A stretch of DNA of 64,000 bases, taken from assembly GCF_000027125.1 (NCBI RefSeq), contig NC_017626.1, one strand, 5' to 3'. The translations under genes were made by a program, and so were the position numbers. This DNA comes from Escherichia coli 042 (GTDB taxonomy: Bacteria > Pseudomonadota > Gammaproteobacteria > Enterobacterales > Enterobacteriaceae). The notes beneath the pieces are model-generated. The model saw nothing but the letters and a program-made list of their open reading frames with translations. It was not told where the DNA came from and ran no database searches. Positions 1 through 64,000 of this stretch are shown here, in pieces (the stretch's first letter is position 1; the number at the start of each line of letters is the position of its first letter).

Positions 1-8311: not shown

Positions 8312-9769
8312 TTACTTCGCCGGAATTTCTTTCAGCAGTTCAGTCAGTAGTGTCCAGTAATGACCTACGCTTTCGATGTGAACTTGCTCATCCGGAGAGT
8401 GTGGACCGGTGATGGTTGGCCCGATAGAAACCATGTCCATTTCCGGATACGGTTTTTTAAACAGACCACATTCCAGGCCCGCGTGGATAATCTGGATGTT
8501 CGGCGTCTTGTTGAACAGACGCTGATAGGTTTCACGTACCAGATGCATCACCGGAGAATTAGCGTCTGGCTGCCAGCCAGGATATGCGCCTTTCGCTTCG
8601 GTTTTCGCGCCTGCCAGTTTACCCAGCGAATCCAGCATGCTCACCACGTAGTCTTTACCGCTGTCGATCAGAGAACGGATCAGGCAGTGAATTTCTACGT
8701 TATTGTCAGTCATGGTCACCACACCGACGTTCAGGGAGGTTTCGACCACACCTTTTGCCACGTCGGAGTTGCGGATCACACCGTTCGGGGTAGCGTTCAG
8801 CAGACGAATAAAGGTATCGCGAGATTTCGCAATCAGGGCAGCTTTATCGTTCGCAACAGAGTCCAGCAGCAATGCCAGATTTTTCTCTTTCTCTGCCAGC
8901 TCGTTTTTCAGGATCTCCTGATAGGTATTCACCAGAGATTTCAGTGCGTCGACTTTATCAGCTGCGACAGCAATCGTCGCAAAGGCTTCACGCGGGATGG
9001 CGTTACGCAGTGTGCCACCGTTGAAATCGATAAGGCGCAGGTCCAGCTCTTCCGCATGACCCGCCAGGAAGCGCACCAGCAGTTTGTTGGCATTACCCAG
9101 GCCAACGTGGATTTCACCGCCGGAGTGACCGCCTTTTAGACCTTTTAAGGTTAACTTGAAGGTTTCAAAACCAGCTGGAACCGCTTCACGATCTAAATGC
9201 AGGTTGGAGGTGAAGTCGATACCCCCCGCGCAACCCATGTAGATTTCACCTTCTTCTTCGGAGTCGGTGTTAATCAGAATATCAGCCTGCAACCAGTTGC
9301 TCTGTAAGCCGAACGCACCGTCCATACCGGCTTCTTCGGTCATGGTCAGCAGCACTTCCAGCGGGCCGTGAACCACGTTTTCGTCAGCCAGAACCGCCAG
9401 TGCAGAGGCCATACCAATACCGTTATCCGCACCCAGCGTGGTGCCGCGCGCTTTAACCCATTCGCCATCAATATAAGGCTGGATAGGATCTTTAGTGAAG
9501 TCATGCACGGTGTCGTTATTTTTCTGCGGCACCATATCGAGGTGGGCCTGCAAGACGACTGGTTTACGATTTTCCATACCTGCGGTAGCAGGTTTACGAA
9601 TCAGGATATTACCTACCTGATCGCGTTCGACATGGAAACCTTTCTCTTTTGCCCAACCAACAATGTATTCAGCGAGTTGCTCTTCATGATAGGACGGGTG
9701 AGGAATAGAACAGATTTTGGCAAAAATATCCCACAGCGGCTGTGGAGATAATTGAGACAGTTCAGACAC
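8312..9769 (-). CDS. pepD: Cytosol nonspecific dipeptidase (aminoacyl-histidine dipeptidase)
   Basis: 485 aa; M20-family metallopeptidase sequence, N-terminus MSELSQLSPQPLWDIFAKICSIPHPSYHEE. Confidence 0.95.
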   Translation of the reverse strand: MSELSQLSPQPLWDIFAKICSIPHPSYHEEQLAEYIVGWAKEKGFHVERDQVGNILIRKPATAGMENRKPVVLQAHLDMVPQKNNDTVHDFTKDPIQPYIDGEWVKARGTTLGADNGIGMASALAVLADENVVHGPLEVLLTMTEEAGMDGAFGLQSNWLQADILINTDSEEEGEIYMGCAGGIDFTSNLHLDREAVPAGFETFKLTLKGLKGGHSGGEIHVGLGNANKLLVRFLAGHAEELDLRLIDFNGGTLRNAIPREAFATIAVAADKVDALKSLVNTYQEILKNELAEKEKNLALLLDSVANDKAALIAKSRDTFIRLLNATPNGVIRNSDVAKGVVETSLNVGVVTMTDNNVEIHCLIRSLIDSGKDYVVSMLDSLGKLAGAKTEAKGAYPGWQPDANSPVMHLVRETYQRLFNKTPNIQIIHAGLECGLFKKPYPEMDMVSIGPTITGPHSPDEQVHIESVGHYWTLLTELLKEIPAK

Positions 9770-10029
9770 GTTAAGTCTCCTTGTCGATCACCCGCAAAAC
9801 AGTATTGCAGGTCACAGGGTTAGCAGAAAATGTTGTCAACACAAGACAGGCTTGCGAGATATGTTTGAGAATACCACTTTATCCCGCGTCAGGGAGAGGC
9901 AGTGCGTAAAAAGACGCGGACTCATGTGAAATACTGGTTTTTAGTGCGCCAGATCTCTATAATCTCGCGCAACCTATTTTCCCCTCGAACACATTTTAAG
10001 CCGTAGATAAACAGGCTGGGACACTTCAC

Positions 10030-10488
10030 ATGAGCGAAAAATACATCGTCACCTGGGACATGTTGCAGATCCATGCACGTAAACTCGCAAGCCGACTGAT
10101 GCCTTCTGAACAATGGAAAGGCATTATTGCCGTAAGCCGTGGCGGTCTGGTACCGGGTGCGTTACTGGCGCGTGAACTGGGTATTCGTCATGTCGATACC
10201 GTTTGTATTTCCAGCTACGATCACGACAACCAGCGCGAGCTTAAAGTGCTGAAACGTGCAGAAGGCGATGGCGAAGGCTTCATCGTTATTGATGACCTGG
10301 TGGATACCGGTGGTACTGCGGTTGCGATTCGTGAAATGTATCCAAAAGCGCACTTTGTCACCATCTTCGCAAAACCGGCCGGTCGCCCGCTGGTTGATGA
10401 TTATGTTGTTGATATCCCGCAAGATACCTGGATCGAACAGCCGTGGGATATGGGCGTCGTATTCGTCCCGCCAATCTCCGGTCGCTAA
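10030..10488 (+). CDS. gpt: Xanthine-guanine phosphoribosyltransferase
   Basis: 152 aa; PRPP-binding motif [12 protein letters not shown]. Confidence 0.95.
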
Positions 10489-10579
10489 TCTTTTCAACGC
10501 CTGGCACTGCCGGGCGTTGTTCTTTTTAACTTCAGGCAGGTTACAATAGTTTCCAGTAAGTATTCTGGAGGCTGCATCC

Positions 10580-11824
10580 ATGACACAGGCAAACCTGAGC
10601 GAAACCCTGTTCAAACCCCGCTTTAAACATCCTGAAACCTCGACGCTAGTCCGCCGCTTTAATCACGGCGCACAACCGCCTGTGCAGTCGGCCCTTGATG
10701 GTAAAACCATCCCTCACTGGTATCGCATGATTAACCGTCTGATGTGGATCTGGCGCGGCATTGACCCACGTGAAATCCTCGACGTCCAGGCACGTATTGT
10801 GATGAGCGATGCCGAACGTACCGACGATGATTTATACGATACGGTGATTGGCTACCGTGGTGGCAACTGGATTTATGAGTGGGCCACCCAGGCGATGGTG
10901 TGGCAACAAAAAGCCTGTGCAGAAGAAGATCCGCAACTCAGTGGTCGTCACTGGCTGCATGCGGCTACGTTGTACAACATTGCCGCCTATCCTCATCTGA
11001 AAGGAGATGACCTGGCCGAGCAAGCGCAGGCTTTGTCAAACCGCGCCTATGAAGAGGCCGCTCAGCGTCTGCCGGGCACCATGCGGCAGATGGAGTTTAC
11101 CGTACCCGGCGGTGCGCCCATCACCGGCTTTTTGCATATGCCGAAAGGCGATGGCCCGTTCCCGACAGTATTAATGTGTGGTGGTCTGGATGCGATGCAG
11201 ACGGACTATTACAGCCTGTATGAACGTTATTTTGCGCCGCGCGGCATTGCGATGCTGACTATTGATATGCCGTCGGTGGGCTTTTCTTCAAAATGGAAGC
11301 TCACCCAGGACTCCAGCCTGTTGCATCAGCACGTCTTAAAGGCGCTGCCTAACGTACCGTGGGTAGATCACACTCGCGTCGCGGCCTTTGGTTTCCGTTT
11401 CGGCGCTAACGTTGCCGTGCGTCTGGCATACCTTGAATCGCCGCGTCTGAAAGCGGTTGCCTGTCTTGGTCCGGTAGTTCATACCCTGTTGAGTGATTTT
11501 AAGTGCCAGCAACAGGTGCCGGAAATGTATCTTGACGTTCTGGCGAGCCGTTTGGGGATGCATGATGCTTCCGACGAAGCGTTGCGCGTGGAGCTGAATC
11601 GCTATTCATTAAAAGTGCAAGGATTGCTGGGACGTCGCTGCCCAACGCCAATGTTATCAGGCTACTGGAAGAACGATCCGTTCAGCCCGGAAGAGGACTC
11701 ACGCTTAATCACCTCATCATCTGCTGACGGTAAATTGTTAGAGATCCCATTTAACCCGGTGTATCGGAATTTTGACAAAGGTCTTCAGGAAATCACCGAC
11801 TGGATCGAAAAACGATTGTGTTAA
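10580..11824 (+). CDS. frsA: Esterase FrsA (fermentation/respiration switch protein)
   Basis: 414 aa alpha/beta hydrolase; conserved position between gpt and crl. Confidence 0.9.
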
Positions 11825-12283
<459 letters not shown>

Positions 12284-12321
12284 GTGAAATGTGCCGGATG
12301 CATCACATCCGGCAATATCCA

Positions 12322-13377
12322 TTAAAACTGATAGGTCATGCCAACCGCGACAATATCATCATTATTGATGTTCAGCTTATTATCGCTATCTAGTTGGTTT
12401 ATTTTATAATCAACAAATGCCGACATATTTTTGTTGAAATAATACGTAGCACCAACATCGATATAATTGACCAGATCTTCATCACCGATGCCTTCAATAT
12501 CTTTCCCTTTCGATAAGACATAACCCAGCGACGGACGCAGACCAAAGTCAAACTGGTATTGGGCGACCGCTTCAAAGTTCTGTGTCTTATTGGCAAAGCC
12601 GCCAGTTATTGGCGTCATTTTGCGTGTTTCAGAATAGAAAGTTGCCAGATAAATATTATTGGCATCGTATTTCAGACCTGTTGCCCATGCTTCTGCACGC
12701 TTGCCTGTGCCACGGCTTTGCAGATTCTGCTCGTTGGTGCGATCTGAGTTGGTATAGGCCCCACTAATGGCGAAATCGCTGCCGCCAAAGTCATATGTCA
12801 ATGACGTGCCGAAGCCATCGCCGTTTTGCTTTTTAACGTCGCGGTTTTCGTTTTTCCCTTGATATTGCAGGGTTAAGTTCAGACCATCGATAACGCCGAA
12901 GAAGTCAGTGTTACGGTAAGTGGCCAGACCGCTGGCGCGTTTGGTCATAAAGTTGTCGGTCTGCGCCGAGGAGTCGCCACCAAATTCCGGGAACATATCG
13001 GTCCAGGCTTCCACGTCATACAGCGCGCCCAGGTTACGACCATAATCGAAAGAACCCAAATCTTTATATTTCAACCCGGCAAAAGCGAGACGTGTTTTTT
13101 GCTGTGCAGTATCACTCTCTGCTTTATTACCGGCAAACTCTGCTTCCCAGCGACCATAACCGGTCAATTGATCGTTAATTTGTGTTTCGCCTTTAAAACC
13201 AAAACGGATATAACTCTGGTCGCCATCTTTACTGTCATTATCACTCATATAATGCATGGCTTTAACTTTGCCATAGACATCCAGTTTATTACCGTCTTTG
13301 TTATATATTTCTGCGGCCTGTACGGATGCAGATGCCACAATGCCCATCACCACTAATGCCAGAGTGCTCTTTTTCAT
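12322..13377 (-). CDS. phoE: Outer membrane phosphoporin PhoE
   Basis: Porin sequence with signal peptide [21 protein letters not shown]; start set at the second Met of the ORF; C-terminal F typical of OM porins. Confidence 0.9.
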
Positions 13378-13450
13378 TTTCATTCCTGATTTTAATTAAC
13401 GCGCGAATATTCAGCGGGAGAGTCCCGTTGAAAACAGGAAAGTTTTTAAC

Positions 13451-13476
13451 CTGAGATTGTTAAAGATATATTACAG
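13451..13476 (-). promoter_or_regulatory. Pho box (PhoB binding site) in the phoE promoter
   Basis: Minus-strand sequence CTGTAATATATCTTTAACAATCTCAG contains the CTGTMAT-type direct repeats, about 75 nt upstream of the phoE start; a second CTGTAATAAAAG lies further upstream. Confidence 0.5.
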
Positions 13477-13664
13477 ATTAATAATATTCTTAAAATGTGG
13501 TAATTTATTAAATCTGTAATAAAAGCGTAAACAACTGCCGCTACGCTTGCTGATCCCGCGCAACAAAACGCCATGCTTTGCTCGCAGAAGGTTGGCAACC
13601 GACGACAGTCCTGCTAAAACGTTCGTTTGATATCATTTTTCCTAAAATTGAATGGCAGAGAATC

Positions 13665-14768
13665 ATGAGTGACAGCCAGACGCTGGTGGTAAAACTCGGC
13701 ACCAGTGTGCTAACAGGCGGATCGCGCCGCCTGAACCGTGCCCATATTGTTGAACTCGTTCGCCAGTGCGCGCAGTTACATGCCGCCGGGCATCGGATTG
13801 TTATTGTGACGTCGGGCGCGATTGCCGCCGGACGTGAGCACCTGGGTTACCCAGAACTACCAGCGACTATCGCCTCGAAACAATTGCTGGCGGCGGTAGG
13901 GCAGAGTCGACTGATTCAACTGTGGGAACAGCTGTTTTCGATTTATGGCATTCACGTCGGGCAAATGCTGCTGACCCGTGCTGATATGGAAGACCGTGAA
14001 CGCTTCCTGAACGCCCGCGACACCCTGCGTGCGTTGCTCGATAACAATATCGTTCCGGTAATCAATGAGAACGATGCTGTCGCTACTGCAGAGATTAAGG
14101 TCGGCGATAACGATAACCTTTCTGCGCTGGCGGCGATTCTGGCGGGTGCCGATAAACTGTTGCTGCTGACCGATCAAAAAGGTTTGTACACCGCTGACCC
14201 GCGCAGCAATCCGCAGGCAGAACTGATTAAAGATGTTTACGGCATTGATGACGCACTGCGCGCGATTGCCGGTGACAGTGTTTCAGGCCTCGGAACTGGC
14301 GGCATGAGTACCAAATTGCAGGCCGCGGACGTGGCTTGCCGTGCGGGTATCGACACCATTATTGCCGCGGGCAGCAAGCCGGGCGTTATTGGTGATGTGA
14401 TGGAAGGCATTTCCGTGGGTACGCTGTTCCATGCCCAGGCGACTCCGCTTGAAAACCGTAAACGCTGGATTTTCGGTGCGCCGCCGGCGGGTGAAATCAC
14501 GGTAGATGAAGGGGCAACCGCCGCCATTCTTGAACGCGGCAGCTCCCTGTTGCCGAAAGGTATTAAAAGCGTGACTGGCAATTTCTCGCGTGGTGAAGTC
14601 ATCCGCATTTGCAACCTCGAAGGTCGCGATATCGCCCACGGCGTCAGTCGTTACAACAGCGATGCATTACGCCGTATTGCCGGACACCACTCGCAAGAAA
14701 TTGATGCAATACTGGGATATGAATATGGCCCGGTTGCCGTTCACCGTGATGACATGATTACCCGTTAA
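13665..14768 (+). CDS. proB: Glutamate 5-kinase
   Basis: Start set at [16 protein letters not shown] (ATG 13665), giving 367 aa; the longer upstream ORF extension is not supported. Confidence 0.95.
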
Positions 14769-14779
14769 GGAGCTGGCCG

Positions 14780-16033
14780 ATGCTGGAACAAATGGGCATT
14801 GCCGCAAAGCAAGCCTCGTATAAATTAGCGCAACTCTCCAGCCGCGAAAAAAATCGTGTGCTGGAAAAAATCGCCGATGAACTGGAAGCACAAAGCGAAA
14901 TCATCCTCAACGCTAACGCCCAGGATGTTGCTGACGCGCGTGCCAATGGCCTTAGCGAAGCGATGCTTGACCGTCTGGCACTGACGCCCGCACGGCTGAA
15001 AGGCATTGCTGACGATGTGCGCCAGGTGTGTAACCTTGCCGATCCGGTGGGGCAGGTAATCGATGGCGGCGTACTGGACAGCGGCCTGCGTCTTGAGCGT
15101 CGTCGCGTACCGCTGGGCGTGATTGGCGTGATTTATGAAGCGCGGCCGAACGTGACGGTTGATGTCGCTTCGCTGTGCCTGAAAACGGGTAACGCGGTGG
15201 TCCTGCGTGGCGGTAAAGAAACCTGCCGCACTAACGCTGCAACGGTGGCGGTGATTCAGGACGCCCTGAAATCCTGCGGCTTACCGGCGGGTGCCGTGCA
15301 GGCGATTGATAATCCTGACCGTGCGCTGGTCAGTGAAATGCTGCGTATGGATAAATACATCGACATGCTGATCCCGCGTGGTGGCGCTGGCCTGCATAAA
15401 CTGTGCCGCGAACAGTCGACGATCCCGGTGATCACAGGTGGTATAGGCGTATGCCATATTTATGTTGATGAAAGTGCAGAGATCGCTGAAGCCCTGAAAG
15501 TAATCGTCAACGCGAAAACCCAGCGTCCGAGCACATGTAATACGGTTGAAACGTTGCTGGTGAATAAAAACATCGCCGATAGCTTCCTGCCCGCATTAAG
15601 CAAACAAATGGCGGAAAGCGGCGTGACATTACACGCAGATGCAGCTGCGCTGGCGCAGTTGCAGACAGGCCCCGCGAAGGTGGTGGCTGTGAAAGCGGAA
15701 GAGTATGACGATGAGTTTCTGTCATTAGATTTGAACGTCAAAATCGTCAGCGATCTTGACGATGCCATCACCCATATTCGTGAACACGGCACACAACACT
15801 CCGATGCGATCCTGACCCGCGATATGCGCAACGCCCAGCGTTTTGTTAACGAAGTGGATTCGTCCGCTGTTTACGTTAACGCCTCTACGCGTTTTACCGA
15901 CGGCGGCCAGTTTGGTCTGGGTGCGGAAGTGGCGGTAAGCACACAAAAACTCCACGCGCGTGGCCCAATGGGGCTGGAAGCACTGACCACTTACAAGTGG
16001 ATCGGCATTGGTGATTACACCATTCGTGCGTAA
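14780..16033 (+). CDS. proA: Gamma-glutamyl phosphate reductase
   Basis: 417 aa; aldehyde dehydrogenase-family sequence directly after proB. Confidence 0.95.
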
Positions 16034-16147
16034 ATAAAACCGGGTGATGCAAAAGTAGCCATTTGATTCACAAGGCCATTGACGCATCGCCCGGTTAGTT
16101 TTAACCTTGTCCACCGTGATTCACGTTCGTGAACATGTCCTTTCAGG

Positions 16148-16223
16148 GCCGATATAGCTCAGTTGGTAGAGCAGCGCATTCGTAATGCGAAGGTCGTAGG
16201 TTCGACTCCTATTATCGGCACCA
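16148..16223 (+). tRNA. thrW: tRNA-Thr (anticodon CGU)
   Basis: 76-nt cloverleaf GCCGATATAGCTCAGTTGGTAGAGCAGCGCATTCGTAATGCG...GGTTCGACTCCTATTATCGGCACCA; anticodon loop TTCGTAA; encoded CCA. Confidence 0.9.
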
Positions 16224-16224
16224 T

Positions 16225-16503
16225 TTAAATCAATAAGTTACACATAATTAGTACCTTCCTTTTTTTTGACTGGGACAAATTTGGGACCGATGGGTTCAGG
16301 ACTGAGTCTATTTGCCGTGCGTGTTCGGTAAGGTGATTAGGCGCGAGGTGAGCATATCGACGAACCATTTCGATAGACTCCCAGCCTCCCATTTCTGAAA
16401 ATGCAAGAAGAGAAACACTGGACTGAACCAGCCTGCTTGCCTTTGCTATCAAAGTACCTTGAAGGCCAGATGATTTCTGGCGATATTTACAGCGCTTCCG
16501 CAA
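16225..16503 (-). pseudogene. C-terminal remnant of a tyrosine recombinase (phage-type integrase), 3' end abutting thrW
   Basis: Translation [26 protein letters not shown] carries the integrase C-terminal box with the catalytic Tyr; at most about 90 codons are available before the next gene, so the catalytic core is missing. Confidence 0.55.
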
Positions 16504-16585
16504 TGAGTTTTTCTCTGTGCCGCCAGAGGCGTTCCCCGCTTTTTCAGCACCGCAATAATGTCGGCGGAATGCCAGTCCTGTTGCA

Positions 16586-17056
16586 TCATGCGGCCACCTC
16601 GCTGATAAATTTTACGCCGTCGGCGGTACGCAGCCAGCGTGGGGCTTTGAGTCCTTCCGTGAAATACCAGACCAGCTCACACAGCAGCCCGGTCAGGGTT
16701 TGCTCCATTTTTGGTTCCGCCGGACGTTCCAGCAGAAGCTGGAGTAGTGCGAGGCAGTATTCGCACAAGGAATCAGGTTCGGAAATAAAGTGCTCTGGTG
16801 TGGCGGGAAGGGTATCCACGGTCAGGCTTTCGGTAAGATGCGGTGGGATGGGGTCGTGTAGTGTGGGTTGCAGTAGCGCAAGAGCCGCGTGAAGCCGCCC
16901 GCAGAGCGCCAGTCGTAGCGCTGGATCGTCGGTTTCAATCAGGGTTTCGGCAAAGCGGGCGCAGTAGTCAGCAAGGACAGTGAAATCCGTGGTGGCATTG
17001 AAGGGGACGGTCAATAGATCGAGTAAATCGCTGTCAGTGGTGAGGATTGTAGCCAT
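16586..17056 (-). CDS. Hypothetical acidic, Leu/Ala/Pro-rich protein (156 aa) of unknown function
   Basis: Clean GC-rich ORF with plausible composition; the overlapping plus-strand ORF is Ser/Arg/Gly-rich and looks like a shadow frame. No motif recognised. Confidence 0.45.
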
Positions 17057-17402
17057 AGGGCAACCTCCGATAAGTGGGTGTTCAAGCCACCACCGGAGAG
17101 GCTAATCTCGCGGGTGGTGGAACCGGGCAGGGTTAGCCTTACCAGCCTTATCGGACACTGGCGCGTCTTGCGACGCCCCCGCCCGGCCCACCATTGAGAT
17201 GTAACCGTGCGAACAACACAAAAAAAGACGCTGGCGCGTCATGTGTCGCCGATAAGATTTCTTCAGGAGGCTAATCCCGACGCCTGATTTTGCAGGCGCG
17301 GGAGAAAGATACTGCGATTGGTCATGAGTGGCAAGGGCTACATCATGTTTACCGACATCTCACGCAAAAATACCCTGATTATTAATAGCGAAAATCAGTT
17401 TC

Positions 17403-20400
17403 TTATTTTGGCGGTAGCTTTTTGCGGTTCTTTGCCAACTGGAATCCTTCAGGTAACGGTTTGAATTTATCGCCGCCTTTAGGCCAGCGTTTTGCCCTGC
17501 TCTGAAATGCCCTTAACGAGTCGATATCCAGCGTTGCAGCGACCACAAAGTCATTATCACCGCCCTTCACACGAGCAATATCACGCATAAAGGGTTCTTT
17601 TGCCGGGGAACGTACGCGACTATCGCCGTATTTTCGGTTATTCACTAAAATAGTATAGGCATGAATATCCAGCGCTGCTGATTCAATCAACGATGCAAAC
17701 GTATCTAGATCTTTATTCCAGCTCAATACCATTAATGCATCGAGTGCGCCCTGAAAACGGATCCTCGCTTTACTATTCTGGAGTTCAGAGCAAATCATAA
17801 CGCCAAAATTGACGCCGTGATGAATATATACCGGCTTACGTTGTTTAACATTAAGTGTCGAATCCCAAGACTTACCATAAGTTGAAAATAATGCCTCATC
17901 TTCACCTACGGCGGGTTCCAGCTTGGGTTGCCATATTTTGACACTCGCTGGATAGCCGAGTCTGTTATCTGAAAGGACAAGTACGGCCTCACTCTTCAGT
18001 TGATTATCGTCTAAGTGGCGGTATTCTGTTCCCGCAATTAGACTGATACCCGCCGAACTCAAACGATCAGCAATACTGTTAACCCAGCGTAACGGGATTG
18101 AAAGCTCAGGGAATAAAACATAATCAGGTTTAGGAGATAGTTTCAATGTTGCATTAACCAGTTCAGAAATCCGCTGGTACCTTGAACGGGACAAGTTAGA
18201 TTTATTGCAGGCCATTTTAGCCCAGTCGTCCTCCTCTGTTTTAATGCTGGTTAGCGCAACGACAACTTTATGTTTCCTGTCTGTGCCAATATGAATGAAT
18301 TTCTTAGGCCGAGCTTTTTTTGTCGCTTCATCTGAGTCCTGCTCCGATGCTAGCAACGTCGGTTTGATCCATACTCCGCGTAATGCTTGAGTATATTTTG
18401 CCCAAATGGTGGACGGTCTCTCATCTGGTTTTTTGTCGGATGTGGAGGGTAATCCAACACATTCGGGGGCCAGTTCTGATATTTCAGCGGGTGTTAAAGG
18501 ACGTGTAGGGAAAATGTAAGGTAGGTAACTTTCGTTCTTACGATTTCCTTTAGCCACTTTTTCCAGTCGGGTATTCTTGGTTGATTTCAAAAATAGCTTA
18601 ATAACGTCAATATCAATAAGCGATGAGTCGCTCATTAATTTCAGTATTTTAACTTCTTTTTTACTATCACGCTGATTAACAAGTTTTTCTGCCGACTGAC
18701 TCTTTACGATCTGTTTATAAGGTTCCTTTGCTAAATCAGCTCGAGCTACCAATGGCGCTTTTAAATAAAAATCTGCTGAATCAAAGCGAAGATCCAGTAA
18801 ATCCTTTAGATTCGTCAGACTTTGTGAAATATGATTAAAAAATGTATCCGCAAGGCACTCTTCTTTCTTTGAACGTTTATCAAGAAATAATCTGTCAGGA
18901 CTGTAATATCGTGTCGCTGCATCAACAAATAGCCAGCTTAATGTGCCTTTTATACAGCGCCAAAGATCATTTACTGCTCGAGTTTTGCAACCATTTATAT
19001 TCACTTCCTTACCTGAAGTAATCACCGATGCCAACAGGTTGATGGATTCGTAAGCTTTAAGTACAATTTTTTCCGCGTGCTGCCATTCATTCATACTGAT
19101 AGCAAAGCCAAGCAGCCTTGGCAGATAACTAAAATGTGCAAATAGATTATCAGCCCTAAGAATATGGTTGTAGGCAAACTGATAAAACTCTTCCCGCTGT
19201 TCTTTCCATTCACTTGGAGGCAGATCTCGTGCCAGTGTTTCAACGTAGCGTAATTGCAGTGACCAGCCCAAACGACGAATGGTTAATCCATCCGCACGGC
19301 GCAGAGTATCGGCATTTTCACCTACACTACCGGCAGCGGAAAGGACTTTAGCTGCGGTGGAGTGTTCCAGTTGATCCGGTGAAGGCATCAAGCGGTGTTC
19401 ACTAGAAAGCTCGTAGATCTCCTTTTCGATACTGTCGAGCAGGTCTATTCCAGCCCTCCCTTGAAGCACGAAAAGTTTTTGCTTATCGGATTGTAACTGG
19501 ATGGTGGTCTTACCCTGGAAATGCTCGCCCTGCTGTATTTGCCATATTTGTTTTTGCTCGTTTTTCAAATAAACGCAATCATTGCCAAGCCTATCTTGCA
19601 GCAATAACATAAATTCGTGATTATTAGTAATTGTCCCTGTATCGCGTATTACAAGGAACATATCATCGACATAACGACCGTAGTGAATTGGTGATAGTTT
19701 TTCAATGACTAATTTATCCCAATGGTGTAGCAATATATTTGAAATGATCCGACTGGCTGTTAATCCAATGACCAGACCACCATTAATAACAGGTGTTTTG
19801 TACGCTATTTTCTTTCCAAATGCCGCTGCGCCGTCAGACCAGTGCTTTAAGAATACTGCTAACTGTGCAGTAAACGCTTTTTCATCCTCAGTCAGTTTTA
19901 TGTTTAGTGTGTTATAGAGATCATCAGAGGTTATAGCCAGTGGATCAATAAAATGATAGTAACTTTTTAAATCCAGTGAGGCGGCGATAATGTCACGATC
20001 TTTTTCCAACTCGTCACGTATAGCTTTTAAGCCATCACCACGCCATTTTTGGTAGGGCTGGAAGTAGGGGCTAAAAGAACCCACGGCACTGATATGGAAT
20101 GGATTATCCTGCTCATTGCTAAATAATTCATCATTACGAATACGCTTTAGCCGCGCGCCATAGCAACAGTTATCTAAGCTGGCATCAAATTTATGCCCGA
20201 CCATGTTAATCCATAGTGCAGAGATAATGTGACTATCAACCGGGAAGTCACCAATAATACGAAACTCTGGTATCAGATCAAAATTATTAAATAAATGGTC
20301 GGCTGCTCGTTTAGGATTAGAAAAGTGGACGTGTCCATTTTGGGATTCATGTTTTTTCTTTGTGGTTAATTTTTTCGGTAACAAACGAAATTTGCCAATC

Positions 20401-20612
20401 AACTTCTTATTGCTACTGAATCCATCTTCGCTCTGCAAAAGATCTAAGAGTTTTTGCAGGTTTTCAAGTAATTCCTGCTCATACTCGGCAAATTTGATAG
20501 CAACAGGAAATGTATTCTCAAAGAAGCTATCGGCTTTTGCTTTCCGGTAAGCGACCAGAAGGTCTTCAATCGTCAGATCATCCCAGCCAGTGAAAATTGC
20601 CTGATATGTCAT
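17403..20612 (-). CDS. Reverse transcriptase fused to a C-terminal nitrilase (carbon-nitrogen hydrolase) domain; candidate anti-phage RT (DRT type 1 / UG1-like)
   Basis: 1069 aa. RT motifs: LDLKSYYHFID (motif A-like, aa 213-223), GGLVIGLTASRIISNIL (motif B-like), HYGRYVDDMFLVI (motif C YVDD, aa 314-317, nt 19662-19673). C-terminal nitrilase triad candidates: FPE (E836), VKIWQPK (K892), GVMICSE (C941). AT-rich relative to flanks. Confidence 0.85.
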   Translation of the reverse strand: MTYQAIFTGWDDLTIEDLLVAYRKAKADSFFENTFPVAIKFAEYEQELLENLQKLLDLLQSEDGFSSNKKLIGKFRLLPKKLTTKKKHESQNGHVHFSNPKRAADHLFNNFDLIPEFRIIGDFPVDSHIISALWINMVGHKFDASLDNCCYGARLKRIRNDELFSNEQDNPFHISAVGSFSPYFQPYQKWRGDGLKAIRDELEKDRDIIAASLDLKSYYHFIDPLAITSDDLYNTLNIKLTEDEKAFTAQLAVFLKHWSDGAAAFGKKIAYKTPVINGGLVIGLTASRIISNILLHHWDKLVIEKLSPIHYGRYVDDMFLVIRDTGTITNNHEFMLLLQDRLGNDCVYLKNEQKQIWQIQQGEHFQGKTTIQLQSDKQKLFVLQGRAGIDLLDSIEKEIYELSSEHRLMPSPDQLEHSTAAKVLSAAGSVGENADTLRRADGLTIRRLGWSLQLRYVETLARDLPPSEWKEQREEFYQFAYNHILRADNLFAHFSYLPRLLGFAISMNEWQHAEKIVLKAYESINLLASVITSGKEVNINGCKTRAVNDLWRCIKGTLSWLFVDAATRYYSPDRLFLDKRSKKEECLADTFFNHISQSLTNLKDLLDLRFDSADFYLKAPLVARADLAKEPYKQIVKSQSAEKLVNQRDSKKEVKILKLMSDSSLIDIDVIKLFLKSTKNTRLEKVAKGNRKNESYLPYIFPTRPLTPAEISELAPECVGLPSTSDKKPDERPSTIWAKYTQALRGVWIKPTLLASEQDSDEATKKARPKKFIHIGTDRKHKVVVALTSIKTEEDDWAKMACNKSNLSRSRYQRISELVNATLKLSPKPDYVLFPELSIPLRWVNSIADRLSSAGISLIAGTEYRHLDDNQLKSEAVLVLSDNRLGYPASVKIWQPKLEPAVGEDEALFSTYGKSWDSTLNVKQRKPVYIHHGVNFGVMICSELQNSKARIRFQGALDALMVLSWNKDLDTFASLIESAALDIHAYTILVNNRKYGDSRVRSPAKEPFMRDIARVKGGDNDFVVAATLDIDSLRAFQSRAKRWPKGGDKFKPLPEGFQLAKNRKKLPPK

Positions 20613-20906
20613 GCGTTATCGTCCTTAGATTACAGTCTGTACAGAATTAGCCAGCCGTTTCATGCCCGAAGGGGGGCTCTTGACACCAGTAATCCATCAG
20701 TGAGGCTGGCAATAATTTTGATTTGTATCCATGTTACACGCTCCCCGCAACCAGTCCGAGCATATATTTGTCACATTTTTCCCGAAAGTGATTAAGTTTG
20801 AATTTTTTGTTTAATGTCGATTTTTAGTCGACAAAATGAGGAATAAGTAAACTATTTCTTGCTGTGGCGTATCCCTGAATCTACACTGGTTTAAATATTT
20901 GTACTA

Positions 20907-21710
20907 ATGTCTATTCAGAGGCGACAGTTGCCAAACTATCTAAACTGGCTGATGCAGCACACGCTACCCGGCCAGGTGCTGCTCCAGTCATGGCTTACCC
21001 GCAACGGCATAGATCGTAAGCTCTCTTATCTCTATGTGAAGAATGGCTGGCTCAGGCGGATCGCTCACGGCGTATACTGCCGGACGGGCCGTGAGCCGGA
21101 TTGGGTAGACGCGGTTTACTGCCTTCAAACACAGTGGGAAAAGCCTGTTCGGGTGGCGGGGCTAACCAGCCTTGCGCTTCAGGGCCATGCGCACTATACC
21201 GAACCGGGTAAGCCGCAGGTCTGGCTCGCGCTTCCGGCTTACGTTAAGCTGCCGGGATGGTTTGCTGCCTTCGAACAATCTGCAACATTTATCACGCTGT
21301 ATACATCGGGGCTTACCGTAGATGTAACGTCATTGACTACGGAACTGAAAATTGGCGACCGCCAGTTAGCAGGCAGTGCCCCGGAACTGGCCGCGTATGA
21401 GATCGCCTGCGGCGTTCCTTCGTTGATATCGTTCGAACATGCCGATGCTCTGTTTCAGGGGATGAATCTTCTCAGCCCGCGTAAATTGCAGGCGTTACTC
21501 TGCGCCAGTCATTCGGTTAAAACCAACCGGGTGATGCTTTACCTTGCCCGGCGTAATGGACACCCTTATTTTCAGTATCTTGATCAAAGCGGTATAGAAA
21601 CAGGTACGGGAAAGCGGCAAATCATACCTGGTGGCTGGCTGGAGCCGGATTATCAAATTACTGTTCCACGCGAATTTAAACCGGAAGGAGTCGAAGATGG
21701 ATCTGCGTGA
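20907..21710 (+). CDS. AbiEi-family transcriptional regulator / type IV antitoxin
   Basis: 267 aa; N-terminal AbiEi-type winged-helix signature (YVKNGWLRRIAHGVYCRTG); overlaps and precedes a nucleotidyltransferase gene. Confidence 0.7.
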   Translation: MSIQRRQLPNYLNWLMQHTLPGQVLLQSWLTRNGIDRKLSYLYVKNGWLRRIAHGVYCRTGREPDWVDAVYCLQTQWEKPVRVAGLTSLALQGHAHYTEPGKPQVWLALPAYVKLPGWFAAFEQSATFITLYTSGLTVDVTSLTTELKIGDRQLAGSAPELAAYEIACGVPSLISFEHADALFQGMNLLSPRKLQALLCASHSVKTNRVMLYLARRNGHPYFQYLDQSGIETGTGKRQIIPGGWLEPDYQITVPREFKPEGVEDGSA

Positions 21711-22617
21711 TAGCTATACCCGGCAGGTCAAACTGTTGATGGACGCTCTGCCGCATGTGGCGAAGGAGTCCGGTTTCGCATTAAAAGGCGGCACCGCAAT
21801 CAATTTGTTTGTGCAGGATTTTCCCCGTCTGTCGGTGGATATCGATCTGGCGTATAAGACTTTTGCGGATCGCGATACCGATTTGACGGCGATCAACGAC
21901 GCTTTGAAGAGAATTACTGCATCGCTGAACAGTAAACCGGGGATTACCGCGATTCGGCAGGAAAATAAAACGGATGAAAAGCGCATCATTGTGAATACGG
22001 CTGATGCCCAGATTAAGATCGAGGTTAGTCCGGTCTGGCGTGGGCTATTGTTGCCTCCGGCAGAAATGTCGGTGTGCGAACGTGTGGAAATGGAGTATGG
22101 CTTCACCACTATGAGTGTCGTTTCGCTGGCGGATCTTTATGGCGGTAAAATCTGCGCAGCGCTTGATCGTCAGCACCCGCGCGATCTGTTTGATGTGCTG
22201 AATATGCTGGAGAAACCGGGACTGATGCGGGAGATCTTTGACGGTTTTCTTTGTTATCTGGCAGGCCATCCCCGCCCCATTGCCGAGTTGCTGGCTCCAA
22301 ACTGGGATACAGAGCGGATCACGACGCTGTATGCTCAGGAATTTTCGGGGATGACTCAGCAGGAAACGTCGCTGGAATCGCTGCTGTCAGTAACGACTTT
22401 GCTGCCGCAGGCGTTGAAGTCACATCTTACGGATCTGGATCGCGAGTTCTTGCTCAGTTTTAAGCAAAACAGCCCTGACTGGTCGCGGTATCGCTATCCT
22501 GAAATTCAGCATCTTCCGGCTATTCGCTGGAAGCAACGTAATCTGGCGGTGCTGAAAGATAAAAATCCGGCGAAGTATGTGGCGGCGGTGAATAAGCTAG
22601 AGAGGGTGCTGGCGTAA
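21697..22617 (+). CDS. AbiEii/AbiGii-family nucleotidyltransferase toxin (DUF1814)
   Basis: Start set at ATG 21697 (GGAAGGAG Shine-Dalgarno, 14-nt overlap with the upstream gene); nucleotidyltransferase motif ALKGGTAINLF...RLSVDIDLA. Confidence 0.75.
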   Translation: MDLRDSYTRQVKLLMDALPHVAKESGFALKGGTAINLFVQDFPRLSVDIDLAYKTFADRDTDLTAINDALKRITASLNSKPGITAIRQENKTDEKRIIVNTADAQIKIEVSPVWRGLLLPPAEMSVCERVEMEYGFTTMSVVSLADLYGGKICAALDRQHPRDLFDVLNMLEKPGLMREIFDGFLCYLAGHPRPIAELLAPNWDTERITTLYAQEFSGMTQQETSLESLLSVTTLLPQALKSHLTDLDREFLLSFKQNSPDWSRYRYPEIQHLPAIRWKQRNLAVLKDKNPAKYVAAVNKLERVLA

Positions 22618-22682
22618 TCAATAGACCAGCATTAATCACAGAAGATTACCAATCAGACAGAAATGGTTAAATCGTCGAATTC

Positions 22683-22850
22683 ATAATTAATACTTTTTCT
22701 TACGCCGCTGAACAGCTTGAAAAGGATACATATTTTAAATATCAGTGAAGTGAACAGTTTATTGCCGTTATTAATAGAGATGGAGGAATAAATACGCGTA
22801 TTCTACTATTGCAACAAAAAAAACGATGATGATCAGTTTTCATAATGAAG
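22683..22850 (-). repeat. Decayed paralogous copy of the ykgO 3' end plus ykgR region (duplicate of sequence at 41307-41340 and 42020-42176)
   Basis: 22683-22720 aligns to the rpmJ2 3' end at about 75% identity with a 1-nt frameshift (tail ...AVQRRKKKY vs ...AVQGRKKKR); 22723-22850 is about 90% identical to 42030-42160 but with a roughly 28-nt deletion in the ykgR-like frame. Confidence 0.5.
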
Positions 22851-23059
22851 TAACCTGACAGATATAAAAATGTTGATTGAGGCTCAATGCCCGAATGAAG
22901 GTTGTCGAGGGAGCCAGGTGGTTTTTTCTTTTGGGTGATCTCCATTGCTGGATAGTCCCCTCTTTCTCGCTCAAAGCAGGGTGTACAGACCCTGGAATTG
23001 AACGCAGAGGGACTACCTGACACAATTTTGCACAGTGAAGAGTCGGTCGTTATTAACGT

Positions 23060-23944
23060 TCAGATTTTCAATGTATCAATGACCATCCGCAGGGCGGGGG
23101 AGACGTTGCGATGAGGGTAATAGAGAAACAATCCCTCCATTCGCAGGCTGTAACGCTGCAACACCCTGATAAGCTTACCGTGTTCTAAATCATCCGCGAC
23201 CAGTTCAACAGGAACATAGGCCAATCCGAGGCCCAGCCGGGCTGCTTCTGCTTCCATATAGCTGTCGGATAAGGCCCATTGCCCTTCAGGGCGATGAGTG
23301 ATTTTTTTATCATCCTGATTGAGTTCCCACTGGTATACGCTGCCGTCGGCAAACTGATAGGCGATACAGGGATGCGCCTTTAAATCCGCCGGGGTTTGCG
23401 GAAAACCATAGCGACGAAAATGTTCCGGAGTCCCCACAATTGCCATCTCCATATCGGGCGTGATGCGTACCGCGACCATACCCTGGCCGACTTCAGGCCC
23501 CAGGCGGACACCTGCATCGAATCTTTCCTCGATGATATCGACGAACCGGCTCTCATTTATCAGTTCAAGCCGGATATCAGGATATCGCTGTTTAAATACC
23601 GCCAGATTTGGCAGCAGGCATTTATCAATCGCGTGCTGGCTGGCATTGATACGCACCGTGCCGGAGGGCGTCTCTCGATAGTGCGCCAGCGTGGCAAGCC
23701 CAAGATCTAACATTTCAAATCCAGATGCCGTCTTCTGGTAGAGCTGCTCGCCTGCTTGTGTCAGCGACAGTTTACGCGTGGTGCGCACTAGCAGCTGGAC
23801 ACCCAGCCTTTCTTCAAGCTCGCGAACAGAACGGCTGACTCCTGACTGAGCAAGACCCAGCCGCTGAGCCGCTGCGGTAAAGCTGCCTTCTCGCACCACC
23901 TGCATAAACAGGTACAGCTCGTTGTAGTTCTCCCTTTTCGCCAT
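23060..23944 (-). CDS. LysR-family transcriptional regulator
   Basis: 294 aa; N-terminal HTH (FTAAAQRLGLAQSGVSRSVRELEERLGVQLLVRTTR) and LysR substrate-binding domain; divergent from the hydrolase gene. Confidence 0.85.
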   Translation of the reverse strand: MAKRENYNELYLFMQVVREGSFTAAAQRLGLAQSGVSRSVRELEERLGVQLLVRTTRKLSLTQAGEQLYQKTASGFEMLDLGLATLAHYRETPSGTVRINASQHAIDKCLLPNLAVFKQRYPDIRLELINESRFVDIIEERFDAGVRLGPEVGQGMVAVRITPDMEMAIVGTPEHFRRYGFPQTPADLKAHPCIAYQFADGSVYQWELNQDDKKITHRPEGQWALSDSYMEAEAARLGLGLAYVPVELVADDLEHGKLIRVLQRYSLRMEGLFLYYPHRNVSPALRMVIDTLKI

Positions 23945-24109
23945 TGAAACATCCCCCCTTCATGCCGGCAATCTCCGCATTAATTTATAACAATATGGTA
24001 TTAATCTTAGCATTAATCGCCCCCTAATCAGCACTAATTCTGCTCACTATAATGACCCCATCAAAGCAAAGCACTGCAGCGTTGTCCGTCGGAAACCTGT
24101 ATCTCTCTG

Positions 24110-25267
24110 TTGTTTTTTATGGGGATTTTTATGAAAGCCTTCACCCGAACGCTAAAAACCGCGATGCCGACCATGCTGCTTTTCGCGTCATTATGTGGAG
24201 TCACGACAATGAGTTATGCTGATTCAACCAATCCTAATGCCCCTGTGTCCATGACAGATAAATGGGATAAAACGTTCGCCGAGAGCCAGAAAGTCGATCA
24301 CCGTAAAGTATCGTTCCCGAACCGATATGGCATCACCTTAGTGGGCGATCTTTACCTGCCTAAAGACCGTGGCGATCGCAAGCTGGCGGCGATTGCGGTC
24401 AGTGGGCCATTTGGCGCGGTGAAAGAGCAATCCAGCGGCCTGTATGCGCAGACGCTGGCGGAACGAGGGTTTGTTACCCTGGCGTTCGATCCTTCTTACA
24501 CCGGGGAAAGCGGCGGCTATCCGCGAAACGTCGCCTCACCGGATATCAACACTGAAGATTTCAGCGCGGCGGTGGATTTCTTAGGGCTGCAAAAAGAGGT
24601 AGATCGCAACCGTATCGGGCTGCTCGGTATTTGTGGCTGGGGCGGCATGGCGCTGAACGACGTGGCGATGGATACCCGCGTTAAAGCGGTAGCTACCAGC
24701 GTGATGTATGACATGAGCCGGGCGATGGGTCATGGTGTGGGGGATGGCAAAGACCGTTATTCTACCGCCGACCGTCGTGCCGTTCTGCAATATCTGAATG
24801 AACAGCGCTGGAAGGATGCGCAGAGCGGAACGTTCGCTCACGGTGGTCATGATATTAATGTCGACAGCAACGGCAAGGTCAGTGCGGGCGAGCGCATTCT
24901 GCCAGAAACGCTGCCGGCAAATCCTCATCCGGTACTGAAAGAGTTCTTTGACTACTATCGCATGCCGCGCGGCTTCCACGAACGTTCCGTTAACTCTACC
25001 GGGGCGTGGACGGCAACGATGCCGCTGTCATTTATGAATATGCCGCTGTTGAGCTACGCCAGTGAAATCACCATTCCGACGCTGATTGTGACCGGTGAGA
25101 AAGCGCATTCACGCTATTTTGCTGAAGATGCTTACAAGGCGGTTGGCAGTAAAGACAAAGAGTTGGTGGTGGTACCAGGGGCAAATCACGTGGACCTGTA
25201 CGATAACGTGGCCGGAAAAATACCTTTCGCGAAGTTCGAACAATTTTTCCAGACCAAACTGAAATAA
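24110..25267 (+). CDS. Alpha/beta-hydrolase (dienelactone-hydrolase-like) with N-terminal signal peptide
   Basis: Signal-like N-terminus (MKAFTRTLKTAMPTMLLFASLCGVTTMSYA; start could be ATG 24131); hydrolase core LGICGWGG; paralogous to the protein at 44037-44957. Confidence 0.8.
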   Translation: MFFMGIFMKAFTRTLKTAMPTMLLFASLCGVTTMSYADSTNPNAPVSMTDKWDKTFAESQKVDHRKVSFPNRYGITLVGDLYLPKDRGDRKLAAIAVSGPFGAVKEQSSGLYAQTLAERGFVTLAFDPSYTGESGGYPRNVASPDINTEDFSAAVDFLGLQKEVDRNRIGLLGICGWGGMALNDVAMDTRVKAVATSVMYDMSRAMGHGVGDGKDRYSTADRRAVLQYLNEQRWKDAQSGTFAHGGHDINVDSNGKVSAGERILPETLPANPHPVLKEFFDYYRMPRGFHERSVNSTGAWTATMPLSFMNMPLLSYASEITIPTLIVTGEKAHSRYFAEDAYKAVGSKDKELVVVPGANHVDLYDNVAGKIPFAKFEQFFQTKLK

Positions 25268-25342
25268 AACCTCTCCTGAATTGATGCAAAGCCACCGGTC
25301 TATGGCCGGTGGCTTTTATCCTGATCTTTGTGAAATTTCACT

Positions 25343-26536
25343 ATGTCGACACTAAGCCAAACACTATCACCTCATCATCAGCGCGCATACTGGGGCGGTA
25401 TTTTTGCCATGACCCTGTGCGTGTTTGTGCTGATTGCTTCTGAATTTATGCCCGTCAGCCTGCTCACGCCGATTACCCGCGATTTAGGCGTGACGGAGGG
25501 GCTGGCAGGGCAGGGGATTGCTATCTCCGGCGCGCTGGCGGTTCTGACCAGCCTGACGCTTTCAACGCTAGCTGGAAAGATGAATCGTAAGTTCCTGCTG
25601 CTGGGGATGACGGTTCTGATGGCCGTATCGGGGCTTATTATTGCGCTGGCTTCCAGTTATCTGATGTATATGGTCGGTCGTGCGATGATTGGTGTGGCCA
25701 TTGGCGGATTCTGGTCGATGTCAGCGGCAACGGCTATTCGTCTGGTACCGCAGCATCAGGTTACGCGTGCGCTGGCGATTTTCAACGCCGGTAATGCGCT
25801 GGCGACGGCCGTGGCCGCACCGCTGGGAAGCTATCTGGGGGCTAAGGTCGGATGGCGAGGCGCTTTCTTGTGCCTGGTGCCTATCGCGGTTGTCGCCTTT
25901 ATCTGGCAATGCATTAGTCTGCCAAGCATGGATGCGAATAAAAGCCACACGTCATGTGGCGCGGTATTCCGCTTATTTAGCCGCCGCATGGTTGTGGTCG
26001 GCATGATAGCCTGCGGCCTGTTTTTCATGGGGCAGTTTGCACTATTCACCTATGTGCGCCCGTTTCTGGAGTCGGTGACACGGGTTAATTCCTTAGGCTT
26101 GTCGTCGATTTTGTTGATTATCGGCGTGGCCGGTTTTATTGGCACGCTGGTTGTTTCGGCATTTCTCAACAGAAAATTCTACCCCACGCTGATGGCCATA
26201 CCCGGACTGATGGCCGTCATTGCCATCGGTCTGATGCTTACCGGGCATCACGTCTGGACGGTCTCGCTGCTGTTAGGACTCTGGGGCATGCTGGCCACCG
26301 CCGCGCCAACCGGATGGTGGACATGGATTGCGCGTACGTTGCCTGACAACGCCGAAGCTGGAGGCGGGCTCATGGTCGCGGTGATTCAGCTCGCCATCGC
26401 CCTTGGATCAACGGCAGGAGGCATCGTGTTTGACCGCCTTGGCTGGCAGAGCACGTTTGCTATGAGTAGCGTGCTGCTCCTTTGCGCTGGCGTACTGACC
26501 TTTGTTACCGCACGCCAGAAGGCCGGTGCGCTTTAG
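25343..26536 (+). CDS. MFS-family transporter
   Basis: 397 aa with about 12 predicted transmembrane segments; MFS-like composition. Confidence 0.85.
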   Translation: MSTLSQTLSPHHQRAYWGGIFAMTLCVFVLIASEFMPVSLLTPITRDLGVTEGLAGQGIAISGALAVLTSLTLSTLAGKMNRKFLLLGMTVLMAVSGLIIALASSYLMYMVGRAMIGVAIGGFWSMSAATAIRLVPQHQVTRALAIFNAGNALATAVAAPLGSYLGAKVGWRGAFLCLVPIAVVAFIWQCISLPSMDANKSHTSCGAVFRLFSRRMVVVGMIACGLFFMGQFALFTYVRPFLESVTRVNSLGLSSILLIIGVAGFIGTLVVSAFLNRKFYPTLMAIPGLMAVIAIGLMLTGHHVWTVSLLLGLWGMLATAAPTGWWTWIARTLPDNAEAGGGLMVAVIQLAIALGSTAGGIVFDRLGWQSTFAMSSVLLLCAGVLTFVTARQKAGAL

Positions 26537-26579
26537 TCCGGCGAGGGCGCGCGTTGCTGAATAAGTTACACAAGGCGAT

Positions 26580-26612
26580 GAGCGCCCACTATGGGTTGGG
26601 CGCTCTTTTAAA
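26580..26612 (+). terminator. Rho-independent terminator after the MFS gene
   Basis: 9-bp stem GAGCGCCCA / TGGGCGCTC with an 8-nt loop, followed by TTTTAAA; lies between convergent genes. Confidence 0.6.
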
Positions 26613-26661
26613 CGATTTAGGTGATTTTCTAAAACGGCTACTGCAGATTTTTTCTCTTAAT

Positions 26662-27672
26662 TTATGGGTATTTCCCCCGGAGGCGAGAAAGCGCTCTCCA
26701 CGCCCAGCCGCAAGGATCAGGACACGGGGGCAGGCATGAATCCTCCTCCTGATGGAGACGTACAGAGGCGACTTCTGCCAGCACGGAGAGTGCCAGAGTA
26801 TGCGCATCCCGGGCTTTGGGGAATATCCCGACGGGTGCCCGGATTTGCGCTGTCTCCTCCCTGGACCATCCCAGCTCGTGGAGCTTTTGCAGACGTAAAG
26901 TGTGGGTTCGATAGCTGCCCAATGCGCCGAGATAAAAGGGTTTTGCTTCTCGCGCGGCCTGCAACACTGGCAGCTCCCGGTTGAGATCATGGCACAGCAA
27001 AATGACCGCCGTATCGGTATCGATCTGAGCGCTGGCTGAGGCCGGAAAAAGATCGAAGATATGGCTGTCATAGCCTGTGGCTGCTGCAAGACTCGCGGTT
27101 GCCTGCGCCTCAAGAGAACGTCCGTAAATCATCAGCCTGACGCATGGCCTGAACCCCACCTCAAAGCCATTGAGATTCCAGCCCGTCCGGGTTTGCGTGG
27201 GCAGGCACACCAGCGATTGAGCTTGCGGATCGTAGCGCAGACCCGACGGTTTTCTCTGTTCCAGGCGGTTCAGCACGGCGAGCAGAGGCTGTGCCGAGCG
27301 TAGTTTATGGAGCGTCAGCGTGATCCCACCGCCGCAGGGCAGAACGATGTCAAACCACGGCGAACCTTCGCCATAGCGAATTTCGCGATCGCAGCCTGAG
27401 CCCATCACCTCCAGCGCTTCAAAAGCGGCAGCGGCCTCCACGCAGCCGCCAGAGACAAAACCGCAGTAACGACCATCTTCGCGCACTACCATCTGTGCTC
27501 CGAGCGGGCGCGCCGCGCCGCCGCGTATCTCCACCAGCGTCACCAGCACCGCTCCTTTACCGGACATTAGCGCCTCTACGGCGAAGCGCAGAATGGCCCG
27601 GTGGTCATCGGTGAGAAACGCCTGCTCTGGCTTATGCCAGTGCTCGTCTTTGTCAAAAAGTGGGTATGACAT
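26662..27672 (-). CDS. paoD: XdhC-like molybdenum-cofactor insertion chaperone for the periplasmic aldehyde oxidoreductase
   Basis: XdhC/CoxI-family sequence; last gene of the paoABCD operon order. Exact start uncertain. Confidence 0.8.
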   Translation of the reverse strand: MSYPLFDKDEHWHKPEQAFLTDDHRAILRFAVEALMSGKGAVLVTLVEIRGGAARPLGAQMVVREDGRYCGFVSGGCVEAAAAFEALEVMGSGCDREIRYGEGSPWFDIVLPCGGGITLTLHKLRSAQPLLAVLNRLEQRKPSGLRYDPQAQSLVCLPTQTRTGWNLNGFEVGFRPCVRLMIYGRSLEAQATASLAAATGYDSHIFDLFPASASAQIDTDTAVILLCHDLNRELPVLQAAREAKPFYLGALGSYRTHTLRLQKLHELGWSREETAQIRAPVGIFPKARDAHTLALSVLAEVASVRLHQEEDSCLPPCPDPCGWAWRALSRLRGKYP

Positions 27673-27681
27673 TGTTCCTCC

Positions 27682-29880
27682 TTAAACCACATCCGGCAGC
27701 TTATCGAGCAGCTTATCCAGAGTGATGGGATAATCCCGTACCCGAATACCGGTGGCGTTATACACCGCGTTGGCGATAGCCGCGCTCACGCCGCACAGGC
27801 CCAGCTCACCGACACCTTTGGCCTTCATCGGGGAGGAGATGGGGTCGGTATCATCCAGGAAAATCACCTCCTGTTTTGGGATATCCGCATGAACCGGCAC
27901 CTCATACCCCGCCATATCGTGATTAACGAAGTAGCCCAAACGGTCATCTACCGCCAGCTCCTCCATCAGTGCCGCGCCCATGCCCATAGTCATCGCGCCA
28001 ATGACCTGGCTGCGTGCAGTTTTCGGATTCAGGATGCGTCCTGCAGCACACACAGCGAGCATACGCCGGACCCGAACTTCTCCCGTCGCGCTATGCACGC
28101 CGACCTCCACAAAATGCCCGGCAAAGGTCGACTGCTGGTACTCCTTGCTCAGTGTTCCGAATTCAATGCTCTCTTCCGCTGTCAGTCTGCCGCCTGCGGT
28201 GGCCCCATGTAGCATGGCGCTTCGGGTACCGTTGGTAATCTTACCGTCGGCAAACTGCGACTGCTCAGGATCAAACCCGACTGCCGAGGCAATCATTTCG
28301 CGAAGCTTCACACAGGCGGCGTAAACGCCGGAGGTGGAGGTATTCGCGCCCCATTGTCCACCAGAACCCGCAGAAACCGGGAAACTGGAATCGCCGAGGT
28401 GAACCGCAACCTGCTCCAGCGGTACGCCAAGCATTTCCGCTGCCGTCTGGGCCAGAATGGTGTAGCTGCCAGTGCCAATATCGGTCATGTCCGTTTCCAC
28501 GGTAACGGTGCCGTTTTGCTCCAGGTGAACCCGCGCACCCGATTTTTCCAGCAGATTATTGCGAAAGCCCGCCGCAACACCGTGGCCGACTAGCCACTCC
28601 CCGTCGCGTACCTGTCCGGGTGTGGCGTTGCGCTGCTTCCAGCCAAATTTATCCGCTCCGGTGCGCAAGCACTCGATAAGCTGACGGCGAGAGAAGCGGC
28701 GCGTCGGGTCGGCGGGGTCAACCTGAGTGTCATTCAGGATGCGAAACTCGACGGGATCGATGCCCGCTTTTTCCGCCAGTTCGTCGATCGCGATTTCGAG
28801 CGCCATCAGACCGGGGGCTTCGCCGGGCGCACGCATGGCGTTCCCTTCCGGCAAATCAAGCGTGGCGAGCCGCAGGCCTGTATGACGGTTTGCCCCTGCG
28901 TAGAGTAATTCGCTTTGCTGTACCGCCGTTTCCGGCGTGCCACCGGGCAGGTTTCCGGACCAGCTTTCATGTGAGATAGCGGTGATTTTCCCGCTCTGGT
29001 CAGTACCGATACGCAAGTGCTGAAGGGTGGCGGGGCGGTGCGTGGTGTTATTGGGAATAGTGGGGCGGGGGAGCATCACTTTAACCGGACGTTTCACCGC
29101 ACGGGCGGCGAGGGCCGCCAGCAGCGCATCGCTTCTCAGGAACAGCTTGCCGCCAAACCCTCCGCCGATATACGGGGAGATAATACGCACATTCTCCACG
29201 GGCACTTTCAGCGTTTTTGCCAGATCGGTGCGGCACCAGTCAATCATCTGATTTGAGGTCCAGAGGGTAAGCTTATTCCCATCCCAGACGGCCATCGAGG
29301 CATGCGGCTCCATCGCCATATGGCTCTGGTCCGGGGTCGTGTAGGTAGCACCAATCTTTACCGCAGCGGAGGTGAAAGCCCCGTCAAAGTCACCAACGTT
29401 TTTATCGGGCGTGTCTTCCGGCGGCTGACTGACGGCCTGTTTTTCGTCCGCCAGGGAGTAAGCTCCTTTATTACGGCGATAGTGCGCCTGCACCAGCGAG
29501 GCCGCCGCTCGCGCCTGTTCGAAGGTCTCAGCCACTACCAGCGCAATGGCCTGATGATAGTGCTCAATAGTGGGGCCGCCTAACAGGCTGGCGGTGTTTT
29601 TGTCGCCTTTGCCGAGTGCCCCGGCGTTACTGGCGGTAATGACAGCCAGTACGCCCGGCGCTTTTTGCGCGGCGTCCGTATCGAGGGCGGTGAGGCGTCC
29701 TTTGGCAATGGCGGAACCGACGATATAGCCATAGGCGGCGTTGGGAGCTTCTTCATACCATTCGTAGGCGTAGCGTGCCGTGCCGGTAGTTTTCAGCGGT
29801 CCGTCGATGCGGTCATGGGGACGACCGACAACCTTCAGCTGATCGATCGGGTTTTCCCCTGCGGGTTTATCAAATTTCAT
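27682..29880 (-). CDS. paoC: Aldehyde oxidoreductase molybdopterin-binding subunit
   Basis: 732 aa xanthine dehydrogenase-family molybdopterin subunit. Confidence 0.9.
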
Positions 29881-30833
29881 GCCTGTGCCCTCGCTTCAGC
29901 CAGTACGGAGGCAAGCGTTCGCTTCGCCAACAGGAGTTTAAAGGTGTTTTCAGCGGTGGGATGGGCGCTGGCGAACAGCGCGTCATATACGGCCTGCGCC
30001 CCCTGGGATAGCTGAGCATCCGCAGCCTCAATGCGCCAGGGCTTATGTGCTACTCCGCCCAGCGCGACGCGCCCGCTGCCGTCAGGCTGAATAATCGCTG
30101 CGACCGATACCAGGGCAAAGGCGTAGGAGGCGCGATCGCGCACCTTACGGTAAATATGTTTTCCGCCGAGCGGCGGAGGTAACGTCACCGCAACGATAAG
30201 CTCACCGGGAAGCAGGTCGGTTTCAATGTGCGGCGTTTTTCCCGGAGGGTGATAAAAATCAGCCAGTGTGATACTGCGAGTCTTTCCCTCCGGCGTGATG
30301 GTTTCCACCACCGCATCCAGCAACCGCATTGCGACCGCCATATCGCTCGGATGGGTGGCAATGCAGGCTTCGCTTACGCCTACCACCGCGTGCTGACGGC
30401 TAAAGCCTTCAAGTGCCGCGCAGCCGCTCCCGGGCAGGCGCTTATTGCAGGGCTGATTGGTGTCGTAAAAATAGGGGCAGCGCGTGCGCTGGAGCAGATT
30501 ACCTGCGGTGGTTGCCTGATTACGTAACTGACCAGACGCGCCAGCGAGCAGGGCGCGGGAGAGTACCGCGTAATCACGACGCACGCGCTCGTGAGCTGCC
30601 AGGTCGGTGTTCCGTACCAGTGCGCCGATGCGCAGCCCACCCGCGTCGGTTACTTCAATCTTATCGAGCCCGAGCCCGTTCACATCGATAAGGTGGGTTG
30701 GCGTTTCAATTTCCAGCTTCATCAGGTCCAGCAGATTGGTCCCGCCAGCGATAAATTTTGCGCCAGGTACGCGCTGAGCGCTAAGTGCCGCCTCGGCCGG
30801 GGTGTTCACACGTTCATAGGTAAACGCCTTCAT
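29877..30833 (-). CDS. paoB: Aldehyde oxidoreductase FAD-binding subunit
   Basis: 318 aa; FAD-binding CO-dehydrogenase-like subunit; 4-nt overlaps with both neighbours. Confidence 0.9.
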
Positions 30834-31519
30834 GATTTTATCTCCCCCGCAGCGTCTTCAATGGCGGCAAGGATGTTAGCGTATGCACCACAGCGACAGA
30901 TGTTGCCGCTCATACGTTCACGGATCTCATCGGCAGTTCTTTCTGGAGGGGAAACCAAATCGACCGTGACGTGACTGGGAATGCCGTCCTGAATCTCTTT
31001 TAGCACCGCTACTGATGAGCAAATTTGCCCGGAGGTGCAGTAGCCGCACTGGAAGCCATCATGCTTGATAAAGGCCGCCTGCATGGGGTGAAGATTCTCT
31101 GGTGAACCCAGGCCTTCAATGGTGGTGATCTCGGCCCCCTGATGCATGACTGCAAGCGTCAGGCAGGCATTAAGCCTGCGACCATTGACCAGCACGGTAC
31201 AGGCTCCGCACTGTCCGTGATCGCAACCTTTCTTGGTACCGAACAGATGCAGATTTTCACGCAAAGCGTCCAGTAGCGTGGTTCGGGTATCAACGTCCAA
31301 CTGCTCGGTTTTGCCGTTCACCTTAAGTGTCAGGGGCATTATCTCTGGCGCGGGTGTAGCTGCCGGAACGCTTGCTGCAAGCGTAGAATGAGGATAAACC
31401 ACGGCGGTCGCCGCCGTTGCGGCGCTGACTTTAATCAGATCGCGACGGGTCAAACTAAAATCGTGCGGCTCGTGCTTCCCAACCCGATTATCTTCGGGGT
31501 ATTCGCCTTGGTTGCTCAT
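30830..31519 (-). CDS. paoA: Aldehyde oxidoreductase 2Fe-2S subunit with Tat signal
   Basis: 229 aa; twin-arginine motif ([18 protein letters not shown]) and two [2Fe-2S] cysteine clusters ([17 protein letters not shown]). Confidence 0.9.
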
Positions 31520-31925
31520 ACCAGGCCTCCGGTATTCTAAAGGGGAAAATAAGAGAGCGTTGCGAGAGTGCTGATGCTTTTTTAAATGTTAAGCATAGTC
31601 GGTGAGAGCAGGAGGATTATTCTTAAAACGCGAATGCAGCTATGAGCCCGGCTAATTAATTCATATTCGCCGATGACGGGAGCTCGTTTATTGCTTTAGT
31701 TGTGCGATGCAAAAAACGATAAGGAAACCTGTGATTGTCAGCTCTGCATCACCCTACAAATCTTTGTCACTTCTAACATAAAAATAGGGAGAAATGATGG
31801 TGCTTATATTCATTGGCGATTAAGAAACTATTTTGTTATACAAAACAATACAGTTCTTTACATTTGTCTTGTTTTATGAATACTCCTGAAGAGGTGTATA
31901 ACATAATGGTACAAGCAGGGTAGAT

Positions 31926-32540
31926 ATGAATATATTTGAACAAACTCCACCGAACCGCAGACGTTATGGTCTTGCTGCATTCATTGGGCTGATTGCTGGC
32001 GTTGTTTCCGCATTTGTGAAGTGGGGGGCTGAAGTTCCATTGCCGCCACGTAGCCCGGTGGATATGTTTAATGCAGCGTGTGGCCCGGAATCATTAATCA
32101 GGGCTGCTGGGCAAATTGATTGCTCCCGTAATTTTCTCAATCCTCCGTATATTTTTCTTCGAGACTGGCTAGGGCTGACAGATCCTAATGCGGCTGTTTA
32201 TACCTTTGCCGGGCATGTCTTTAACTGGGTTGGCGTTACGCACATTATCTTTTCGATAGTGTTTGCCGTTGGTTACTGTGTGGTCGCTGAAGTATTTCCA
32301 AAAATTAAACTCTGGCAGGGCTTACTGGCAGGTGCTTTAGCCCAACTTTTTGTTCATATGATTTCATTCCCTCTCATGGGACTGACGCCACCTCTGTTTG
32401 ATCTCCCGTGGTATGAGAATGTTTCTGAAATTTTTGGACATTTAGTCTGGTTCTGGTCCATTGAAATTATTCGCAGAGATTTACGAAACAGAATTACTCA
32501 TGAGCCAGACCCTGAGATCCCTTTAGGCTCAAACAGATAA
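31926..32540 (+). CDS. yagU: Inner membrane protein YagU (DUF1440)
   Basis: 204 aa; hydrophobic helices; conserved position next to the pao operon. Confidence 0.8.
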
Positions 32541-32788
32541 TGCATTGAATAATAAAAATGGCGCAAATGCAGCGCCATTTTTATAGGTTAAAAACATTGC
32601 TTTTTACTTTCTGAAGCAGATAGCCAGTGAGTACATCGCGCTACTTCAGGATGCTGTAGATCCGGAGAACACTATAGAGGAAGATGCATTGTTGCTGGCA
32701 GATGGAAGAAGTTTCGGGTTTTGTTATCCCTGAAAAACGAAGCCCCGCGGTTATAGCTGGCGGGGCAGTGCAATTAATTATTGCATAT

Positions 32789-33118
32789 TTATAACGGTGT
32801 CAGCCCGTATTTAGCTCTTGCACGATTGCAAGCCTCATTGACGACTCCGTTCTCACCAGACATGGCGAATTCTCTGCACGTGGACGATCGATTTTTATAT
32901 ATCGTGCAGCAGGCATTTTTGCCCGGGGTTCCTGCAAGGGCAATACATCGGGGGTTTTTCTGATTGGTACCGCTCATGCATCGGTGAAAAGGGGATATTT
33001 GTTCAGTGAGCCTGGCGGGAATGGTACCGCCAGCATCGTCGGCTTCGGCCCAGTAAAAAGAGACGCGGAAAAATGCACAACAGGCACCACACGTCATGCA
33101 TGGATTCAGATTGCTCAT
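32789..33118 (-). CDS. ykgJ: Cys-rich putative zinc/iron-chelating protein YkgJ
   Basis: 109 aa; CxxC motifs (CMTCGACC ... CREF); conserved position. Confidence 0.75.
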
Positions 33119-33430
33119 AATTCACCAGTACAGCTTTAAATCGTAAAGAGAACAGCGGTACATCGTATGTAAGAACGTACCGCGGTTGGCTGGTGTACTT
33201 TCGATAGTGTGAGTATTGAATGATTTCCAGCCTTTACCGATTTTACGTACTAATTCGTGAATAAACCACTCGTTAGCAGGCTGCCTGGTACCTTTCCGCG
33301 TCTCCTGAACACGATGGTGTACATATGAGAAAGCCCATCGTTACAGGTGACATTGACGATCGCTTCCACATTATTTAAACGATTTTTGAGTCTCTGAGGT
33401 GGAATTCTTCCCTCGTCCGATGGATAAGTC

Positions 33431-34141
33431 TTAGTCCGCCGAAGGGGGCTTAGCCGGACAGGAATCGCTAATCTTAATGAATTTGTCGTTATAGACCAGA
33501 TAATGATTCCCCGGCTGACGTAACTCAGGCTGATGAACCACGTCTCCCGGACGTAGATACCAGGCGTCGCCTTCCTCTTCGGTCGAATCACATCCTGGTT
33601 TAATCAGTAGCTTAAACCACGTGTTGCCGGTGTTACTTACCGTTCCTGTCACCTGGTCGAAGGACCATCTAAACTGAACCTGACGAGGTCGTACTACCAG
33701 AATGGTATCCATCACCACCACCGGCTCCGTGCTGACCTCGCCGCCGGTTGGGCTGCGACTTGTCTGGTTGCGAGTGGGGACCTCGCGAAATGAGACCCGG
33801 TAGTAGCGCTCGCGGTTATCCTGTGGCCCATGATAGTAAAATTTAAAATACTCGCTCTCACCAGCCTGCAACGCCAGCTGGCGGGGGGCGAAAAGCAGTT
33901 CACCATCCACCGGTCGGGTGCGCAATTCACTGCTGCCTGGGCTATCAATTGCACTGATGGCAATACGGTATATCCGCGCGCTTTTGTTGTTATTCACTAC
34001 ACGTTTGCTGACAAAGTCAGTCTCGGACGGCAGTGAAAAAGTCAGATTGCCGACCGAAATCGCCTGTGTCAAAGGTGCCGCCAGCATACAGACCACTGTC
34101 AGCAGGGCCTTAGTTAATGTTACGCCACGTCGCCTGAACAT
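33431..34141 (-). CDS. ecpE: E. coli common pilus chaperone-like protein EcpE
   Basis: Start set at [27 protein letters not shown], 236 aa; overlaps the ecpD 3' end. Confidence 0.85.
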
Positions 34142-35753
34142 GAATTTCTCCTGAAGCGCTGACTTCGCCAAACCAGCCGTTATCATCTACCGTACGCAGC
34201 GAAATGGCGTTATCCATTGGAATCGAAAATTTGACAGTAGTCTTATCCATCTGCCCCACTTCGCCAGAGATATCAGTCCACGGTGTAGTCAGCCACAGCG
34301 CATCGGTCATATCCCGCCAGCTATCATCGCACCCGGCATCGTAGGTTTTTGTAGCTCCGTTGCGGGCAATAAAGGAAAGTGTCGCCGGGAACGGTACTTT
34401 CGCCTTACCGTCATCGGAGCTGAAGACACAATAGGAGCGCCCGCCAATCACCTGCGCGGGTCCGGTCACCTTGATCAGCACTTCGTCGGCAGCTGTTTTA
34501 CCGCTGGTGGTTACGATATAACCGAAATCGAGTGCCGACTCGCCGCTACCAACATATCCCTCCCGCGACGGTGTCTGAGTATATTCATCGGAGATAATAC
34601 TGATGCTGAAATCACGGGGTTTGATAATCAGCGTGTTGGAGGTAGAAAATTCATACCAGCCAGACTCCGGTGATGTGGTGTTCTGAAAGCGAAAGTTGAA
34701 TAGATCTTTGGTGTTGATATCGCTGATCCCGAGGTTCACCATCTGCTTAAAGAAGTTGCTCGAGAAGAAAACATAGATCGAGTCTGCGCTCTTCATCTCG
34801 TTGAAGGTGTAGTAATAGGCAGTATTGCTCACCGGTTTCCATGAACTGCCATTCAGACTGAACTGCATATCGTACGCCCCGACGGCCGAGGCTAACGACG
34901 AGTTGGCGATCGCCGGGAATATATGGATTGAGGTGTTGCTGAGTCCGTTTGTTTGCAGGGTATAGTTAACCATCTTACAACTTAATCCTGAACGGCTGCC
35001 GATGGTTTGCGTCCGGCAGTCGGCGTTCCCTTCGCCCAGAGTCGGTACTCCGTCGCTGTTGATAAATACTTCCGCCAGCGAGTGGGTATTTATCAACCGT
35101 AGATTTGCTGCTTTCGTATGGGTGACGTTGCGAACATACCAGTTGCCGGAGGCCTGATCCTTACAGCGTGCGCCGCTGCTGGCGTCATAGTTCACAGAGG
35201 TCTGGCAGGCATTGATGGTCATTGTAAAGCTGCTGCCGACGGGCATTTGTTGCAGATACTGGTAAAACGCGTCTGACAACATGCCGTGCATCCACTTCGC
35301 GCCGCCGCTGGTCACCGTCGCGCCATAAAATCCACTGGCGTCGGTGGTTTGCGGCAGGATAAGACTGGTGGTCATATTACACCCTGCGTACCAGTTGATG
35401 CAGCGCAAGCCAGTTAAAGGAGATGAAACTGGTGAATTTTCCAGCCACATATCAAACTTCCAGTTGGTATAAAGGCCGGTGTTGTAACCGTTATCAATGT
35501 AGCCGAGGCTTTGCTGATAGATGGTTCCTGAACCATTGTATTTTAAACCGGTCCAGCGGTTGGCACCGGTCAGGCGCGGATCCAGCGCCCCGCCAGGCGT
35601 GACGAAAAAGTTGTCGTCTGAGTTGTTTTCGACAAACACAAACTCGCGTGCCGGAGCATCCGCCCAGGTTGTTTTGCTCACTGCCGCTCTGAGCGCGGTT
35701 GCAGGCCAGATTAGCGCAAAGATTATCATCGCTATCAGTAGGTTAACTCTCAT
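34110..35753 (-). CDS. ecpD: E. coli common pilus tip adhesin EcpD
   Basis: 547 aa with signal peptide [23 protein letters not shown]; position in the ecp operon. Confidence 0.9.
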
Positions 35754-38268
35754 TCTCTTCTCCTGTCTGCGTCACCGCCGCCCACGATGAGAGGCCGCTG
35801 CAGACCACATCACCGACCCAGACGGCACCGCGCGCCTGGTTGAGTTCCAGTGCCACTTCGCAGGTTTTATTGCCACTGTAGCGAAAATCGATAGTGGGGT
35901 ATTTCTTGTCCACGTCCATGACAAACTCGCCGTTTTCATCGGTTCGGGTTCGGCCGATATGGTTGTTAATCCGTGCGTTAGCCAGCAGTGTGCCGTCTTC
36001 CGCACGGATACGACCGGAGACGGTAACCATCTGCTTCACCTCTGGCTCAATGACAGCGACATTGCCTGGATAGAGAGTCAGATGGCTTTTGCGACCGCTG
36101 ACGATATCGTAACTGTCGAGTGAGTTTTTGCTGTTCTGTAACTCCACCTCATATCTTCCATAGGGAGAGAGCGGGAGATAGTTACGCTTGCCGTTAAGCG
36201 GGAAAATCCGCCCGTTGATTTTGGCGCTGATCTGACCATCGTTCTCCAGGCCAGTGTCGAATATCACCCCAGCATTGCCATCGGTCCGCCCGCTGGCAGC
36301 AATGTTTTTACCCTGCCAGCCGACGCTGCCATTGGCGGTCAAGTTGGTATTGATGTAGCCGTCCGCCGCGCTATTGATGTTCAGCGTTCCGCTGGCGTAA
36401 CGAGCGTCGAACTGTGCATACGCCCCACCGCTGAGGGTTTTGTCATCACCGGTATCGCCGGAGATGGCTCGTGACAGATTGGCACCAACAGTGCGAATGG
36501 TCCCTTCATCAAACTGCTTGCGTGCTGACAGGTTTGCCATGGTGTAGCCGTTTTGATGAGTCATCCCTGCGCTAAACCAGTTGCCCAGTGGTAGCGAGAG
36601 ATCGAGAGCGATATATTTCCCTGTATTGGCGTTGCTGTCGCCGTTGTTATAGCGCTGAATACCGGCCCGCAGGCCAAGCGAACCAAAGGGACCGCTGTAG
36701 ACATTTTGATAGTAATCTGCCGTGTAATAATGGCTGTTGTAACGGCGGTCATCATTGTAGCTGATGCTGAATGTGCCCAGCTTCGACCACAGTGAGTTCA
36801 GGTTGAGTGTGCCGCCGATTGCACGGTTGTCGGCATCGCTACGTCGCAATTGATTGCCAATGCGGGTTTTTTCCTGGTTAACCCACAGCGAACTAAAGCC
36901 TCCCGGTAGAGTGGCGCTGATGCTGGCGATGTTGCTCCATGAGCTGTCACTGGCCAGCATATTTTGCAGGTTAACGTTGATCGCTCCCCCAAGCGGCAGC
37001 GTCAGACGGGTTTCACCCACCGCCTGATTATCGTATCCATATCCCGTTGCCGCCCAGCTAAGCGTACTCAGTGAGCCGGAGGTCGAGGCACCTGCCAGCC
37101 AACTCTCTTTAGCTGGTCGCGTCTTTTTCCCGTTTTCCGACCAGCGATCCATATGAAAGCTACCGCCCCATATCTGCCACGCCAGTGGTGCACCGACGCC
37201 GCGCCCCCGGCTAAACAGCTTATTGACCCGTTGAGTGCGTTTGCTGATCACGCGACCGTTAACGATGACCTCAACTTCCACATCGTAAATACCGTACGGT
37301 AGACCCCGGGTATCCACTTCATGATTGCCCATGGTGAAGTTCTGAACGCTTAGTAGCCGCCCATCACGGGTGAGATGTACTTCGCCCGCCGCCGGTAAAA
37401 AGGCGATCACTGGCGTGGCCGACTGGCTGCTGTCGAAGATGGTGGAGCTGGCCTGGTTTCCCCAGGAAAGGCCGTAAATCTTCCCTGCTGAAATGGCGGT
37501 CATCGGCCCTAAGGACTGCAAGTTCCAGGTGTCGAGCATTCCACCGGCAAATCGGTGACCGGCAAAATCGCGTTCATACATCGCTTTATATAATTCACTG
37601 TCCTGTTGACCGCTACCGATCCCGTACAGCGAGCCGTCGAGCACCACATGATGTTCGCGCAGTGCAGTAACGTTATTCAGCGACAGATAGCTGGATGTGT
37701 TGTTCCCGCCGTTACGCAACTGGTTATTATAGATGCCGAAGTTATAGCTCAGATTACTGCTGAGGGTGTTAACACTGGACTGCCCGATGTCTTCGCTACG
37801 TGAGCGTAGTACAGTGCCCAGCGCTTCGCGCTTGACCACCAGCTGCAGCAGCAGTTGGCGCAAGCTGAGATCCAGCTGCGCGTTGTCAGTCAGGGGGATG
37901 GTAAGGGCCTCATTGAACGGGGCGTTCGCCAGAGCCATCAGCTGCTGTCGAGTTTGTTCGCTGACACTGGCGTTATCTTCACTCTCTTCCAGCTGTATTT
38001 TCCGGATGCGTAGCTGTCCATCATCCAACCAGATAAAAGCGCTGCCGATTCGCTGATCGTCCTGGCGACCCTGGCTACCGGCAAGATGAATATAGAGCGG
38101 GACGCTCATGCCGTCCTGAAGCGCCTGACTGAAGGCCTGCGGAATAATCACCCCACCTATTTGCTGCGCACTTATGTCAGCAGCGCTGGCATCGGGTTGA
38201 ACGAACAAAAAGACCATGCCGAAGGCAAACTGGGCTTTCAGTCCTGGGGAGAACCGTCGTAAAGGCAT
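35743..38268 (-). CDS. ecpC: E. coli common pilus outer-membrane usher EcpC
   Basis: 841 aa usher-like beta-barrel protein with signal peptide. Confidence 0.9.
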
Positions 38269-38293
38269 TGTCGTTATCCATCTGCACAGCTAT

Positions 38294-38962
38294 CTATTTC
38301 ACGGGAATGAACTTATCACCCTGCCAAAGTGCAACCCGTCCTTTGTTATCCGCCGTGTCCACGCGGGTAAAACGACGCGACTTGCCCGGCATCAGGTAGT
38401 AATTCTCTTTACACTCCTTACCATTGGCGGCTTTCAGGCAGGGGCCATAGGCGAGGATCCGCAGCGTCGCATTTCCTGTATTTGTCAGGGAGCCGTTGGC
38501 GTACTGAAAGCGGTAGTTCGCCTGGCGGGGGGCGACGACCAGAATGGTGCCGATGCGGGCGGAAGCAGTGGCCACAGCGCTGCGGTTGGCATTCTCGCGC
38601 TGCGCATCACTGAGGGCCTGATCGAACCAGACAATGCGGTAATAGCGCTCTTTCTCATCTACTGGTCCCTTATAGAAGAAGCGGATCACTTCGCTGGCTT
38701 GGGCGGGTAGCAGCAAGCTGGCGGGAGTGAGTAGCAACTCATCCGGCTTGTCCATTGCGATAACCTGCCCGTCGTCAAGCGGTGAAGAGAGCCGTTCGAG
38801 ACGGATATTGATGAGGCGGCCACTGTCGGTACTGTTTTGGATCGTTTTGCTCAGCGTGCTGCTGTCACTGTTCATAAACGATGATATATCGCCGACATCC
38901 AGCGCCTGGGCCGGAGATATTCCGGAAAACAGCAGAGTGAGAGGCAGAAGGTGCTTTTTCAT
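38294..38962 (-). CDS. ecpB: E. coli common pilus periplasmic chaperone EcpB
   Basis: Start set at [20 protein letters not shown], 222 aa. Confidence 0.85.
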
Positions 38963-39018
38963 AACAATTCCGTCCAGGAATAAAGCAGGGGGGTACCCCT
39001 GCTGGTACATCAGAGAGA

Positions 39019-39606
39019 TTAACTGGTCCAGGTCGCGTCGAACTGTACGCTAACGTCGCCGCTCCAGATGCCTTCCGGTAGAGTGCTGTAATCGGTTACT
39101 GCGGTGGTACCATTGGTGGTGCCGCTGATGATGGAGAAAGTGAAACCATCCTGTGCGGTGGTACGATTGCTGGCATTGTAACCGTTAGCCAGTGGGCTAA
39201 GGTTGCCGCCCAGTACGCCGTTGGCGGTATCGATCATCACGGTATCGCCAGTTTTTTCGACTGCCGCGCCGTTATAATCCACGCCCACATTCAGTGTGGA
39301 ACCTGAGGTATCCAACTGGGTTAAGGTGTTGGTGATAAGACGTGAGGTCAGTTTAAAGGCGGTAGCCGTTGAGTCACCCTCGATAGCTACGTCAAATAGA
39401 CCTTTCTGTGAGTTAAAACCTTTAATGCCTTCGGCATACTGGAACGCCAGGCTACCGAGTGGCGTCACAACCAGTTTACTGGTGGTGTCTTTTTTGGCTG
39501 TTGCCGACCAGGTCGCTACAGCCTGAGCCGTTACGTCAGCAGCCTGCGCCACACCCATGCCGGTAAACACCGTTACCAGAGCTATTGCCAGAACCTTTTT
39601 TTTCAT
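39019..39606 (-). CDS. ecpA: E. coli common pilus major subunit EcpA (MatB)
   Basis: 195 aa; signal peptide [22 protein letters not shown]; Thr/Ser/Gly-rich pilin. Confidence 0.9.
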
Positions 39607-39680
39607 TGCATTTCTTCCCGAGTTGAATTGAGGACGTGATGTCCCTGTGAGTCATTTTTTAAAACTAACTTGCCTGGAGT

Positions 39681-40292
<612 letters not shown>

Positions 40293-41306
40293 TTACAGGT
40301 ACATTCAGTTTCTTTAGTAAATCGGAAGTAAATAAGATACGTAGCACATATCAATATAGGTTAAACGAGATTAAGTTTTAATTATTTCGATTAGGTTTAA
40401 ATTTATGTTTTTTTCCTGATGAGTGTCAATATGTGAACAGAAAAGGAATTCCATGGTTAAGTCAATATTTACAAAAAATGAAAATATTGCTTTTTTGATA
40501 AGAAGAAAAAGACATTCAGTTTCATAAGGTTATTGGCAATATAACGTTCAATTCTTACTTGCATTTTATATTAGCCAGGAACTTTGCCCTGAGGTGTTAG
40601 GAATAGTCTTAATGTGTTGTGTAATGGACTAGTAAAAAAACAAGTTTAAATGATAAGAAATAGAATATAAAACTATCATGAGTCATAATTAAAGATGATT
40701 TGCCAATCAGTAAGGTGTTTTAATGGATTAACATGCCGCACAAAATGGTTATGGGTGTTCATCCCAATAAGTGATGAAAAATTAAACAGGTGTAAGTACG
40801 TCATCTGTCCGGTAAGCCCCCTAAGAGCCAAATTAAGTGAAGTTAAACGAAGACTGCCAGTTGTCACAGGAACGATGGCCTCTTTGCCAGGGCACTGGAT
40901 TCAGTCATCTGTGCGCGTTACTCTAACTGGCACTCGAACGTCGGCGATGGGGTTACCGGTGGATCAGGCCGTTCCTGTGGCGTAAACGTTTTTATGTCAG
41001 TACCAACAGATTTACCACATTTATCATCTTAACAGTTTGAGTGTAAATGCAGGCTGCGTCGCAAAGGGAGGAAACTGAGTGGCGTGTTCAGTCTAAAAGA
41101 GGGTTGATGCCAGCATACAGGGCGAAGCTGGTCAACAAGTCAACATTAAGATAATGGAATATTCGGAGAGAAACGTCAGGCAGTTGACCTTAAATGAAGA
41201 GGAAGATATATCCCCAGGAAAATTAATGCTGGTGTAATAAATACACCAACATTAATCAGGTCTGATTATTAATCAGACAAATATCGTTAATCCGGCGAAT
41301 TATGAA

Positions 41307-41447
41307 TCAACGTTTTTTCTTACGCCCCTGAACGGCCTTAAAACGTGGATTAGATTTACAAATCACATACAGCCGTCCTTTTCGCTTCACAATCTGACAG
41401 TCTGGATGGCGTTCTTTTGCGGTACGCAGAGAGTTAAGGACTTTCAT
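41307..41447 (-). CDS. rpmJ2: Zinc-independent paralog of ribosomal protein L36
   Basis: Not in the ORF track (46 aa). Manual translation [46 protein letters not shown]; start overlaps the rpmE2 stop by 1 nt. Confidence 0.85.
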
Positions 41448-41713
41448 CACGCCCCCTTTTTCGTGCTAACAAAACGACCAAAACGTTGGGTGAACCGTGC
41501 AACATTTCCTTCTGATGCTACTGTTCTCAGCTTCCCTGTATAGAACGGGTGCGATTTCGAAGAGACATCAATTGTCACGTACGGATACGTTACGCCATCC
41601 AGCTCAATCTCACGGTCTGTTTTGATAGTCGAGCCGATTTTAAAGTACTCATCAACACTGGTGTCATGGAACACCACAGTACGATACTCAGGATGGATAT
41701 TGGGTTTCATCAT
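41447..41713 (-). CDS. rpmE2: Zinc-independent paralog of ribosomal protein L31
   Basis: 88 aa, [33 protein letters not shown]...; no CxxC zinc ribbon. Confidence 0.9.
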
Positions 41714-41720
41714 TTTTACC

Positions 41721-41741
41721 CGTTATGTTATAACATAACCG
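41721..41741 (-). promoter_or_regulatory. Zur box in the rpmE2-rpmJ2 promoter
   Basis: Near-perfect palindrome CGTTATGTTATAACATAACCG, 8 nt upstream of the rpmE2 start codon. Confidence 0.7.
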
Positions 41742-42074
41742 TAAAGATACATGCTCATCCGGATCATTTCAACACCCAATCCCTGTGACCATTTGTGGTA
41801 TGTGGAATTTCCTCAACGGGGAAGTCTGGCATTGTTAACAGCCATTGGCTGACGCTCCCATAAACGCCTGGATGAGTGATTGATGATGGTTTCGCTGAGA
41901 GTATGGATTTTTCGAGAATGGAGGTTATCTCCACTTTACTGGCCGATGATTTATCGCAGTATGATTGATTACCTGACAGCGTGTATTCCTCTCCCACGGA
42001 TATAATAATTACTTACAAAAAGGGAGAGGATGCATATTTTAAATATCACTGAAGTGAACAGTTTATTGCCGTTA

Positions 42075-42176
42075 TTAATAGAAATGGAAAAATAAATAGG
42101 CGTATTCTACAATTGCGACAAAAACAACGATATTAATCAGTTTATGACTGATTTGTTGTACTTTATTCTCTTTCAT
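42075..42176 (-). CDS. ykgR: Small hydrophobic protein YkgR (33 aa)
   Basis: Manual translation MKENKVQQISHKLINIVVFVAIVEYAYLFFHFY; below the ORF-track length cut-off; matches my recollection of YkgR. Confidence 0.6.
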   Translation of the reverse strand: MKENKVQQISHKLINIVVFVAIVEYAYLFFHFY

Positions 42177-42649
42177 TGGTACTTCCTCGCTTTAAAAAAG
42201 AGTGCACTTCGTAAGTGCCCTTATATAAATAACGAGTTTGGTCAACCAATTTTTTGACATGTATCACAAATTTGAATAGATGTATTACATCAACTATCTT
42301 TTATTGCCCCAACGTCATTGATATATGTCGCCTGAAGTCAGTTCCGGGAATGAGTCTGATCTCAAGACAGGCCCAGTCCTGGCGTTGATTAGCGCTGAGG
42401 AGCATATCGCATCTCATCATAATGTCGTATCTCCTGGGGTGTTATACAAGATATCGTTGTTGGTGACCTGGGAGAGGAATTGAGTTCTATTAAACCGTCA
42501 ACTATGCCGGATACATACTGGATTACACAGCAGGCACGCCTTATGAGAGAACGTGCCGCAGTGACGGGTTAATTATCTGAAAGAATTTGCGAGGCTGTAT
42601 CGGTTACTCATTGGTTTGATAGTTTTACTCTCGGGAGAGTAATAGATAT

Positions 42650-43792
42650 TTAATCCATTAACGGAAACCAGCCAGTTCCTTTCGATGCCTGAATTTGATC
42701 CCATAGTTTATCCGGAATGGTTAATTCAGGAACAAGTTGTGGATTAAGGGTTGTTTGAATTTCATGGCTTCTACCTGATTCAGCTAAAGTCACCCATTCT
42801 GGATTTATCACCAGCCCTTTACCGATCGCAACAAGTGGCAGGCCAGTGGAAATTGCTTCTTGAGCCTGAGACGGTGTGCGTATTTTACCTGCGGCGATTA
42901 CCGGCACTCTGCCTGCAATATGATTTAAAATCAATTCAATAGTTCGGGGGCCATTTGGCGACTCAACAGGGTAGCTATCGTTAATACTGACCAGCGAGGT
43001 ATGTATATACGAAATACCGGATGAAATGAGCCGATCAAGGAGTTTATAAGTATCCTCTATCCGCAGCCCCCCTGTTGCAGATTCTTCAGGAGATATTTTG
43101 TAACCGATGGCAAAGGGCTTTGTCGCATATTCATAGACTACATTTTTTACTTCCTGTAATACGGCCAGCGGGAAGCGCATACGTCCTTCGAGATCTCCTC
43201 CCCATCGGTCATTACGCTGGTTAAATAGAGGGGAGAAGAAATTCTGTAGAAGGAATCCGTGCGCACCATGAAGTTCAATGCCATCAAAACCTGCTTTAAT
43301 CGCCCTTTTTGTGACATCTCCGAATGCTCTAATGGTTTCCTGAATTTCGTTTTCAGTCATTTCCCTGCTTTTTACCACTCTCTTCATAAAGTCACCAGAT
43401 TTTACGCTTGATGCGCTGGCACTAATAACATCGTTATTTGGTACAAGCTCCGGGATGGCTTTATTACCGGCGTGGAAAATCTGCAAAATAGCCGGAGCAC
43501 CGCCACTTTTGGCTGCCGCTGCTAACTTTTCAAGGCTGTTAATGAAACGGTCGTCATACGCGGCAAATTCATGAGTAAACCCAATGCCGTTTGGCGTGAC
43601 ATAGGTACATCCTGTTATTACTAAACCAACATTTTGTGAGCGACGTTTATAAAATTCGAGTTCTTGCTCAGAGATGGTTCCATCAGGATTCGCTGACCAG
43701 GTCGTCATAGGAGCCATAACGATACGATTACGTAGCTTTATTTTTTCTGTCAGCATAAAAGGAGAAAACAATGATGGGTGTTTATTTGTCAT
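42650..43792 (-). CDS. NADH:flavin oxidoreductase (Old Yellow Enzyme family)
   Basis: 380 aa; OYE-like TIM-barrel motifs (RIVMAPMTT, IFHAGNKA). Confidence 0.85.
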   Translation of the reverse strand: MTNKHPSLFSPFMLTEKIKLRNRIVMAPMTTWSANPDGTISEQELEFYKRRSQNVGLVITGCTYVTPNGIGFTHEFAAYDDRFINSLEKLAAAAKSGGAPAILQIFHAGNKAIPELVPNNDVISASASSVKSGDFMKRVVKSREMTENEIQETIRAFGDVTKRAIKAGFDGIELHGAHGFLLQNFFSPLFNQRNDRWGGDLEGRMRFPLAVLQEVKNVVYEYATKPFAIGYKISPEESATGGLRIEDTYKLLDRLISSGISYIHTSLVSINDSYPVESPNGPRTIELILNHIAGRVPVIAAGKIRTPSQAQEAISTGLPLVAIGKGLVINPEWVTLAESGRSHEIQTTLNPQLVPELTIPDKLWDQIQASKGTGWFPLMD

Positions 43793-44036
43793 AACAATAC
43801 CTCAAATGTTTATCTGATTTTGATGCGTATGTTTTAACTGGTTAGTTGTTGCCAGCTTTGGAACCAAGGTTTATGGCTTTATTTATAATTCCTTCAAAGG
43901 GTTTCTAATAATCTTAATAATTGAGTTGCTGCTTTTTTGTTTCTTTAATGAAATTTCTTTTTGAGTAATTTTATTATTGTTGTGTAGTCAATAAAGGATA
44001 AATGTCAGGGAGATAAGGAATCTCCCTGTAAGATTA

Positions 44037-44957
44037 TTACAAATGTGTTTTATAAAAAGGAATTAATTTATCGAGTGCCTGTTTCACAGGTTCTGGCTTA
44101 TCATACAGGTCGTAATGTGAATAACCTTCAACCACGACCAGCTCTTTATGTTTTGAGGCAGCGCGGCCAATAATTTCGCAGCCGTCACGGTAGGCACCAA
44201 ATGCGCCCACTCTATCGCCCACCACAACCATTATTGGTTGAGTTAACAGGACTTCTGCAAGATGAAATGCATCCCAACCCACGGCAACAGTCTGATGTGA
44301 GAATAGCGAACGATTTACCCCATTAGGTGCACAGCCTCGTGGCGAACGATAATATTCTGTGGCTTCAAAAAGGTCTATTTCTGTTAATCCCGCTTCAAGA
44401 GCTGCATCCGGAGAAGAGGGGAGTAAATCATCTACGCGAAGTTTTGCGCCGTTAGCTTCGTCTGTTCTTTGTTGCGCCATTGCTTCGAGTGCTCCGATAG
44501 GATTAAACGCTGTAAATCCCTCACGCATAAGACGCCCGTAGTTTGCACCCGTGACAGTACCAATAGCTTTAATTCGACGTTCTGTCATTGCGGCATTAAT
44601 GGCATATCCACCTCCACCACAAATACCCAGTACACCAATACGCCCGGCATCAACGTAAGGTAAGGTGGTAAGGTAATCAACGACAATGCTGAAGTCTTTT
44701 ACTCGCATTGTTGGATCTTCCAGATAACGCGGTTCTCCACCGCTGCTTCCCTGAAAACTGGCATCAAAAGCAATGACGATAAAGCCAGCTTTTGCCAGGG
44801 CGGCACCATACACACTACCCGATGTTTGTTCTTTGCAGCTTCCAATTGGATGGGCGCTGATAATGGCAGGATACTTTTTTTCACTATTAAAATCGTCAGG
44901 GAAATAGATATCAGCAGCTATATCCCAGTAAGTATGTTTTATCGAAACAGTTTTCAT
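44037..44957 (-). CDS. Alpha/beta-hydrolase (dienelactone-hydrolase-like), cytoplasmic paralog of 24110-25267
   Basis: 306 aa; hydrolase core LGICGGGG; shares a conserved block with the 24110 protein (AFDASFQGSSGGEPR vs AFDPSYTGESGGYPR). Confidence 0.8.
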   Translation of the reverse strand: MKTVSIKHTYWDIAADIYFPDDFNSEKKYPAIISAHPIGSCKEQTSGSVYGAALAKAGFIVIAFDASFQGSSGGEPRYLEDPTMRVKDFSIVVDYLTTLPYVDAGRIGVLGICGGGGYAINAAMTERRIKAIGTVTGANYGRLMREGFTAFNPIGALEAMAQQRTDEANGAKLRVDDLLPSSPDAALEAGLTEIDLFEATEYYRSPRGCAPNGVNRSLFSHQTVAVGWDAFHLAEVLLTQPIMVVVGDRVGAFGAYRDGCEIIGRAASKHKELVVVEGYSHYDLYDKPEPVKQALDKLIPFYKTHL

Positions 44958-45113
44958 TTCAAGCTCCGGGGAATTGCCTAAACAGATTTAAATATCATTT
45001 CTATTATCCGCAACTGGCATTCGTGTTCATGTCGAGAACGGCGTAATAGTATGACTTGTATTGGTTATCATCAATGGTCTAATATCTATCACAGTGTTAA
45101 GTTAAGGTTTACA

Positions 45114-46040
45114 ATGATGAAAATAGAGCCTTCAATTTTGCCTTCTCTTGCCTGGTTTGCGCTGATTGTTCGTGCCGGCAGTTTTTCCAGAGCCGCTTCT
45201 GAAATGGGTATTACGCGGGCCGCATTGTCCCAGAATTTAAAATCTCTTGAGGAACGTCTTAACACCAAGCTGATATACCGTACGACCCGCAATATGTCGC
45301 TTACTGAGGAAGGACAGCGTCTGTATGAAGTGCTGGTGTCGGCTTTGGGGCAAATTGATGATGCTTTGAAAGATGTTGGTGATACCCAACTTGAACCTAC
45401 AGGCCTGTTGAGAATAAATTCCTCCCGTGTTGCAGCACGGATGCTTGTTGAGCCTCATATTGGCGAGTTTCTTACTCGTTACCCCAAAACAAAGATAGAA
45501 CTCATTATGGATGACGGTTTATCTAACATTATTGCGGACGGCTGTGATGTGGGCATACGTCTTGAGCAAGGACTGGATGAGCATATGACTGCCATTCCTG
45601 TTTCTCCGCTTATTAAACTGGTTACTGTGGCATCGCCAGATTATTTAAAAGAGCACGGTATTCCTGAAACGCCTCAGGAACTGAGTAACCATAATTGCCT
45701 TCGGTTGCGGCATAAAAGTAGTGGTGCACTCTCTGCATGGGAGTTTTCTAATGTTGCGGGGGGTAATGAAGAGTTCGAAATAGAGGTTTCAGGTAAGTAT
45801 ATTTCTAATGATGACGAAAGCATGATACGAATGGCGCTGAATGGAACGGGTATCATTCAACATCTGGATTTTGCAATCGCTGAACATATCAATGCGGGCA
45901 AGTTACAGCCGATTCTTGAGGATTGGGCTGTTTCATTTCCTGGATTTTATATTTATGTTTCATCACGGGTGAGAATGCCCTCTAAAGTTCGTGCTTTTAT
46001 TGATTTTATGGTGGAGAAAAGAGTAAAACTCGAAAATTGA
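45114..46040 (+). CDS. LysR-family transcriptional regulator
   Basis: Start set at MMKIEPS; HTH (FSRAASEMGITRAALSQNLKSLEERLNTKLIYRTTR); divergent from the hydrolase gene. Confidence 0.85.
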   Translation: MMKIEPSILPSLAWFALIVRAGSFSRAASEMGITRAALSQNLKSLEERLNTKLIYRTTRNMSLTEEGQRLYEVLVSALGQIDDALKDVGDTQLEPTGLLRINSSRVAARMLVEPHIGEFLTRYPKTKIELIMDDGLSNIIADGCDVGIRLEQGLDEHMTAIPVSPLIKLVTVASPDYLKEHGIPETPQELSNHNCLRLRHKSSGALSAWEFSNVAGGNEEFEIEVSGKYISNDDESMIRMALNGTGIIQHLDFAIAEHINAGKLQPILEDWAVSFPGFYIYVSSRVRMPSKVRAFIDFMVEKRVKLEN

Positions 46041-46195
46041 TGATATGTGTAATTGATGGTTGCTCTGGGCGAATATCGGTAAGAGGAATAACGTAATCAT
46101 TAGGACGCGTTTACATAATAAACTTTCTGATAATTAATACTTATTTTCTATACGGCCATAATATCAATTATCATTATCACCGGTAATGTGGTTAA

Positions 46196-49071
<2,876 letters not shown>

Positions 49072-49621
49072 TTATCGTTCATGAGAAGCATAACGTAAAG
49101 GGAAGAGCTCGATTAGACGGCAGGATTTGTCAGGGGTTATGAACGAAATTCATAAATCTGCTTGAGTGTTGCGATGAGTCGTGCAAGTTCGATATCCCTG
49201 CAATTCACAGTCTGATGAAGAAAAATGAATATCCATAAAAAATATATTGGTTTATCCTGGTGTATATACCTACTTCGACGTATTCCCAATAGCGATTAAT
49301 TAAAGACAGGTCATTATTATTCACTCTTAATAATGAATTATTCACTGCCCGCAGAGTAAGAAATATAACTTAAGTATCTATTTAATAACTTGCACAAAAA
49401 GCTAAATTTTTACCCATAAATAAAAATATAATCCCGCGCCCAACCACCTGATGAGTGGCTACAGACACTGGATATATTAGGTGGCGGTGTACTTTCTTAC
49501 ATAAAGGTATTTCCTTTTCTGCGGAAAAGGAAACCGGGAAATCCCCGGTTTTTCTGACAAGCAGACGCCATTATTTGTGTCTGCCTATGTTCGTTAATTC
49601 GTTCATCAGGAAATTATCTCA

Positions 49622-52600
49622 ATGTCACGTTATAAAACAGGTCATAAACAACCACGATTTCGTTATTCAGTTCTGGCCCGCTGCGTGGCGTGGGCAAATA
49701 TCTCTGTTCAGGTTCTTTTCCCACTCGCTGTCACCTTTACCCCAGTAATGGCAGCACGCGCGCAGCATGCGGTTCAGCCACGTTTGAGCATGGAAAATAC
49801 CACAGTAGCTGCTGATAATAATGTGGAGAAAAATGTCGCGTCGTTTGCCGCAAATGCCGGGACATTTTTAAGCAGTCAGCCAGATAGCGATGCGACACGT
49901 AACTTTATTACCGGAATGGCCACAGCTAAAGCTAACCAGGAAATACAGGAGTGGCTCGGGAAATATGGTACTGCGCGCGTCAAACTGAATGTCGATAAAG
50001 AATTCTCGCTGAAGGATTCTTCGCTGGAAATGCTTTATCCGATTTATGATACGCCGACAAATATGTTGTTCACTCAGGGAGCAATACATCGTACCGACGA
50101 TCGTACTCAGTCAAATATTGGTTTTGGCTGGCGTCATTTTTCAGGAAATGACTGGATGGCGGGGGTGAACACCTTTATCGACCATGATTTATCCCGTAGT
50201 CATACCCGCATTGGTGTTGGTGCGGAATACTGGCGTGATTATTTGAAATTGAGCGCCAATGGTTATATCCGGGCTTCTGGCTGGAAAAAATCGCCGGATG
50301 TTGAGGATTATCAGGAACGCCCGGCGAATGGCTGGGATATTCGTGCTGAGGGCTATTTACCTGCCTGGCCGCAGCTTGGCGCAAGCCTGATGTATGAACA
50401 GTATTATGGCGATGAAGTCGGGCTGTTTGGTAAAGATAAACGCCAGAAAGATCCACATGCGATTACCGCTGAAGTGAATTACACGCCAGTGCCTCTTCTG
50501 ACCCTGAGTGCCGGGCATAAGCAGGGCAAGAGTGGTGAGAATGACACTCGCTTTGGCCTGGAAGTTAATTATCGGATTGGCGAACCTCTGGAAAAACAAC
50601 TCGATACAGACAGCATTCGCGAGCGTCGAATGCTGGCAGGCAGCCGCTATGACCTGGTTGAGCGTAATAACAATATCGTTCTTGAGTATCGCAAATCTGA
50701 AGTGATCCGTATTGCTCTGCCTGAGCGGATTGAAGGTAAGGGCGGTCAGACACTTTCCCTGGGACTTGTGGTCAGCAAAGCAACTCACGGACTGAAAAAT
50801 GTGCAGTGGGAAGCGCCGTCATTACTGGCTGAAGGTGGCAAAATTACCGGTCAGGGTAGTCAGTGGCAAGTAACGCTCCCGGCTTATCGTCCAGGCAAAG
50901 ACAATTATTATGCGGTTTCAGCGATTGCCTACGATAACAAAGGCAATGCCTCGAAACGTGTGCAGACAGAAGTGGTTATTAGCGGAGCTGGTATGAGCGC
51001 CGATCGTACGGCGTTAACGCTTGACGGTCAGAGCCGTATTCAAATGCTTGCTAACGGTAATGAGCAAAAGCCGCTGGTGCTGTCTCTGCGCGACGCCGAG
51101 GGCCAGCCAGTCACGGGCATGAAAGATCAGATCAAGACTGAACTAACCTTCAAACCGGCTGGAAATATTGTGACTCGTACCCTGAAGGCCACTAAATCAC
51201 AGGCAAAGCCAACACTGGGTGAGTTCACCGAAACTGAAGCAGGGGTGTATCAGTCTGTCTTTACTACCGGCACGCAGTCAGGTGAGGCAACGATTACTGT
51301 TAGCGTTGATGGCATGAGCAAAACCGTCACTGCAGAACTGCGGGCCACGATGATGGATGTGGCAAACTCCACCCTGAGCGCTAACGAGCCATCAGGTGAC
51401 GTGGTTGCTGATGGTCAGCAAGCCTACACGCTGACACTGACAGCGGTGGACTCCGAGGGTAATCCGGTGACGGGAGAAGCCAGCCGCCTGCGACTTGTTC
51501 CGCAAGACACTAATGGTGTAACCGTTGGTGCCATTTCGGAAATAAAACCAGGGGTTTACAGCGCCACGGTTTCTTCGACCCGTGCCGGAAACGTTGTTGT
51601 GCGTGCCTTCAGCGAGCAGTATCAGCTGGGCACATTACAACAAACGCTGAAGTTTGTTGCCGGGCCGCTTGATGCAGCACATTCGTCCATCACCCTGAAT
51701 CCGGATAAACCGGTGGTCGGCGGTACAGTTACGGCAATCTGGACGGCAAAAGATGCCAATGACAACCCTGTAACAGGCCTCAATCCGGATGCACCGTCAT
51801 TATCGGGCGCAGCAGCTGCTGGTTCTACGGCATCTGGCTGGACAAATAATGGTGATGGGACGTGGACTGCGCAGATTACTCTCGGCTCTACGGCGGGTGA
51901 ATTAGAAGTTATGCCGAAGCTAAATGGACAGGATGCGGCAGCAAATGCGGCAAAAGTAACCGTGGTGGCTGATGCATTATCTTCAAACCAGTCGAAAGTC
52001 TCTGTCGCAGAAGATCACGTAAAAGCCGGTGAAAGCACAACCGTAACGCTTATTGCAAAAGATGCGCATGGCAACGCTATCAGTGGTCTTTCGTTGTCGG
52101 CAAGTTTGACGGGGACCGCCTCTGAAGGGGCGACCATTTCCAGTTGGACCGAAAAAGGTGACGGTTCCTATGTTGCTACGTTGACCACAGGCGGAAAGAC
52201 GGGCGAGCTTCGTGTCATGCCTCTCTTCAACGGCCAGCCAGCAGCCACCGAAGCCGCGCAGTTGACGGTCATCGCCGGAGAGATGTCATCAGCGAACTCT
52301 ACGCTTGTTGCGGACAATAAGACTCCAACGGTTAAAACGACGACGGAACTCACCTTCACCGTGAAGGATGCGTACGGGAACCCGGTCACCGGGCTGAAGC
52401 CAGATGCACCAGTGTTTAGCGGTGCCGCCAGCACGGGATCAGCGCGACCTTCAGCAGGAAGCTGGACAGAGCAAAGTAATGGGGTCTACGTGGCGACCTT
52501 AACGCTGGGATCGGCTGCAGGTCAGTTGTCTGTGATGCCGCGAGTGAACGGCCAAAATGCCGTTGCTCAGCCACTGGTGCTGAATGTTGCAGGCGACGCT

Positions 52601-53875
52601 TCCCGGGCAGTGATCAGTGATATGGCGGTGAAGGTGAATAACCAACTGGCAAATGGACAGTCTGCTAACCAGGTAACCCTGACCGTCGTGGACAGCTATG
52701 GTAACCCGTTGCAGGGGCAAGAAGTTACGCTGACTTTACCGCAGGGTGTGACTAGCAAGACGGGGAATACAGTAACAACCAATGCGGCAGGTAAGGCGGA
52801 TATTGAGTTGATATCAACCGTTGCAGGGGAACTTGAAATCGCGGCCGCGGTGAAAAACTCTCAGAAGACGGTCACGGTGAAATTCAACGCGGATGCCAGC
52901 ACCGGTCAGGCAAACCTGCAGGTAGACACCGCCGTTCAAAAAGTGGCAAACGGCAAAGATGCCTTTACGCTGACGGCGACCGTTGAGGATAAAAACGGTA
53001 ACCCTGTTCCAGGCACTCTGGTGACCTTTAATCTGCCCCGGGGTGTCAAGCCGCTTACTGGCGATAATGTCTGGGTGAAAGCCAACGATGAGGGGAAAGC
53101 AGAGTTGCAGGTGGTTTCCGTGACTGCCGGAACCTATGAGATCACGGCGTCGGCAGGAAATGACCAGCCTTCAGATGCGCAGACTATAACGTTTGTAGCC
53201 GATAAGGCTACCGCAACCGTCTCCGGTATTGAGGTGATTGGCAACTATGCACTGGCGGACGGCAAAGCCAAACAGACGTATAAAGTTACGGTGACTGATG
53301 CCAATAACAACCTGTTGAAAGATAGCGACGTGACGCTGACTGCCAGCCCGGCTTCGTTAAACCTGGAACCGAATGGCACTGCGACAACGAATGAGCAAGG
53401 GCAGGCTATTTTCACCGCTACCACTACTGTTGCGGCGACATACACACTCAAGGCGCAAGTGAGTCAGACCAACGGTCAGGTATCAACGAAAACTGCCGAA
53501 TCTAAATTCGTCGCGGATGATAAAAACGCGGAGCTCACCGCATCATCTGATGTGCAATCGCTGGTGGCGGATGGGAAATCGACTGCGAAGCTGGAGGTTA
53601 CCCTGTTCTCGGCAAATAACCCTGTTGGGGGGAATGTGTGGGTCGACATTGAGGCTCCGGAAGGAGTGACGGAGAAGGATTATCAATTCCTGCCGTCGAA
53701 AAATGACCATTTCGTGAGCGGAAAAATCACGCGTACATTTAGTACCAGCAAGCCTGGTGTCTATACGTTCACATTTAACGCCCTGACCTATGGCGGGTAC
53801 GAAATGAAGCCAGTGACGGTGACCATAACCGCGGTGGATGCCGATACGGCAAAGGGCGAGGAGGCGATGAAGTAA
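49622..53875 (+). CDS. eaeH: Intimin/invasin-family outer-membrane adhesin with tandem bacterial Ig-like domains (EaeH/FdeC-like), uninterrupted
   Basis: 1417 aa; N-terminal inverse-autotransporter-like region followed by repeated Big-domain blocks (LTLTAVDSEGNPVTG, VTLIAKDAHGNAISG, TFTVKDAYGNPVTG, LTVVDSYGNPLQG, TATVEDKNGNPVPG). Confidence 0.85.
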   Translation: MSRYKTGHKQPRFRYSVLARCVAWANISVQVLFPLAVTFTPVMAARAQHAVQPRLSMENTTVAADNNVEKNVASFAANAGTFLSSQPDSDATRNFITGMATAKANQEIQEWLGKYGTARVKLNVDKEFSLKDSSLEMLYPIYDTPTNMLFTQGAIHRTDDRTQSNIGFGWRHFSGNDWMAGVNTFIDHDLSRSHTRIGVGAEYWRDYLKLSANGYIRASGWKKSPDVEDYQERPANGWDIRAEGYLPAWPQLGASLMYEQYYGDEVGLFGKDKRQKDPHAITAEVNYTPVPLLTLSAGHKQGKSGENDTRFGLEVNYRIGEPLEKQLDTDSIRERRMLAGSRYDLVERNNNIVLEYRKSEVIRIALPERIEGKGGQTLSLGLVVSKATHGLKNVQWEAPSLLAEGGKITGQGSQWQVTLPAYRPGKDNYYAVSAIAYDNKGNASKRVQTEVVISGAGMSADRTALTLDGQSRIQMLANGNEQKPLVLSLRDAEGQPVTGMKDQIKTELTFKPAGNIVTRTLKATKSQAKPTLGEFTETEAGVYQSVFTTGTQSGEATITVSVDGMSKTVTAELRATMMDVANSTLSANEPSGDVVADGQQAYTLTLTAVDSEGNPVTGEASRLRLVPQDTNGVTVGAISEIKPGVYSATVSSTRAGNVVVRAFSEQYQLGTLQQTLKFVAGPLDAAHSSITLNPDKPVVGGTVTAIWTAKDANDNPVTGLNPDAPSLSGAAAAGSTASGWTNNGDGTWTAQITLGSTAGELEVMPKLNGQDAAANAAKVTVVADALSSNQSKVSVAEDHVKAGESTTVTLIAKDAHGNAISGLSLSASLTGTASEGATISSWTEKGDGSYVATLTTGGKTGELRVMPLFNGQPAATEAAQLTVIAGEMSSANSTLVADNKTPTVKTTTELTFTVKDAYGNPVTGLKPDAPVFSGAASTGSARPSAGSWTEQSNGVYVATLTLGSAAGQLSVMPRVNGQNAVAQPLVLNVAGDASRAVISDMAVKVNNQLANGQSANQVTLTVVDSYGNPLQGQEVTLTLPQGVTSKTGNTVTTNAAGKADIELISTVAGELEIAAAVKNSQKTVTVKFNADASTGQANLQVDTAVQKVANGKDAFTLTATVEDKNGNPVPGTLVTFNLPRGVKPLTGDNVWVKANDEGKAELQVVSVTAGTYEITASAGNDQPSDAQTITFVADKATATVSGIEVIGNYALADGKAKQTYKVTVTDANNNLLKDSDVTLTASPASLNLEPNGTATTNEQGQAIFTATTTVAATYTLKAQVSQTNGQVSTKTAESKFVADDKNAELTASSDVQSLVADGKSTAKLEVTLFSANNPVGGNVWVDIEAPEGVTEKDYQFLPSKNDHFVSGKITRTFSTSKPGVYTFTFNALTYGGYEMKPVTVTITAVDADTAKGEEAMK

Positions 53876-53995
53876 TATTAAGAATATGAAAGTAACATTC
53901 TAATAAACAATAATGGCGTTGACATCTTCAACGCCATTATTTATTGAATTGCCTGACAGTAGTCTCGTTATAAATTCATGTAAACATCGCTACAG

Positions 53996-54886
53996 CTAAA
54001 CCGGGCGAACGGGGATAAAAATTTCGCAAACAATGTTATTGCTATCAATTTCGACGAAGTTTTCATTGTAATAAAATCGCTCAATATCACTGCCGTTCAC
54101 TCTGGCTAACCCCCTGGCAGGTAATTCCATCAGATAGAGGTTTCGCGCCCATTCAGGGTAGTGCTCCCACTCACCTTCATAGCGGAAAGAGGCATACAGT
54201 CCTCGGTTAATTGTCCACTCTTTCGACATCTCTGAATCGGTTTGTTTGCATACCGTACCGGCAAAAGTTTCAACTGTGAGCAAATCGACCGATTTTGTTG
54301 ACGGTTCGAATGTGGAGACGAAATAGATATCCGTCTTAAAACTCTTCATACATCTGGCTAAATGATGACGTCGCAGTTTGACTTCTTCATCCGGTGATTT
54401 ATTCGACACTTCAATGTCATATTTAAATGAATCGCCAAAAATAGGTGTCTCAGGAAAGTTGACTAATCTACACTCCGTCTTTTGCTGTTGACGTATTAAA
54501 AAAGAAGGGAAGATATTTGCGAGATCCCAATAATCACGGTGGCGGTATTCACGGGGAGAGCAGCCGAATAACTTTTTAAATTCGCGGCTGAATGACTGCT
54601 GTGAGTCAAAATGCAAAGAGAGTGCAATATCAAGCATAGATTTCGCGGTGAGTCGGACAAGAATGGCGGCACGACAAAGCCTTCGTTTGCGAATGTATTC
54701 TCCTAAAGGCACATGCATGAAATTTCGGAACAGAAGCTGGATGTTGCGCCTGCTGTAGCCAGATTTCTGTGCGATATCTTCGATTGAAATAGGGTGCTCA
54801 AGATTGCACTCAATCCACTCCAGGAGCTGCTGTAGAATCTTCTGCCTGATCATCACATTCTCCGTTAATTCTTTGTCATATCGCAC
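53996..54886 (-). CDS. ykgA: AraC-family transcriptional regulator with GyrI-like effector domain
   Basis: 296 aa; N-terminal AraC-type HTH and C-terminal GyrI-like region; position next to eaeH. Confidence 0.7.
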   Translation of the reverse strand: MRYDKELTENVMIRQKILQQLLEWIECNLEHPISIEDIAQKSGYSRRNIQLLFRNFMHVPLGEYIRKRRLCRAAILVRLTAKSMLDIALSLHFDSQQSFSREFKKLFGCSPREYRHRDYWDLANIFPSFLIRQQQKTECRLVNFPETPIFGDSFKYDIEVSNKSPDEEVKLRRHHLARCMKSFKTDIYFVSTFEPSTKSVDLLTVETFAGTVCKQTDSEMSKEWTINRGLYASFRYEGEWEHYPEWARNLYLMELPARGLARVNGSDIERFYYNENFVEIDSNNIVCEIFIPVRPV

Positions 54887-55085
54887 ATTTTCGTTATGTC
54901 CTGGGCCCTAAGTGTATCAAAAATAGCAAGTCCCAAGGCAAAAGCACTGATAGCGTCTGCTTCATTGCCCCAAAAATAGAGAGGTTTCAGTCCTACATTA
55001 TTAATGAATTTTTTGCATAAGTGATATCAAAATCCACATACTAATTTGAGGTTACGTTTTAACGTAGACTCATTGTTCATACCTA

Positions 55086-55970
55086 ATGGAGGGACTGACA
55101 GTGGAATTTTCCGTATTAAGTAACAATCTGAAAATGCCGATGATGGGATTTGGTGTTTTTCAGGTTACCGATAAAGACGTGTGCAAACAGTCAGTGTTGA
55201 ATGCTATCCGCACGGGTTATCGACTCATCGACACTGCAGCGGTATACGGTAATGAAGATGCCGTCGGTGAAGCCGTTCGTGAAGCCATATCTGAAGGTTT
55301 ATGTACCCGAGAAGAGTTATTTATAACGTCTAAATTGTGGGTGCAGGATATGTTGAATCAGGATATTGCAGCAGCAGGTATTGAAGCATCATTAAAAAAA
55401 TCGGGACTGGAATACTTCGATCTCTTTTTATTGCACCAGGCCATGCGCGATTATTTCAGTGCGTGGCGTGCACTCGAAGATGCCTATGAAGAGGGCAAAT
55501 TAAAAGCGATTGGGGTTTCCAATTTCTACCCTCATGTTCTGGCGAACTTTTGTGAAACGGTAAGAGTTAAACCGATGGTCAACCAGGTCGAGTTGCATCC
55601 CTATTTTGCCCAACCAGAGGCGCTGGCAACCATGAAGTATTATAACGTGCAGCCTGAAGCATGGGCTCCGTTAGGTGGTGGACGACATAAACCCTTTGAA
55701 AATAATCTGCTTCAGAGTATTGCAGATGCCCATCAAAAATCGATTTCTCAGGTCATTCTGCGTTGGAATATTCAACGGGGAGTGGTCGTTATTCCGAAAT
55801 CGACACATCAACAGCGTATCGAAGAAAATTTTGCTATTTGGGATTTCTCACTGACAGAGAAAGAAATGGCGCAAATTAGTTCGCTTGATTTGGGTTATGT
55901 TGGGGAATCGGTAAAACATTTTAATCCTGAGTTTGTTCGTGGTTGTCTTGCTGTAAAAATACATGATTGA
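55086..55970 (+). CDS. Aldo-keto reductase (2,5-diketo-D-gluconate reductase-like)
   Basis: 294 aa; AKR motifs (MGFGVFQV, RLIDTAAVYGNE, LHQAMRDY). Confidence 0.85.
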   Translation: MEGLTVEFSVLSNNLKMPMMGFGVFQVTDKDVCKQSVLNAIRTGYRLIDTAAVYGNEDAVGEAVREAISEGLCTREELFITSKLWVQDMLNQDIAAAGIEASLKKSGLEYFDLFLLHQAMRDYFSAWRALEDAYEEGKLKAIGVSNFYPHVLANFCETVRVKPMVNQVELHPYFAQPEALATMKYYNVQPEAWAPLGGGRHKPFENNLLQSIADAHQKSISQVILRWNIQRGVVVIPKSTHQQRIEENFAIWDFSLTEKEMAQISSLDLGYVGESVKHFNPEFVRGCLAVKIHD

Positions 55971-56129
55971 TATTAATCACTTATTTTACCTGAGACGACA
56001 AGAATCTTTTAACAGGGGAGTGATATTGATCTTCACTCTGTCATATCTCCGGTAATATGGCGTCAGGCTTCATCATCAGAAAGGGGGCCTGACGCCTGAA
56101 AAAGTGAACAACAGACAGTGTTCGGATTA

Positions 56130-56723
56130 TCAATATTCAGTTTTTAACGTTGAACTGGATTCATTACTGCGTTGTTTAAGAATTTCCCGCGCCGAATCTG
56201 CCATTATCATGACAGCACCTGCCAGCATCAGAGTATCTTTCAATACCAGGCGACCAGCACCGGATAAATAAGGGAAACCATGATGAGCGTCACCCAATGC
56301 GGGTACCCATGCCTCCGGGGTGGTGATTAAAAATGAGAGTGTTACCAACGGTGTGGTAAATGCCATCAGCCCTCCCAATAAACCTAACCAGCGATTGACA
56401 GGATTAGCCAAAACCAGCAGAGCAATAATCACCTCCACGACGCCAAGACCGTTGGAAAAACCATAGGTATTATTGGCCGTTTGCCATGCCCTTGCTTCTG
56501 GTTTGTATTCGCCTTCGTGAGTCAGATACTGTTTATAGTCTTCCGGGTGTTCATAAAAGAACGACATTAGTGGACTGTTTGCGACGAATGGTGTAATGCT
56601 GTCTGCCTCGTAAGGGACAAACTTTAATAACCCAATCCACATAAAAACAATCGCAATACTCAGACGAATCAATGTCAGGCCAATTTTATCTCCCCGACTT
56701 AACAGGTGCAGGTATTTCTCCAT
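56130..56723 (-). CDS. rclC: Reactive chlorine resistance membrane protein RclC (DUF417)
   Basis: Start set at MEKYLHLLSRGDK, 197 aa; polytopic membrane protein; third gene of the rclABC order. Confidence 0.8.
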   Translation of the reverse strand: MEKYLHLLSRGDKIGLTLIRLSIAIVFMWIGLLKFVPYEADSITPFVANSPLMSFFYEHPEDYKQYLTHEGEYKPEARAWQTANNTYGFSNGLGVVEVIIALLVLANPVNRWLGLLGGLMAFTTPLVTLSFLITTPEAWVPALGDAHHGFPYLSGAGRLVLKDTLMLAGAVMIMADSAREILKQRSNESSSTLKTEY

Positions 56724-56734
56724 TGTAAACATCC

Positions 56735-56971
56735 TTATCTATACAATACTGCTGTTGCGGTTGAATTATTATCAATTCGCATCGATGTGACTTTCCAGGA
56801 TGAAGCATTATATTTTCTGGCCATATCAGCAATGGCATCCTCCAGAACTGTCGGTGATGCTGATACTGACGAGACGCTGATATGTTTCAGAATTATTTTA
56901 TCATCTGCATTGGTGGAAAATGCCATAACGCCAGATAATAGTGTTGCAAATAAAACAGATTTTTTAAACAT
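56735..56971 (-). CDS. rclB: Periplasmic DUF1471 protein RclB
   Basis: Start set at MFKKSVLFATLLSGVMAFSTNA (signal peptide), 78 aa. Confidence 0.8.
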   Translation of the reverse strand: MFKKSVLFATLLSGVMAFSTNADDKIILKHISVSSVSASPTVLEDAIADMARKYNASSWKVTSMRIDNNSTATAVLYR

Positions 56972-57079
56972 ATAAAATACCATCAATGAAGTGATTAAGA
57001 AGTTATAGAGTAACAGAGAATTAATGAGATTCTTTTCTCTGAGACGCCAGAATATTTGTTCTGGCGTCTGATTTTGAGT

Positions 57080-58405
57080 TTATTTGACTAATGAAAATAG
57101 ATCATTGAGTGATTCGCTCATCGACGGATGAGTAAATATCTGATCGCGTAATATGCTATAAGGCAGCCCGGCATCCATCACCATTTTCACTATATTAATC
57201 ATCTCGTGGGAGTCAACACACAGCAGTGATGCCCCTAATATACGTTGGGTTTTATTATCAACAATCGCTTTTAATACCCCACGGGTATCGTTCATCACTC
57301 TTGCGCGCGGAATTGCAGCTACAGGCAATATCACCACCTGAATATCAGCACCACTCTCTTTGGCTTGTTCTTCTGTCATACCAACCCTGGACAGGGGCGG
57401 TGTCATAAATACGGAATAAGGCACATTTTTCCGATCATCAGTACTACGTTTGCCTTCACCCAGTAACTCATCACGTACAATGCGGTAATCATCCAGTGAT
57501 ATGTAAGTAAATTGCAGCCCGCCGGTAACATCTCCCATCGCCCAAATATTGTCTGCGGTGGTATGTAATCGCTTGTCAACGACAATTGCCCCGCGCTCGT
57601 TTACTGCGATACCTGCATTTTCTGGATGTAACGAAGCGGTAGCCGGTTGACGACCGGAAGCTATTAACAGTGCATCCACCGCCAGTTGGGCGTGCTCGCT
57701 ATGCACTTGCACTTGATTTTCATGGTGACTGATTCGCTCCACATGGGCATTGAGGATTATATCGACGCCCTGATCGCGTAAAATCGTCGCGATATTATCA
57801 GCAATATCCCGATCTTCCCGAGGCAAAAACAGCGAAGCTGCTTCTAAAATGGTTACCTTGCTGCCAAAATTAGCGAACATAGAGGCGAACTCAACGCCAA
57901 TATATCCGCCGCCCAAAATACCTAAATGCCCAGGCAATTCTTTTAGATTAAGTAATCCGGTGCTGTCATATACTCCTGGCGTGGTGGTAATTCCAGGAAT
58001 TGGCGGAACCACGGTTTGTGCACCGGTATTAATAAAAATTTTCTCGCCATGAATTTCCAGATTTCCCTCAGGCCGATGAACACGCAGGCTATGATTATTG
58101 ATAAACTCCGCCTGGCCGTCGATCACGTCGATATTGGGCATATCCGCAAGATTATGAAAATTCTTATTACGTAAAAAATTAACCACTTCATTTTTACGCT
58201 GTATGGCACGGACAAAATCTGTGTGCTGCTGTGCGTCATGAACCAATGTTTTGGTTGGGATGCAGCCGATATTAATACAGGTCCCGCCATACATTGCATT
58301 TGATTGTTCGATGAGAGCCACACGCCAACCTGCTTTTGCCAGCGTGACGGCTAATGTTTTTCCAGCCTTGCCAAAACCAATAATAACTGCCTGATATTTA
58401 TTCAT
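57080..58405 (-). CDS. rclA: Reactive chlorine resistance flavoprotein disulfide reductase RclA
   Basis: Start set at MNKYQAVIIGFGKAGKTLA, 441 aa; FAD motif GxGxxG and redox-active CINIGC. Confidence 0.9.
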   Translation of the reverse strand: MNKYQAVIIGFGKAGKTLAVTLAKAGWRVALIEQSNAMYGGTCINIGCIPTKTLVHDAQQHTDFVRAIQRKNEVVNFLRNKNFHNLADMPNIDVIDGQAEFINNHSLRVHRPEGNLEIHGEKIFINTGAQTVVPPIPGITTTPGVYDSTGLLNLKELPGHLGILGGGYIGVEFASMFANFGSKVTILEAASLFLPREDRDIADNIATILRDQGVDIILNAHVERISHHENQVQVHSEHAQLAVDALLIASGRQPATASLHPENAGIAVNERGAIVVDKRLHTTADNIWAMGDVTGGLQFTYISLDDYRIVRDELLGEGKRSTDDRKNVPYSVFMTPPLSRVGMTEEQAKESGADIQVVILPVAAIPRARVMNDTRGVLKAIVDNKTQRILGASLLCVDSHEMINIVKMVMDAGLPYSILRDQIFTHPSMSESLNDLFSLVK

Positions 58406-58631
58406 GATGATTTCCTGTCGAAACGCGTTCATTTGACATCATGACTATAGACGCAAAAGAGCAAATAACATTTCTTCACAACGCTTGATATTTTGTCTTA
58501 TCGTCTGGTATTTTCTTTTTCTTAATCAGAATCACAAAACAAAAATCATGATTAACTATTTGATGGTATTAGATTAATTATTGACTAAGATTGTTGGTGT
58601 TTGTAATCAAAAAACCACTCAGGAGTCTGAT

Positions 58632-59486
58632 ATGGATGCTCTTAGCCGTTTGTTGATGCTTAACGCTCCACAAGGAACGATCGATAAGAATTGCGTGTTA
58701 GGAAGTGACTGGCAACTTCCACATGGTGCCGGGGAATTGTCGGTTATTCGTTGGCATGCGTTAACGCAAGGAGCGGCGAAGCTGGAAATGCCGACGGGAG
58801 AGATTTTTACATTACGCCCGGGAAATGTGGTCCTGCTACCACAAAATTCAGCTCATCGCCTGAGTCATGTCGATAATGAATCGACCTATATTGTCTGTGG
58901 CACTCTTCGGCTGCAACATTCGGCGCGTTATTTTTTAACGTCTTTGCCGGAAACGCTGTTTGTAGCACCAGTGAACCATAGCGTGGAATATAACTGGCTG
59001 AGGGAGGCGATCCCGTTTTTACAACAGGAATCCAGATCGGCAATGCCGGGAGTGGATGCACTGTGTAGCCAGATCTGCGCTACATTCTTTATCCTCGCGG
59101 TGCGTGAGTGGATTGCACAGGTTAATACAGAGAAAAACATTCTCAGTTTGCTTCTGCATCCACGTCTTGGTGCGGTAATACAGCAAATGCTGGAAATGCC
59201 AGGACACGCCTGGACCGTCGAATCGCTGGCCAGCATCGCCCACATGTCCCGGGCAAGTTTTGCCCAGCTTTTCCGTGATGTTTCCGGAACCACGCCGCTG
59301 GCTGTATTAACAAAGTTGCGTCTACAAATAGCGGCCCAGATGTTTTCCCGGGAAACGCTCCCTGTTGTGGTGATCGCTGAGTCAGTAGGCTATGCCAGTG
59401 AATCATCTTTTCACAAGGCGTTTGTTCGCGAGTTTGGTTGTACCCCGGGAGAATATCGGGAAAGGGTCAGACAGCTTGCACCCTGA
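58632..59486 (+). CDS. rclR: Redox-sensing AraC-family activator RclR
   Basis: Start set at MDALSRLLMLNAPQGTIDKNCVLG, 284 aa; conserved Cys21 and Cys89 (YIVCGTL); C-terminal AraC HTH; divergent from rclA. Confidence 0.85.
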   Translation: MDALSRLLMLNAPQGTIDKNCVLGSDWQLPHGAGELSVIRWHALTQGAAKLEMPTGEIFTLRPGNVVLLPQNSAHRLSHVDNESTYIVCGTLRLQHSARYFLTSLPETLFVAPVNHSVEYNWLREAIPFLQQESRSAMPGVDALCSQICATFFILAVREWIAQVNTEKNILSLLLHPRLGAVIQQMLEMPGHAWTVESLASIAHMSRASFAQLFRDVSGTTPLAVLTKLRLQIAAQMFSRETLPVVVIAESVGYASESSFHKAFVREFGCTPGEYRERVRQLAP

Positions 59487-60004
59487 ATAAAACCGCCAGA
59501 AATCAGGGCAAAGATAATCCGCATTCCGGGAGTTGTGAGCCTTTCAACTATTTCTATTTCCAAGTTTTTTATATATTTTTTTGAAGTGGTCTGGCTTAGT
59601 AATTAAATAAAAGATACAAACTAAATTGCTTCAATTAAATAAAATGCCGATTATTACTTGATACGTAATTATTGTTGGTGATTTTGTTTGTACACCATCA
59701 GTGTATATCTCAATAACCCCTGAATAAGTAGCACTGAATAGGTATAAGGGATGTGGCCATTTTTAAATGGATTTCTTATGCCAAAAATGATCGTCGATCT
59801 CCCCATAAAATGTGAGCGATGCCGAAAGAAATAAAATTAGTTATTGCATTTGAAGTTTGGATGAAAGATTATCATTTGTCATACAAATGAGGGGTGGTAT
59901 GTTGCTAGCCAATTAAAAAAGAACGCCATATTTATTGATGATTGCTCCCCCGGAAGGGGGGAACCATCGGGCATAAATGGGCATGAAGTAATGGAGTATT
60001 AGTT

Positions 60005-60724
60005 GTGAATGTCAATTTCTTTGTCACCTGTATTGGTGACGCCCTGAAATCAAGAATGGCACGAGACTCCGTGCTGCTACTGGAAAAACTCGGCTGTCGC
60101 GTAAATTTCCCAGAGAAACAGGGATGCTGCGGTCAGCCTGCGATCAATAGTGGTTATATCAAAGAAGCGATTCCAGGGATGAAAAATCTGATCGCCGCAC
60201 TGGAGGATAACGACGATCCCATTATTTCACCGGCTGGCTCCTGTACCTATGCCGTAAAAAGTTACCCAACGTATCTGGCGGATGAGCCTGAATGGGCATC
60301 ACGTGCCGAAAGGGTTGCCGCGCGTATGCAGGATCTCACCTCTTTTATTGTTAATACATTAGGGGTAGTCGATGTAGGTGCCAGTTTGCAAGGGAGAGCG
60401 GTGTATCACCCATCTTGTAGCCTGGCCCGTAAGCTGGGGGTGAAGGACGAGCCACTTACGTTGCTGAAAAATGTGCGTGGACTGGAGCTGTTGACCTTTG
60501 CTGAACAGGATACCTGCTGCGGATTTGGCGGCACGTTCTCGGTCAAAATGGCCGAAATATCCGGCGAGATGGTGAAAGAAAAGGTTGTGCACCTGATGGA
60601 AGTCCGCCCTGAGTATTTAATTGGTGCTGACGTGAGTTGCCTGCTGAACATCAGTGGGCGATTACAACGGGAAGGGCAGAAAGTCAAAGTGATGCATATT
60701 GCTGAAGTGCTGATGAGCCGCTGA
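60005..60724 (+). CDS. ykgE: Cysteine-rich (CCG-domain) Fe-S oxidoreductase subunit, LutA-like
   Basis: 239 aa; Cys-rich motifs (CCGQPA, CCGFGG). Confidence 0.85.
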   Translation: MNVNFFVTCIGDALKSRMARDSVLLLEKLGCRVNFPEKQGCCGQPAINSGYIKEAIPGMKNLIAALEDNDDPIISPAGSCTYAVKSYPTYLADEPEWASRAERVAARMQDLTSFIVNTLGVVDVGASLQGRAVYHPSCSLARKLGVKDEPLTLLKNVRGLELLTFAEQDTCCGFGGTFSVKMAEISGEMVKEKVVHLMEVRPEYLIGADVSCLLNISGRLQREGQKVKVMHIAEVLMSR

Positions 60725-60734
60725 GGATATAAAG

Positions 60735-62162
60735 ATGTCGATCAAAACCAGTAATACAGATTTTAAGACACGCATCCGTCAGCAAATTGAAGATCCGATC
60801 ATGCGCAAAGCGGTGGCAAACGCGCAGCAGCGTATTGGGGCAAATCGGCAAAAAATGGTCGATGAATTGGGGCACTGGGAGGAGTGGCGCGATCGGGCCG
60901 CCCAGATACGTGATCATGTTCTGAGTAATCTCGACGCTTATCTGTACCAGCTCTCAGAAAAAGTGACGCAAAACTGCGGTCACGTCTATTTTGCAAAAAC
61001 CAAAGAAGACGCTACCCGCTACATTTTACAGGTTGCCCAACGCAAAAATGCCCGGAAGGTGGTGAAATCTAAATCGATGGTGACCGAAGAGATTGGTGTC
61101 AATCATGTGTTGCAGGATGCTGGCATTCAGGTGATTGAAACCGATCTGGGTGAATACATTCTCCAGCTGGATCAAGATCCGCCCTCTCATGTTGTGGTCC
61201 CGGCAATTCATAAAGATCGCCATCAGATCCGTCGGGTGCTACACGAACGTCTGGGCTATGAGGGGGCGGAAACGCCTGAAGCAATGACCTTATTCATCCG
61301 GCAAAAAATCCGCGAAGATTTCCTCAGTGCTGAAATAGGTATTACCGGCTGTAATTTCGCGGTGGCAGAGACCGGTTCGGTATGCCTGGTGACCAATGAA
61401 GGTAATGCGCGAATGTGTACCACGCTGCCTAAAACGCATATTGCAGTGATGGGAATGGAGCGTATTGCCCCCACGTTTGCCGAGGTAGATGTATTGATCA
61501 CCATGCTGGCGCGCAGTGCCGTTGGTGCACGTTTGACGGGATACAACACCTGGCTGACAGGACCGCGCGAAGCGGGGCACGTTGATGGTCCTGAAGAGTT
61601 TCATCTGGTTATTGTCGATAACGGGCGTTCTGAGGTGCTGGCCTCTGAATTTCGGGATGTGCTGCGCTGTATTCGCTGCGGGGCTTGTATGAATACTTGT
61701 CCGGCATATCGCCATATTGGCGGTCATGGATATGGCTCTATTTATCCAGGGCCAATTGGTGCGGTGATTTCTCCGCTACTTGGCGGCTATAAAGATTTTA
61801 AAGATTTACCCTACGCCTGCTCTTTATGCACTGCTTGTGACAACGTGTGTCCGGTGCGTATTCCGCTGTCAAAACTGATTTTGCGTCATCGTCGGGTGAT
61901 GGCTGAAAAAGGGATCACCGCAAAAGCAGAGCAACGGGCGATAAAAATGTTCGCTTATGCCAATAGTCATCCAGGATTGTGGAAAGTCGGGATGATGGCT
62001 GGTGCTCATGCGGCAAGCTGGTTTATCAATGGCGGCAAAACACCACTCAAATTTGGCGCGATTAGCGACTGGATGGAAGCACGCGATCTTCCTGAAGCTG
62101 ACGGAGAGAGTTTCCGTAGTTGGTTTAAGAAACATCAGGCGCAGGAGAAAAAGAATGGATAA
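60735..62162 (+). CDS. ykgF: Iron-sulfur electron-transport protein, LutB-like
   Basis: 475 aa; two 4Fe-4S ferredoxin-type motifs (CIRCGACMNTCP, CSLCTACDNVCP). Confidence 0.9.
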   Translation: MSIKTSNTDFKTRIRQQIEDPIMRKAVANAQQRIGANRQKMVDELGHWEEWRDRAAQIRDHVLSNLDAYLYQLSEKVTQNCGHVYFAKTKEDATRYILQVAQRKNARKVVKSKSMVTEEIGVNHVLQDAGIQVIETDLGEYILQLDQDPPSHVVVPAIHKDRHQIRRVLHERLGYEGAETPEAMTLFIRQKIREDFLSAEIGITGCNFAVAETGSVCLVTNEGNARMCTTLPKTHIAVMGMERIAPTFAEVDVLITMLARSAVGARLTGYNTWLTGPREAGHVDGPEEFHLVIVDNGRSEVLASEFRDVLRCIRCGACMNTCPAYRHIGGHGYGSIYPGPIGAVISPLLGGYKDFKDLPYACSLCTACDNVCPVRIPLSKLILRHRRVMAEKGITAKAEQRAIKMFAYANSHPGLWKVGMMAGAHAASWFINGGKTPLKFGAISDWMEARDLPEADGESFRSWFKKHQAQEKKNG

Positions 62163-62850
62163 TCGGAGCGAATTTTTGAATAACGTTGCTCAGGCACTGG
62201 GTCGCCCGCTGCGACTTGAACCGCAAGCAGAAGATGCGCCGCTTAACAACTATGCTAACGAGCGGCTTACCGAACTTAACCAACAGCAGCGCTGTGACGC
62301 GTTTATTCAGTTTGCCAGCGATGTTATGTTGACGCGCTGTGAGCTGACCAGCGAGGCGAAGGCGGCAGAAGCTGCAATACGTCTGTGTAAAGAGCTGGGA
62401 GAGCAGTCGGTCGTGATTAGCGGTGACACGAGGTTGGAGGAATTGGGGATTAGCGAACGTTTGCAGCAGGAATGCAATGCCGTTGTTTGGGATCCGGCGA
62501 AAGGTGCCGAGAATATCTCGCAGGCAGAGCAGGCTAAAGTGGGTGTCGTGTATGCTGAATATGGTTTAACCGAATCGGGAGGCGTGGTTCTTTTTTCCGC
62601 CGCCGAGCGCGGGCGTTCATTGAGCCTGCTCCCGGAATCTTCTCTTTTTATCCTGCGTAAAAGCACAATCCTGCCGCGTGTAGCGCAACTCGCAGAAAAA
62701 TTGCATCAGAAAGCGCAGGCCGGTGAACGAATGCCGTCCTGCATTAACATCATTAGCGGCCCTAGTTCAACGGCGGATATTGAGCTTATCAAAGTCGTCG
62801 GGGTTCATGGTCCGGTGAAAGCGGTGTATCTGATTATTGAGGATTGCTGA
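62155..62850 (+). CDS. ykgG: LutC-like protein
   Basis: Start set at ATG 62155 (MDNRSEFLNNVAQALG), overlapping the ykgF stop by 8 nt; 231 aa. Confidence 0.8.
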   Translation: MDNRSEFLNNVAQALGRPLRLEPQAEDAPLNNYANERLTELNQQQRCDAFIQFASDVMLTRCELTSEAKAAEAAIRLCKELGEQSVVISGDTRLEELGISERLQQECNAVVWDPAKGAENISQAEQAKVGVVYAEYGLTESGGVVLFSAAERGRSLSLLPESSLFILRKSTILPRVAQLAEKLHQKAQAGERMPSCINIISGPSSTADIELIKVVGVHGPVKAVYLIIEDC

Positions 62851-63092
62851 GAGAGATATGAAGTCTGGACATAAACCTGAAGGCGGCATACGAGGTTGTG
62901 AATAGCGTTAAGGACAACCTGACTTAACCCCGTTCCGTCATGGTTATGCTGCTCTTCTGTAAATATCCTGACATTAATAATGCCAGGATATTTACAGTGA
63001 AAAAGACAGGAATCCATTCCTGAAGACGGGCTCCCTTCCCGGTCATTGTCACTTCAGTTTTATACAGGCACTCTCTATCAGAATGCTGTTTA

Positions 63093-63761
63093 TTACTGCC
63101 CAGAGTTTTGTTGGTATTCATCTACCATTTTTTTGACAAGACAAAACATTACAGAAATTACAATGCTTAGAAAAAATCCCAGAATCAGGCAAATGGCAGC
63201 AGGGTATTTATTTTTTATTTCTGGTGAGCTTATAGTGACACAGTCATCACCGTTCGGATACAATGACCAGTTCCTGGTCAGGTATATCATTTTTGTATAA
63301 AGCTCACTGTTAATTGCTGAAGGCGTTTGTATCTCATCAAGAACTTGCCTGCCATTATGGTATTCTGACGCATACCATTTGATAATAGACGCATGCACGC
63401 GAGATATTTCCACTTCAGCAGTTGGTAAATCTCTCTTATCTCCTGACCATTCCAGCTTTATTTCTCTGTTCTTGACATCTGGGCTGGTGTGAAAAAATGT
63501 AGTAATTCGCTGTATAACATCTTCAGTCATTGTGGTCTGACAGGCAAAGTTATTATTGCTATCACAGTTAACAAGTATGCCTGGTGTTGTCTGATTTATT
63601 TTTAGGCTGTAACTCACTTTTATATTATCTTTATTGATATACAGAAATAAAAGCACCATTGCCATACAGATGGCTATAATAAAAAGGATAACACGAATCT
63701 TTTTCTTCAGATAAAATAAAATCTCAATCAGATCGATATCCTGTTTGATTTGTTCATTCAT
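63093..63761 (-). CDS. ykgH: Inner membrane protein YkgH
   Basis: 222 aa; single N-terminal TM helix (ILFIIAICMAMVLLFLYI); conserved position after ykgEFG. Confidence 0.75.
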   Translation of the reverse strand: MNEQIKQDIDLIEILFYLKKKIRVILFIIAICMAMVLLFLYINKDNIKVSYSLKINQTTPGILVNCDSNNNFACQTTMTEDVIQRITTFFHTSPDVKNREIKLEWSGDKRDLPTAEVEISRVHASIIKWYASEYHNGRQVLDEIQTPSAINSELYTKMIYLTRNWSLYPNGDDCVTISSPEIKNKYPAAICLILGFFLSIVISVMFCLVKKMVDEYQQNSGQ

Positions 63762-64000
63762 AATATATCCAGAAAATGAAATCTGTCGCAGATAAGGTTG
63801 TATTAATAGTCTGTATCAGGAATGTTCAGGGTAAATATCAGCAAAAAGCCAGCATCATGAATACTGGATATGAAGCATGAGAGTTACCTCAGTGTTTTAT
63901 ATAAGGATTCGGTCCTCATAGTAGAACGGTAACTCTCAATCTGATAGGTTCCTGAGTTAGTTCAAATCACGACTCATTTTTTTCGCTCTTACTGGCATCC

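Follow-up and report, generated by a model that had tools for sequence, protein, structure and literature searches.

The tRNA gene thrW of Escherichia coli 042 is bordered by a decayed defense island of about 6.4 kb, with an integrase remnant of about 200 bases at its edge. Comparison of this remnant (referred to below as the stub) with phages, prophages, and related islands indicates that it is very probably the scar of a vanished Sf/P22-like prophage, which was fused by deletion to a separate defense island at a thrW site that has been used serially. The analysis covered the whole stretch of DNA presented here, a window of 64,000 nucleotides (64 kb), and the features that were identified are listed in Table 1. 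The locus corresponds to the GI-thrW island of ST131 and to a known defense hotspot, and loci of this kind have been described before. What is new is the chimeric junction between the stub and the cargo, together with the microhomology at the right end of the island.

Table 1. Features identified at the thrW locus, with positions given in the 64-kb window.
Feature	Position	Strand	Evidence
thrW, tRNA-Thr(CGU), intact	16148..16223	+	ARAGORN; Rfam tRNA 71.8 bits
3' part of thrW, forming the 46-bp att core of P22/SfI/SfII/SfV/SfX-type phages	16178..16223	+	string identity with the published core
Integrase pseudogene (stub), retaining the final ~62-68 codons of a thrW integrase of the SfIV/P22 type	16238..16441	-	tblastn, DNA identity
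Left deletion junction, at which codon ~72 of the Ner-like gene meets integrase codon ~305 over a GGC microhomology	16439..16443		three-way alignment
Ner/SfsB-like HTH gene remnant (HTH_35)	16442..16589	-	Pfam HTH_35 2.6e-05; NCBIfam SfsB 5.2e-07
156-aa gene, intact, part of the conserved island frame	16586..17056	-	homologues, dN/dS
C4-type antisense RNA	17110..17198	-	Rfam RF01695, 71.1 bits, full length
isrK-like sRNA with a1/b1 C4 target sites (17221-17312), with promoter-like site	17221..17334	-	Rfam isrK 68.8 bits
Variable cargo slot, DRT gene as its sole content here	17336..20703		homology breaks against relatives
UG5-nitrilase (defense-associated reverse transcriptase fused to a nitrilase), 1069 aa, intact	17403..20612	-	PADLOC RT_UG5-nitrilase 1034 bits
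AbiEi antitoxin/regulator (type IV TA)	20907..21710	+	Pfam AbiEi_3 3.1e-35, AbiEi_3_N 1.9e-29; PADLOC AbiEi 1.6e-79
AbiEii nucleotidyltransferase toxin (longest ORF; annotated start further in)	21631..22617	+	Pfam AbiEii 9e-35; PADLOC AbiEii 1e-115
Right deletion junction, 12-bp microhomology	22607..22618		homology end points

The att core and the integrase stub

The tRNA-Thr(CGU) gene ending at 16223, which had been recognized in an earlier note made from the sequence alone, was recovered by both ARAGORN and Rfam. It was the single tRNA gene reported by ARAGORN in the whole window, and its sequence is 100% identical to the copies in ST131 and K-12. Among the tDNA integration sites of E. coli, thrW is one of the most heavily used (PMC7545054), and a 46-bp att core at this gene is common to SfI, SfII, SfV, SfX, and P22 (PMC3636060). 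The core in the window, ATTCGTAATGCGAAGGTCGTAGGTTCGACTCCTATTATCGGCACCA, is letter for letter the same as the published sequence (PMC3636060), and only one copy of it was found when both strands of the 64 kb were searched.

A minus-strand ORF of 92 amino acids (16225-16503) lies two bases past thrW. It contains the C-terminal box of an integrase, as previously described, and was matched by Pfam, PHROG, and tblastn searches. The match to the Pfam domain Phage_integrase covers positions 137-171 of the 172-position profile (E 5.3e-05), and its score of 23.5 bits falls under the cutoff of 27.1 bits owing to the short length of the match; PHROG integrase families also matched the ORF (phrog_1, 8.4e-10). 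When the full-length, 372-aa integrase of a thrW prophage was used as the tblastn query, residues 306-367 alone were aligned, with 50 of 62 residues identical and the alignment beginning right after the HDLRHTW box. Residues 1-305, which include the N-terminal arm-binding and core-binding domains, gave no alignment in 16101-17400.

The ORF has close to the 90 codons that were earlier attributed to the integrase, but only about 62 of its 92 codons are derived from that gene. A three-way alignment revealed the first 21 codons or so to be an out-of-frame reading of the adjacent Ner-like gene remnant, while the stop at 16225 arose when a T-run near 16260 lost one nucleotide; the stop codon of the native gene corresponds to 16238-16240. 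The catalytic domain of a complete tyrosine recombinase contains the residues R..K..HxxR..H/W..Y. In the stub this set is incomplete: 83% of the gene is gone, including the HxxR box, and the W and Y positions are the sole surviving catalytic residues. The integrase is hence inactive and does keep the catalytic tyrosine, both as proposed in the earlier note. In strain MEI003, which is 99% identical, the gene was annotated by PGAP as "integrase, frameshifted, missing N-terminus".

The full-length integrase used in this comparison is 99.7% identical to Int of the Shigella phage SfIV and 89.5% identical to Int of P22. At the DNA level, the segment 16179-16395, composed of 45 bp of the thrW 3' end and the next 172 bp, is 96.8-97.2% identical to the attP-int regions of SfII, SfV, and SfI, and the longer segment 16179-16441 is 90.9% identical to SfIV. 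The stub is homologous to thrW-specific P22/Sf integrases, and its 3' end abuts the 46-bp core as in phage attP. Given the match of the core and the 97% identity to a phage attP-int region, a lambdoid prophage of the Sf/P22 type most likely left the stub behind as the phage-derived side of its attL. The window has the identical 46-bp core and the same convergent orientation of int and thrW as SfII, SfV, SfI, SfIV, and P22. Unlike these phages, it retains only the last 17% or so of int, with a frameshifted tail; xis, the gtr genes, and all other phage genes are absent.

The left junction was placed by aligning the window with the full-length Ner gene of Salmonella and with a full-length integrase, and the end points of blastn matches agreed with this placement. 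The fusion point lies at about 16441-16443, across a 3-bp GGC that both genes have in common, and it cuts both of them mid-codon. The Ner remnant, annotated by PGAP as a pseudogene in MEI003, also has an internal deletion of 65 bp and has lost its last 12 codons or so relative to the 84-aa Salmonella homologue. The same left junction is found in ST131, where the identity to the window is 98% over 16442-16585 but only 62% in the 172 bp adjoining the tRNA gene, giving a mosaic identity profile. As the junction is common to the alleles of both strains, the truncation of the integrase is old. The sharp drop in identity on the tRNA side further suggests that the tRNA-proximal 172 bp may later have been exchanged for those of a further Sf-type phage, which integrated, recombined with the locus, and has since been lost.

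Alternatively, the stub could represent the cargo island's own integrase, truncated in place by an internal deletion, so that the DNA between 16224 and roughly 22.6 kb once formed a single integrative element driven by it. The direct adjacency of the stub and the cargo is compatible with this origin, as is the retention of the stub/Ner junction in more than 1,000 genomes and in two diverged alleles; members of this island family also swap integrase modules between tRNA sites, and a lost variant with an Sf/P22-type integrase is conceivable. However, no Sf/P22-type integrase was present in the intact relatives that were found, namely the islands of Klebsiella, E. albertii, and Salmonella, all of which have other integrases. 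Salmonella, whose island also occupies thrW, has the integrase at the opposite end, beside attR. The mid-codon cut in both genes is what would be expected for a fusion of unrelated neighbors, and the stub together with the core is 97% identical to a bona fide phage attP-int region. A common origin of the stub and the cargo is therefore improbable, and the scar of a separate Sf/P22-like prophage is the reading adopted in the following sections.

The island frame and its cargo

Behind the left junction, the minus strand encodes, in the order toward thrW, a promoter-like site (17334-17306), an isrK-like sRNA with a terminator-like site (17240-17227), a C4-type RNA, the 156-aa gene, and the Ner remnant. 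The C4 and isrK matches score above their Rfam gathering scores of 45 and 50, respectively, while the c4-a1b1 match in the isrK-like region, at 43.8 bits, is 2.9 below its gathering score of 46.7. The isrK-like region overlaps an ORF annotated by PGAP as "ash family protein".

In Enterobacterales, 646 homologues of the 156-aa protein were found. The dN/dS of its gene was 0.10 in comparison with the ST131 allele and 0.21 in comparison with the paralogous islands of Klebsiella and E. coli, values that indicate purifying selection on this frame gene. No match to the protein was identified in Pfam, PADLOC, NCBIfam, or PHROG, and Pfam and PHROG revealed no detectable similarity to antirepressors. 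A phage origin of the gene was considered and rejected: there was no relative in the viral contigs of IMG/VR, and a phage collection gave only one unannotated fragment of 1.4 kb. The gene hence provides no evidence for a phage-borne cargo.

The arrangement may correspond to the immI-type C4 module of P1/P7 and the isrK locus of Gifsy-1, in which a C4 RNA with upstream a1/b1 target sites precedes a small ORF and an effector gene. The positions of orf45 and anrP (PMC4825925) are occupied in the window by the "ash" ORF and the 156-aa gene, respectively, but the 156-aa protein showed no similarity to antirepressors in the Pfam and PHROG searches. A tentative reading, taken as a whole, is that the 156-aa protein might be an antirepressor-like switch under the control of the C4 RNA, coupling phage infection to the expression of the island, and that the frame might be a portable docking scaffold for defense cassettes. 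Such a scaffold would move among islands with unrelated integrases at thrW, tRNA-Asn, and tRNA-Phe, and it would continue to work and to swap its cargo by homologous recombination after the loss of site-specific mobility. A conserved frame with predicted RNA control around a swappable defense slot may be of modest interest for the study of defense islands.

The homology to the islands of ST131, Salmonella, Klebsiella, and other E. coli ends at 17321-17337 and restarts at 20704-20908, and the content of the slot between these breaks varies among relatives. The parts on either side make up the conserved frame of the island: the promoter-like site, the isrK and C4 RNAs, the small "ash" ORF, the 156-aa gene, and Ner on one side, and AbiEi/AbiEii on the other. 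In ST131 and Salmonella it is composed of hsdRMS, and in Klebsiella of a DUF4747 gene and a gene for a 185-aa protein. The GC content of the cargo in the window is 36-46% (reverse transcriptase region), in contrast to 50-58% in the flanks.

The protein encoded in the slot matched the RT_UG5-nitrilase profile over its full length, including both the reverse transcriptase and the C-terminal nitrilase parts. The PADLOC match (PDLC03780) covers positions 9-901 of a 907-position profile, RTasNitrilase was located on residues 783-1058, and a YVDD motif is visible in the translation. The protein is 95.2% identical to an E. albertii copy over the full length. A UG5-large RT-nitrilase, DRT11, has been reported to be active as a defense module in Sinorhizobium (bioRxiv 10.64898/2025.12.16.694600). 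To the right of the slot, AbiEi and AbiEii are encoded by adjacent and overlapping ORFs, the arrangement of a type IV TA/abortive infection system. As judged from their sequences, the predicted defense genes of the remnant are intact. A P4-like satellite was also considered and rejected as the source of the region, as none of the hallmark genes psu, delta, sid, epsilon, and alpha (primase) was identified among all ORFs in 16225-22617 through Pfam, PADLOC, NCBIfam, and PHROG.

The right end and the distribution of the arrangement

The homology to the AbiE genes of ST131 ends at 22618, while the backbone homology to strain DETEC-S586 and to the O157 strain Sakai starts at 22607. The 12 bases in which they overlap, TGCTGG(C/A)GTAAT, occur at the AbiEii stop codon and again in the backbone. 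In comparison with Sakai, the window is missing attR, yagP, an oxidoreductase gene, and a hypothetical gene, or about 2.5 kb in total. These end points indicate that the right end of the island is a microhomology deletion and not an att site, and a deletion at this position would have taken out attR, which explains why none was found.

The absence of attR was evident from several searches. A direct repeat of the tRNA 3' end had not been seen by eye when the sequence was first read, which was confirmed computationally for the whole window, and the mismatch-tolerant search for a partial repeat that the earlier note had recommended likewise revealed no attR in the 64 kb. Specifically, a second copy of the 23-mer was absent from the 64 kb at up to three mismatches, and gapped local alignment of the 45/46-bp core, performed on 16.2-40 kb and on both strands of the whole window, produced nothing above shuffled controls. 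The best candidate, near 53.58 kb, was rejected, as it had a gapped and interrupted match with a score of 17, compared to maxima of 12-17 among the shuffled sequences.

Additionally, the RefSeq annotation of the near-identical MEI003 has no other recombinase from the stub to the backbone genes, nor any beyond them. Among the typical properties of genomic islands, the region has a tRNA gene at its boundary, a variable presence among strains, and a deviant base composition. An integrase is present only as the stub, and the window has no second copy of the tRNA 3' end that would make up a flanking attL/attR repeat, while the relatives in Salmonella, ST131, and Klebsiella have one. With neither an attR nor an intact recombinase, site-specific excision of the element is impossible. 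The element had earlier been described as probably fixed, which holds for site-specific mobility but not for the cargo, which varies among lineages between the conserved flanks (DRT versus type I R-M).

Another possibility considered was that a resident or incoming thrW phage might supply an integrase that mobilizes the remnant in trans, with attL and a cryptic attR as its substrates. The attL is intact with the full 46-bp core, and matching thrW phages are common, as about 1,340 genomes encode a full-length integrase that shares the 3' end of the stub. Nonetheless, such a mobilization is highly unlikely, since neither a second nor a recognizable partial copy of the core occurs on either strand of the 64 kb, and since the AbiEii stop codon is itself fused to the backbone at the right end.

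The whole arrangement, counted as the stretch 15500-24500 (9 kb) at a coverage of at least 80%, was found in 258 of the 5,426 complete E. coli genomes. In most genomes the match was confined to proA and thrW, and the sequences of K-12 and the majority of strains depart from the window within about 10-30 bp past the tRNA gene. A stub with a diverged inner 45 bp and the shared junction was present in 1,111 genomes, and the roughly 1,340 further genomes noted above matched the outer 172 bp only, within full-length integrases such as that of Sakai Sp1. Two alleles of the adjacent module 16441-17400 were distinguished among the 803 genomes that have it (257 at 99% or higher, 717 at about 90%). The RT-nitrilase gene was found in 260 E. 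coli genomes, in all but one at an identity of at least 99%.

The earlier note had reasoned that the integrase-like segment would be backbone if it and the downstream genes were contiguous with thrW in all E. coli, a distribution that the count of 258 contradicts. Its proposal that the stub marks the left boundary of an integrative element is retained insofar as this is the edge of an accessory region, but the cargo most likely had an integrase other than the one preserved in the stub. A comparison with strains in which thrW is empty had also been proposed as a means to define both junctions. The closest to such a site was found in DETEC-S586, which keeps a stub of about 70 bp of the other integrase allele and a fragment of yagP. 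As this site is only nearly empty, the attR flank of Sakai was used to define the ancestral right flank, and the right junction was defined through DETEC-S586 and Sakai.

The idea that the E. coli chromosome ancestrally included the stub and the genes downstream of it, and that other strains lost them by deletion, is hardly credible: while nearly every E. coli examined has an integrase-like scar past thrW, even DETEC-S586 and the attR flank of K-12, the census tested this idea directly and recovered the arrangement only in the minority given above, the GC content of the cargo is low, the same 6-kb block occurs in E. albertii at a different tRNA gene with its own integrase, and the right end is a microhomology junction without the backbone genes that are present in Sakai.

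Related islands and the proposed history

Islands with the same frame were found in other genera and at other tRNA genes. The thrW island of Salmonella enterica is composed of thrW, an Integrase_1-family pseudogene, an 84-aa Ner gene, the 156-aa gene, hsdSMR, AbiEi/AbiEii, a 439-aa integrase, and a 45-bp core repeat. It has the same frame and tRNA gene as the window, with identities of 85% (amino acid) for the 156-aa gene and 86% (nucleotide) for AbiE. In contrast to the window, it is largely intact, with a full Ner gene, an intact 439-aa integrase beside attR, and a type I R-M cargo, and it has no Sf/P22-type stub beyond about 19 bp.

In Klebsiella, the order is tRNA-Phe, a P4-type integrase, an Integrase_1-family gene, HTH_35, a 153-aa gene, the DUF4747 and 185-aa genes, AbiEi/AbiEii, and TacAT. 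This island of about 9.9 kb is closed by a 17-20-bp repeat of the tRNA end (attR), and both frame segments of the window match it, at 76% and 87%.

The closest full block to the DRT-carrying copy in the window was in the tRNA-Asn island of E. albertii. This island is collinear with 16562-22612 at an identity of 90.6% over 6,059 bp, including the RT-nitrilase and AbiE genes. It differs in its location at a tRNA-Asn site next to mtfA, in its 420-aa P4-type integrase and Integrase_1-family gene, and in an XRE-type HTH at the place of Ner in the window. The same RT-nitrilase/AbiE block hence occurs at two different tRNA genes in two Escherichia species.

Among the relatives, integrases of the 439-aa type are located next to AbiE and P4-type ones toward Ner. 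The Salmonella 439-aa integrase is 95% identical to the integrase pseudogene of ST131, which in turn shares only 22-26% identity with IntF, IntS, and P4-type integrases, so that at least four integrase lineages use thrW. The four thrW-associated integrases that were compared are 22-31% identical to each other.

The present-day arrangements are consistent with the following history, the order of which is inferred. At first, thrW would have harbored an island of this frame family whose 439-aa integrase lay next to attR, the arrangement seen in Salmonella. Integration of an Sf/P22-like phage into thrW, ahead of the island, would then have produced a tandem array similar to Sp1-Sp2 of Sakai. A deletion from within the phage int to within Ner would have removed the prophage along with the left end of the island, including the Integrase_1-family gene and the end of Ner. 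In the lineage of the window, a second deletion would have removed the island integrase, attR, and yagP. The conserved flanks may meanwhile have allowed homologous recombination to spread or exchange the predicted defense genes; the different cargos in the same frame and the RT-nitrilase block shared with the tRNA-Asn island of E. albertii suggest such an exchange of cassettes. The history of thrW is nonetheless more complex than two deletions, as evidenced by a second stub in ST131 to the right of attR.

An integrase pseudogene beside thrW is a textbook scar that is already annotated in RefSeq, and its importance is small. The locus does offer two lessons for annotation: the recombinase fragment nearest to a tRNA gene may not belong to the adjacent cargo, and the ends of an island can be microhomology deletions instead of att sites. 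With a chimeric stub at one end and a microhomology at the other, the calling of boundaries by a tRNA gene, an integrase, and a direct repeat fails here.

The closest described counterpart is the GI-thrW of ST131, named in strain EC958, where it carries the gene for the type I methyltransferase M.EcoMIII (PMC4659465). It has the same site, the same int-stub/Ner junction, and the "ash"/C4 region, with nucleotide identities of 92% in the 156-aa gene and an identity of 93% in AbiEi/AbiEii. The two differ in the cargo slot, which holds hsdRMS instead of the RT-nitrilase, and in the 172 bp next to the tRNA gene, which in ST131 derive from another integrase allele. They also differ on the right side, where three features that the window has lost remain beyond AbiEii in ST131: a 1,320-bp integrase pseudogene, a 45-bp attR, and the second stub. 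The ST131 island is otherwise arranged like that of Salmonella, with the stub/Ner fusion as its left end and, on the right, the inactivated integrase of the 439-aa type, then the 45-bp repeat, and then the second stub.

Serial occupation of thrW by lambdoid phages whose integrase is of the stub's type and by islands with P4 integrases, with core repeats between them, is also known from Sp1/Sp2 of O157:H7 Sakai and from CP4-6 of K-12. In Sakai, the lambda-like Sp1 and the P4-like Sp2 are in tandem at thrW and separated by a 47-bp copy of the core, and the Sp1 integrase is 96.5% identical to the stub over its 172 bp. The arrays of Sakai and CP4-6 keep their att repeats and a larger gene content, while the window has only a fused remnant; Sp2 carries psu, sid, and a primase gene, which are missing in the window.

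On a broader scale, the chromosomal position of the locus is the same as that of hotspot #33 of Hochhauser et al. (2023), which is defined by yagP..proA and tRNA_Thr_CGT and was occupied in 555 genomes, including 275 with defense systems (PMC10121019, supplementary file 2). AbiEii was restricted to hotspots #5, #33, and #37 in the same study, where "integrase-only" islands of unclear mobility were described at #33 (PMC10121019). The window differs from this definition in that the right marker, yagP, has itself been deleted.

Cargo between conserved flanks

The slot content varied among the five loci compared. An RT-nitrilase was found in the window and in Escherichia albertii and a type I restriction-modification system in ST131 and Salmonella; in Klebsiella, the slot contains a DUF4747 gene together with one that encodes 185 aa. 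The flanks of the slot share 76-93% identity between species and between three different tRNA sites. The UG5 RT-nitrilase of the window is broken into two ORFs in strain MEI003, which is otherwise 99% identical, and it is disrupted by an IS5-like element in one other genome.

Features of the thrW island and its right flank (window positions)
Feature	Position	Strand	Remarks
156-aa protein gene	16586-17056	minus	646 homologues across Enterobacterales
'ash family protein' ORF (RefSeq name)	17102-17334	minus	Overlaps the Rfam C4 and isrK matches
C4 antisense RNA	17110-17198	minus	Full-length Rfam match
isrK	17221-17299	minus	Full-length Rfam match
Cargo slot	17336-20703		Between conserved flanks; compared with loci L003 (ST131), L010 (Klebsiella), L018 (E. 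albertii), and L021 (Salmonella)
UG5 RT-nitrilase	17403-20612	minus	1069 aa; intact
Partial duplicate of the ykgL/ykgO-ykgR region	22607-22839		Includes a ykgR fragment; directly right of the island

Repeated occupation of the thrW site

Two different integrase-stub alleles were found to adjoin copies of the thrW core, with their positions swapped. In ST131 (L003 15569-15819), the stub type of the window is located at attR and another type at attL; the attR of CP4-6 in K-12 (L014 37204-37283) is followed by a stub of the ST131 attL type. The swapped alleles record repeated integration and loss at the thrW site. The thrW allele of E. coli DETEC-S586 (L001 3646-3721) differs from that of the window (16148-16223) by two compensatory T-stem changes, G..C for T..A, which fits the idea that different integrating elements provide the 3' part of the tRNA.

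E. coli TST3 (L017 10795-16861) provides a present-day case of tandem occupation. An intact homologue of the 439-aa-type integrase of ST131, with 75% DNA identity, closes a different island, on which a pair of genes with a UvrD-helicase domain and a Tn10-like insertion for tetracycline resistance are carried. Directly after this integrase comes a complete lambdoid prophage that has an integrase of its own. At the right flank of the window's island, the partial ykgL/ykgO-ykgR duplicate adjoins a LysR gene, and it shares 76% and 91% identity with the true copies, which lie some 20 kb further downstream.

The C4/isrK region and the 156-aa gene

The 'ash' ORF overlaps more than the two RNA matches on the minus strand: a terminator is present there too, as are a promoter-like site and the a1/b1 target sites. 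The 156-aa gene always follows the C4/isrK region directly and precedes a small HTH gene; its dN/dS was 0.10-0.21. No family in the profile libraries matched its product, which is shown fused to 'ash' in some annotations. In C4/isrK-type modules, the place held here by this gene is the position of the antirepressor. The 'ash' product may be largely a translated RNA region, or it may correspond to orf45, a small ORF in the isrK locus of Gifsy-1.

Follow-up and report, generated by a model that had tools for sequence, protein, structure and literature searches.

What occupies the chromosome downstream of thrW in Escherichia coli 042, and does it amount to a defence island? In the window that we analysed (a 64-kb stretch of contig NC_017626.1), the segment from 16224 to about 22612 is, with a probability of roughly 0.8, an eroded, non-mobile remnant of a thrW-integrated island that carries two anti-phage modules, an RT-nitrilase and an AbiE pair, each of a known type and independent of the other. 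This reading is built on gene identities, junctions, genome distribution and sister structures; enzymatic mechanisms, gene expression and phage protection we infer for both modules. The first-pass annotation had proposed a compact defence island here, and indeed PADLOC scored two modules of the islet strongly as defence systems. The genes it had listed (an integrase stump, a 156-aa ORF, the RT-nitrilase gene and AbiEi/AbiEii) were all present, but the list was incomplete, having overlooked a Ner remnant, a C4 RNA, an isrK-like sRNA and a kwaB remnant.

The islet runs from thrW to a microhomology junction

The left boundary is set by thrW, a tRNA-Thr(CGT) gene on the plus strand at 16148-16223 (ARAGORN; Rfam tRNA, 71.8 bits). 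Its 3' 45 nt (16179-16223) form the att core, which other thrW islands carry a second time as thrW'; in alignments with the thrW' of ST131 strain JJ1887 and the attR of K-12, the match runs from the anticodon loop onward. A second copy of the core was absent from the 64-kb window, even when three mismatches were permitted. The right edge, first placed at 22682/22683, proved to lie about 70 nt too far to the right. Alignment and blastn coordinates put the junction at 22607-22618, with homology to the backbone of an empty-site strain starting at 22607-22613 and backbone proper from about 22613. The islet thus spans 16224-22612, or 6,389 bases, 77% of which are defence ORFs. The backbone-like sequence to its right is paralogous as originally suggested: 22614-22839 matches 41234-41343 and 42027-42143, in the ykgR region, at 75-90% identity.

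At the junction lies a 12-nt microhomology, TGCTGGnGTAAT, which overlaps the abiEii stop codon; the string TGCTGG(C)GTAAT is common to the 3' end of abiEii and the backbone. The final AbiEii residue is Ala in the 042 islet versus Glu in JJ1887 and 33E. From these sequences, a microhomology deletion appears to have joined the terminal abiEii codons to the backbone and to have taken out attR together with the distal integrase and some 2.6 kb of backbone, so that the element is left with neither a working integrase nor attR. With an intact integrase and attR both missing, the islet is an immobile, eroded stump.

The AbiE cassette is a conserved module

The second module is encoded on the plus strand at the right end. 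abiEi (20907-21710; start at 20928 in RefSeq relatives) encodes the antitoxin and transcriptional regulator (PADLOC AbiEi, E=1.6e-79), with the Pfam domains AbiEi_3_N (3.4e-29) and AbiEi_3 (5.3e-35). It overlaps by 14 nt abiEii (21697-22617), whose product is a DUF1814 nucleotidyltransferase toxin (PADLOC AbiEii, E=1e-115; Pfam PF08843, 8.8e-35) with the motif KGGTA...SVDIDL in its translation. Upstream lies a conserved promoter/operator region (20697-20906, plus strand) with imperfect palindromes at 20823-20836 and 20875-20918. On its left the cassette begins at about 20697-20704: homology to JJ1887 and 33E starts at GGCTGGCA, independent of whether the left neighbour is the RT gene, hsdR or HTH genes. 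Beside AbiE, JJ1887 has a type I R-M system, and 33E has dptFGH plus HTH genes. We found the cassette (20697-22618) in 832 genomes. The 042 allele diverges by 2-6% from every complete-genome allele, and with a pN/pS between alleles of 0.13-0.18 and every allele intact, AbiE is under purifying selection.

By its family, AbiEii would be expected to stop translation through tRNA modification, and AbiEi would be an antitoxin of two domains that doubles as repressor of the operon. The pair probably acts via abortive infection and probably stabilises the island as well (PMC3985639; bioRxiv 10.64898/2026.01.19.700257).

The stabilising role could also be taken as the main one, with AbiE serving chiefly as an addiction module of thrW islands, defence being minor or lacking, and only one real defence system left in the islet. 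The cassette's prevalence fits such a role, as does its constant place at the distal end, beside integrase and attR, in at least three thrW islands whose other cargo varies. An AbiE system of S. agalactiae reportedly stabilised plasmids. We nevertheless regard this account as unlikely, although it is the most serious of the competitors: AbiE was discovered through abortive-infection phenotypes (PMC3985639), both PADLOC and DefenseFinder treat it as a defence system, and stabilisation and defence are compatible roles.

An intact RT-nitrilase gene follows a kwaB stump

The first module is a single intact gene on the minus strand (17403-20612) encoding a UG5-large RT-nitrilase of 1069 aa. The PADLOC profile RT_UG5-nitrilase matched over profile positions 9-901 of 907 (E=0, 1034 bits), and RTasNitrilase covered residues 783-1058 (E=1.9e-43). 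A Pfam-A search of the protein detected neither RVT_1 nor CN_hydrolase; because Pfam-A sees neither domain, the domain calls rest on the PADLOC profiles, on motifs (YVDD at 314-317; nitrilase E836 and C941) and on alignment with DRT1 (PDB 9yfd), which pairs YVDD with D324/D325 and the nitrilase Cys with C1116. Judged by its sequence, the protein is a single-gene, UG5-large member of the class 3 UG/Abi reverse transcriptases. Its orthologues share 70-82% identity across Gammaproteobacteria, and our literature search found no experimentally tested member of this group.

By analogy with DRT1, DRT5L and DRT11, the enzyme would make template-free, protein-primed DNA adducts that restrain the fused nitrilase effector; phage infection would then free the effector, with abortive infection as the outcome. 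Template-free, protein-primed synthesis has been described for DRT1, DRT5S and DRT5L, and DRT1 needs both its RT and nitrilase active sites and gives an abortive-infection phenotype (PMC13275509).

Just upstream, at 20626-20690 on the minus strand, alignment with relatives revealed a remnant of about 65 nt of the 3' end of kwaB (Kiwa). The conserved stretch reads ...CCTTCGGGCATGAA...GGCTGGCTAA.TC.GTACAG..., and a residual peptide, PPFGHE, in the ORF at 20647-20712 corresponds to TPFGHEKRLANSVQALS of Salmonella KwaB. In relatives from Salmonella, Yersinia and Citrobacter, in which KwaA and KwaB were identified by PADLOC, 13 nt separate kwaB from the RT gene that follows it. The genes that precede the RT gene in relatives have thus been lost from the 042 islet, and a search upstream of it found no consensus sigma-70 promoter, so its expression is uncertain.

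These losses raise the possibility that the islet's genes are non-defending relics in a decaying island, with the RT-nitrilase inactive for want of operon partners, promoter and membrane effector. The kwaB stump and the missing promoter-like site fit that account, and the gene is broken in occasional carriers, by a 4-nt deletion in MEI003 and an IS5 insertion in WP9-S17-ESBL-11. Moreover, the E. coli E101 system ("RT-nitrilase + 1TM"), the sole UG5-large system tested in E. coli, was reported to need its transmembrane partner (Rousset 2022, PMC9122126), and no homologue of that partner was found in the 64-kb window. However, the RT gene occurs in 260 genomes at 99.7% identity or higher, and about 255 of them keep the 3.2-kb ORF unbroken, catalytic residues included. 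The 50 nt before its ATG are conserved in four diverged loci, with or without kwaB; L012, the closest relative, likewise lacks Kiwa; DRT11 and DRT1 function as single genes; and AbiE is under purifying selection. On balance we consider it improbable that the modules are relics, and favour a remnant island whose two modules would still act against phages.

The left end retains the frame of a mobile element

Between thrW and the RT gene lies what is left of the mobile element itself, all of it on the minus strand. The C-terminal part of an integrase, some 70 codons (16225-16440), survives and reads toward thrW. Its PHROG matches are the integrase families phrog_1 and phrog_216, and it shares 89% identity with the 3' end of the integrase gene of phage SfIV. 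RefSeq relatives carry it as an incomplete integrase without N-terminus. Next to it, tblastn and PHROGs identified a frameshifted gene remnant for a Ner/HTH_35-like DNA-binding protein (16449-16589): the HTH_35 protein of L012 aligns with it in two frames (51% and 65% identity), its PHROG match is phrog_769, a transcriptional repressor family, and RefSeq labels it as frameshifted and HTH domain-containing.

The following gene (16586-17056) encodes a conserved hypothetical protein of 156 aa with 646 homologues spread over Enterobacterales. JJ1887 has it at the equivalent position, and the same-position gene of L012 is 59% identical. It matched nothing in PADLOC, NCBIfam, PHROGs or Pfam; its AlphaFold2 model is a helical bundle, for which fold comparison gave nothing significant. 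The gene is part of the mobile-element frame and no recognised defence gene.

Two small RNA genes complete the frame. A C4-type antisense RNA, of the phage P1/P7 c4 and P4 CI family, lies at 17110-17198 (Rfam RF01695 at full length, 71.1 bits versus a gathering score of 45), and the RefSeq "ash family protein" CDS (17102-17275) overlies it. An isrK-like sRNA follows at 17221-17299 (RF01394, 68.8 bits versus a gathering score of 50), with a promoter-like site at 17334-17306 and, ahead of a T-run, a terminator-like hairpin at 17240-17227. It is overlapped by a c4-a1b1 target element at 17260-17312, which remains below threshold (RF03163, 43.8 versus a gathering score of 46.7). The C4/isrK region matches those parts of lambdoid and Stx phages that hold the antirepressor. 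A P4-like phage satellite remnant, with defence genes in the canonical psu-int hotspot, is suggested by the C4/CI-type RNA and "ash" annotation typical of such elements, by P4-like satellites reported at this chromosomal hotspot (Hochhauser et al. 2023, PMC10121019) and by the P4-hotspot origin of the first validated UG5-large system, but is very improbable given that psu, delta, sid, epsilon and alpha are all absent and all ORFs of the segment accounted for, that the integrase stump is nearest to an SfIV-type lambdoid phage integrase, that the small RNA region matches lambdoid and Stx phages, and that Hochhauser et al. give the mobile-element type as "None".

The islet is one of several occupants of thrW

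In a survey of 5,426 complete E. coli genomes, the islet was present in 258 and the thrW junction empty in 948; the remainder mostly have other occupants. The segment is hence not universal, and K-12 does carry CP4-6 at this site (262898-297205), as the first-pass annotation had stated. The two modules appear to be independent, with the AbiE cassette in 832 genomes and the RT gene in only 260. That thrW is a defence hotspot agrees with published hotspot #33 (yagP-proA/tRNA_Thr_CGT), where 555 genomes are occupied, 275 of them with defence systems (Hochhauser et al. 2023, PMC10121019).

We propose the following history. The ancestor would have read thrW - int - Ner-like HTH - 156-aa gene - C4/isrK sRNAs - RT-nitrilase - (Kiwa) - type I R-M - AbiE - distal int - attR. 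Kiwa and type I R-M would then have been lost, leaving the kwaB stump, followed by most of the proximal integrase. Last, the microhomology deletion from the abiEii stop codon would have removed the distal integrase, attR and the LysR(yagP)-SDR-hyp backbone genes. The sequences are compatible with loss from a two-cargo ancestor and with separate insertions of the cargo.

Comparison with known systems

CP4-6 shares with the islet its attachment site, the 3' part of thrW, and alignment of its flanks with 042 is restricted to the tRNA core. At 34.3 kb, with intF and attR kept, it is unrelated in gene content.

Among RT-nitrilases, the 042 protein has the architecture of the UG5-large systems E101, DRT11 and DRT5L, in which an RT (YVDD) and a C-terminal C-N hydrolase form one fused chain of about 1000-1070 aa. 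It is encoded by a single gene and has no transmembrane partner, as in S. meliloti DRT11, which functions without one (bioRxiv 10.64898/2025.12.16.694600). Its identity to E101 is about 26%, in a comparison limited to the N-terminal ~390 residues of E101. With DRT1 (UG1) it shares the class 3 architecture, but PADLOC Drt1a scores only 89 bits versus 1034 for the UG5 profile, and the DRT1 priming residue Ser402 is not kept in other class 3 RTs (PMC13275509). Compared with the AbiE of Dy et al. 2014 (PMC3985639), the antitoxin falls in a different Pfam subfamily, AbiEi_3 instead of AbiEi_4; AbiE has lately been moved to type VII toxin-antitoxin (bioRxiv 10.64898/2026.01.19.700257).

L012, with 82% amino-acid identity, has the order hsdRMS - RT - isrK/C4 - 183 aa - HTH_35, and its hsd genes share 82% identity with their JJ1887 counterparts. 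The Salmonella, Yersinia and Citrobacter relatives read hsdRMS - kwaA - kwaB - RT, adjoining an integrase and a tRNA. A metagenomic relative has both type I R-M and RT-nitrilase. GI-thrW of ST131 (JJ1887, EC958; PMC4659465) has the same frame as the islet; like 042, it runs from thrW through int', the 156-aa gene and C4 RNA to AbiEi and AbiEii. In JJ1887 the order is thrW - int' - 156 aa - C4 - hsdSMR - AbiE - int - thrW', with 88% identity to 042 over 16000-17335 and 93% over 20704-22618. In place of the RT-nitrilase stands hsdSMR (type I R-M); the distal integrase pseudogene and thrW' attR that 042 has lost are retained, and the pao region is lost instead. The islet is a cargo variant within this element family and no new type of occupant.

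Finally, the ST2747/ST2747a entry of Hochhauser et al. describes the same locus, a 7,020-bp, 7-gene island for which AbiEii is flagged and the RT-nitrilase is not, under that mobile-element type "None" (PMC10121019). In RefSeq NZ_CP007392, where the interval between the proA and LysR stops measures 7,019 bp, this ST2747 island has the same set of genes as the 042 islet, each matching its counterpart. Published catalogues already contain the thrW site, the two systems and the island itself: the islet is real but ordinary.

A compact defence island at a variable thrW site

The proposal of the first-pass annotation, that the segment beside thrW is a defence island at an integration hotspot, is supported by two observations. 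Across the 5,426 complete E. coli genomes over which our distribution counts were taken, the whole island is present in 258 and the thrW-yagP junction is empty in 948, and PADLOC recognises two defence systems clustered in the segment, a class 3 DRT and AbiE. Occupancy between the proA/thrW and yagP-pao flanks is variable, as CP4-6, the ST131 island and the dpt island are also found at this site; K-12 indeed carries CP4-6 at thrW (262898-297205). The RT gene occurs in 260 of the genomes, one per genome and at least 99.7% identical throughout, and the AbiE cassette in 832, with alleles 94-98% identical to that of the window. Two PLSDB 'plasmid' records, NZ_CP146678.1 (64 kb) and CP088862.1 (35 kb), hold 68-98% of the island at 99% identity and are non-mobilizable; they are probably chromosomal fragments mislabelled as plasmids.

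The segment follows proB, proA and thrW, a tRNA-Thr(CGT) gene (16148-16223, plus strand) that is the sole tRNA detected by ARAGORN in the window. Beside thrW lies the C-terminal stump of an integrase (about 70 codons; 16225-16440, minus strand), which matches PHROG integrase families and shares 89% identity with the SfIV integrase gene at its 3' end. The stump is also 96-97% identical to intact thrW integrases of many E. coli, O157:H7 included. Its kinship with SfIV, a Shigella serotype-converting phage, and with the thrW integrases points to a lambdoid-type rather than a P4-type origin. On the same strand follow a frameshifted remnant of a Ner/HTH_35-like gene (16449-16589; PHROG and tblastn matches) and a 156-aa ORF (16586-17056) that returned no family match in PADLOC, NCBIfam, PHROGs or Pfam. 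An AlphaFold2 model of the 156-aa protein (pLDDT 78.5) retrieved nothing beyond generic four-helix bundles from PDB and BFVD, and no match reached E<0.001. This gene is part of the mobile-element frame and not of a defence system.

Beyond the 156-aa gene, and still on the minus strand, are a C4-type antisense RNA (17110-17198) and an isrK-like sRNA (17221-17299), both above the Rfam gathering score, then the gene for the 1069-aa RT-nitrilase (17403-20612) and, upstream of its start codon, a stump of about 65 nt from the 3' end of kwaB of the Kiwa system (20626-20690), recognised by comparison with relatives. The abiEi (20907-21710) and abiEii (21697-22617) genes lie on the plus strand, divergent from the RT-nitrilase gene. 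Defence ORFs account for 77% of the nucleotides in the segment, and G+C content is 36-46% over 17.3-20.9 kb compared with 50-59% in the flanks. Together, these data support the interpretation of the segment as a defence island; its parts list, earlier limited to an integrase remnant, one hypothetical gene, the RT-nitrilase and the AbiE pair, and its right boundary had to be corrected.

In the left flank, window positions 1-8308 contain the terminal part of the Flag-2 lateral-flagellar cluster (lafU region) and then dinB, yafN-yafO, yafP, rtcB and prfH. In strain 7/2, an island carrier, the flagellar genes are deleted and rtcB/prfH truncated, and the ST131 strain JJ1887 is without yafNO, indicating that this flank is likewise strain-variable.

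The RT-nitrilase

The PADLOC RT_UG5-nitrilase profile matches the 1069-aa ORF over its full length (E=0, 1034 bits), and the UG1/Drt1a profile reaches just 89 bits. By profile score, the protein appears to group with UG5 and not with UG1 or other UG clades. Residues ~124-413 are covered by several RT profiles of PADLOC and NCBIfam, and the stand-alone nitrilase profile (PADLOC RTasNitrilase) matches the C-terminal third, residues 783-1058 (E=1.9e-43); a Pfam-A search of the protein returned nothing, RVT_1 included. Aligned with DRT1 (PDB 9yfd), a comparison class 3 RT, the protein has a YVDD box at residues 314-317 opposite the YVDD of DRT1 and C941 opposite the nitrilase active-site C1116, and E836 lies within a PELS motif. 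The DRT1 nitrilase is regulated by DNA adducts, and abortive infection has been shown for DRT1 (Neville et al.); a mechanism of this class is known for DRT1, DRT5L and DRT11 only, and the one that we assign to the RT-nitrilase of the window is putative and drawn from homology.

Orthologues of near-equal length and 70-82% identity occur across Gammaproteobacteria, and no tested member of this orthologue group was apparent in the literature examined. Scanning the interval between the RT gene and abiEi for promoters and operators revealed no clear promoter for the RT gene; as the gene has also lost its upstream neighbours, its expression is uncertain. In the best-matching genome, L001 (MEI003), a 4-nt deletion corresponding to window 19084-19087 splits the RT-nitrilase into two CDSs, and in WP9-S17-ESBL-11 an IS5-family insertion lies inside the gene; such inactivation is occasional, affecting a few of the 260 carriers.

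The AbiE pair

The abiEi gene comes first and abiEii second on the same strand with a 14-nt overlap, the bicistronic antitoxin-toxin order. AbiEi combines an N-terminal winged-HTH domain with a C-terminal antitoxicity domain (Pfam AbiEi_3_N, residues 4-90; AbiEi_3, residues 95-247). AbiEii matches DUF1814 (PF08843, E=8.8e-35) and the PADLOC profile (E=1e-115), and its translation contains the nucleotidyltransferase motif KGGTAINLF...SVDIDL, of the form hG[GS]...DxD. The region upstream of AbiE is conserved among cassettes, and the only inverted repeats found as putative sites of autoregulation are a 10-nt palindrome (20823-20836) and a 73%-complementary 22-nt pair (20875-20918). The mechanism of AbiE has been described (PMC3985639), and a 2026 preprint reclassifies AbiE as type VII (bioRxiv 10.64898/2026.01.19.700257); we infer the mechanism of the window's pair by homology.

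The left edge of the cassette is fixed at ~20697, whether it adjoins the RT gene, hsdR, or HTH genes with dptFGH. Every AbiE allele is intact (pN/pS 0.13-0.18). Different carriers combine the near-invariant RT gene with at least four abiE alleles of 95-98% identity. Compared with strain 7/2, the window has 64 differences in the 1.2 kb of 21089-22296, 5 over the adjoining 4.9 kb of the island (16224-21088), and ~1-2% in the backbone. This mosaic pattern could plausibly reflect homologous exchange from the common right flank, with tracts that end inside abiE because donors without the RT gene have no homology further on.

The right boundary and loss of mobility

The first-pass annotation had the backbone resume at 22683, but homology of the window to the backbone of an empty site already begins at 22607-22613. 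The unoccupied site of O145:H28 reads thrW - LysR(yagP) - SDR - hyp - ykgR' - LysR - hydrolase - MFS - paoD. In JJ1887 and in 33E, a strain with the dpt island at thrW, the 3' end of abiEii is ...GGTGCTGGAGTAAT; at the right junction the backbone sequence is ...AATGCTGGCGTAATCAATAG and that of the window ...GGTGCTGGCGTAATCAATAG. Comparison of these sequences identifies the join as a microhomology of 12 nt, and the final AbiEii residue, formerly Glu, is Ala in the window. The right-end deletion removed the distal integrase, the thrW' attR and ~2.6 kb of backbone; JJ1887 or 33E still has each of these parts.

The thrW 3' end is not repeated anywhere else in the 64 kb, and repeats within 16-24 kb are at chance level only, with no second att site. 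As only ~70 integrase codons remain, site-specific recombination of the element is impossible; the segment is not an intact integrative mobile element with a functional integrase and flanking att direct repeats. The paralogous backbone that had been noticed to the right of the island is real, since 22614-22839 is a partial paralogue of 41234-42143 at 75-90% identity. RefSeq gives 22614-22839 as an incomplete ykgR; the true ykgR region lies ~19 kb further on.

The C4 and isrK RNAs

A promoter-like site and a terminator-like hairpin flank the C4 and isrK RNA genes, and in RefSeq relatives an 'ash family protein' CDS is annotated across the C4 RNA. A sub-threshold a1b1 target element is also found within 17110-17312 (minus strand), between the RT-nitrilase and the 156-aa gene. 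In L012, an SRA-derived contig bearing the closest RT-nitrilase orthologue, a C4/isrK pair likewise follows the RT gene (9431-9618). As the RNAs lie just 3' of the RT gene at two loci with 23% nucleotide divergence, they might be functionally tied to the RT. We consider this speculative reading much less likely than the cargo-exchange slot discussed below, as other RT loci are without C4/isrK RNAs and JJ1887 has the RNAs without the RT. Since RT and RNAs occur together only in L012 and the window, the RNAs were also rejected as an RT-specific ncRNA partner.

Relatives and island history

The L012 island has the order hsdR - hsdM - hsdS - RT-nitrilase - isrK/C4 - 183 aa - HTH_35 - ... - integrase. 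Its RT is the closest orthologue (82%), and nucleotide identity between this contig and the window is 73-77% over 16531-17320 and 17403-20652. In L012 (11005-11133) and L008 (9836-9966), both RT-nitrilase-bearing islands of other Enterobacterales, the EFASI RNA motif (Rfam RF02957) is found at 103-112 bits directly upstream of an Integrase_1-type integrase gene. In Salmonella, Yersinia and Citrobacter the orthologues stand in the order hsdRMS (type I R-M) - KwaA - KwaB - RT-nitrilase, adjoining an integrase and a tRNA. This arrangement raises Kiwa as an obligatory partner of the RT, a reading that we reject because neither the closest relative nor a Vibrio locus contains Kiwa; KwaA/KwaB constitute a separate known system. 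A P4-like phage satellite, although such satellites use this hotspot (Hochhauser et al. 2023, PMC10121019), was dismissed, as psu, delta, sid, alpA, epsilon and alpha (primase) are absent among all ORFs of at least 20 aa and the integrase stump is SfIV-like.

The ST131 island GI-thrW of JJ1887 reads thrW - int' - 156 aa - C4 - hsdS - hsdM - hsdR - AbiEi - AbiEii - int(pseudo) - thrW' - int'. Identity between this island and the window is 88% over window 16000-17335 and 93% over 20704-22618, and between the hsd genes of JJ1887 and L012 it is 82%. Given this common frame with different cargo, the window island and GI-thrW are complementary cargo variants. Most simply, the two islands would represent alternative losses from an ancestor with both cargoes, type I R-M and RT-nitrilase, a polarity that we infer.

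More tentatively, with a probability of roughly one in four, the frame, with int', the 156-aa gene and C4/isrK on one side and AbiE on the other, may be a dedicated cargo-exchange slot of a thrW-island family, in which AbiE acts as an anchoring addiction module. Between fixed junctions, whole defence systems would then come and go, with type I R-M in ST131, the RT-nitrilase in the window, both in L012, and dpt in 33E. If the frame is such a slot, the RT-nitrilase would be a fully autonomous single-gene UG5-large system in E. coli without a membrane partner.

Comparison with known systems

The thrW hotspot, both system families and the window island itself are already catalogued. Hochhauser et al. 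2023 (PMC10121019) list yagP-proA/tRNA_Thr_CGT as hotspot #33, at which 555 genomes have an occupant and 275 of these carry defence systems, and find AbiEii confined to hotspots #5, #33 and #37. Their table gives the island of ST2747 and ST2747a as 7,020 bp with 7 genes, mobile-element type 'None' and AbiEii as its only system. The ST2747 island (RefSeq NZ_CP007392) is the window island, measuring 7,019 bp between the stop codons of proA and LysR, with paoD just downstream. Because the RT-nitrilase is unflagged, the catalogue under-counts defence content at hotspot #33. The novelty is thus modest: the 2023 catalogue did not include the RT-nitrilase of this island among its defence genes, and the island is the reciprocal cargo variant of ST131 GI-thrW. 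No new class of system is opened and no long-standing question answered. The island does provide a concrete, well-delimited case of tRNA-linked defence islands eroding and swapping cargo, with a sister structure in the pandemic ST131 clone that allows direct comparison.

This single-gene UG5-large RT-nitrilase is present in about 5% of complete E. coli genomes, and many of those come from clinical isolates. UG5-large comprises class 3 RT-nitrilases, with a transmembrane partner in some (Mestre et al. 2022); the partner is optional in the group (31 of 299 members have one) yet required in the system of E. coli E101 (Rousset 2022, PMC9122126). The window protein is ~26% identical to the validated E101 RT-nitrilase over the N-terminal ~390 residues of the latter. 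A tblastn search of the window with the E101 transmembrane partner found no homologue (best E 5.5), no transmembrane ORF flanks the RT gene on the same strand, and the only hydrophobic small ORFs are antisense or convergent overlaps. DRT11, another UG5-large system, protects without a transmembrane protein (Sanchez-Nieto et al. 2025), and the clonable RT-nitrilase gene of this island offers a way to address, in E. coli, whether a membrane partner is required by UG5-large systems.

Follow-up and report, generated by a model that had tools for sequence, protein, structure and literature searches.

A conserved gene of tRNA-inserted islets, probably gated by a C4-type antisense RNA, adjoins an RT-nitrilase gene in Escherichia coli 042

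The c4 RNAs of phages P1 and P7 and the cI RNA of P4 are cut from an operon transcript, have duplicated targets, and block downstream translation or transcription. To our knowledge, every characterised switch of the C4, CI or IsrK type gates an anti-repressor or derepression function. In P4, the immunity region has the order PLE, seqA, cI RNA, seqC, and then the left operon with eps, orf151, orf106 and alpha; the references on P4 immunity are cited in PMC4825925. The same report describes the isrK–orf45 (STnc1160)–anrP locus of the Gifsy-1 prophage, where the IsrK leader has a leaky terminator (Hershko-Shalev et al. 2016, PMC4825925). There, orf45 is conserved in its nucleotides and variable in its amino acids, and it yields a processed RNA of about 80 nt. 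The effector gene, anrP, is not expressed until the RNA has been structurally remodelled; its product, AnrP, is classed as anti-repressor-like, and its expression brings growth to a halt (PMC4825925).

The UG5-large reverse transcriptases (RTs) are known to have a transmembrane protein as their accessory (PMC9226505, PMC9122126), with the partner's gene following that of the RT in 31 of 299 cases (Rousset et al. 2022; Mestre et al. 2022). Passages of a survey of E. coli defence islands describe an "integrase-only" class of small, tRNA-associated islands consisting of an integrase and defence genes, in which phage, satellite and conjugation genes could not be recognised and whose mode of mobilisation is unexplained (Hochhauser et al. 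2023, PMC10121019).

The window analysed here is a stretch of 64,000 nt from E. coli 042 (contig NC_017626.1). It consists of E. coli chromosome (crl, phoE, proB, proA and tRNA-Thr) followed by an islet of about 6.5 kb. The islet is inserted at the tRNA-Thr gene thrW (16148..16220, plus strand; Rfam tRNA, 71.8 bits; tRNA-Thr in RefSeq). Beside it, the 92-codon C-terminal remnant of a tyrosine integrase (16225..16503, minus strand) reads toward the tRNA; it matches the C-terminal 35 residues of PF00589 and phrog_1, and RefSeq lists it as a pseudogene. With the 3′ end of the complete int gene of a thrW prophage, the remnant shares 98% identity. In other strains thrW is occupied by that lambdoid prophage, which is the source of the remnant; the integrase is not of the P4 type. 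A 46-codon fragment follows (16449..16589, minus), what is left, after truncation and a frameshift, of the N-terminal part of a Ner/SfsB-like HTH_35 gene (PF13693 residues 1-20; NF007670), which RefSeq describes as "frameshifted; missing C-terminus". About 22 conserved residues remain before the cut, and the ATG of the fragment overlaps the stop codon of the ORF with which this report is concerned. Farther on lie the gene of an RT_UG5-nitrilase (UG5-large) of 1069 aa (17403..20612, minus; PADLOC PDLC03780, E = 0) and, on the distal side of what proves to be a cargo slot, an AbiEi/AbiEii pair (20907..22617, plus; Pfam and PADLOC). The same pair is present in the related loci L002, L009, L030, L031 and L035, from several species. 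Since the integrase remnant is of the lambdoid type and the Ner-like gene is cut, the islet of the window is composite, decayed and immobile.

The ORF runs from ATG to stop at 16586..17056 on the minus strand and encodes a protein of 156 aa. A preliminary description, made from the DNA sequence, had presented it as a clean reading frame for an acidic, Leu/Ala/Pro-rich protein without recognisable motifs, located between the integrase remnant and the RT-nitrilase gene, co-oriented with the latter and separated from it by a structured spacer, and of a different origin to judge from its composition. These points all hold. RefSeq carries the identical gene as hypothetical protein WP_000201185.1. 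The protein has 31 Leu, 18 Thr, 17 Ala and 12 Pro residues, 23 acidic (D+E) versus 9 basic (K+R) residues, and a pI of 4.38. Both genes are on the minus strand, the RT at 20612..17403, and the GC content of the ORF is 0.569 (GC3 0.605) versus 0.419 (GC3 0.384) for the RT gene. The spacer between the two is indeed structured, with z = -5.5 versus shuffles.

Homologs of the ORF form 646 clusters at 90% identity, all of them annotated as hypothetical, and the named clusters are mostly from Enterobacterales (Escherichia, Salmonella, Klebsiella, Enterobacter, Citrobacter, Dickeya, Pectobacterium and Brenneria). When 1.8 billion representatives were scanned exhaustively with HMMER, only 188 relatives were found, counted as representatives at 50% identity; the family is therefore small and taxonomically narrow, and it is confined largely to Enterobacterales. 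Of 48 loci, 46 have an ORF of 144-158 aa, with lengths clustering at 153 aa, and pairwise dN/dS values of 0.09-0.33 indicate purifying selection. AlphaFold2 models the 156-aa protein with a pLDDT of 90.3 and a pTM of 0.83. Because the homologs are numerous, their lengths conserved, the dN/dS values low and the model confident, the ORF is a real, conserved gene and not a chance reading frame.

In the predicted fold, four long helices form an up-down bundle, to which a small β-hairpin is added at the C-terminus. In an alignment of 45 sequences, with identity down to 28%, the family shows the conserved motifs LALCGRL, LTVD, Y-C-AL, GLL-(E/D)L and LKAPR, and the conserved positions are mostly leucines in the core of the bundle. 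There are no candidate catalytic residues. Nor did hydropathy and uncharged runs reveal a transmembrane segment: the maximum Kyte-Doolittle mean over 19 residues is 1.14, and the longest uncharged run is 10 residues. The profile and structure-based searches that the preliminary description had proposed found nothing specific. The protein of the window has no match among the Pfam, NCBIfam, PHROGs and PADLOC profiles, and all 45 members of the alignment, compared with Pfam and PHROGs, gave only stray matches of single members. A sequence profile search of the PDB returned noise only (E ≥ 0.04), and Foldseek of the model against BFVD gave nothing at E ≤ 0.001. By fold, then, the protein is a generic helical bundle without a specific match among solved structures and viral models. 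No phage homolog was accepted in a tblastn search of 50,697 phage records; the sole match, a 1.5-kb "unverified" contig at about 2x coverage, was dismissed as host DNA.

The structured spacer contains two RNA elements that the preliminary description had left unnamed, IsrK (RF01394) and a C4 antisense RNA (RF01695), both above the Rfam gathering scores. All the elements described here are on the minus strand. A promoter-like site, TTGCCA-17-TATCTT (17306..17334), lies directly upstream of an IsrK/SeqA-like leader (17221..17299; RF01394, 68.8 bits), and its -10 box is kept in related loci as a GTATCTT block of the alignment. Within the leader are the target sites a1, UUAGCCU (17274-17268), and b1, CUUAUCGG (17256-17249), and the leader is closed by an intrinsic terminator (17240-17227 plus a U-run). 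The C4/CI-type RNA follows (17110..17198; 71.1 bits versus a gathering score of 45). It carries the recognition segment b′, CCGAUAAG, in a hairpin loop (17154-17147) and the segment a′, AGGCUAA, in a stretch at 17139-17133; both are unpaired in C4's own fold, and a1 and b1 are exact complements of a′ and b′, respectively. Just 3′ of the C4 RNA, the site a2, UUAGCCU (17099..17105), again pairs with a′. The site b2, CUUAUCGG (17074-17067), overlaps the Shine-Dalgarno GGAGG (17068-17064), 7 nt before the ATG, and the linker from C4 to the ATG measures 53 nt. For the model of the leader targets, c4-a1b1 (RF03163), the window gives 43.8 bits and so narrowly misses the gathering score (46.7), which L003, L013 and L057 exceed. 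Promoter-like site, leader, C4, both target pairs, Shine-Dalgarno and ORF are all intact in the window, where the module may be a fixed remnant with an intact ORF and RNA switch. The HTH gene downstream and the integrase are broken there, and the module may no longer act in this genome.

The linkage of these elements was followed in 65 loci of other genomes, taken from contigs of one genome per species. With nhmmer, C4 was found directly upstream of the ORF on the same strand in 53 of the 65 and IsrK upstream in 60; the distance from the 3′ end of C4 to the ATG is 51-56 nt in the 51 loci for which the conserved start was picked. Both RNAs exceed the Rfam gathering thresholds in the window, in P4 and in four homolog loci.

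The pairing itself was examined on a 54-sequence alignment of related loci. Between C4 and a2/b2, 98.3% of 806 cells are standard pairs; 13 of the 15 pairs show compensatory changes, with 161 cells altered on both sides. None of 500 shuffles matched this, and with the register shifted by 1-3 columns pairing fell to 22-44%. Taken separately, b2 and b′ are 97.4% paired, with covariation in all eight pairs, and a2 and a′ are 99.2% paired, with covariation in five of seven. The leader sites behave in the same way: a1/b1 and C4 are 98.3% paired, 13 of the 15 pairs covary, and 170 cells have changed on both sides. Over dozens of genera, compensatory changes have preserved both sets of pairings. In a duplex-energy calculation, shuffled sequences did as well as the real C4 with its targets; these energies are uninformative because the algorithm unfolds GC-rich RNA, and we relied on covariation instead. 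The 54 loci hold 30 combinations of specificity, drawn from 18 b′ and 8 a′ variants, and copies residing in one genome differ in specificity (L017/L021, L030/L050 and L040/L044). The pair CCUGUAAC/GUUACAGG is an example of a heterologous specificity. The locus thus combines a C4-family RNA upstream on the same strand, a downstream target that covers the ribosome-binding site, and a duplicate target in the leader, and its pairing pattern is the one that marks the immunity RNAs c4 of P1/P7 and cI of P4.

There are exceptions to this arrangement. Seven loci have no C4 and keep an IsrK-like leader and an intact ORF of 144-154 aa; their C4 has been deleted through recombination between the repeated target sites, and among the retrieved loci no matching C4 was found elsewhere in the same genomes. 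In the islets L020 and L028 the leader is unrelated. Control of the ORF by C4 is, then, not obligatory. The fetched contigs of two distant homologs, L083 and L084, contain no C4 or IsrK at Rfam thresholds. RefSeq draws an "ash family protein" CDS over the C4 RNA, and the ORF overlying this RNA has no conserved reading frame. Ash matches are confined to gene calls whose N-terminus has been extended too far, across the C4 RNA, so that some database entries have Ash fused to the ORF; the one Ash match (PF10554) among the 45 aligned members fits such a call. An assignment of the 156-aa protein itself to PF10554 was rejected, the ORF proper having no Pfam match. A classification as a type I toxin–antitoxin system was likewise rejected: such toxins usually have fewer than 60 aa, are hydrophobic and do not tolerate loss of the RNA, and the ORF departs from this description.

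Among the 65 loci there is no conserved protein gene upstream of the ORF. Downstream, the recurrent neighbours are HTH_35 (29 loci), a P4-type integrase (25) and a 294-aa gene of the Integrase_1 type (23), with tRNA-Phe or tRNA-Asn beyond them. In intact islets, a full-length HTH_35 gene of 68-83 aa is the second cistron (23 pairs). Since the stop codon of the ORF and the start codon of HTH_35 share a 4-nt overlap of the ATGA type in 22 of these 23 pairs, the two are translationally coupled. The conserved partners of the ORF are therefore the RNA leader, which is the tightest, and the translationally coupled Ner-like HTH gene. A complex of the ORF product and the Ner-like protein received no support from an AlphaFold2 model of the linked chains (pTM 0.49, pLDDT 69.7), which, with a paired alignment of 17 rows, is a weak test. 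There is also a class of orphans. In Leclercia (L062), leader, C4 and ORF are flanked by a PTS-sorbose operon on one side and by unrelated metabolic genes on the other; integrase, tRNA and HTH gene are all missing there, and orphan copies in many genera have full-length ORFs under purifying selection.

The explanation that we consider likely as a whole is that the ORF is an RNA-gated gene of the islet backbone with an effector product, and that the RT is cargo only. Transcription from the promoter-like site (17334-17306) would proceed through the IsrK/SeqA-like leader, the terminator, C4 and the linker into the ORF. The C4 RNA would be processed out of the ORF's own transcript and would then pair with the target sites, hiding the ribosome-binding site of the ORF and/or triggering premature termination. 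The ORF and the coupled Ner-like gene would stay off until RNA control is overridden, much as it is by IsrK accumulation in Gifsy-1 or by helper infection in P4. We infer the processing of the RNA and the repression of the ORF from P1/P7 c4 and P4 cI. More tentatively, the product of the ORF would be the effector of the switch, most likely one that binds another protein. An effector role seems the most likely because of the functions gated by the characterised switches of this kind, and binding is suggested because the protein is acidic and helical, lacks catalytic residues and conserves its core leucines. The ORF occupies the position of Icd/Ant in P1, of the Eps operon in P4 and of AnrP in Gifsy-1; it is this position that suggests that the protein may be anti-repressor-like or an induction factor. 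Its coupling to a Ner/Cro-like regulator fits an effector role.

That the ORF belongs to the backbone is seen when the cargo is compared. In the thrW islet L002, the backbone is 87% identical to that of the window, and hsdRMS (type I R-M) is in the place of the RT; the int remnant, the ORF, C4/"ash", IsrK and the distal AbiE are common to both islets. Elsewhere, the slot holds hsdRMS plus DarTG (Dickeya), a DUF4747 pair adjoining AbiE (Klebsiella), AAA/MComp1 (Lamassu-like) and PAAR/DUF2169 genes (E. coli tRNA-Asn) or, in some loci, RHS elements, and in L031 it is nearly empty, with 225 nt between AbiEi and the leader. The RT-nitrilase is thus interchangeable cargo in a slot between AbiE and the leader, outside the module, and the ORF belongs not to the RT system but to the backbone of a small islet inserted at a tRNA gene.

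It had been proposed in the preliminary description that the ORF could assist or regulate the RT as its partner, and widespread homologs without an RT neighbour were named there as the observation that would speak against it; such homologs are what the genomes contain. We regard it as very improbable that the ORF supplies the RT-nitrilase defence system with an accessory or regulatory subunit. It is true that the ORF adjoins the RT gene in the same orientation, that some UG5-large systems require a small downstream partner (PMC9226505), and that Serratia marcescens (L030) has the same RT-leader-ORF order as the window. However, L030, which carries the whole AbiE-RT-leader-ORF block, is the only one of the 65 other loci with an RT homolog within 8 kb of the ORF; the remaining 64 have none. 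Among 5,426 complete E. coli genomes, the RT gene is present in 260, nearly always with at least 99% identity, so that it looks to be effectively one clonal allele in the species, whereas the ORF family is present in 1,328 genomes, at 1,456 places, and about 80% of these genomes lack an RT of the window type. The L002 islet shows the same backbone at the same tRNA with hsdRMS instead of the RT. A promoter-like site, a terminator and two RNA genes stand between the RT and the ORF, the ORF has no PADLOC match, and its low hydropathy and short uncharged runs are not those of the known transmembrane partner. For want of a transmembrane segment and of RT co-occurrence across genomes, the ORF was rejected as a UG5-large accessory. 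Of a further suggestion, that it is a leftover cargo gene of the integrative element, one half survives: the ORF does belong to the element, but as a conserved backbone gene and not as cargo.

The main alternative for the role of the protein is that the ORF is the toxic or growth-arrest part of a module of the RNA-antitoxin type, with C4 as the antidote, and that it fires once the supply of C4 ends, whether through phage infection or through loss of the element, as in P1 c4/icd or in type I/III toxin-antitoxin systems. The persistence of leader, C4 and ORF as a minimal orphan unit in L062 would suit this idea, as would the predicted covering of the ribosome-binding site by C4, the presence of a toxin-like module in defence-rich islets, and the diversity of RNA specificities, which is typical of addiction or immunity pairs; moreover, icd, the first gene after c4 in P1, is a cell-division inhibitor. 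Nevertheless, the seven loci in which C4 has been lost keep their ORFs intact, with any co-resident C4 copies non-matching, a soluble acidic bundle of 156 aa is unlike the small hydrophobic type I toxins or nuclease toxins, and there is no match of the ORF to PADLOC or to a toxin-antitoxin family; we therefore consider the proposal unlikely. Quite unlikely, too, is that the ORF in this particular genome is a functionless relic, stranded in a decayed islet, and that the recency of the deletion alone explains why it is still intact. In favour, the adjacent HTH_35 gene is frameshifted and truncated, no more than 92 codons of an unrelated integrase are left, the allele of the window is nearly clonal (257 records at least 99% identical), and truncated copies of the ORF exist in other E. 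coli. Against this, the ORF and every element of its RNA control are intact in the window, the 87%-identical thrW islet keeps both in spite of its different cargo, and the orphan copies of many genera retain full-length ORFs under purifying selection.

To return to the RNA-gated backbone gene, a broader scenario may be outlined, which we think possible, if on balance doubtful. The leader, C4, the 153-156-aa protein and the Ner-like HTH would be the regulatory core of "integrase-only" defence/RHS islets at tRNA-Phe, -Asn and -Thr across Enterobacterales. These islets would descend from P4, having kept the immunity switch and the integrase and lost the replication and capsid genes. The bundle protein would be an inducible effector, for example an anti-repressor or an Eps-like helper-exploitation factor, that couples phage infection to the induction or mobilisation of the islet, and the different RNA specificities would keep co-resident islets independent of one another.

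For practical purposes, a false lead has been removed: the ORF need not accompany the RT-nitrilase in cloning or in interpretation. A well-understood phage RNA switch seems to have been reused as the backbone of small islets that shuttle R-M, DarTG, AbiE, RT and RHS genes among Enterobacterales. With 54 loci and 30 specificity types, the three-way covariation gives a natural data set of unusual clarity on antisense-target recognition. For the "integrase-only" islands, as characterised in passages of Hochhauser et al. (2023), a conserved RNA-gated operon would offer a testable handle on regulation and mobilisation.

How, then, does this locus compare with the systems described at the outset? 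Its likeness to the UG5-large RT-nitrilase system is that the neighbour in the window is a UG5-large RT and that such systems ride on P4-related elements; the difference is that the partner in that system is a transmembrane protein, whereas the ORF product is soluble and is overwhelmingly found without an RT. Intact relatives of the islet fit the "integrase-only" class, the comparison being one of descriptions taken from passages of PMC10121019; in those passages, no mention of an IsrK/C4-ORF-Ner core was found.

The resemblance to P4 is closer. The order of RNA elements in P4 is that of the window, with the IsrK-like leader at 8692-8615 and C4/CI at 8507-8420 (Rfam). The seqC of P4, UUCACAGG, abuts the AGGAGG of a 65-aa ORF, after which comes eps, and the protein start MAT(T/I)L is common to this 65-aa ORF (MATTL) and the family of the window. 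Related islets have a P4-type integrase, 45-58% identical, and are found at tRNA genes. Past the residues MATTL, however, the ORF is unrelated to P4 ORF151, Eps and the 65-aa ORF (hhalign, BLASTP). Because the proteins are unrelated beyond the first codons, the module common to P4 and the islets appears to be the leader together with the translation-initiation region, the effectors being different; where P4 has eps, the islets have the Ner-like HTH gene after the ORF. A tblastn search with 12 P4 proteins matched only int (25 of 65 loci) and gave one weak match to Vis; alpha, sid, delta, psu and eps were absent from all 65 loci. No P2/P4 cos site was present within 3 mismatches, nor was there a blastn match to the cos region. 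With the replication, capsid-redirection and helper-control genes and cos not found, the islet was rejected as a P4-like satellite.

The immI region of P1 and P7 (c4-icd-ant) has a C4 RNA of the same family, with the segments a′/b′ and the duplicated targets a1/b1 and a2/b2. The downstream target of P1/P7 c4 covers the ribosome-binding site of the first gene, as b2 does in the window, and in both settings specificity diversifies through covarying changes. P1 and P7 are plasmid prophages, whereas the element of the window is a chromosomal islet, and its ORF has no similarity in the phage records searched, which presumably include Icd and Ant. The organisation of Gifsy-1 is also that of the window: an IsrK leader, an RNA-bearing "ORF" and an effector gene. 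The frame over C4 ("ash") is not conserved in the islets, which recalls orf45. The two loci differ in that AnrP sits in a full prophage and the ORF of the window in an islet, and in that the stop codon of orf45 overlaps the start of anrP, whereas the overlying ORF of the window ends 45 nt from the ATG; a tblastn search of the phage records gave no Gifsy-type protein match to the ORF. The regulatory logic of the locus is thus already known from P1, P4 and Gifsy-1. What the islets add to it is an uncharacterised protein family as the probable gated output of a C4-type switch, a leader-ORF-Ner cassette as a fixed backbone beside a variable cargo slot, and an extensive diversification of the specificity of the switch.

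The related islets L020 and L028 (Entomohabitans and Citrobacter werkmanii) keep the ORF, the HTH_35 gene, the Integrase_1-type gene and the P4-type integrase behind a different leader (~7800-7962) that has no match to IsrK/C4, and the N-terminus of the ORF is also divergent (MPDFTLSF...). These two loci show that the protein module is separable from the RNA switch. Seven further loci (L024, at 7900-8001, L063, L056, L057, L042, L053 and L058) are without C4. The deletions end within the target-site repeats (a1/a2 or b1/b2) and join the IsrK-like leader straight onto the Shine-Dalgarno region; the main ORF remains intact at 144-154 aa. The pattern suggests recombination between the direct repeats on either side of C4.

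Two copies of the cassette can also occur together. In Escherichia whittamii, two leader-ORF-HTH cassettes (L017 and L021) lie ~10 kb apart on one contig, inverted relative to each other around a tRNA-Asn gene cluster and P4-type integrases, and their C4 specificities are unlike: UCGAUGAG/AGGUCAA in one versus CCAGUAAG/AGACCAA in the other.

Upstream of the leader, an AbiEi/AbiEii pair (20907-22617, + strand, in the window; also in the related loci L002, L009, L030, L031 and L035) repeatedly forms the distal border of the cargo slot, with 75-91% identity among Escherichia, Serratia, Trabulsiella and Brenneria. The variable slot is therefore bounded by AbiEi on one side and by the leader promoter on the other. 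Its cargo is the RT-nitrilase, hsdRMS or a DUF4747 pair; the slot measures ~1.5 kb in L035 and is a nearly empty 225 nt in L031.

In the window, the slot carries the UG5-large RT-nitrilase gene (17403-20612, - strand), whose stop lies just ~70 nt from the leader promoter. Defence by a UG5-large RT in E. coli E101 has been reported to require a transmembrane partner. No small transmembrane ORF is present downstream of the RT-nitrilase gene in the window, which places this gene with the majority of UG5-large genes, those without such a partner. It is intact (1069 aa) here and in most other carriers. In strain MEI003 (L001 13304-16509), whose backbone is 100% identical to that of the window, the annotation splits the gene into two CDSs (533 and 528 aa), and the gene is probably inactivated.

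In the intact islets L009 (11300-11429, + strand) and L003 (11389-11517, + strand), an EFASI RNA motif (Rfam RF02957, 100-119 bits) lies downstream of the Ner-like gene. It precedes the 294-aa Phage_int_SAM_2/Integrase_1 gene by ~55-100 nt and may regulate this recombinase in cis. The window also contains an Rfam IS009 match (RF02111, 190.7 bits; 32546-32746, + strand), an element also found near ykgJ in L002; it has no relation to the 156-aa ORF.

RefSeq places an 'ash family protein' CDS (Pfam PF10554; 17102-17275, - strand) over the C4 RNA. An ATG ORF overlaps C4 in 45 of the 54 aligned loci. Relative to the main ATG, these ORFs divide 13/17/15 among the three frames, their stop positions are scattered, and the only stretch in common, MVGRAGASQDAPVS, is encoded by the C4 5' stem. 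Therefore, the source of the 'ash' family similarity seems to be RNA conservation, as has been noted for Gifsy-1 orf45 (PMC4825925).

Phage P4 offers a further comparison. Directly 3' of its CI RNA lies a 65-aa ORF (MATTLTPSHPEF...; L008 8365-8171, - strand), which the P4 record shows merely as the tail of a legacy 137-aa 'cI gene product' CDS and which ends 8 nt inside eps. P4 seqC adjoins the AGGAGG Shine-Dalgarno of this ORF, which has its translation-initiation region in common with the 156-aa protein family.

What the first reader, a model, noticed from the sequence alone, without database searches (positions are those of the whole stretch)
17057..17402. GC-rich, repeat-containing non-coding spacer immediately 3' of the RT-nitrilase gene: candidate structured RNA
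The 346 bp between the RT stop (17403) and the start of the 156-aa gene (17056) contains no ORF, is far more GC-rich than the RT gene, and holds a perfect 8-bp inverted repeat (CCACCACC at 17089-17096 and GGTGGTGG at 17113-17120), two copies of GAGGCTAATC (17098 and 17267) and two of CTGGCGCGTC (17158 and 17231), plus several GACGCC motifs. Many defence RT systems (retrons, DRT2, DRT9) rely on a structured non-coding RNA next to the RT gene. Whether this region is such an RNA, the leader of the downstream gene, or an unrelated remnant cannot be decided from sequence. A weak AT-rich hairpin plus T-tract at 17366-17398 could terminate the RT transcript before it.
Basis: partly seen in the sequence, partly recalled or inferred. 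Interest (0 to 1): 0.55.

Follow-up and report, generated by a model that had tools for sequence, protein, structure and literature searches.

The report
Phage-type antisense RNA switch, not RT RNA
The GC-rich spacer after the reverse-transcriptase gene is a well-known phage-type antisense RNA switch (IsrK/SeqA leader plus C4/CI RNA) that controls the gene downstream of it; the reverse transcriptase is swappable cargo that happens to sit next to it.

Summary
They are the working parts of a known RNA module read on the minus strand. It starts with a sigma-70-like promoter (17334-17306). Next comes an IsrK/SeqA-like leader with an intrinsic terminator (17299-17221; Rfam RF01394, 68.8 bits, threshold 50). 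Then comes a C4/CI-type antisense RNA (17198-17110; RF01695, 71.1 bits, threshold 45). Two C4 boxes, a' and b', are complementary to one target pair in the leader (b1, a1) and to a second pair downstream (b2, a2). Box a2 overlaps the Shine-Dalgarno sequence of the 156-aa gene.

Across 14 related loci with about 12 different box combinations, both sets of contacts covary (90-95% paired, against 28-49% when the partner columns are slid).

The module travels with the 156-aa gene, not with the RT:
- 1063 of 5426 complete E. coli genomes carry it, and only 260 carry the RT.
- Homology to RT-less islands starts at 17335, one base upstream of the -35 hexamer.
- Of 23 RT-homologue loci with enough downstream sequence, only a syntenic Serratia island has the module.
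- Other islands hold a type I R-M system, a DUF4747 gene pair or T6SS cargo in the RT's place.

Verdict: an ordinary, already described RNA family; low interest. An RT template or partner RNA is not supported.

The parts
17306..17334 (-). Sigma-70-like promoter, TTGCCA (17334-17329), 17-nt spacer, TATCTT (17311-17306). It places the transcription start near 17299.
   Evidence: the only promoter-like site in 16900-17600, against 0.3 expected. The TTG of the -35 and the A and T at positions 2 and 6 of the -10 are invariant or at least 90% conserved across 14 loci. Homology to RT-less islands begins at 17335.
17221..17299 (-). IsrK/SeqA-like leader RNA. It comprises hairpin 1; hairpin 2, which carries target box b1 (17278-17266, box core in the hairpin loop); single-stranded target box a1 (17256-17249); and an intrinsic terminator, GACGC-GCCA-GCGUC plus U7 (17240-17220).
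   Evidence: Rfam RF01394 isrK, 68.8 bits (gathering score 50), full length. RF03163 c4-a1b1, 43.8 bits at 17312-17260, just under its 46.7 threshold. Terminator found. The MFE fold reproduces the hairpins.
17110..17198 (-). C4/CI-type antisense RNA: a 17-bp closing stem and two inner hairpins. Antisense box a' (UCCGAUAAG, 17155-17147) lies in the loop of hairpin 2. Box b' (AGGCUAACCC, 17139-17130) starts in the single-stranded joint, and its last four bases (CCCU side) form the start of the 3' strand of the closing stem.
   Evidence: Rfam RF01695, 71.1 bits (gathering score 45), full length 1-87. In 11 loci, 97% of cells are paired against 36-47% when slid, with 13 pairs showing compensatory changes. 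Fold z = -4.74.
17087..17120 (-). Hairpin carrying target box b2 (GAUUAGCCUC, 17107-17098), partly in its loop and partly in its 3' arm. Its 5' arm, CCACCACC, overlaps the 3' strand of the C4 closing stem (shared CCACCA), so the two structures exclude each other.
   Evidence: inverted repeat I1. b'-b2 pairing covaries in 14 loci.
17054..17074 (-). Target box a2 (CUUAUCGGA, 17074-17066), overlapping the Shine-Dalgarno sequence GGAGG (17068-17064), 7 nt upstream of the ATG (17056-17054) of the 156-aa gene.
   Evidence: Sequence read. The 9-nt perfect complement to a' is (I2). a'-a2 pairs are 93.5% paired with 6 of 9 pairs compensatory.
16586..17056 (-). First gene controlled by the leader: a 156-aa protein of unknown function, predicted to be a helical bundle. 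Members of this family are preceded by the isrK+C4 module in every relative examined.
   Evidence: 646 homologues in Enterobacterales, all named 'hypothetical'. No hit in Pfam, PHROGs, NCBIfam or PADLOC. AlphaFold2 pLDDT 78.7; no significant fold match. isrK+C4 upstream in Dickeya, Klebsiella and E. coli relatives.
16450..16589 (-). Truncated second gene of the operon, a Ner-like HTH_35 regulator. Only about 24 N-terminal residues align with intact homologues. It is followed by a C-terminal integrase fragment (16225-16443) and tRNA-Thr (16148-16220, + strand).
   Evidence: Intact homologues of 73-84 aa carry PF13693.
17336..17402 (-). AT-rich 3' tail of the RT-nitrilase cassette. It is not part of the RNA module.
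   Evidence: GC 0.373. No significant structure. Not conserved in RT-less islands. Weakly shared with RT homologues L006 and L007.

Best explanation
The spacer core (17057-17335, minus strand) is the regulatory leader of the downstream operon: the 156-aa gene followed by a Ner-like HTH gene. It belongs to the C4/CI antisense immunity class known from phage P1/P7 (c4-icd-ant), satellite P4 (seqA-CI-seqC) and Salmonella Gifsy-1 (IsrK-STnc1160-orf45-anrP).

Proposed working:
1. A constitutive sigma-70 promoter starts transcription near 17299.
2. Most transcripts stop at the intrinsic terminator. This gives a ~79-nt IsrK/SeqA-like RNA that displays boxes b1 and a1.
3. Read-through transcripts carry the C4-like element, which by analogy is processed to a stable RNA of about 85-90 nt.
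4. C4 boxes a' and b' pair with b2 and a2 on the read-through mRNA. Because a2 overlaps the Shine-Dalgarno sequence, this blocks translation of the 156-aa gene and, through polarity, of the genes behind it.
5. The short leader RNA carries the same boxes (b1, a1). It competes for C4, so the ratio of short RNA to C4 sets the switch.

What is shown here: family membership, the RNA structure, both sets of intermolecular contacts with covariation, the overlap with the ribosome-binding site, promoter conservation, and linkage to the downstream gene rather than to the RT. What is inferred from P1, P4 and Gifsy-1: the processing, the direction of regulation and the decoy role.

The RT-nitrilase (UG5-large) is cargo inserted in a slot between AbiEi/AbiEii and this promoter.
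For: - Rfam hits above gathering score: C4 71.1/45 and isrK 68.8/50. P4's own CI and seqA regions hit the same two models, 74.9 and 60.8 bits.
- The fold of 17299-17050 reproduces the family structures, z = -4.74.
- Intramolecular pairs are 97% paired with 13 compensatory pairs.
- a'-a2 and b'-b2: 90.4% paired against 28-43% when slid, 12 of 18 pairs compensatory, 0 of 500 shuffles as high.
- a'-a1 and b'-b1: 94.7% against 31-49%, 11 of 19 compensatory.
- Duplex energy (a'-a2 plus b'-b2) averages -23.8 kcal/mol for cognate pairs and -9.8 for non-cognate pairs.
- a2 overlaps GGAGG, 7 nt before the ATG.
- Promoter found; its key positions are invariant in 14 loci.
- Linkage: the module is in 1063 E. 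coli genomes and the RT in 260; the homology breakpoint is at 17335.
- The slot holds hsdRMS in JJ1886, a DUF4747 pair in Klebsiella and Rhs/PAAR cargo elsewhere.
- All 8 loci scanned around distant homologues of the 156-aa gene have isrK and C4 ending about 55 nt upstream of the gene.
- PMC4825925 states that IsrK is a structural homologue of P4 SeqA, and that a processed RNA, STnc1160, lies downstream.
Against: - There are no expression data for this locus. Processing of C4, termination efficiency and the sign of regulation are all inferred.
- c4-a1b1 scores just below its Rfam threshold, 43.8 against 46.7.
- The controlled gene is not an antirepressor or a replication gene as in the model systems, and its function is unknown.
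- The operon is truncated here: the HTH gene is cut and only integrase fragments remain. The switch may therefore no longer control anything important.
- The 14 loci are related by descent, so shuffle statistics overstate significance. The slid-partner controls and the multiple independent box swaps lessen this concern.
Confidence: 0.88

Rival explanations
1. The spacer encodes the template or scaffold ncRNA of the adjacent RT-nitrilase, as msr-msd does in retrons or the ncRNAs do in DRT2, DRT3 and DRT9.
For: It lies directly next to the RT on the same strand. It is strongly structured. An 81%-identical RT in Serratia is also followed by isrK and C4.
Against: - The Serratia locus is the same syntenic island, with AbiEi/Eii upstream and a 153-aa gene plus HTH gene downstream, so it is not independent evidence.
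- 22 of 23 RT-homologue loci with at least 400 nt downstream lack C4 and isrK, and their downstream flanks share nothing in common.
- About 800 E. coli genomes have the module without the RT.
- The homology breakpoint at 17335 separates the RT tail from the module.
- Every pairing the RNA makes is accounted for by targets in its own leader and mRNA.
- Published RNA-seq and deletion data for a UG5-large system found no ncRNA.
Confidence: 0.03
2. The conserved element is a protein-coding gene, the 'ash family protein' (PF10554) annotated by PGAP, or an orf45-like small ORF as in Gifsy-1.
For: PGAP annotates a 57-aa Ash protein over 17102-17275 in identical genomes. Its translation hits PF10554 at E = 1.2e-4 and PHROG 'transcriptional regulator' families. 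In Gifsy-1, mutating orf45's start codons or inserting a stop codon lowered anrP translation, and the methods describe a SPA-tagged orf45 western (PMC4825925).
Against: - There is no canonical start for the 57-aa frame.
- The frame from the conserved AUG is cut by stops after 8 codons in Serratia, 15 in L127, 28 in JNE21 and 30 here, yet runs on into the main gene in others.
- Substitutions are compensatory for RNA pairing.
- The Pfam match covers exactly the C4 RNA.
Confidence: 0.05
3. The module is a genuine C4/IsrK leader by descent but is a functionless fossil in this genome, left in a decayed island whose regulated operon has been deleted.
For: The HTH_35 gene is truncated after about 24 conserved residues. 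Only a C-terminal integrase fragment remains next to tRNA-Thr. The Integrase_1 gene and the EFASI RNA of intact relatives are missing.
Against: The promoter, terminator, C4 fold and all six boxes are intact and perfectly complementary. The 156-aa ORF is intact. The JJ1886-type allele, about 14% diverged in DNA, keeps the same truncated arrangement with cognate boxes. That argues for retention over time.
Confidence: 0.2
4. The parts are the same but the output follows P4. C4 pairing with the upstream and downstream boxes causes premature transcription termination of the operon, rather than, or in addition to, a block of translation.
For: P4 CI works this way (summarised in PMC4825925). An intrinsic terminator lies between the upstream boxes and C4. 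P4's CI and seqA hit the same Rfam models.
Against: - a2 overlaps the Shine-Dalgarno sequence, as in P1 icd.
- The isrK-to-C4 spacing is 22 nt, as in lambdoid phages (24 nt), and not 107 nt as in P4.
- Three lineages (JNE21, 19AR0254, L175) have lost the terminator hairpin but keep all the boxes.
Confidence: 0.25

Closest known systems
Gifsy-1 prophage isrK - STnc1160/orf45 - anrP locus (Salmonella; Hershko-Shalev et al. 2016, PMC4825925)
   Same: An IsrK RNA with its own Rho-independent terminator lies directly upstream (22-24 nt) of a C4-like element. Read-through forms the mRNA. The middle of IsrK is complementary to the C4-like region. The ribosome-binding region is controlled by these pairings. 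Both Rfam models hit at full length.
   Different: - The downstream gene here is a 156-aa protein of unknown function followed by a Ner-like HTH gene, not a Rha/antirepressor.
- The host element is a decayed tRNA-Thr island with defence cargo, not a lambdoid prophage.
- The orf45-like frame stops 45 nt before the main ATG, so direct translational coupling is unlikely.
Phage P1/P7 immI region: c4 antisense RNA with a1/b1, a2/b2 targets, icd-ant (Rfam RF01695, RF03163; Weinberg et al. 2010, PMC2864571)
   Same: The RNA fold is the same. Two antisense boxes have one target pair upstream and one downstream, and the downstream target overlaps the ribosome-binding site of the first ORF. Different alleles have different box sequences, which is the basis of heteroimmunity. 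P1-like phage-plasmids match the spacer at about 69% just upstream of icd.
   Different: There is no icd or ant gene. The upstream target region carries its own terminator and scores better as isrK than as c4-a1b1. The element is not in a phage.
Satellite P4 immunity: PLE leader with seqA - CI RNA (seqB) - seqC
   Same: P4's CI and seqA regions match the same two Rfam models, 74.9 and 60.8 bits. Intact relatives of this island backbone carry a tyrosine integrase with an arm-type DNA-binding domain, as annotated for P4 Int. 'Ash family protein' is the label PGAP puts on this region.
   Different: - The seqA-to-CI gap is 107 nt in P4 and 22 nt here.
- P4 acts by transcription termination upstream of its replication genes.
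- The island has no alpha, epsilon, sid, delta or psu genes, and the 156-aa protein is unrelated to P4 ORF151.
- It is therefore not a P4-like satellite.
ncRNAs of defence reverse transcriptases (retron msr-msd; DRT2, DRT3, DRT9 ncRNAs)
   Same: It is a structured RNA gene adjacent to a defence RT on the same strand.
   Different: It is not conserved with RT homologues. It is conserved without the RT. It lies 3' of the RT. Its base-pairing partners are in its own leader. UG5-large is reported to have no ncRNA.

Membership tests
C4 antisense RNA / P4 CI RNA (Rfam RF01695, clan CL00128) | An RNA of about 87 nt with a long closing stem enclosing two hairpins, scoring above the curated threshold | tested here: met
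   71.1 bits against a gathering score of 45, model positions 1-87. 97% of cells paired and 13 compensatory pairs in 11 loci. The MFE fold agrees.
C4 antisense RNA / P4 CI RNA (Rfam RF01695, clan CL00128) | Two exposed antisense boxes (a', b') complementary to a downstream target pair (a2/b2, or seqC) at the start of the regulated operon | tested here: met
   a' 17155-17147 pairs with a2 17074-17066 (9 of 9 bp). b' 17139-17130 pairs with b2 17107-17098. Pairing is 90.4% across 14 loci with 12 of 18 pairs compensatory. a2 overlaps the Shine-Dalgarno sequence.
C4 antisense RNA / P4 CI RNA (Rfam RF01695, clan CL00128) | A second copy of the targets upstream of the RNA (a1/b1, or seqA) | tested here: met
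   b1 lies at 17278-17266 and a1 at 17256-17249. Pairing is 94.7% with 11 of 19 pairs compensatory. isrK scores 68.8 against 50. c4-a1b1 scores 43.8 against 46.7, just below threshold.
C4 antisense RNA / P4 CI RNA (Rfam RF01695, clan CL00128) | The RNA is cut out of the leader transcript (RNase P and 3' trimming) and acts in trans as the immunity factor | not testable with these tools
   This is known for P1 and P4 from my own knowledge of the literature, and is summarised for P4 in PMC4825925. There are no RNA data for this locus.
C4 antisense RNA / P4 CI RNA (Rfam RF01695, clan CL00128) | Controls an antirepressor (P1 ant, Gifsy-1 anrP) or replication operon (P4 alpha) of a phage or satellite | tested here: not met
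   The downstream gene is a 156-aa protein with no family or fold match, followed by a truncated HTH_35 gene. There are no phage or satellite genes in the island. In lambdoid phages the same module precedes a Rha/antirepressor-type gene.
isrK / P4 SeqA leader RNA (Rfam RF01394) | An RNA of about 77 nt starting at the promoter, with two 5' hairpins and a Rho-independent terminator, above the curated threshold | tested here: met
   68.8 bits against 50, model positions 1-77. A promoter lies 7 nt upstream and the terminator has a U7 tail.
P4-like satellite (hotspot carrying defence genes) | Core genes psu, delta, sid, alpha (primase), epsilon and a P4-type integrase | tested here: not met
   The island between tRNA-Thr and ykgR' contains only an integrase fragment, an HTH fragment, the 156-aa gene, the RT and AbiEi/Eii. 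Intact relatives of this backbone have the 153-aa gene, an HTH_35 gene, an Integrase_1 gene and a tyrosine integrase with an arm-type DNA-binding domain, but no P4 morphogenesis or replication genes.
RT-associated ncRNA (retron msr-msd, DRT2/DRT3/DRT9 ncRNA) | The ncRNA is conserved next to homologues of the RT across taxa | tested here: not met
   Only 1 of 23 RT-homologue loci with at least 400 nt downstream has it, and that one is the syntenic Serratia island. Downstream flanks show no shared element. The region upstream of the RT shows no structure, z = +0.95.
RT-associated ncRNA (retron msr-msd, DRT2/DRT3/DRT9 ncRNA) | The RNA is absent when the RT is absent | tested here: not met
   1063 E. 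coli genomes carry the module and only 260 carry the RT.
RT-associated ncRNA (retron msr-msd, DRT2/DRT3/DRT9 ncRNA) | The RNA is bound and reverse-transcribed by the RT | not testable with these tools
   This needs RT pull-down and cDNA sequencing.

The most novel reading that the evidence does not exclude
The IsrK/C4 switch is the conserved control element of a widespread family of tRNA-integrated islands in Enterobacterales that are neither phages nor satellites. The backbone is: switch, 153-156-aa protein, Ner-like HTH, EFASI RNA, Integrase_1 gene, a tyrosine integrase with an arm-type DNA-binding domain, tRNA.

The slot immediately upstream of the switch promoter takes swappable defence or T6SS cargo: RT-nitrilase, type I R-M, a DUF4747 pair, or Rhs/PAAR genes. 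The a and b boxes recombine independently, giving at least 12 specificity combinations among 14 loci. The switch may govern island excision or transfer, or respond to incoming elements that carry matching boxes.

A much less likely reading is that the RT has co-opted this RNA.
Probability: 0.2. Interest if true: 0.4.

Novelty: already known. Interest (0 to 1): 0.18.

Why it matters
The main value is as a correction. A structured RNA next to a defence reverse transcriptase is easily taken for its template RNA. Here it is the neighbouring island's own phage-type antisense switch, and the RT is cargo dropped one base upstream of that switch's promoter.

The result also has practical uses:
- It gives a clean cassette boundary (17335) for cloning the RT.
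- It shows that the 'ash family protein' (PF10554) annotation at this locus is a translation of the C4 RNA gene.
- It documents that C4/IsrK modules with many box specificities sit at the edge of defence-cargo slots in islands of Enterobacterales.

None of this is surprising to a specialist in phage immunity RNAs.

Tried and rejected
- A scan of viral contigs for the invariant 14-mer CCTGCAAAATCAGG returned 120 loci, but only one (L127) held a real module. The rest were chance matches.
- The function of the 156-aa protein could not be found. PHROGs, NCBIfam, Pfam and PADLOC gave nothing. The AlphaFold2 model (pLDDT 78.7) gave only generic four-helix-bundle matches in Foldseek against PDB and BFVD, none better than E = 0.04. 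There is no similarity to P4 ORF151.
- I looked for a sequenced phage with the same a'/b' combination, which would allow cross-immunity. Only chance-level hits turned up.
- I looked for an alternative RT-linked RNA. The 294 nt upstream of the RT have no promoter or terminator matches and no structure, z = +0.95. The flanks of RT homologues share no element beyond close relatives.
- The idea that the island is a P4-like satellite hotspot was considered and rejected for lack of any P4 core gene.
- The 24-nt direct repeat (C4 hairpin 1 against the IsrK terminator) was considered as an antiterminator pairing. I dropped this because the similarity is absent in the phage and Serratia versions.
- A literature search for the primary P4 CI papers found only the summary in PMC4825925.
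Full report
**Observation.** The window was read on the minus strand, which is the sense strand of the RT (17403-20612) and of the 156-aa gene (16586-17056). GATTAGCCTC, the minus-strand form of GAGGCTAATC, occurs only twice in the 64-kb window, both times in the spacer, against 0.05 expected by chance. A third repeat was missed: CCGATAAG at 17067 and 17249, with its reverse complement at 17147-17155.

The spacer has two parts. The 67 nt after the RT stop (17336-17402) are AT-rich like the RT (GC 0.373 against 0.419). The remaining 279 nt (17057-17335) match the downstream gene (0.577 against 0.569). The proposed hairpin plus T-tract at 17366-17398 folds no better than shuffled sequence (z = -0.09), and the terminator scan does not report it.

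**Identity.** An Rfam scan of the whole window puts two curated families in the spacer, both full length and above their gathering scores. isrK (RF01394) lies at 17299-17221 with 68.8 bits against 50. C4 antisense RNA (RF01695) lies at 17198-17110 with 71.1 bits against 45. c4-a1b1 (RF03163) lies at 17312-17260 with 43.8 bits against 46.7.

The same two models hit the immunity region of satellite P4: C4 at 8507-8420, under the old 'cI gene product' annotation (8168-8584), and isrK at 8692-8615. They also hit lambdoid and Stx phages upstream of genes annotated as antirepressor or regulatory protein (Rha family in related records). P1-like phage-plasmids match the spacer at about 69% just upstream of icd. 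PMC4825925 states that IsrK is a structural homologue of P4 SeqA and that a processed RNA, STnc1160, lies downstream of it. The C4 and c4-a1b1 motifs were catalogued by Weinberg et al. 2010 (PMC2864571).

**Anatomy (minus strand).**
- Promoter: the only sigma-70-like site in 16900-17600 is TTGCCA-17-TATCTT at 17334-17306. It places the start about 7 nt downstream, at the first base of the isrK match (17299).
- IsrK-like RNA: two hairpins, then a single-stranded stretch, then the terminator GACGC-GCCA-GCGUC-U7 (17240-17220).
- C4-like RNA: it begins 22 nt after the leader ends and forms the family fold.
- Downstream hairpin (17120-17087): it shares CCACCA with the C4 closing stem.
- Gene start: the Shine-Dalgarno sequence GGAGG (17068-17064) and the ATG (17056).

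An unconstrained fold of 17299-17050 reproduces the Rfam structures at -113 kcal/mol, z = -4.74.

**The repeats are the antisense boxes and their targets.** C4 box a' (UCCGAUAAG, 17155-17147, hairpin-2 loop) is complementary to a1 (17256-17249) and to a2 (17074-17066). Box b' (AGGCUAACCC, 17139-17130) is complementary to b1 (17278-17266, core in the loop of IsrK hairpin 2) and to b2 (17107-17098). Box a2 overlaps the first three bases of the Shine-Dalgarno sequence.

I aligned the module from 14 loci:
- this window;
- Serratia;
- five other E. coli islands;
- Dickeya;
- Klebsiella;
- four phages;
- one IMG/VR contig.

The boxes differ between loci but stay mutually complementary within each locus:

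| Contacts | Cells paired | Paired when partner columns slid | Pairs with changes on both sides | Shuffles as high |
|---|---|---|---|---|
| a'-a2 and b'-b2 | 90.4% | 28-43% | 12 of 18 | 0 of 500 |
| a'-a1 and b'-b1 | 94.7% | 31-49% | 11 of 19 | 0 of 500 |
| Intramolecular stems (11 loci) | 97% | 36-47% | 13 of 44 | 0 of 500 |

Predicted duplex energy (a'-a2 plus b'-b2) averages -23.8 kcal/mol for cognate pairs and -9.8 for non-cognate pairs. The a and b boxes assort independently. For example, JJ1886 shares b but not a with the window, and Dickeya has Serratia's a box with the b box also found in L127 and Klebsiella. The loci are related by descent, so the shuffle counts are not probabilities. 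The slid controls and the many independent box swaps carry the argument.

**Whose RNA is it?** In complete E. coli genomes the spacer core plus the 156-aa gene occurs in 1063 of 5426 genomes. The RT occurs in 260, all at least 95% identical (260 of 261 records at 99% or more), which points to a single recent acquisition. In RT-less genomes the homology starts at query position 866, which is window 17335, one base upstream of the -35 hexamer.

At the same thrW locus, strain JJ1886 has AbiEii-AbiEi-hsdR-hsdM-hsdS where this window has AbiEii-AbiEi-RT. The same leader and 156-aa gene follow. Klebsiella has AbiEii-AbiEi-DUF4747-185-aa there. Islands at tRNA-Asn have Rhs/PAAR/DUF2169 cargo. Dickeya has a type I R-M system. 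All eight loci scanned around 60-73% identical homologues of the 156-aa protein carry isrK and C4 ending about 55 nt before the gene.

Conversely, I retrieved 35 loci encoding RT homologues (48-95% identity) from about 100,000 species genomes. Of these, 23 have at least 400 nt downstream, and only one, Serratia marcescens L006, has the module. That locus is the same syntenic island, with AbiEii/Ei upstream and a 153-aa gene plus an HTH-sized ORF downstream, but it carries different a and b boxes. Downstream flanks of RT homologues share nothing beyond close relatives, and L007 shares only the first ~90 nt after the stop with L006. The 294 nt upstream of the RT show no structure or promoter match. 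A 2025 preprint on a UG5-large RT-nitrilase, the family this RT belongs to (PADLOC RT_UG5-nitrilase, 1034 bits), found no flanking ncRNA by RNA-seq and no effect of an upstream deletion.

**Mechanism.** The best-supported reading is the P1/Gifsy-1 type of control. The leader promoter makes mainly the short IsrK-like RNA. Read-through makes C4 and the mRNA. C4 boxes pair with b2 and a2 and occlude the ribosome-binding site of the 156-aa gene. The short RNA, which carries b1 and a1, competes for C4, or opens the cis-inhibited structure as shown for Gifsy-1.

Shown here: the family fold, both sets of contacts under selection, the overlap with the ribosome-binding site, promoter conservation (the TTG of the -35 and positions 2 and 6 of the -10 are invariant or nearly so), and linkage to the downstream gene. 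Inferred: RNA processing, the direction of control and the decoy role.

A P4-type termination output cannot be excluded. However, the 22-nt isrK-to-C4 spacing matches the lambdoid arrangement (24 nt) and not P4's 107 nt. Three lineages have also lost the terminator hairpin while keeping all the boxes.

**What it controls.** The 156-aa protein belongs to a family of at least 646 proteins in Enterobacterales, all annotated as hypothetical. It has no Pfam, PHROG, NCBIfam or PADLOC match. Its model is a helical bundle with no informative structural neighbour. In intact relatives it is followed by a 73-84-aa HTH_35 (Ner-like) gene, an EFASI RNA, a 294-aa Integrase_1 gene, a tyrosine integrase with an arm-type DNA-binding domain, and the tRNA. 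In this window the backbone is truncated: the HTH gene keeps only about 24 conserved residues, and a C-terminal integrase fragment abuts tRNA-Thr. The switch may therefore be partly vestigial here, although every RNA element and the first ORF are intact.

**The 'Ash protein'.** PGAP annotates a 57-aa 'ash family protein' over 17102-17275, and its translation hits PF10554 weakly. The frame has no canonical start. From the conserved AUG it is interrupted after 8, 15, 28 or 30 codons in four lineages (five of the 11 loci), but it is open into the main gene in others, which is why gene callers often extend the downstream protein. Conservation is therefore at the RNA level. At this locus the protein annotation is a reading of the C4 gene. 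A short orf45-like peptide, as reported for Gifsy-1, cannot be excluded.

**Verdict.** It is wrong in linking the RNA to the RT. The element is a member of RNA families that were described decades ago (P1 C4, P4 CI) and is found by a routine Rfam scan. Novelty: already known. Interest: low. The only mildly new aspects are the host element, a non-phage island backbone with a cargo slot next to the switch, and the unknown protein it controls.

Noticed in passing
L004 11608-11735; L005 11975-12103; L172 4800-4929; L175 4889-5017 (related loci): An EFASI RNA (RF02957, 99-119 bits) lies just upstream of a 294-aa Integrase_1/Phage_int_SAM_2 gene in every intact relative of this island backbone. It is missing from the window because the backbone is truncated after the 156-aa gene.
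   Followed up: partly
window 17102-17275 (-): The Pfam PF10554 'Ash protein family' and PGAP 'ash family protein' annotation at this locus is a conceptual translation of the C4 RNA gene. The frame is broken by stop codons in several lineages, and many database proteins of the 156-aa family carry it as a spurious N-terminal extension.
   Followed up: yes
window 17335-20906 and L002 2967-8933, L172 1354-2912: The slot between the divergent AbiEi/AbiEii pair and the C4 leader promoter holds different cargo in different strains: UG5 RT-nitrilase, type I hsdRMS, or a DUF4747 gene plus a 185-aa gene with no PADLOC match. This suggests a recombination hotspot for defence cargo with a sharp right-hand boundary at 17335.
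   Followed up: partly
window 17403-20612 (-): The RT is a UG5-large RT-nitrilase (PADLOC, 1034 bits) with no adjacent transmembrane-protein gene. The literature reports a TM partner as necessary for the E. coli E101 UG5-large system (PMC9226505). In strain MEI003 the otherwise identical gene is annotated as two CDSs.
   Followed up: no
window 17154-17177 and 17227-17250: A 24-nt direct repeat (83%) links C4 hairpin 1 to the IsrK terminator. The two hairpins have the same arms in swapped order. The repeat is present in the E. coli and Klebsiella island alleles but not in the phage or Serratia versions. Its significance is unknown.
   Followed up: partly
window 32546-32746 (+): A full-length match to the IS009 RNA family (RF02111, 190.7 bits).
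   Followed up: no
window 16148-16503: tRNA-Thr (thrW) is followed 4 nt later by the C-terminal ~60 codons of a tyrosine integrase oriented toward the tRNA. No copy of the tRNA 3' end is repeated elsewhere in the window, so the far att site of the island is gone or lies outside the window.
   Followed up: partly
L168 3982-4073 (E. coli 2014C-3050): Only the promoter and the IsrK-like 5' part (93% identical over 55 nt) is present, with no C4. It sits next to a CP4-44-like island (type I R-M, YeeP-like GTPase, Ag43). This short match is common among E. coli genomes.
   Followed up: no

What the first reader, a model, noticed from the sequence alone, without database searches (positions are those of the whole stretch)
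17403..20612. 1069-aa reverse transcriptase fused to a nitrilase domain: single-gene candidate anti-phage system (DRT type 1 / UG1-like)
Seen in sequence: the ORF carries RT motifs in order (LDLKSYYHFID; GGLVIGLTASRIISNIL; YVDD in HYGRYVDDMFLVI at nt 19662-19673) and, about 500 residues downstream, the nitrilase-superfamily triad in canonical context (VLFPELSIP, VKIWQPK, GVMICSE). It is markedly AT-rich versus its flanks and sits in a small island beside a tRNA and an integrase remnant. Established knowledge: RT-nitrilase fusions of the UG1 group were shown to give phage defence as DRT type 1 (Gao et al. 2020, Science), with both activities required. Inference: this gene is a defence RT of that class; both catalytic sites look intact. 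I do not know what it synthesises or what the nitrilase acts on.
Basis: partly seen in the sequence, partly recalled or inferred. Interest (0 to 1): 0.85.

Follow-up and report, generated by a model that had tools for sequence, protein, structure and literature searches.

The report
UG5-large RT–nitrilase defence gene in E. coli
The gene is real and intact, but it belongs to the already catalogued UG5-large family of reverse-transcriptase–nitrilase anti-phage proteins rather than to DRT type 1, so it is a new, untested member of a known kind.

Summary
A 1069-aa ORF lies at 17403-20612 (-), with every quoted motif at the stated coordinates, low GC, and a position in a 6.4-kb thrW island of E. 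coli.

The RT residues and the nitrilase E-K-E-C tetrad are invariant in 95 diverse homologs. The protein aligns full length (33% identity) to DRT11, a validated UG5-large without a membrane partner. No membrane partner or ncRNA is present here.

Close relatives sit at the end of hsdRMS-(Kiwa/other)-RT arrays. The window copy keeps a 60-nt kwaB-like tail and is fused to a former hsdR promoter region.

Verdict: new member of a known kind, modest interest.

The parts
17403..20612 (-). RT-nitrilase CDS, 1069 aa. RefSeq WP_001521910.1, annotated only as 'RNA-directed DNA polymerase'.
   Evidence: ORF. RefSeq annotation. PADLOC RT_UG5-nitrilase, 1034 bits, full length. Full-length alignment to DRT11.
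19383..20255 (-). RT (palm/fingers) core, about aa 120-410. Contains motif A D214, motif B-like G279-x-x-x-G283...N292, motif C Y314-V-D316-D317 (nt 19662-19673) and K377.
19401..19403 (-). Codon of S404, in the motif S-S-E-x-R-L-x-P. It is the only invariant Ser/Thr outside the catalytic motifs and is a candidate protein-priming residue (hypothesis).
   Evidence: S404 is 95/95, E405 92/95, R407 91/95 and P410 90/95. It is conserved in DRT11 and DRT5L. It lies just before the only low-confidence segment of the model, about aa 421-440. Homology to the DRT1 priming residue S402 is not established.
18318..19295 (-). Alpha-helical (repeat-like) middle domain, about aa 440-765.
17493..18305 (-). 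Nitrilase-superfamily (C-N hydrolase) domain, about aa 770-1040, with the tetrad E836, K897, E904, C941.
17442..17465 (-). C-terminal motif F-K1051-P-x-P-x-G-F. It corresponds to the DRT1 domain-swapped 'lid' over the nitrilase site (K1219...P1222-x-G1224-F1225).
   Evidence: K1051 is 95/95, P1052 93/95, P1054 94/95 and G1056 88/95. Alignment to 9YFD. K1219A abolishes DRT1 defence (PMC13275509).
20613..20673 (-). 5' leader, homologous to the 3' tail of the KwaB-like gene plus the RBS that precede the RT in Salmonella, Yersinia and Citrobacter. It is a remnant of an ancestral kwaB-RT junction.
   Evidence: 80% identity to L002 5938-6000.
20674..20703 (-). 30-nt junction of unknown origin between the cassette and the island backbone.
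   Evidence: No match in either comparator.
20704..20906 (.). Divergent intergenic region shared with E. coli AVS0662, where it lies between abiEi and hsdR. It is the presumed source of RT transcription, via the former hsdR promoter (inference).
   Evidence: 84% identity to L011. The match ends 57 nt before the position of the hsdR ATG. No strong sigma-70 consensus was found on this strand.
17336..17402 (-). 3' flank of the RT cassette. The backbone shared with AVS0662 starts at 17335.
   Evidence: blastn: window 17335->16100 matches L011 10244-11476 at 87% identity.

Best explanation
The gene encodes a UG5-large protein (class 3 UG/Abi). This is a single polypeptide with an N-terminal RT-like DNA polymerase, an alpha-helical repeat domain, a C-terminal nitrilase-superfamily hydrolase and a short conserved C-terminal lid. 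It is most likely a self-contained abortive-infection anti-phage system.

Proposed mechanism, inferred from the homologs DRT1, DRT5L and DRT11:
1. The RT domain makes short semirandom ssDNA without a template, primed from a hydroxyl side chain of the protein itself. The candidate here is the invariant S404.
2. The covalent DNA adducts drive oligomerisation through the nitrilase domains. They keep the enzyme in a primed but closed state, with the C-terminal K-x-x-P-x-G-F lid over a neighbouring active site.
3. A phage replication factor releases this state.
4. The nitrilase (E836/K897/E904/C941) then hydrolyses an unknown essential C-N compound, which stops growth before the phage completes its cycle.

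Shown here: family membership, domain folds, intact and invariant catalytic residues, absence of a membrane partner or ncRNA, the defence-island context and strong purifying selection.

Inferred: DNA synthesis mode, priming residue, oligomeric control, trigger, substrate, and expression from the former hsdR promoter.
For: Family and folds:
- PADLOC RT_UG5-nitrilase, E=0, 1034 bits, residues 1-1068.
- A profile of 95 homologs hits DRT1 (PDB 9YFD) at E=2.7e-28 in separate RT and nitrilase stretches, followed by many genuine RTs.
- AF2 model with pLDDT 90.3 and pTM 0.92.

Conserved residues:
- D214, Y314, D316, D317, K377, E836, K897, E904, C941 and K1051 are invariant in 95 sequences with 27-76% identity to the query.
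- C941 aligns to DRT1 C1116, YVDD to D324/D325, and the lid K1051 to K1219.

Links to characterised relatives:
- The protein aligns at 33% identity over its full length to S. meliloti DRT11 (L017). In DRT11 the RT DD->AA and nitrilase C->A mutants lose defence, and no membrane partner or ncRNA is needed (bioRxiv 10.64898/2025.12.16.694600).
- DRT5L, another UG5-large, makes covalent DNA template-free in vitro (PMC13275509).

Locus and selection:
- There is no TM segment in any flanking ORF and no PADLOC partner.
- Neighbours in relatives are other defence systems and vary from locus to locus.
- dN/dS <=0.06.
Against: - No experiment exists for this protein or its roughly 70%-identity clade.
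- Identity to every characterised relative is low: 33% to DRT11, 25-29% to DRT5L, and only local similarity to DRT1.
- Pfam-A does not recognise either domain.
- The priming residue cannot be aligned to DRT1 S402. The DRT1 authors report that S402 is not conserved in other class 3 RTs.
- In 6 of 8 sampled close relatives the gene is the tightly spaced last gene of hsdRMS-X-RT arrays. The window copy was cut out of such an array, so it may depend on lost partners or be poorly expressed.
- No strong sigma-70 consensus lies upstream.
- A UG5 RT-nitrilase in E. coli E101 did need a membrane partner (PMC9122126, PMC9226505).
Confidence: 0.75

Rival explanations
1. It is a member of DRT type 1 (UG1).
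For: - The domain order is the same.
- The best solved-structure match is DRT1 9YFD.
- The C-terminal lid motif is shared.
- UG1 nitrilases nest within the UG5 radiation (bioRxiv 10.64898/2025.12.16.694600).
Against: - The Drt1a HMM scores only 89 bits over residues 151-409, against 1034 bits full length for RT_UG5-nitrilase.
- The length is 1069 aa, against 1200-1300 aa for UG1.
- hhalign to DRT1 covers only the RT core.
- The full-length alignment is to the UG5-large proteins DRT11 and DRT5L.
Confidence: 0.03
2. It is an orphaned component. In its native arrangement the RT works with, or is expressed from, a Type I R-M / Kiwa-type array. After the deletion seen in the window it is silent or non-protective.
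For: - Six of 8 close-relative contexts are hsdRMS-(KwaAB | PDC-M59AB | AAA_13 ATPase)-RT, with 5-56-nt gaps or 4-nt overlaps, and involve two different hsdR families.
- The window keeps a 60-nt kwaB-like tail.
- No strong promoter consensus lies upstream.
- At least one E. coli copy is disrupted by an IS element and one is split.
Against: - The genes between hsdS and the RT differ from locus to locus. This argues for a hotspot rather than an obligate partnership.
- A 49%-identity relative stands alone.
- DRT11 and DRT1 protect as single genes (literature).
- The deletion joined the RT to the former hsdR upstream region, which is likely to carry a promoter.
- About 258 genomes keep the ORF intact, although they are nearly clonal.
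Confidence: 0.15
3. The RT-nitrilase and the divergent AbiEi/AbiEii pair form one composite system.
For: They are adjacent and divergent and share a 295-nt intergenic region. The S. meliloti DRT11 locus also has an AbiEii-like neighbour (bioRxiv 10.64898/2025.12.16.694600).
Against: - The same AbiE pair occurs with hsdRMS and no RT in E. coli AVS0662.
- None of the 8 sampled relatives with sufficient flanks (the ninth homolog, P0130, was found only on <5-kb contigs) has AbiE next to the RT.
- AbiE is a known autonomous type IV TA system, with matches of 265 and 385 bits.
Confidence: 0.03
4. It is a templated RT (retron, group II intron, DGR or class 2 DRT) that uses a nearby ncRNA, for instance the C4/isrK RNAs just downstream.
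For: Structured RNAs lie 90-290 nt downstream on the same strand.
Against: - Those RNAs are P4/P1-type immunity RNAs. They belong to the island backbone, which is also present in AVS0662 without the RT, and they are absent from all five related loci scanned with Rfam.
- Retron and Drt2-4 NCBIfam scores are far below their cut-offs: 32 against 235 bits, and similar for the others.
- There is no retron, group II or DGR RNA hit in 15900-23200.
- In the relatives sampled the upstream sequence is coding up to 5-12 nt before the ATG or overlaps it by 4 nt; one (L013) has a 55-nt gap.
- Class 3 enzymes synthesise DNA without a template (PMC13275509).
Confidence: 0.02

Closest known systems
DRT11: UG5-large RT-nitrilase of Sinorhizobium meliloti RMO17 (WP_040120558.1; bioRxiv 10.64898/2025.12.16.694600)
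   Same: - Same family model and the same RT-linker-nitrilase architecture.
- No membrane partner and no ncRNA.
- Full-length alignment at 33% identity, with YVDD, the nitrilase Cys/Lys/Glu, S404/R407 and the C-terminal FKPxPxGF all conserved.
- Located in a variable region near an AbiEii-like gene.
   Different: - DRT11 is 1005 aa, against 1069 aa here.
- Only 33% identical.
- An alphaproteobacterial megaplasmid, against an E. coli chromosomal thrW island.
- The window's clade is typically attached to Type I R-M arrays.
- DRT11 has experimental proof of defence; this gene has none.
DRT5L / Rst_RT-nitrilase-Tm type UG5-large (PADLOC PDLC02995; PMC13275509; Rousset et al. 2022, PMC9122126)
   Same: UG5-large. 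It hits the same family HMM at 718 bits. The catalytic residues and the SS-x-x-R motif are shared. DRT5L was shown to make covalent, template-free DNA.
   Different: - 25-29% identity.
- The window protein scores only 188 bits, and only partially, on the PDLC02995 model.
- The E. coli E101 system has, and requires, a downstream membrane protein and sits in the P4 psu-int hotspot. The window has no membrane ORF and no psu.
DRT type 1 (UG1; Klebsiella pneumoniae; PDB 9YFD; PMC13275509; Gao et al. 2020)
   Same: - Class 3 UG/Abi with RT + alpha-helical repeat + nitrilase.
- Catalytic Asp pair, nitrilase Cys and the C-terminal lid K..P.GF all align.
- Likely the same logic: protein-primed DNA adducts that gate a nitrilase, leading to abortive infection.
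   Different: - A different UG group.
- 160 residues shorter.
- The middle domain and the priming region cannot be aligned.
- The DRT1 priming residue S402 is reported as not conserved outside UG1.
UG5-small plus separate nitrilase (PADLOC RT_UG5_small / RTasNitrilase)
   Same: Homologous RT (133 bits) and nitrilase (147 bits).
   Different: There the nitrilase is a separate ORF. Here the two are fused.

Membership tests
UG5-large (class 3 UG/Abi RT; PADLOC RT_UG5-nitrilase) | End-to-end match to the family profile, better than to any other RT group | tested here: met
   PDLC03780: E=0, 1034 bits, residues 1-1068 on profile positions 9-901 of 907. The next models are other UG5 models, and Drt1a scores only 89 bits.
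UG5-large (class 3 UG/Abi RT; PADLOC RT_UG5-nitrilase) | RT domain with catalytic motif A Asp and Y-x-D-D | tested here: met
UG5-large (class 3 UG/Abi RT; PADLOC RT_UG5-nitrilase) | C-terminal fused C-N hydrolase (nitrilase) domain with a Glu-Lys-Glu-Cys centre | tested here: met
UG5-large (class 3 UG/Abi RT; PADLOC RT_UG5-nitrilase) | Large protein (about 1000 aa or more) with an extension between the RT and the hydrolase | tested here: met
   1069 aa, with an all-helical domain at about aa 440-765.
UG5-large (class 3 UG/Abi RT; PADLOC RT_UG5-nitrilase) | Associated membrane protein (optional: 31 of 299 members in Mestre et al. 2022) | tested here: not met
   No 19-residue window with KD>=1.6 in any ORF >=30 aa flanking the gene within the island. 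No PADLOC hit for the neighbours. This feature is not required for membership; DRT11 also lacks it.
UG5-large (class 3 UG/Abi RT; PADLOC RT_UG5-nitrilase) | Anti-phage activity that depends on both catalytic sites | not testable with these tools
   Shown only for the relatives DRT11 (bioRxiv 10.64898/2025.12.16.694600) and DRT1 (PMC13275509).
UG5-large (class 3 UG/Abi RT; PADLOC RT_UG5-nitrilase) | [quoted passage not shown] | not testable with these tools
   Shown in vitro for DRT1, DRT5L and DRT5S (PMC13275509). Here there is only the absence of any conserved ncRNA.
DRT type 1 (UG1) | Full-length match to the Drt1a profile; length 1200-1300 aa | tested here: not met
   Drt1a scores 89 bits on residues 151-409 and 34 bits on 940-1045 only. 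The protein is 1069 aa.
DRT type 1 (UG1) | Priming serine S402 in its conserved context | tested here: inconclusive
   hhalign stops at query residue 341. An invariant S404 exists at a similar distance from YVDD, but homology is not shown.
DRT type 1 (UG1) | Conserved C-terminal lid residues (K1219, P1222, G1224, F1225) | tested here: met
   They align with K1051, P1054, G1056 and F1057.
Rst_RT-nitrilase-Tm (Rousset et al. 2022) | RT-nitrilase plus an essential adjacent membrane gene in the P4 psu-int hotspot | tested here: not met
   No membrane ORF and no psu gene. There is only a P4-like immunity RNA remnant and an integrase remnant. The PDLC02995 match is partial, at 188 bits.
Retron | Retron-type RT above the family cut-off, plus an adjacent msr/msd ncRNA | tested here: not met
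   NF038233 scores 32 bits against a cut-off of 235. There is no retron RNA family hit in 15900-23200.

The most novel reading that the evidence does not exclude
This strongly conserved UG5-large subclade lacks a membrane partner and shows about 70% amino-acid identity across Enterobacterales, Vibrionales, Alteromonadales and Oceanospirillales. It may be functionally coupled to Type I R-M-linked defence arrays, for example as a back-up that senses phage anti-restriction or replication factors. It may prime DNA synthesis from the invariant S404 in the S-S-E-x-R-L-x-P motif. In that case the E. coli thrW copy would be a naturally uncoupled version, suitable for finding the still unknown nitrilase substrate in a native E. 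coli background.
Probability: 0.15. Interest if true: 0.6.

Novelty: new member of a known kind. Interest (0 to 1): 0.3.

Why it matters
Class 3 RT-nitrilase defences are the least understood of the defence RTs. The nitrilase substrate and the activated state are unknown, even after the 2026 DRT1 structure.

This gene is a native E. coli representative, present in about 5% of complete genomes. It has no partner genes, an obvious set of mutants to test (D316/D317, C941, S404, K1051) and natural comparators: an empty site, a variant of the same slot that carries an R-M system, and full hsdRMS-Kiwa-RT arrays in Salmonella, Yersinia and Citrobacter. That makes it a convenient model.

It does not reveal a new kind of system. 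For annotation, it shows that Pfam-based screens miss the whole family, and that RefSeq's 'RNA-directed DNA polymerase' hides a defence gene.

Tried and rejected
- Pfam-A scan: no RT or CN_hydrolase hit. This is a sensitivity failure of Pfam, not evidence against the domains.
- NCBIfam: only sub-threshold RT hits.
- Search for a membrane partner by hydropathy in all flanking ORFs, and by PADLOC on the neighbours: none found.
- Search for an ncRNA partner. Rfam found C4, isrK and a1b1 RNAs downstream. They belong to the P4-like backbone, which is also present without the RT, and they are absent from relatives, so they were rejected as a template.
- Attempt to align the invariant S404 to the DRT1 priming residue S402 by hhalign. 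The alignment ends at residue 341, so the result is inconclusive.
- Search for att direct repeats at the island ends: none of 14 nt or more. Borders were set instead by comparison with an empty site.
- Literature search for the protein accession WP_001521910: no paper. The supplements of Mestre et al. 2022 are not held.
- AbiE as a partner: rejected.
- Retron, group II intron or DGR identity: rejected.
Full report
**1. Observation**

The window carries a 1069-codon ORF at 17403..20612 on the minus strand. This includes YVDD at nt 19662-19673 and the nitrilase Cys at residue 941.

The gene has 41.9% GC, against 55% for proBA on one side and 52.7% for the abiE pair on the other. tRNA-Thr(CGT) lies at 16148-16223 and is followed by an integrase C-terminal remnant.

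**2. Where it is**

The window is Escherichia coli chromosome: phoE-proBA-thrW, 100% identical to many RefSeq genomes. The gene occurs in 260 of 5426 complete E. coli genomes, all but one at >=99% identity. RefSeq calls it only 'RNA-directed DNA polymerase'.

Comparison with a strain whose thrW site lacks this island delimits it as window 16242-22606. In RT-sense order (minus strand), with the divergently transcribed AbiEi/AbiEii pair (PADLOC 265 and 385 bits) lying upstream of the RT on the plus strand, the island contains:
- the RT-nitrilase gene;
- a P4/P1-type immunity RNA cluster (c4-a1b1, isrK, C4), which RefSeq annotates as an 'ash family' ORF;
- a 156-aa hypothetical protein;
- an HTH remnant;
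- the integrase remnant next to thrW.

**3. What the protein is**

PADLOC's best model is RT_UG5-nitrilase: E=0, 1034 bits, residues 1-1068. The DRT1 model Drt1a matches only the RT core at 89 bits. Pfam-A finds neither RVT_1 nor CN_hydrolase, and NCBIfam gives only sub-threshold RT hits. I therefore sought independent evidence.

- **Family size.** A scan of 1.84 billion cluster representatives gives 2013 homologs at E<=1e-3. Close homologs (about 70% identity) occur in Salmonella, Yersinia, Citrobacter, Vibrio, Marinobacter, Idiomarina and others.
- **Conserved residues.** In an alignment of 95 diverse full-length members (27-76% identity), the invariant residues are D214, R313, Y314, D316, D317 and K377 in the RT, and E836, K897, E904 and C941 in the C-terminal domain. 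The latter four form a canonical nitrilase Glu-Lys-Glu-Cys tetrad.
- **Solved structures by sequence.** A profile of that alignment searched against PDB sequences hits DRT1 (9YFD) best, at E=2.7e-28, in two stretches covering the RT and the nitrilase. Drt3a, retron, Drt2, G2L4 and group II intron RTs follow.
- **Predicted structure.** The AlphaFold2 model is confident (pLDDT 90.3, pTM 0.92).

The architecture is therefore RT + alpha-helical repeat + nitrilase, as in DRT1 (PMC13275509).

**4. Relation to characterised systems**

tblastn against plasmids hits S. meliloti RMO17 pSymA at 109,347-112,340. This is the locus published as DRT11, a UG5-large without a membrane partner. In DRT11 the RT (DD->AA) and nitrilase (C->A) mutants lose phage protection, and a 179-bp upstream deletion has no effect (bioRxiv 10.64898/2025.12.16.694600). 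The two proteins align end to end at 33% identity, with all catalytic residues conserved.

The 'DRT5L' protein of the 2026 DRT1 paper is also UG5-large (PADLOC PDLC02995, 2039 bits; family model, 718 bits). It is 25-29% identical to the window protein. That paper shows that DRT1, DRT5L and DRT5S make DNA without a template and covalently attached to the protein. For DRT1 it further shows:
- S402 primes synthesis;
- the DNA adducts drive tetramer and filament assembly;
- a domain-swapped C-terminal lid (K1219, A1223) closes the nitrilase site;
- the T4 Dda helicase is part of the trigger;
- the nitrilase substrate is unknown (PMC13275509).

In the window protein, C941 aligns with DRT1 C1116 and YVDD aligns with D324/D325. 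The nearly invariant C-terminal F-K1051-P-x-P-x-G-F aligns with the DRT1 lid K1219-x-x-P-x-G-F.

**5. Single gene or not**

No ORF of >=30 aa flanking the gene within the island has a membrane-like segment. Neither downstream ORF hits any PADLOC model. The C4/isrK RNAs belong to the island backbone. That backbone is also present in E. coli AVS0662, which lacks the RT, and the RNAs are absent from relatives. AbiE occurs without the RT in AVS0662 and is not next to the RT in any sampled relative. So the RT-nitrilase is a separate module.

The genomic contexts of close relatives are nevertheless not random. In Salmonella, Yersinia, Citrobacter, Marinobacter, Alloalcanivorax and a Pleionea-like plasmid contig, the gene is the last member of an array hsdR-hsdM-hsdS-X-RT. 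X is KwaA/KwaB-like, PDC-M59A/B or an AAA_13 ATPase, with gaps of 5-56 nt or a 4-nt overlap. In Vibrio an ATPase overlaps the RT start. A 49%-identity relative stands alone.

In the window, the 60 nt upstream of the ATG (20613-20673) are homologous to the tail of the Salmonella kwaB-like gene. From 20704 onward the sequence is the abiEi/hsdR divergent intergenic region of AVS0662, ending 57 nt before the position of the hsdR ATG. The backbone resumes at 17335.

The RT cassette (17336-20703) thus occupies a variable slot that holds hsdRMS in AVS0662. It looks as if it was cut out of an hsdRMS-kwaAB-RT array, leaving it behind the former hsdR promoter region. That last point is an inference. The simple promoter scan finds no strong consensus there.

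**6. Selection and integrity**

All orthologs examined are intact. Against Salmonella and Citrobacter, dN is 0.15-0.16 and dS is saturated (>=2.8), which gives dN/dS <=0.06. Among E. coli copies, one is interrupted by an IS5-family element and one appears split.

**7. Mechanism proposed**

By homology, the RT domain would synthesise short semirandom ssDNA primed from the protein itself. The adducts would assemble and hold the nitrilase in a primed but closed oligomer. Phage infection would release it, and the nitrilase would destroy an essential metabolite, giving abortive infection.

A specific and testable prediction concerns the priming residue. S404, in S-S-E-x-R-L-x-P, is the only invariant Ser/Thr outside the catalytic motifs. 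It is conserved in DRT11 and DRT5L, and it lies just before the only low-confidence segment of the model. Its homology to DRT1 S402 could not be shown.

**8. Verdict**

The functional idea (a defence RT-nitrilase) is well supported, but the family label is wrong: the protein is UG5-large, not UG1/DRT1.

The family is already catalogued (Mestre et al. 2022, PMC9226505; PADLOC). Relatives have been validated genetically and biochemically, so this is a new member of a known kind. Residual interest lies in three things: the Type I R-M linkage of this clade, the candidate priming serine, and the value of a native E. coli model for the unsolved question of the nitrilase substrate.

Noticed in passing
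window 17110-17312 (-): A P4/P1-type immunity RNA cluster lies immediately downstream of the RT: C4 antisense RNA at 17110-17198 (71 bits, gathering score 45), isrK at 17221-17299 (69 bits, gathering score 50), and the c4-a1b1 targets at 17260-17312 (43.8 bits, just under the gathering score of 46.7). RefSeq annotates only a 57-aa 'ash family protein' here. A promoter-like TTGCCA-17-TATCTT at 17334-17306 sits at the exact start of the backbone.
   Followed up: partly
window 16242-22606: This is the 6.4-kb thrW island, delimited against a strain lacking it (L009). It carries two defence modules, the RT-nitrilase and AbiEi/AbiEii, plus a degraded satellite-like backbone: an integrase C-terminal remnant, an HTH remnant, a 156-aa hypothetical protein and the immunity RNAs. 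No att direct repeat of 14 nt or more was found.
   Followed up: partly
window 17336-20703, compared with L011 4154-10243 (E. coli AVS0662): The same thrW island backbone carries hsdR-hsdM-hsdS in AVS0662 where the window has the RT cassette. This is a variable defence slot, bounded by the abiEi/hsdR promoter region on one side and the P4-like immunity region on the other.
   Followed up: yes
L002, L006, L008, L007, L012, L013 (relatives): In the ~70%-identity clade the RT-nitrilase is recurrently the last gene of the array Type I R-M (two different hsdR families) - variable defence gene(s) (Kiwa-like KwaAB, PDC-M59AB, AAA_13 ATPase) - RT. Gaps are 5-56 nt or the genes overlap by 4 nt. One array lies in a Tn7-like element (Marinobacter) and one on a RepC/MobA plasmid-like contig.
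   Followed up: partly
window 20907-22617 (+): An AbiEi antitoxin (PADLOC 265 bits) and an AbiEii nucleotidyltransferase toxin (385 bits) overlap by 14 nt. The pair is 93% identical in nucleotide sequence to the pair in AVS0662. The validated S. meliloti DRT11 locus also has an AbiEii-like neighbour. This is probably a defence-island coincidence.
   Followed up: partly
E. coli records NZ_AP022287.1 (H54), NZ_CP049196.1 (H53), CP088862.1 and NZ_CP146678.1 (H55, H56): One E. coli copy of the gene is interrupted by an IS5-like ISKpn26 element. One copy has a 1-nt shorter match and is annotated as two CDSs. Two records labelled as plasmids (35 kb and 64 kb) carry a copy encoding a protein 100% identical, and may be misassigned chromosomal fragments.
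   Followed up: no
whole protein (window 17403-20612): Pfam-A does not detect either the RT or the CN_hydrolase domain in this family, even at E<=10. The precomputed Pfam column is empty for 119 of the 120 listed homologs (one carries PF00078). Pfam-based defence or RT screens will therefore miss this family.
   Followed up: yes
L002 9836-9966 (+): An EFASI sRNA (Rfam RF02957, 112 bits) lies downstream of the Salmonella ortholog, between the RT and the integrase.
   Followed up: no

What the first reader, a model, noticed from the sequence alone, without database searches (positions are those of the whole stretch)
18276..19412. About 380 residues between the RT and nitrilase domains, and about 195 N-terminal residues, carry no motif I can assign
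Residues roughly 400-780 (nt 18276-19412) and 1-195 (nt 20031-20612) have no recognisable catalytic signature. The middle segment is Lys/Glu/Leu-rich (…KEVKILKLMSDSSLIDIDVIKLFLKSTKNTRLEKVAKGNRK…), suggesting a helical or nucleic-acid-binding linker. In other defence RTs such regions determine template binding or target sensing, so they are where this protein may differ from described DRT1 members.
Basis: inference. Interest (0 to 1): 0.45.

Follow-up and report, generated by a model that had tools for sequence, protein, structure and literature searches.

The report
Unassigned parts of UG5 RT-nitrilase
The two "motif-less" stretches belong to a known anti-phage reverse-transcriptase/nitrilase fusion (UG5-large, not DRT1): the first is the finger part of the polymerase, and the second is a probable self-priming arm followed by a helical-repeat scaffold, so the finding is mostly ordinary.

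Summary
The protein is not DRT1/UG1. It matches the PADLOC RT_UG5-nitrilase model end to end (1034 bits), which makes it a UG5-large class 3 UG/Abi reverse transcriptase.

Residues 1-195 are as conserved as the RT core. They carry the RT finger motifs and align with the biochemically tested DRT5L.

Residues 401-779 fall into four parts:
- A fixed-length arm (384-440) holds an invariant Ser404. It lies 27 residues after an invariant Lys, the same spacing as the DRT1 priming serine S402.
- A well-conserved helical block spans 441-530.
- A poorly conserved helical block spans 531-700 and contains the quoted K/E/L peptide.
- An invariant FPTRP motif is followed by a linker into the nitrilase.

[quoted passage not shown] Ser404 as the priming site is a new, testable prediction. 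Overall this is a new member of a known kind, of low to moderate interest.

The parts
17403..20612 (-). UG5-large RT-nitrilase gene (1069 aa plus stop)
   Evidence: ORF. PADLOC RT_UG5-nitrilase PDLC03780 E=0, 1034 bits, residues 1-1068. An identical protein cluster holds 1122 member sequences. The locus is in 258 of 5426 complete E. coli genomes.
20028..20612 (-). Residues 1-195: RT N-terminal extension and finger subdomain (AYRKAK 21-26, PK 79-80, EFR 116-118, SALWI..VG 131-139, YGxRLKR 151-157), with a variable loop at about 81-100
19464..20027 (-). Residues 196-383: RT palm (D214 motif 3/A; GLxxGLxAS..N292..D299 motif 4; YVDD 314-317; invariant K377)
   Evidence: Invariant columns. Profile matches to DRT1, Drt3a and retron RTs.
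19293..19463 (-). Residues 384-440: fixed-length acidic arm with the motif I..I...SSExRLLP, followed by a disordered loop (429-440)
   Evidence: Length is 50-58 in 134 family representatives and net charge is <=0 in 92 %. It is 98 % identical in an 82 %-identical homologue, the best-conserved part of the protein. pLDDT is below 50 at 429-440.
19401..19403 (-). Ser404 codon: candidate protein-priming residue
   Evidence: S in 134 of 134 representatives, and 27 residues after invariant K377 in 133 of 134. DRT1 priming S402 is 27 (24 of 40) or 29 (16 of 40) residues after invariant K373. The same SS...LP motif occurs in DRT5L and DRT5S. The priming role itself is inference.
19023..19292 (-). Residues 441-530: conserved first block of the alpha-helical repeat domain (AD.LRKAD.LS.RRL, R447, W469, YLPR499)
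   Evidence: Conservation is 1.65-2.41 bits with no gaps. Four long helices at pLDDT 90-95. 93 % identical in an 82 %-identical homologue.
18513..19022 (-). Residues 531-700: variable second block of the helical domain, including the quoted K/E/L peptide (652-692); only D626 is nearly invariant
   Evidence: Conservation is 0.3-1.0 bits with 13-68 % gaps. Length is 114-211 in the family. Net charge is +10 here against a family median of +1. Identity is 18-22 % in 40-50 %-identical homologues.
18270..18512 (-). Residues 701-781: FPTRP motif (T703 and R704 invariant), short helices and a flexible linker (about 764-771) into the nitrilase
   Evidence: Many distant homologues resume alignment at about 690-700. 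BLASTP to DRT5L resumes at residue 773.
17493..18269 (-). Residues 782-1040: C-N hydrolase (nitrilase) domain with tetrad E836, K897, E904, C941
17406..17492 (-). Residues 1041-1069: basic C-terminal tail with K1051-P-L-P1054-E-G1056-F
   Evidence: Aligns to DRT1 K1219-T-Q-P1222-A-G1224-F, the domain-swapped lid essential in DRT1 (PMC13275509). K1051, P1052 and P1054 are nearly invariant in both family alignments, G1056 in A1 only.

Best explanation
The gene encodes a single-protein UG5-large (class 3 UG/Abi) defence reverse transcriptase fused to a nitrilase. The two 'unassigned' stretches are integral parts of that architecture, not extra modules.

Residues 1-195 are the N-terminal extension and finger subdomain of the RT itself.

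Residues 401-779 begin inside a constant-length arm that starts at residue 384, directly after the palm. The arm carries an invariant serine (Ser404) at the position where DRT1 has its priming serine, and ends in a flexible loop. An alpha-helical repeat (alpha-solenoid, HEAT-like) domain follows. Its first half is strongly conserved and its second half is lineage-variable. An FPTRP motif and a linker then lead into the nitrilase.

By analogy with DRT1 and with the tested DRT5L/DRT5S enzymes, I infer the following mechanism. The RT makes template-free DNA covalently attached to Ser404. The DNA adduct drives oligomerisation through the nitrilase domains. The RT and helical domains sit on the outside of the assembly, making inter-subunit contacts and holding the DNA. 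The C-terminal K-x-x-P-x-G-F tail closes the neighbouring nitrilase site until phage infection releases it, causing abortive infection.

Shown here: family assignment, domain boundaries, conservation pattern and predicted folds. Inferred: the priming residue, oligomerisation, and the roles of the helical domain and tail.
For: - Family: the PADLOC RT_UG5-nitrilase model matches full length. 856 clusters at 50 % identity match with E<=1e-30.
- Ser404: invariant, with the same Lys-to-Ser spacing as DRT1 S402. DRT5L and DRT5S share the SS...LP motif.
- Tail: aligns with the DRT1 lid.
- Literature: DRT1 has RT, alpha-helical repeat and nitrilase domains; S402 primes from a disordered loop; DRT5S/L are also template-free and protein-primed (PMC13275509). 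A UG5-large RT-nitrilase defends S. meliloti without a TM partner or ncRNA (bioRxiv 10.64898/2025.12.16.694600). Class 3 proteins share an inter-domain extension of unknown function (PMC9226505).
Against: - No sequence method gives a significant alignment of either segment to DRT1, so correspondence with DRT1's helical domain rests on architecture and fold class only.
- 9YFD was not in the fold libraries, so no direct structural superposition was possible.
- PMC13275509 states that S402 is not conserved in other class 3 DRTs.
- In the AF2 model Ser404 sits in a helix (385-407, pLDDT about 80), not in a disordered loop.
- The middle segment is about 230-250 residues shorter than in DRT1.
- Nothing here tests activity, oligomerisation or defence for this protein.
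Confidence: 0.7

Rival explanations
1. The variable half of the helical domain (about 531-700) is a phage-sensing or specificity module. It recognises a phage protein or nucleic acid and sets which phages trigger the system, close to the first reader's 'target sensing' idea.
For: It is the fastest-evolving part of the protein: 18-22 % identity where the rest is 40-60 %, and length 114-211 residues. It is predicted to be folded (pLDDT about 78-94). In this lineage it is strongly basic (+10). DRT1 activation depends on a phage ssDNA helicase (PMC13275509).
Against: No direct evidence. Variability can equally mean weak constraint on a scaffold surface. The charge is not conserved in the family (median +1). 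In DRT1 the helical domain is described only in filament contacts.
Confidence: 0.25
2. The middle segment is a template- or ncRNA-binding domain, as in class 2 DRTs (DRT2, DRT9) and retrons.
For: It is a helical, partly basic region next to an RT. RNA genes lie just downstream (C4/isrK).
Against: [quoted passage not shown] No ncRNA was seen, and an upstream deletion was tolerated, in S. meliloti UG5-large (bioRxiv 10.64898/2025.12.16.694600). The neighbouring RNAs are P4-type immunity RNAs of the decayed satellite. Homologues sit in unrelated contexts. Rfam finds nothing else.
Confidence: 0.05
3. The middle segment is merely a flexible spacer that gives the two enzymatic domains freedom to move (the suggestion in PMC9226505), or a small DUF4136 connector (as annotated for S. 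meliloti DRT11).
For: Class 3 proteins all have such an extension. Two short low-confidence loops exist, at 429-440 and about 764-771.
Against: About 300 of the 380 residues are confidently predicted helices forming a compact solenoid. Residues 384-530 are the most conserved part among close homologues. The segment contains invariant residues S404, T703 and R704. No DUF4136 match appears at E<=1.
Confidence: 0.05

Closest known systems
UG5-large RT-nitrilase (class 3 UG/Abi RT): 'DRT11' of Sinorhizobium meliloti RMO17, 'DRT5L' of Neville et al. 2026, and the RT-nitrilase+TM system of E. coli E101
   Same: Full-length match to the PADLOC UG5-nitrilase model. It has YVDD and a fused C-N hydrolase with the catalytic tetrad. 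It has no adjacent TM gene and no ncRNA candidate, like DRT11. The N-terminus plus RT, and the nitrilase plus tail, align to DRT5L. The SS...LP motif is shared. It sits in a defence or mobile island next to AbiE, as DRT11 does.
   Different: The middle 321-772 does not align to DRT5L by BLASTP, and only one of the two PADLOC UG5-nitrilase profiles covers it. This version is 1069 aa, against 1005 (DRT11) and about 947 (DRT5L). It has not been tested. The 'DUF4136' connector reported for DRT11 is not detectable here.
DRT1 / UG1 (PDB 9YFD, E. coli/Klebsiella, 1229 aa)
   Same: Same domain order: RT, disordered priming loop, alpha-helical domain, nitrilase, C-terminal lid. The RT core (about 150-380) and the nitrilase align. 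An invariant Ser lies at the same distance from the invariant palm Lys. The K-x-x-P-x-G-F tail is shared.
   Different: The Drt1a models match only partially and there is no NCBIfam Drt1a hit. The N-terminal 150 residues and the whole middle show no significant sequence similarity. The middle is about 230-250 residues shorter.
Class 1 protein-priming Abi/UG polymerases with a C-terminal alphaRep domain (AbiK 7R06, AbiA 8OZ7, Abi-P2 7R08, DRT4/UG15 9VDO)
   Different: A different UG/Abi class. They prime from other residues and have no nitrilase. The similarity is at fold level only (11-13 % identity).

Membership tests
UG5-large (class 3 UG/Abi RT-nitrilase) | Full-length match to the family profile (RT_UG5-nitrilase) | tested here: met
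   PDLC03780 E=0, 1034 bits, residues 1-1068 against profile positions 9-901 of 907. Each segment alone also matches: 2.5e-60 and 1.2e-58.
UG5-large (class 3 UG/Abi RT-nitrilase) | RT domain with an intact catalytic YxDD | tested here: met
   Y314-V-D316-D317. Y314 and D316 are invariant in both family alignments; D317 is invariant in A2 and nearly invariant in A1.
UG5-large (class 3 UG/Abi RT-nitrilase) | C-N hydrolase domain fused at the C-terminus with catalytic Glu-Lys-Glu-Cys | tested here: met
UG5-large (class 3 UG/Abi RT-nitrilase) | Inter-domain extension between the RT and the hydrolase | tested here: met
   Residues about 384-781, predicted to be an alpha-helical repeat. Described as shared by class 3 in PMC9226505.
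UG5-large (class 3 UG/Abi RT-nitrilase) | Adjacent transmembrane partner gene (clusters 85/1858; present in only 31 of 299 members, so optional) | tested here: not met
   No such ORF flanks the gene. The downstream 156-aa ORF is not hydrophobic and has no Pfam hit. S. meliloti DRT11 works without one.
UG5-large (class 3 UG/Abi RT-nitrilase) | [quoted passage not shown] | not testable with these tools
   Reported for DRT5L/DRT5S (PMC13275509) and DRT11 (bioRxiv 10.64898/2025.12.16.694600); not shown for this protein.
DRT1 / UG1 | Full-length match to the Drt1a profiles; length 1200-1300 aa | tested here: not met
   Drt1a PDLC03745 matches only residues 151-409 (4e-26) and PDLC02171 only 940-1045. 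No NCBIfam Drt1a hit at E<=1. The protein is 1069 aa.
   phmmer and hmmsearch against 9YFD, BLASTP and hhalign: N-terminus E=0.05, middle E=0.71.
DRT1 / UG1 | Conserved priming serine in the loop after the palm | tested here: inconclusive
   Invariant S404 has the same spacing from the invariant Lys as S402, but hhalign places it 5 residues away, and priming was not tested.

The most novel reading that the evidence does not exclude
Ser404, in the motif SSExRLLP, is the protein-priming residue of UG5 enzymes and is positionally homologous to DRT1 Ser402. This would mean that class 3 RT-nitrilases share one priming arm, contrary to the published remark that the DRT1 serine is not conserved in other class 3 DRTs. 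In addition, the lineage-variable half of the helical domain (531-700) would be the part that tunes DNA-adduct binding or phage sensing.
Probability: 0.45. Interest if true: 0.45.

Novelty: new member of a known kind. Interest (0 to 1): 0.3.

Why it matters
The gene is an untested but common E. coli version of a defence family whose mechanism was only outlined in 2025-2026; it occurs in about 5 % of complete genomes. Three results are useful. First, the annotation changes from DRT1 to UG5-large. Second, the 'unknown' 575 residues are split into defined, testable parts. Third, one residue (Ser404) and one motif (K1051..P..GF) are named for mutagenesis. If Ser404 primes, class 3 RT-nitrilases share a common priming arm. 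No new kind of system is implied.

Tried and rejected
- The weak Pfam hits NMT (residues 470-555, E 0.007-0.03) and DUF6762 (residues 3-61) are far below their thresholds and were rejected.
- DUF4136, reported as the connector in S. meliloti DRT11, was not found at E<=1.
- Foldseek of the full model against the PDB could not test DRT1, because the fold library stops at 2026-04-08 and lacks 9YFD. afdb50 was unavailable.
- A search with a 230-aa DRT1 fragment returned only gene fragments. Full-length DRT1 was recovered instead through E. coli genomes and used to build a family alignment.
- hhalign of the N-terminal and middle sub-alignments against DRT1 was not significant.
- A PDB profile search with the middle segment gave only chance hits to helical proteins, E >= 0.08.
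- The promoter and terminator scan around the gene was no better than shuffles for promoters.
- The idea of a conserved basic nucleic-acid-binding linker was rejected, because the positive charge of 531-700 is lineage-specific.

Full report
**1. What is at the coordinates**

A single 1069-aa ORF runs from 20612 to 17403 on the minus strand. Residue i starts at nt 20612-3(i-1). The finding's 18276-19412 therefore encodes residues 401-779, and 20031-20612 encodes residues 1-194. The quoted peptide is residues 652-692.

The gene lies in a low-GC stretch (40-42 % against 51-56 % in the flanks). It sits between proBA/tRNA-Thr(CGT) with an integrase fragment on one side and an AbiEi/AbiEii pair on the other. 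P4-type C4/isrK RNA genes lie directly downstream. Together these mark a decayed P4-like island at thrW.

An identical protein cluster holds 1122 member sequences. The locus is in 258 of 5426 complete E. coli genomes, where it is annotated only as 'RNA-directed DNA polymerase'.

**2. Which family**

Pfam and NCBIfam give nothing above threshold. PADLOC's RT_UG5-nitrilase profile matches from residue 1 to 1068 (E=0, 1034 bits). The Drt1a profiles match only residues 151-409 and 940-1045.

The family is large: 856 clusters at 50 % identity match with E<=1e-30.

Three published results bear on it:
- A UG5-large protein from S. meliloti ('DRT11') defends against phage. It needs only RT and nitrilase activity, with no TM partner and no ncRNA (bioRxiv 10.64898/2025.12.16.694600).
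- DRT1 (PDB 9YFD) consists of an RT, an alpha-helical repeat domain and a nitrilase. It makes template-free DNA primed on S402 in a disordered loop (382-478), forms DNA-stabilised filaments, and closes the nitrilase with a domain-swapped C-terminus. The UG5 enzymes DRT5S and DRT5L also make protein-linked DNA without a template (PMC13275509).

**3. The N-terminal 195 residues**

In an alignment of 134 family representatives, this segment is as conserved as the RT core: 1.74 against 1.84 bits per column. The nearly invariant and consensus positions are:
- A21-Y-R-K-A-K26
- K80, in 'PK'
- R118, in 'EFR'
- the L133/W134/G139 block
- R154, in 'YGxRL'
- W190

These have the order and character of RT motifs 0, 1, 2 and 2a. 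That motif assignment is my reading, based on established knowledge of group II intron and retron RTs.

Independent support:
- The segment alone hits UG5_small (2e-16) and the second UG5-nitrilase profile (6e-12).
- BLASTP aligns residues 13-320 colinearly with the tested DRT5L (E 6e-17).
- Residues 9-61 resemble the N-terminal extension of G2L4 RT (E 0.01).
- The DRT1 profile match already starts at residue 150, at 'YGNRL'.
- AF2 predicts helices 15-60, a beta-hairpin (74-86 and 111-122) and helix 125-145 with high confidence.

Only about 81-100 is variable and of low confidence. The segment is the finger subdomain of the RT, not a separate module. Against DRT1 itself the best hhalign placement is collinear (2-200 to 7-195) but not significant (E 0.05).

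**4. The middle segment is four things**

(a) Residues 384-440 form an arm of nearly constant length (50-58 residues) with conserved negative charge. Among close homologues it is the best-conserved part of the protein: 98 % identity where the whole protein is 82 %.

It contains 'I..I...S-S404-E-x-R407-L-L-P410'. Ser404 is invariant in 134 of 134 representatives and lies 27 residues after invariant K377 in 133 of them. In 40 DRT1 family members the priming S402 is invariant and lies 27 (24 sequences) or 29 (16 sequences) residues after invariant K373. It is likewise followed by an invariant Arg.

The supplementary table of PMC13275509 gives DRT5L 'QEIENRSSAFRLPEE' and DRT5S 'ELEANSSDFLLLPVDD', which is the same motif (the text is machine-read, so exact letters are uncertain). 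The arm ends in the only long low-confidence stretch of the model (429-440).

(b) Residues 441-530 are four long helices with pLDDT above 90. They are gap-free and conserved (1.65-2.41 bits), with the motifs AD.LRKAD.LS.RRL and YLPR.

(c) Residues 531-700 are helical but poorly conserved. Conservation is 0.3-1.0 bits with 13-68 % gaps, length is 114-211 residues, and identity falls to 18-22 % in homologues that are 40-50 % identical overall. The quoted K/E/L peptide lies here. Its basic character (+10) is specific to this lineage; the family median is +1. The middle as a whole is not enriched in K, E or L relative to the whole protein.

(d) Residues 701-781 carry F-P-T703-R704-P (T and R invariant), short helices and a flexible linker. 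Many distant homologues, and DRT5L, resume alignment here.

**5. Fold**

AF2 of the whole protein gives pLDDT 88.3 and pTM 0.91. Residues 384-781 alone give 81.0 and 0.76.

**6.

The test was whether the segments align full-length to characterised DRT1. I recovered the 9YFD sequence from E. coli H8 (WP_049024715.1) and built a 40-member DRT1 alignment.

phmmer, hmmsearch with family profiles, BLASTP and hhalign all align only the RT core and the nitrilase. The N-terminal sub-profile gives E 0.05 and the middle sub-profile E 0.71. The middle profile finds nothing meaningful in the PDB.

The finding is therefore not refuted on its own terms: these are the regions that differ from DRT1. The reason is simply that the protein belongs to the sister family. 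Direct structural comparison with 9YFD was impossible, because that entry is newer than the fold libraries and afdb50 was offline.

**7. Mechanism (inference by analogy)**

The shared parts are:
- YVDD;
- the invariant Ser at matching spacing;
- the helical domain;
- the nitrilase tetrad E836/K897/E904/C941;
- a C-terminal K1051-P-L-P1054-E-G1056-F that aligns with DRT1's essential K1219-T-Q-P1222-A-G1224-F.

Given these, I consider it most likely that this protein primes template-free DNA on Ser404. I also expect it to use the adduct to assemble through its nitrilase domains, with the RT and helical domains outside, and to keep the nitrilase closed by the swapped tail until infection. The conserved block 441-530 would be structural, packing against the RT and arm. 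The variable block 531-700 could be an exposed surface for contacts, DNA or phage factors.

Against this: PMC13275509 says S402 is not conserved in other class 3 DRTs; AF2 puts Ser404 in a helix; and nothing was measured for this protein.

**8. Verdict**

The protein is a UG5-large member, and the N-terminal stretch is the RT fingers. The middle stretch is the already noted class 3 extension, here resolved into a priming arm, a conserved and a variable helical block, and a linker. This is a new member of a known kind. The one non-trivial product is the Ser404 prediction.

Noticed in passing
window 17110-17312 (-): Rfam C4 antisense RNA (71 bits), isrK (69 bits) and the c4-a1b1 target (44 bits) lie directly downstream of the RT-nitrilase gene. 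This is the immunity region of a P4-like satellite, so the defence gene sits in a decayed P4-type island. An 'ash family' ORF is annotated there in strain MEI003.
   Followed up: partly
window 16148-16503: tRNA-Thr(CGT) (thrW) is immediately followed by a C-terminal integrase fragment on the opposite strand, which marks the island's integration site after proBA. GC falls to 40-42 % across 18-21 kb.
   Followed up: partly
window 20907-22617 (+): An AbiEi antitoxin / AbiEii nucleotidyltransferase toxin pair is transcribed divergently from the RT-nitrilase (Pfam E 3e-35 and 9e-35). The same pairing of neighbours is reported next to S. meliloti DRT11.
   Followed up: no
L001 4304-7509 (E. coli MEI003): In this strain the same gene is frameshifted near residue 508 and annotated as two CDS, 'RNA-directed DNA polymerase' and 'hypothetical protein'. 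At least one carrier genome therefore holds a broken copy.
   Followed up: partly
L002/L003 (Salmonella) and L005 (the contig carrying the Pleionea litopenaei protein P0013), genes upstream of 5001: Homologues that are 73-76 % identical lie directly after a type I R-M operon plus KwaA/KwaB (Kiwa), in the same order in enterobacterial and marine hosts. This suggests a mobile multi-system defence cassette.
   Followed up: no
L008 3491-7623 (E. coli H8): Genuine DRT1 (the 9YFD sequence, 1229 aa) is present in 78 of 5426 complete E. coli genomes, with a 144-aa gene 8 nt downstream that may be drt1b. In strain DA33135 the DRT1 gene is frameshifted.
   Followed up: no
window 16586-17056 (-): A 156-aa ORF between the integrase fragment and the C4 RNA region has no Pfam, PHROG or other family match. 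It is annotated as a hypothetical protein (WP_000201185.1).
   Followed up: partly
window 40001-46000 and 54001-59000: Further low-GC stretches (36-45 %) in the window suggest other horizontally acquired segments. They were not examined.
   Followed up: no
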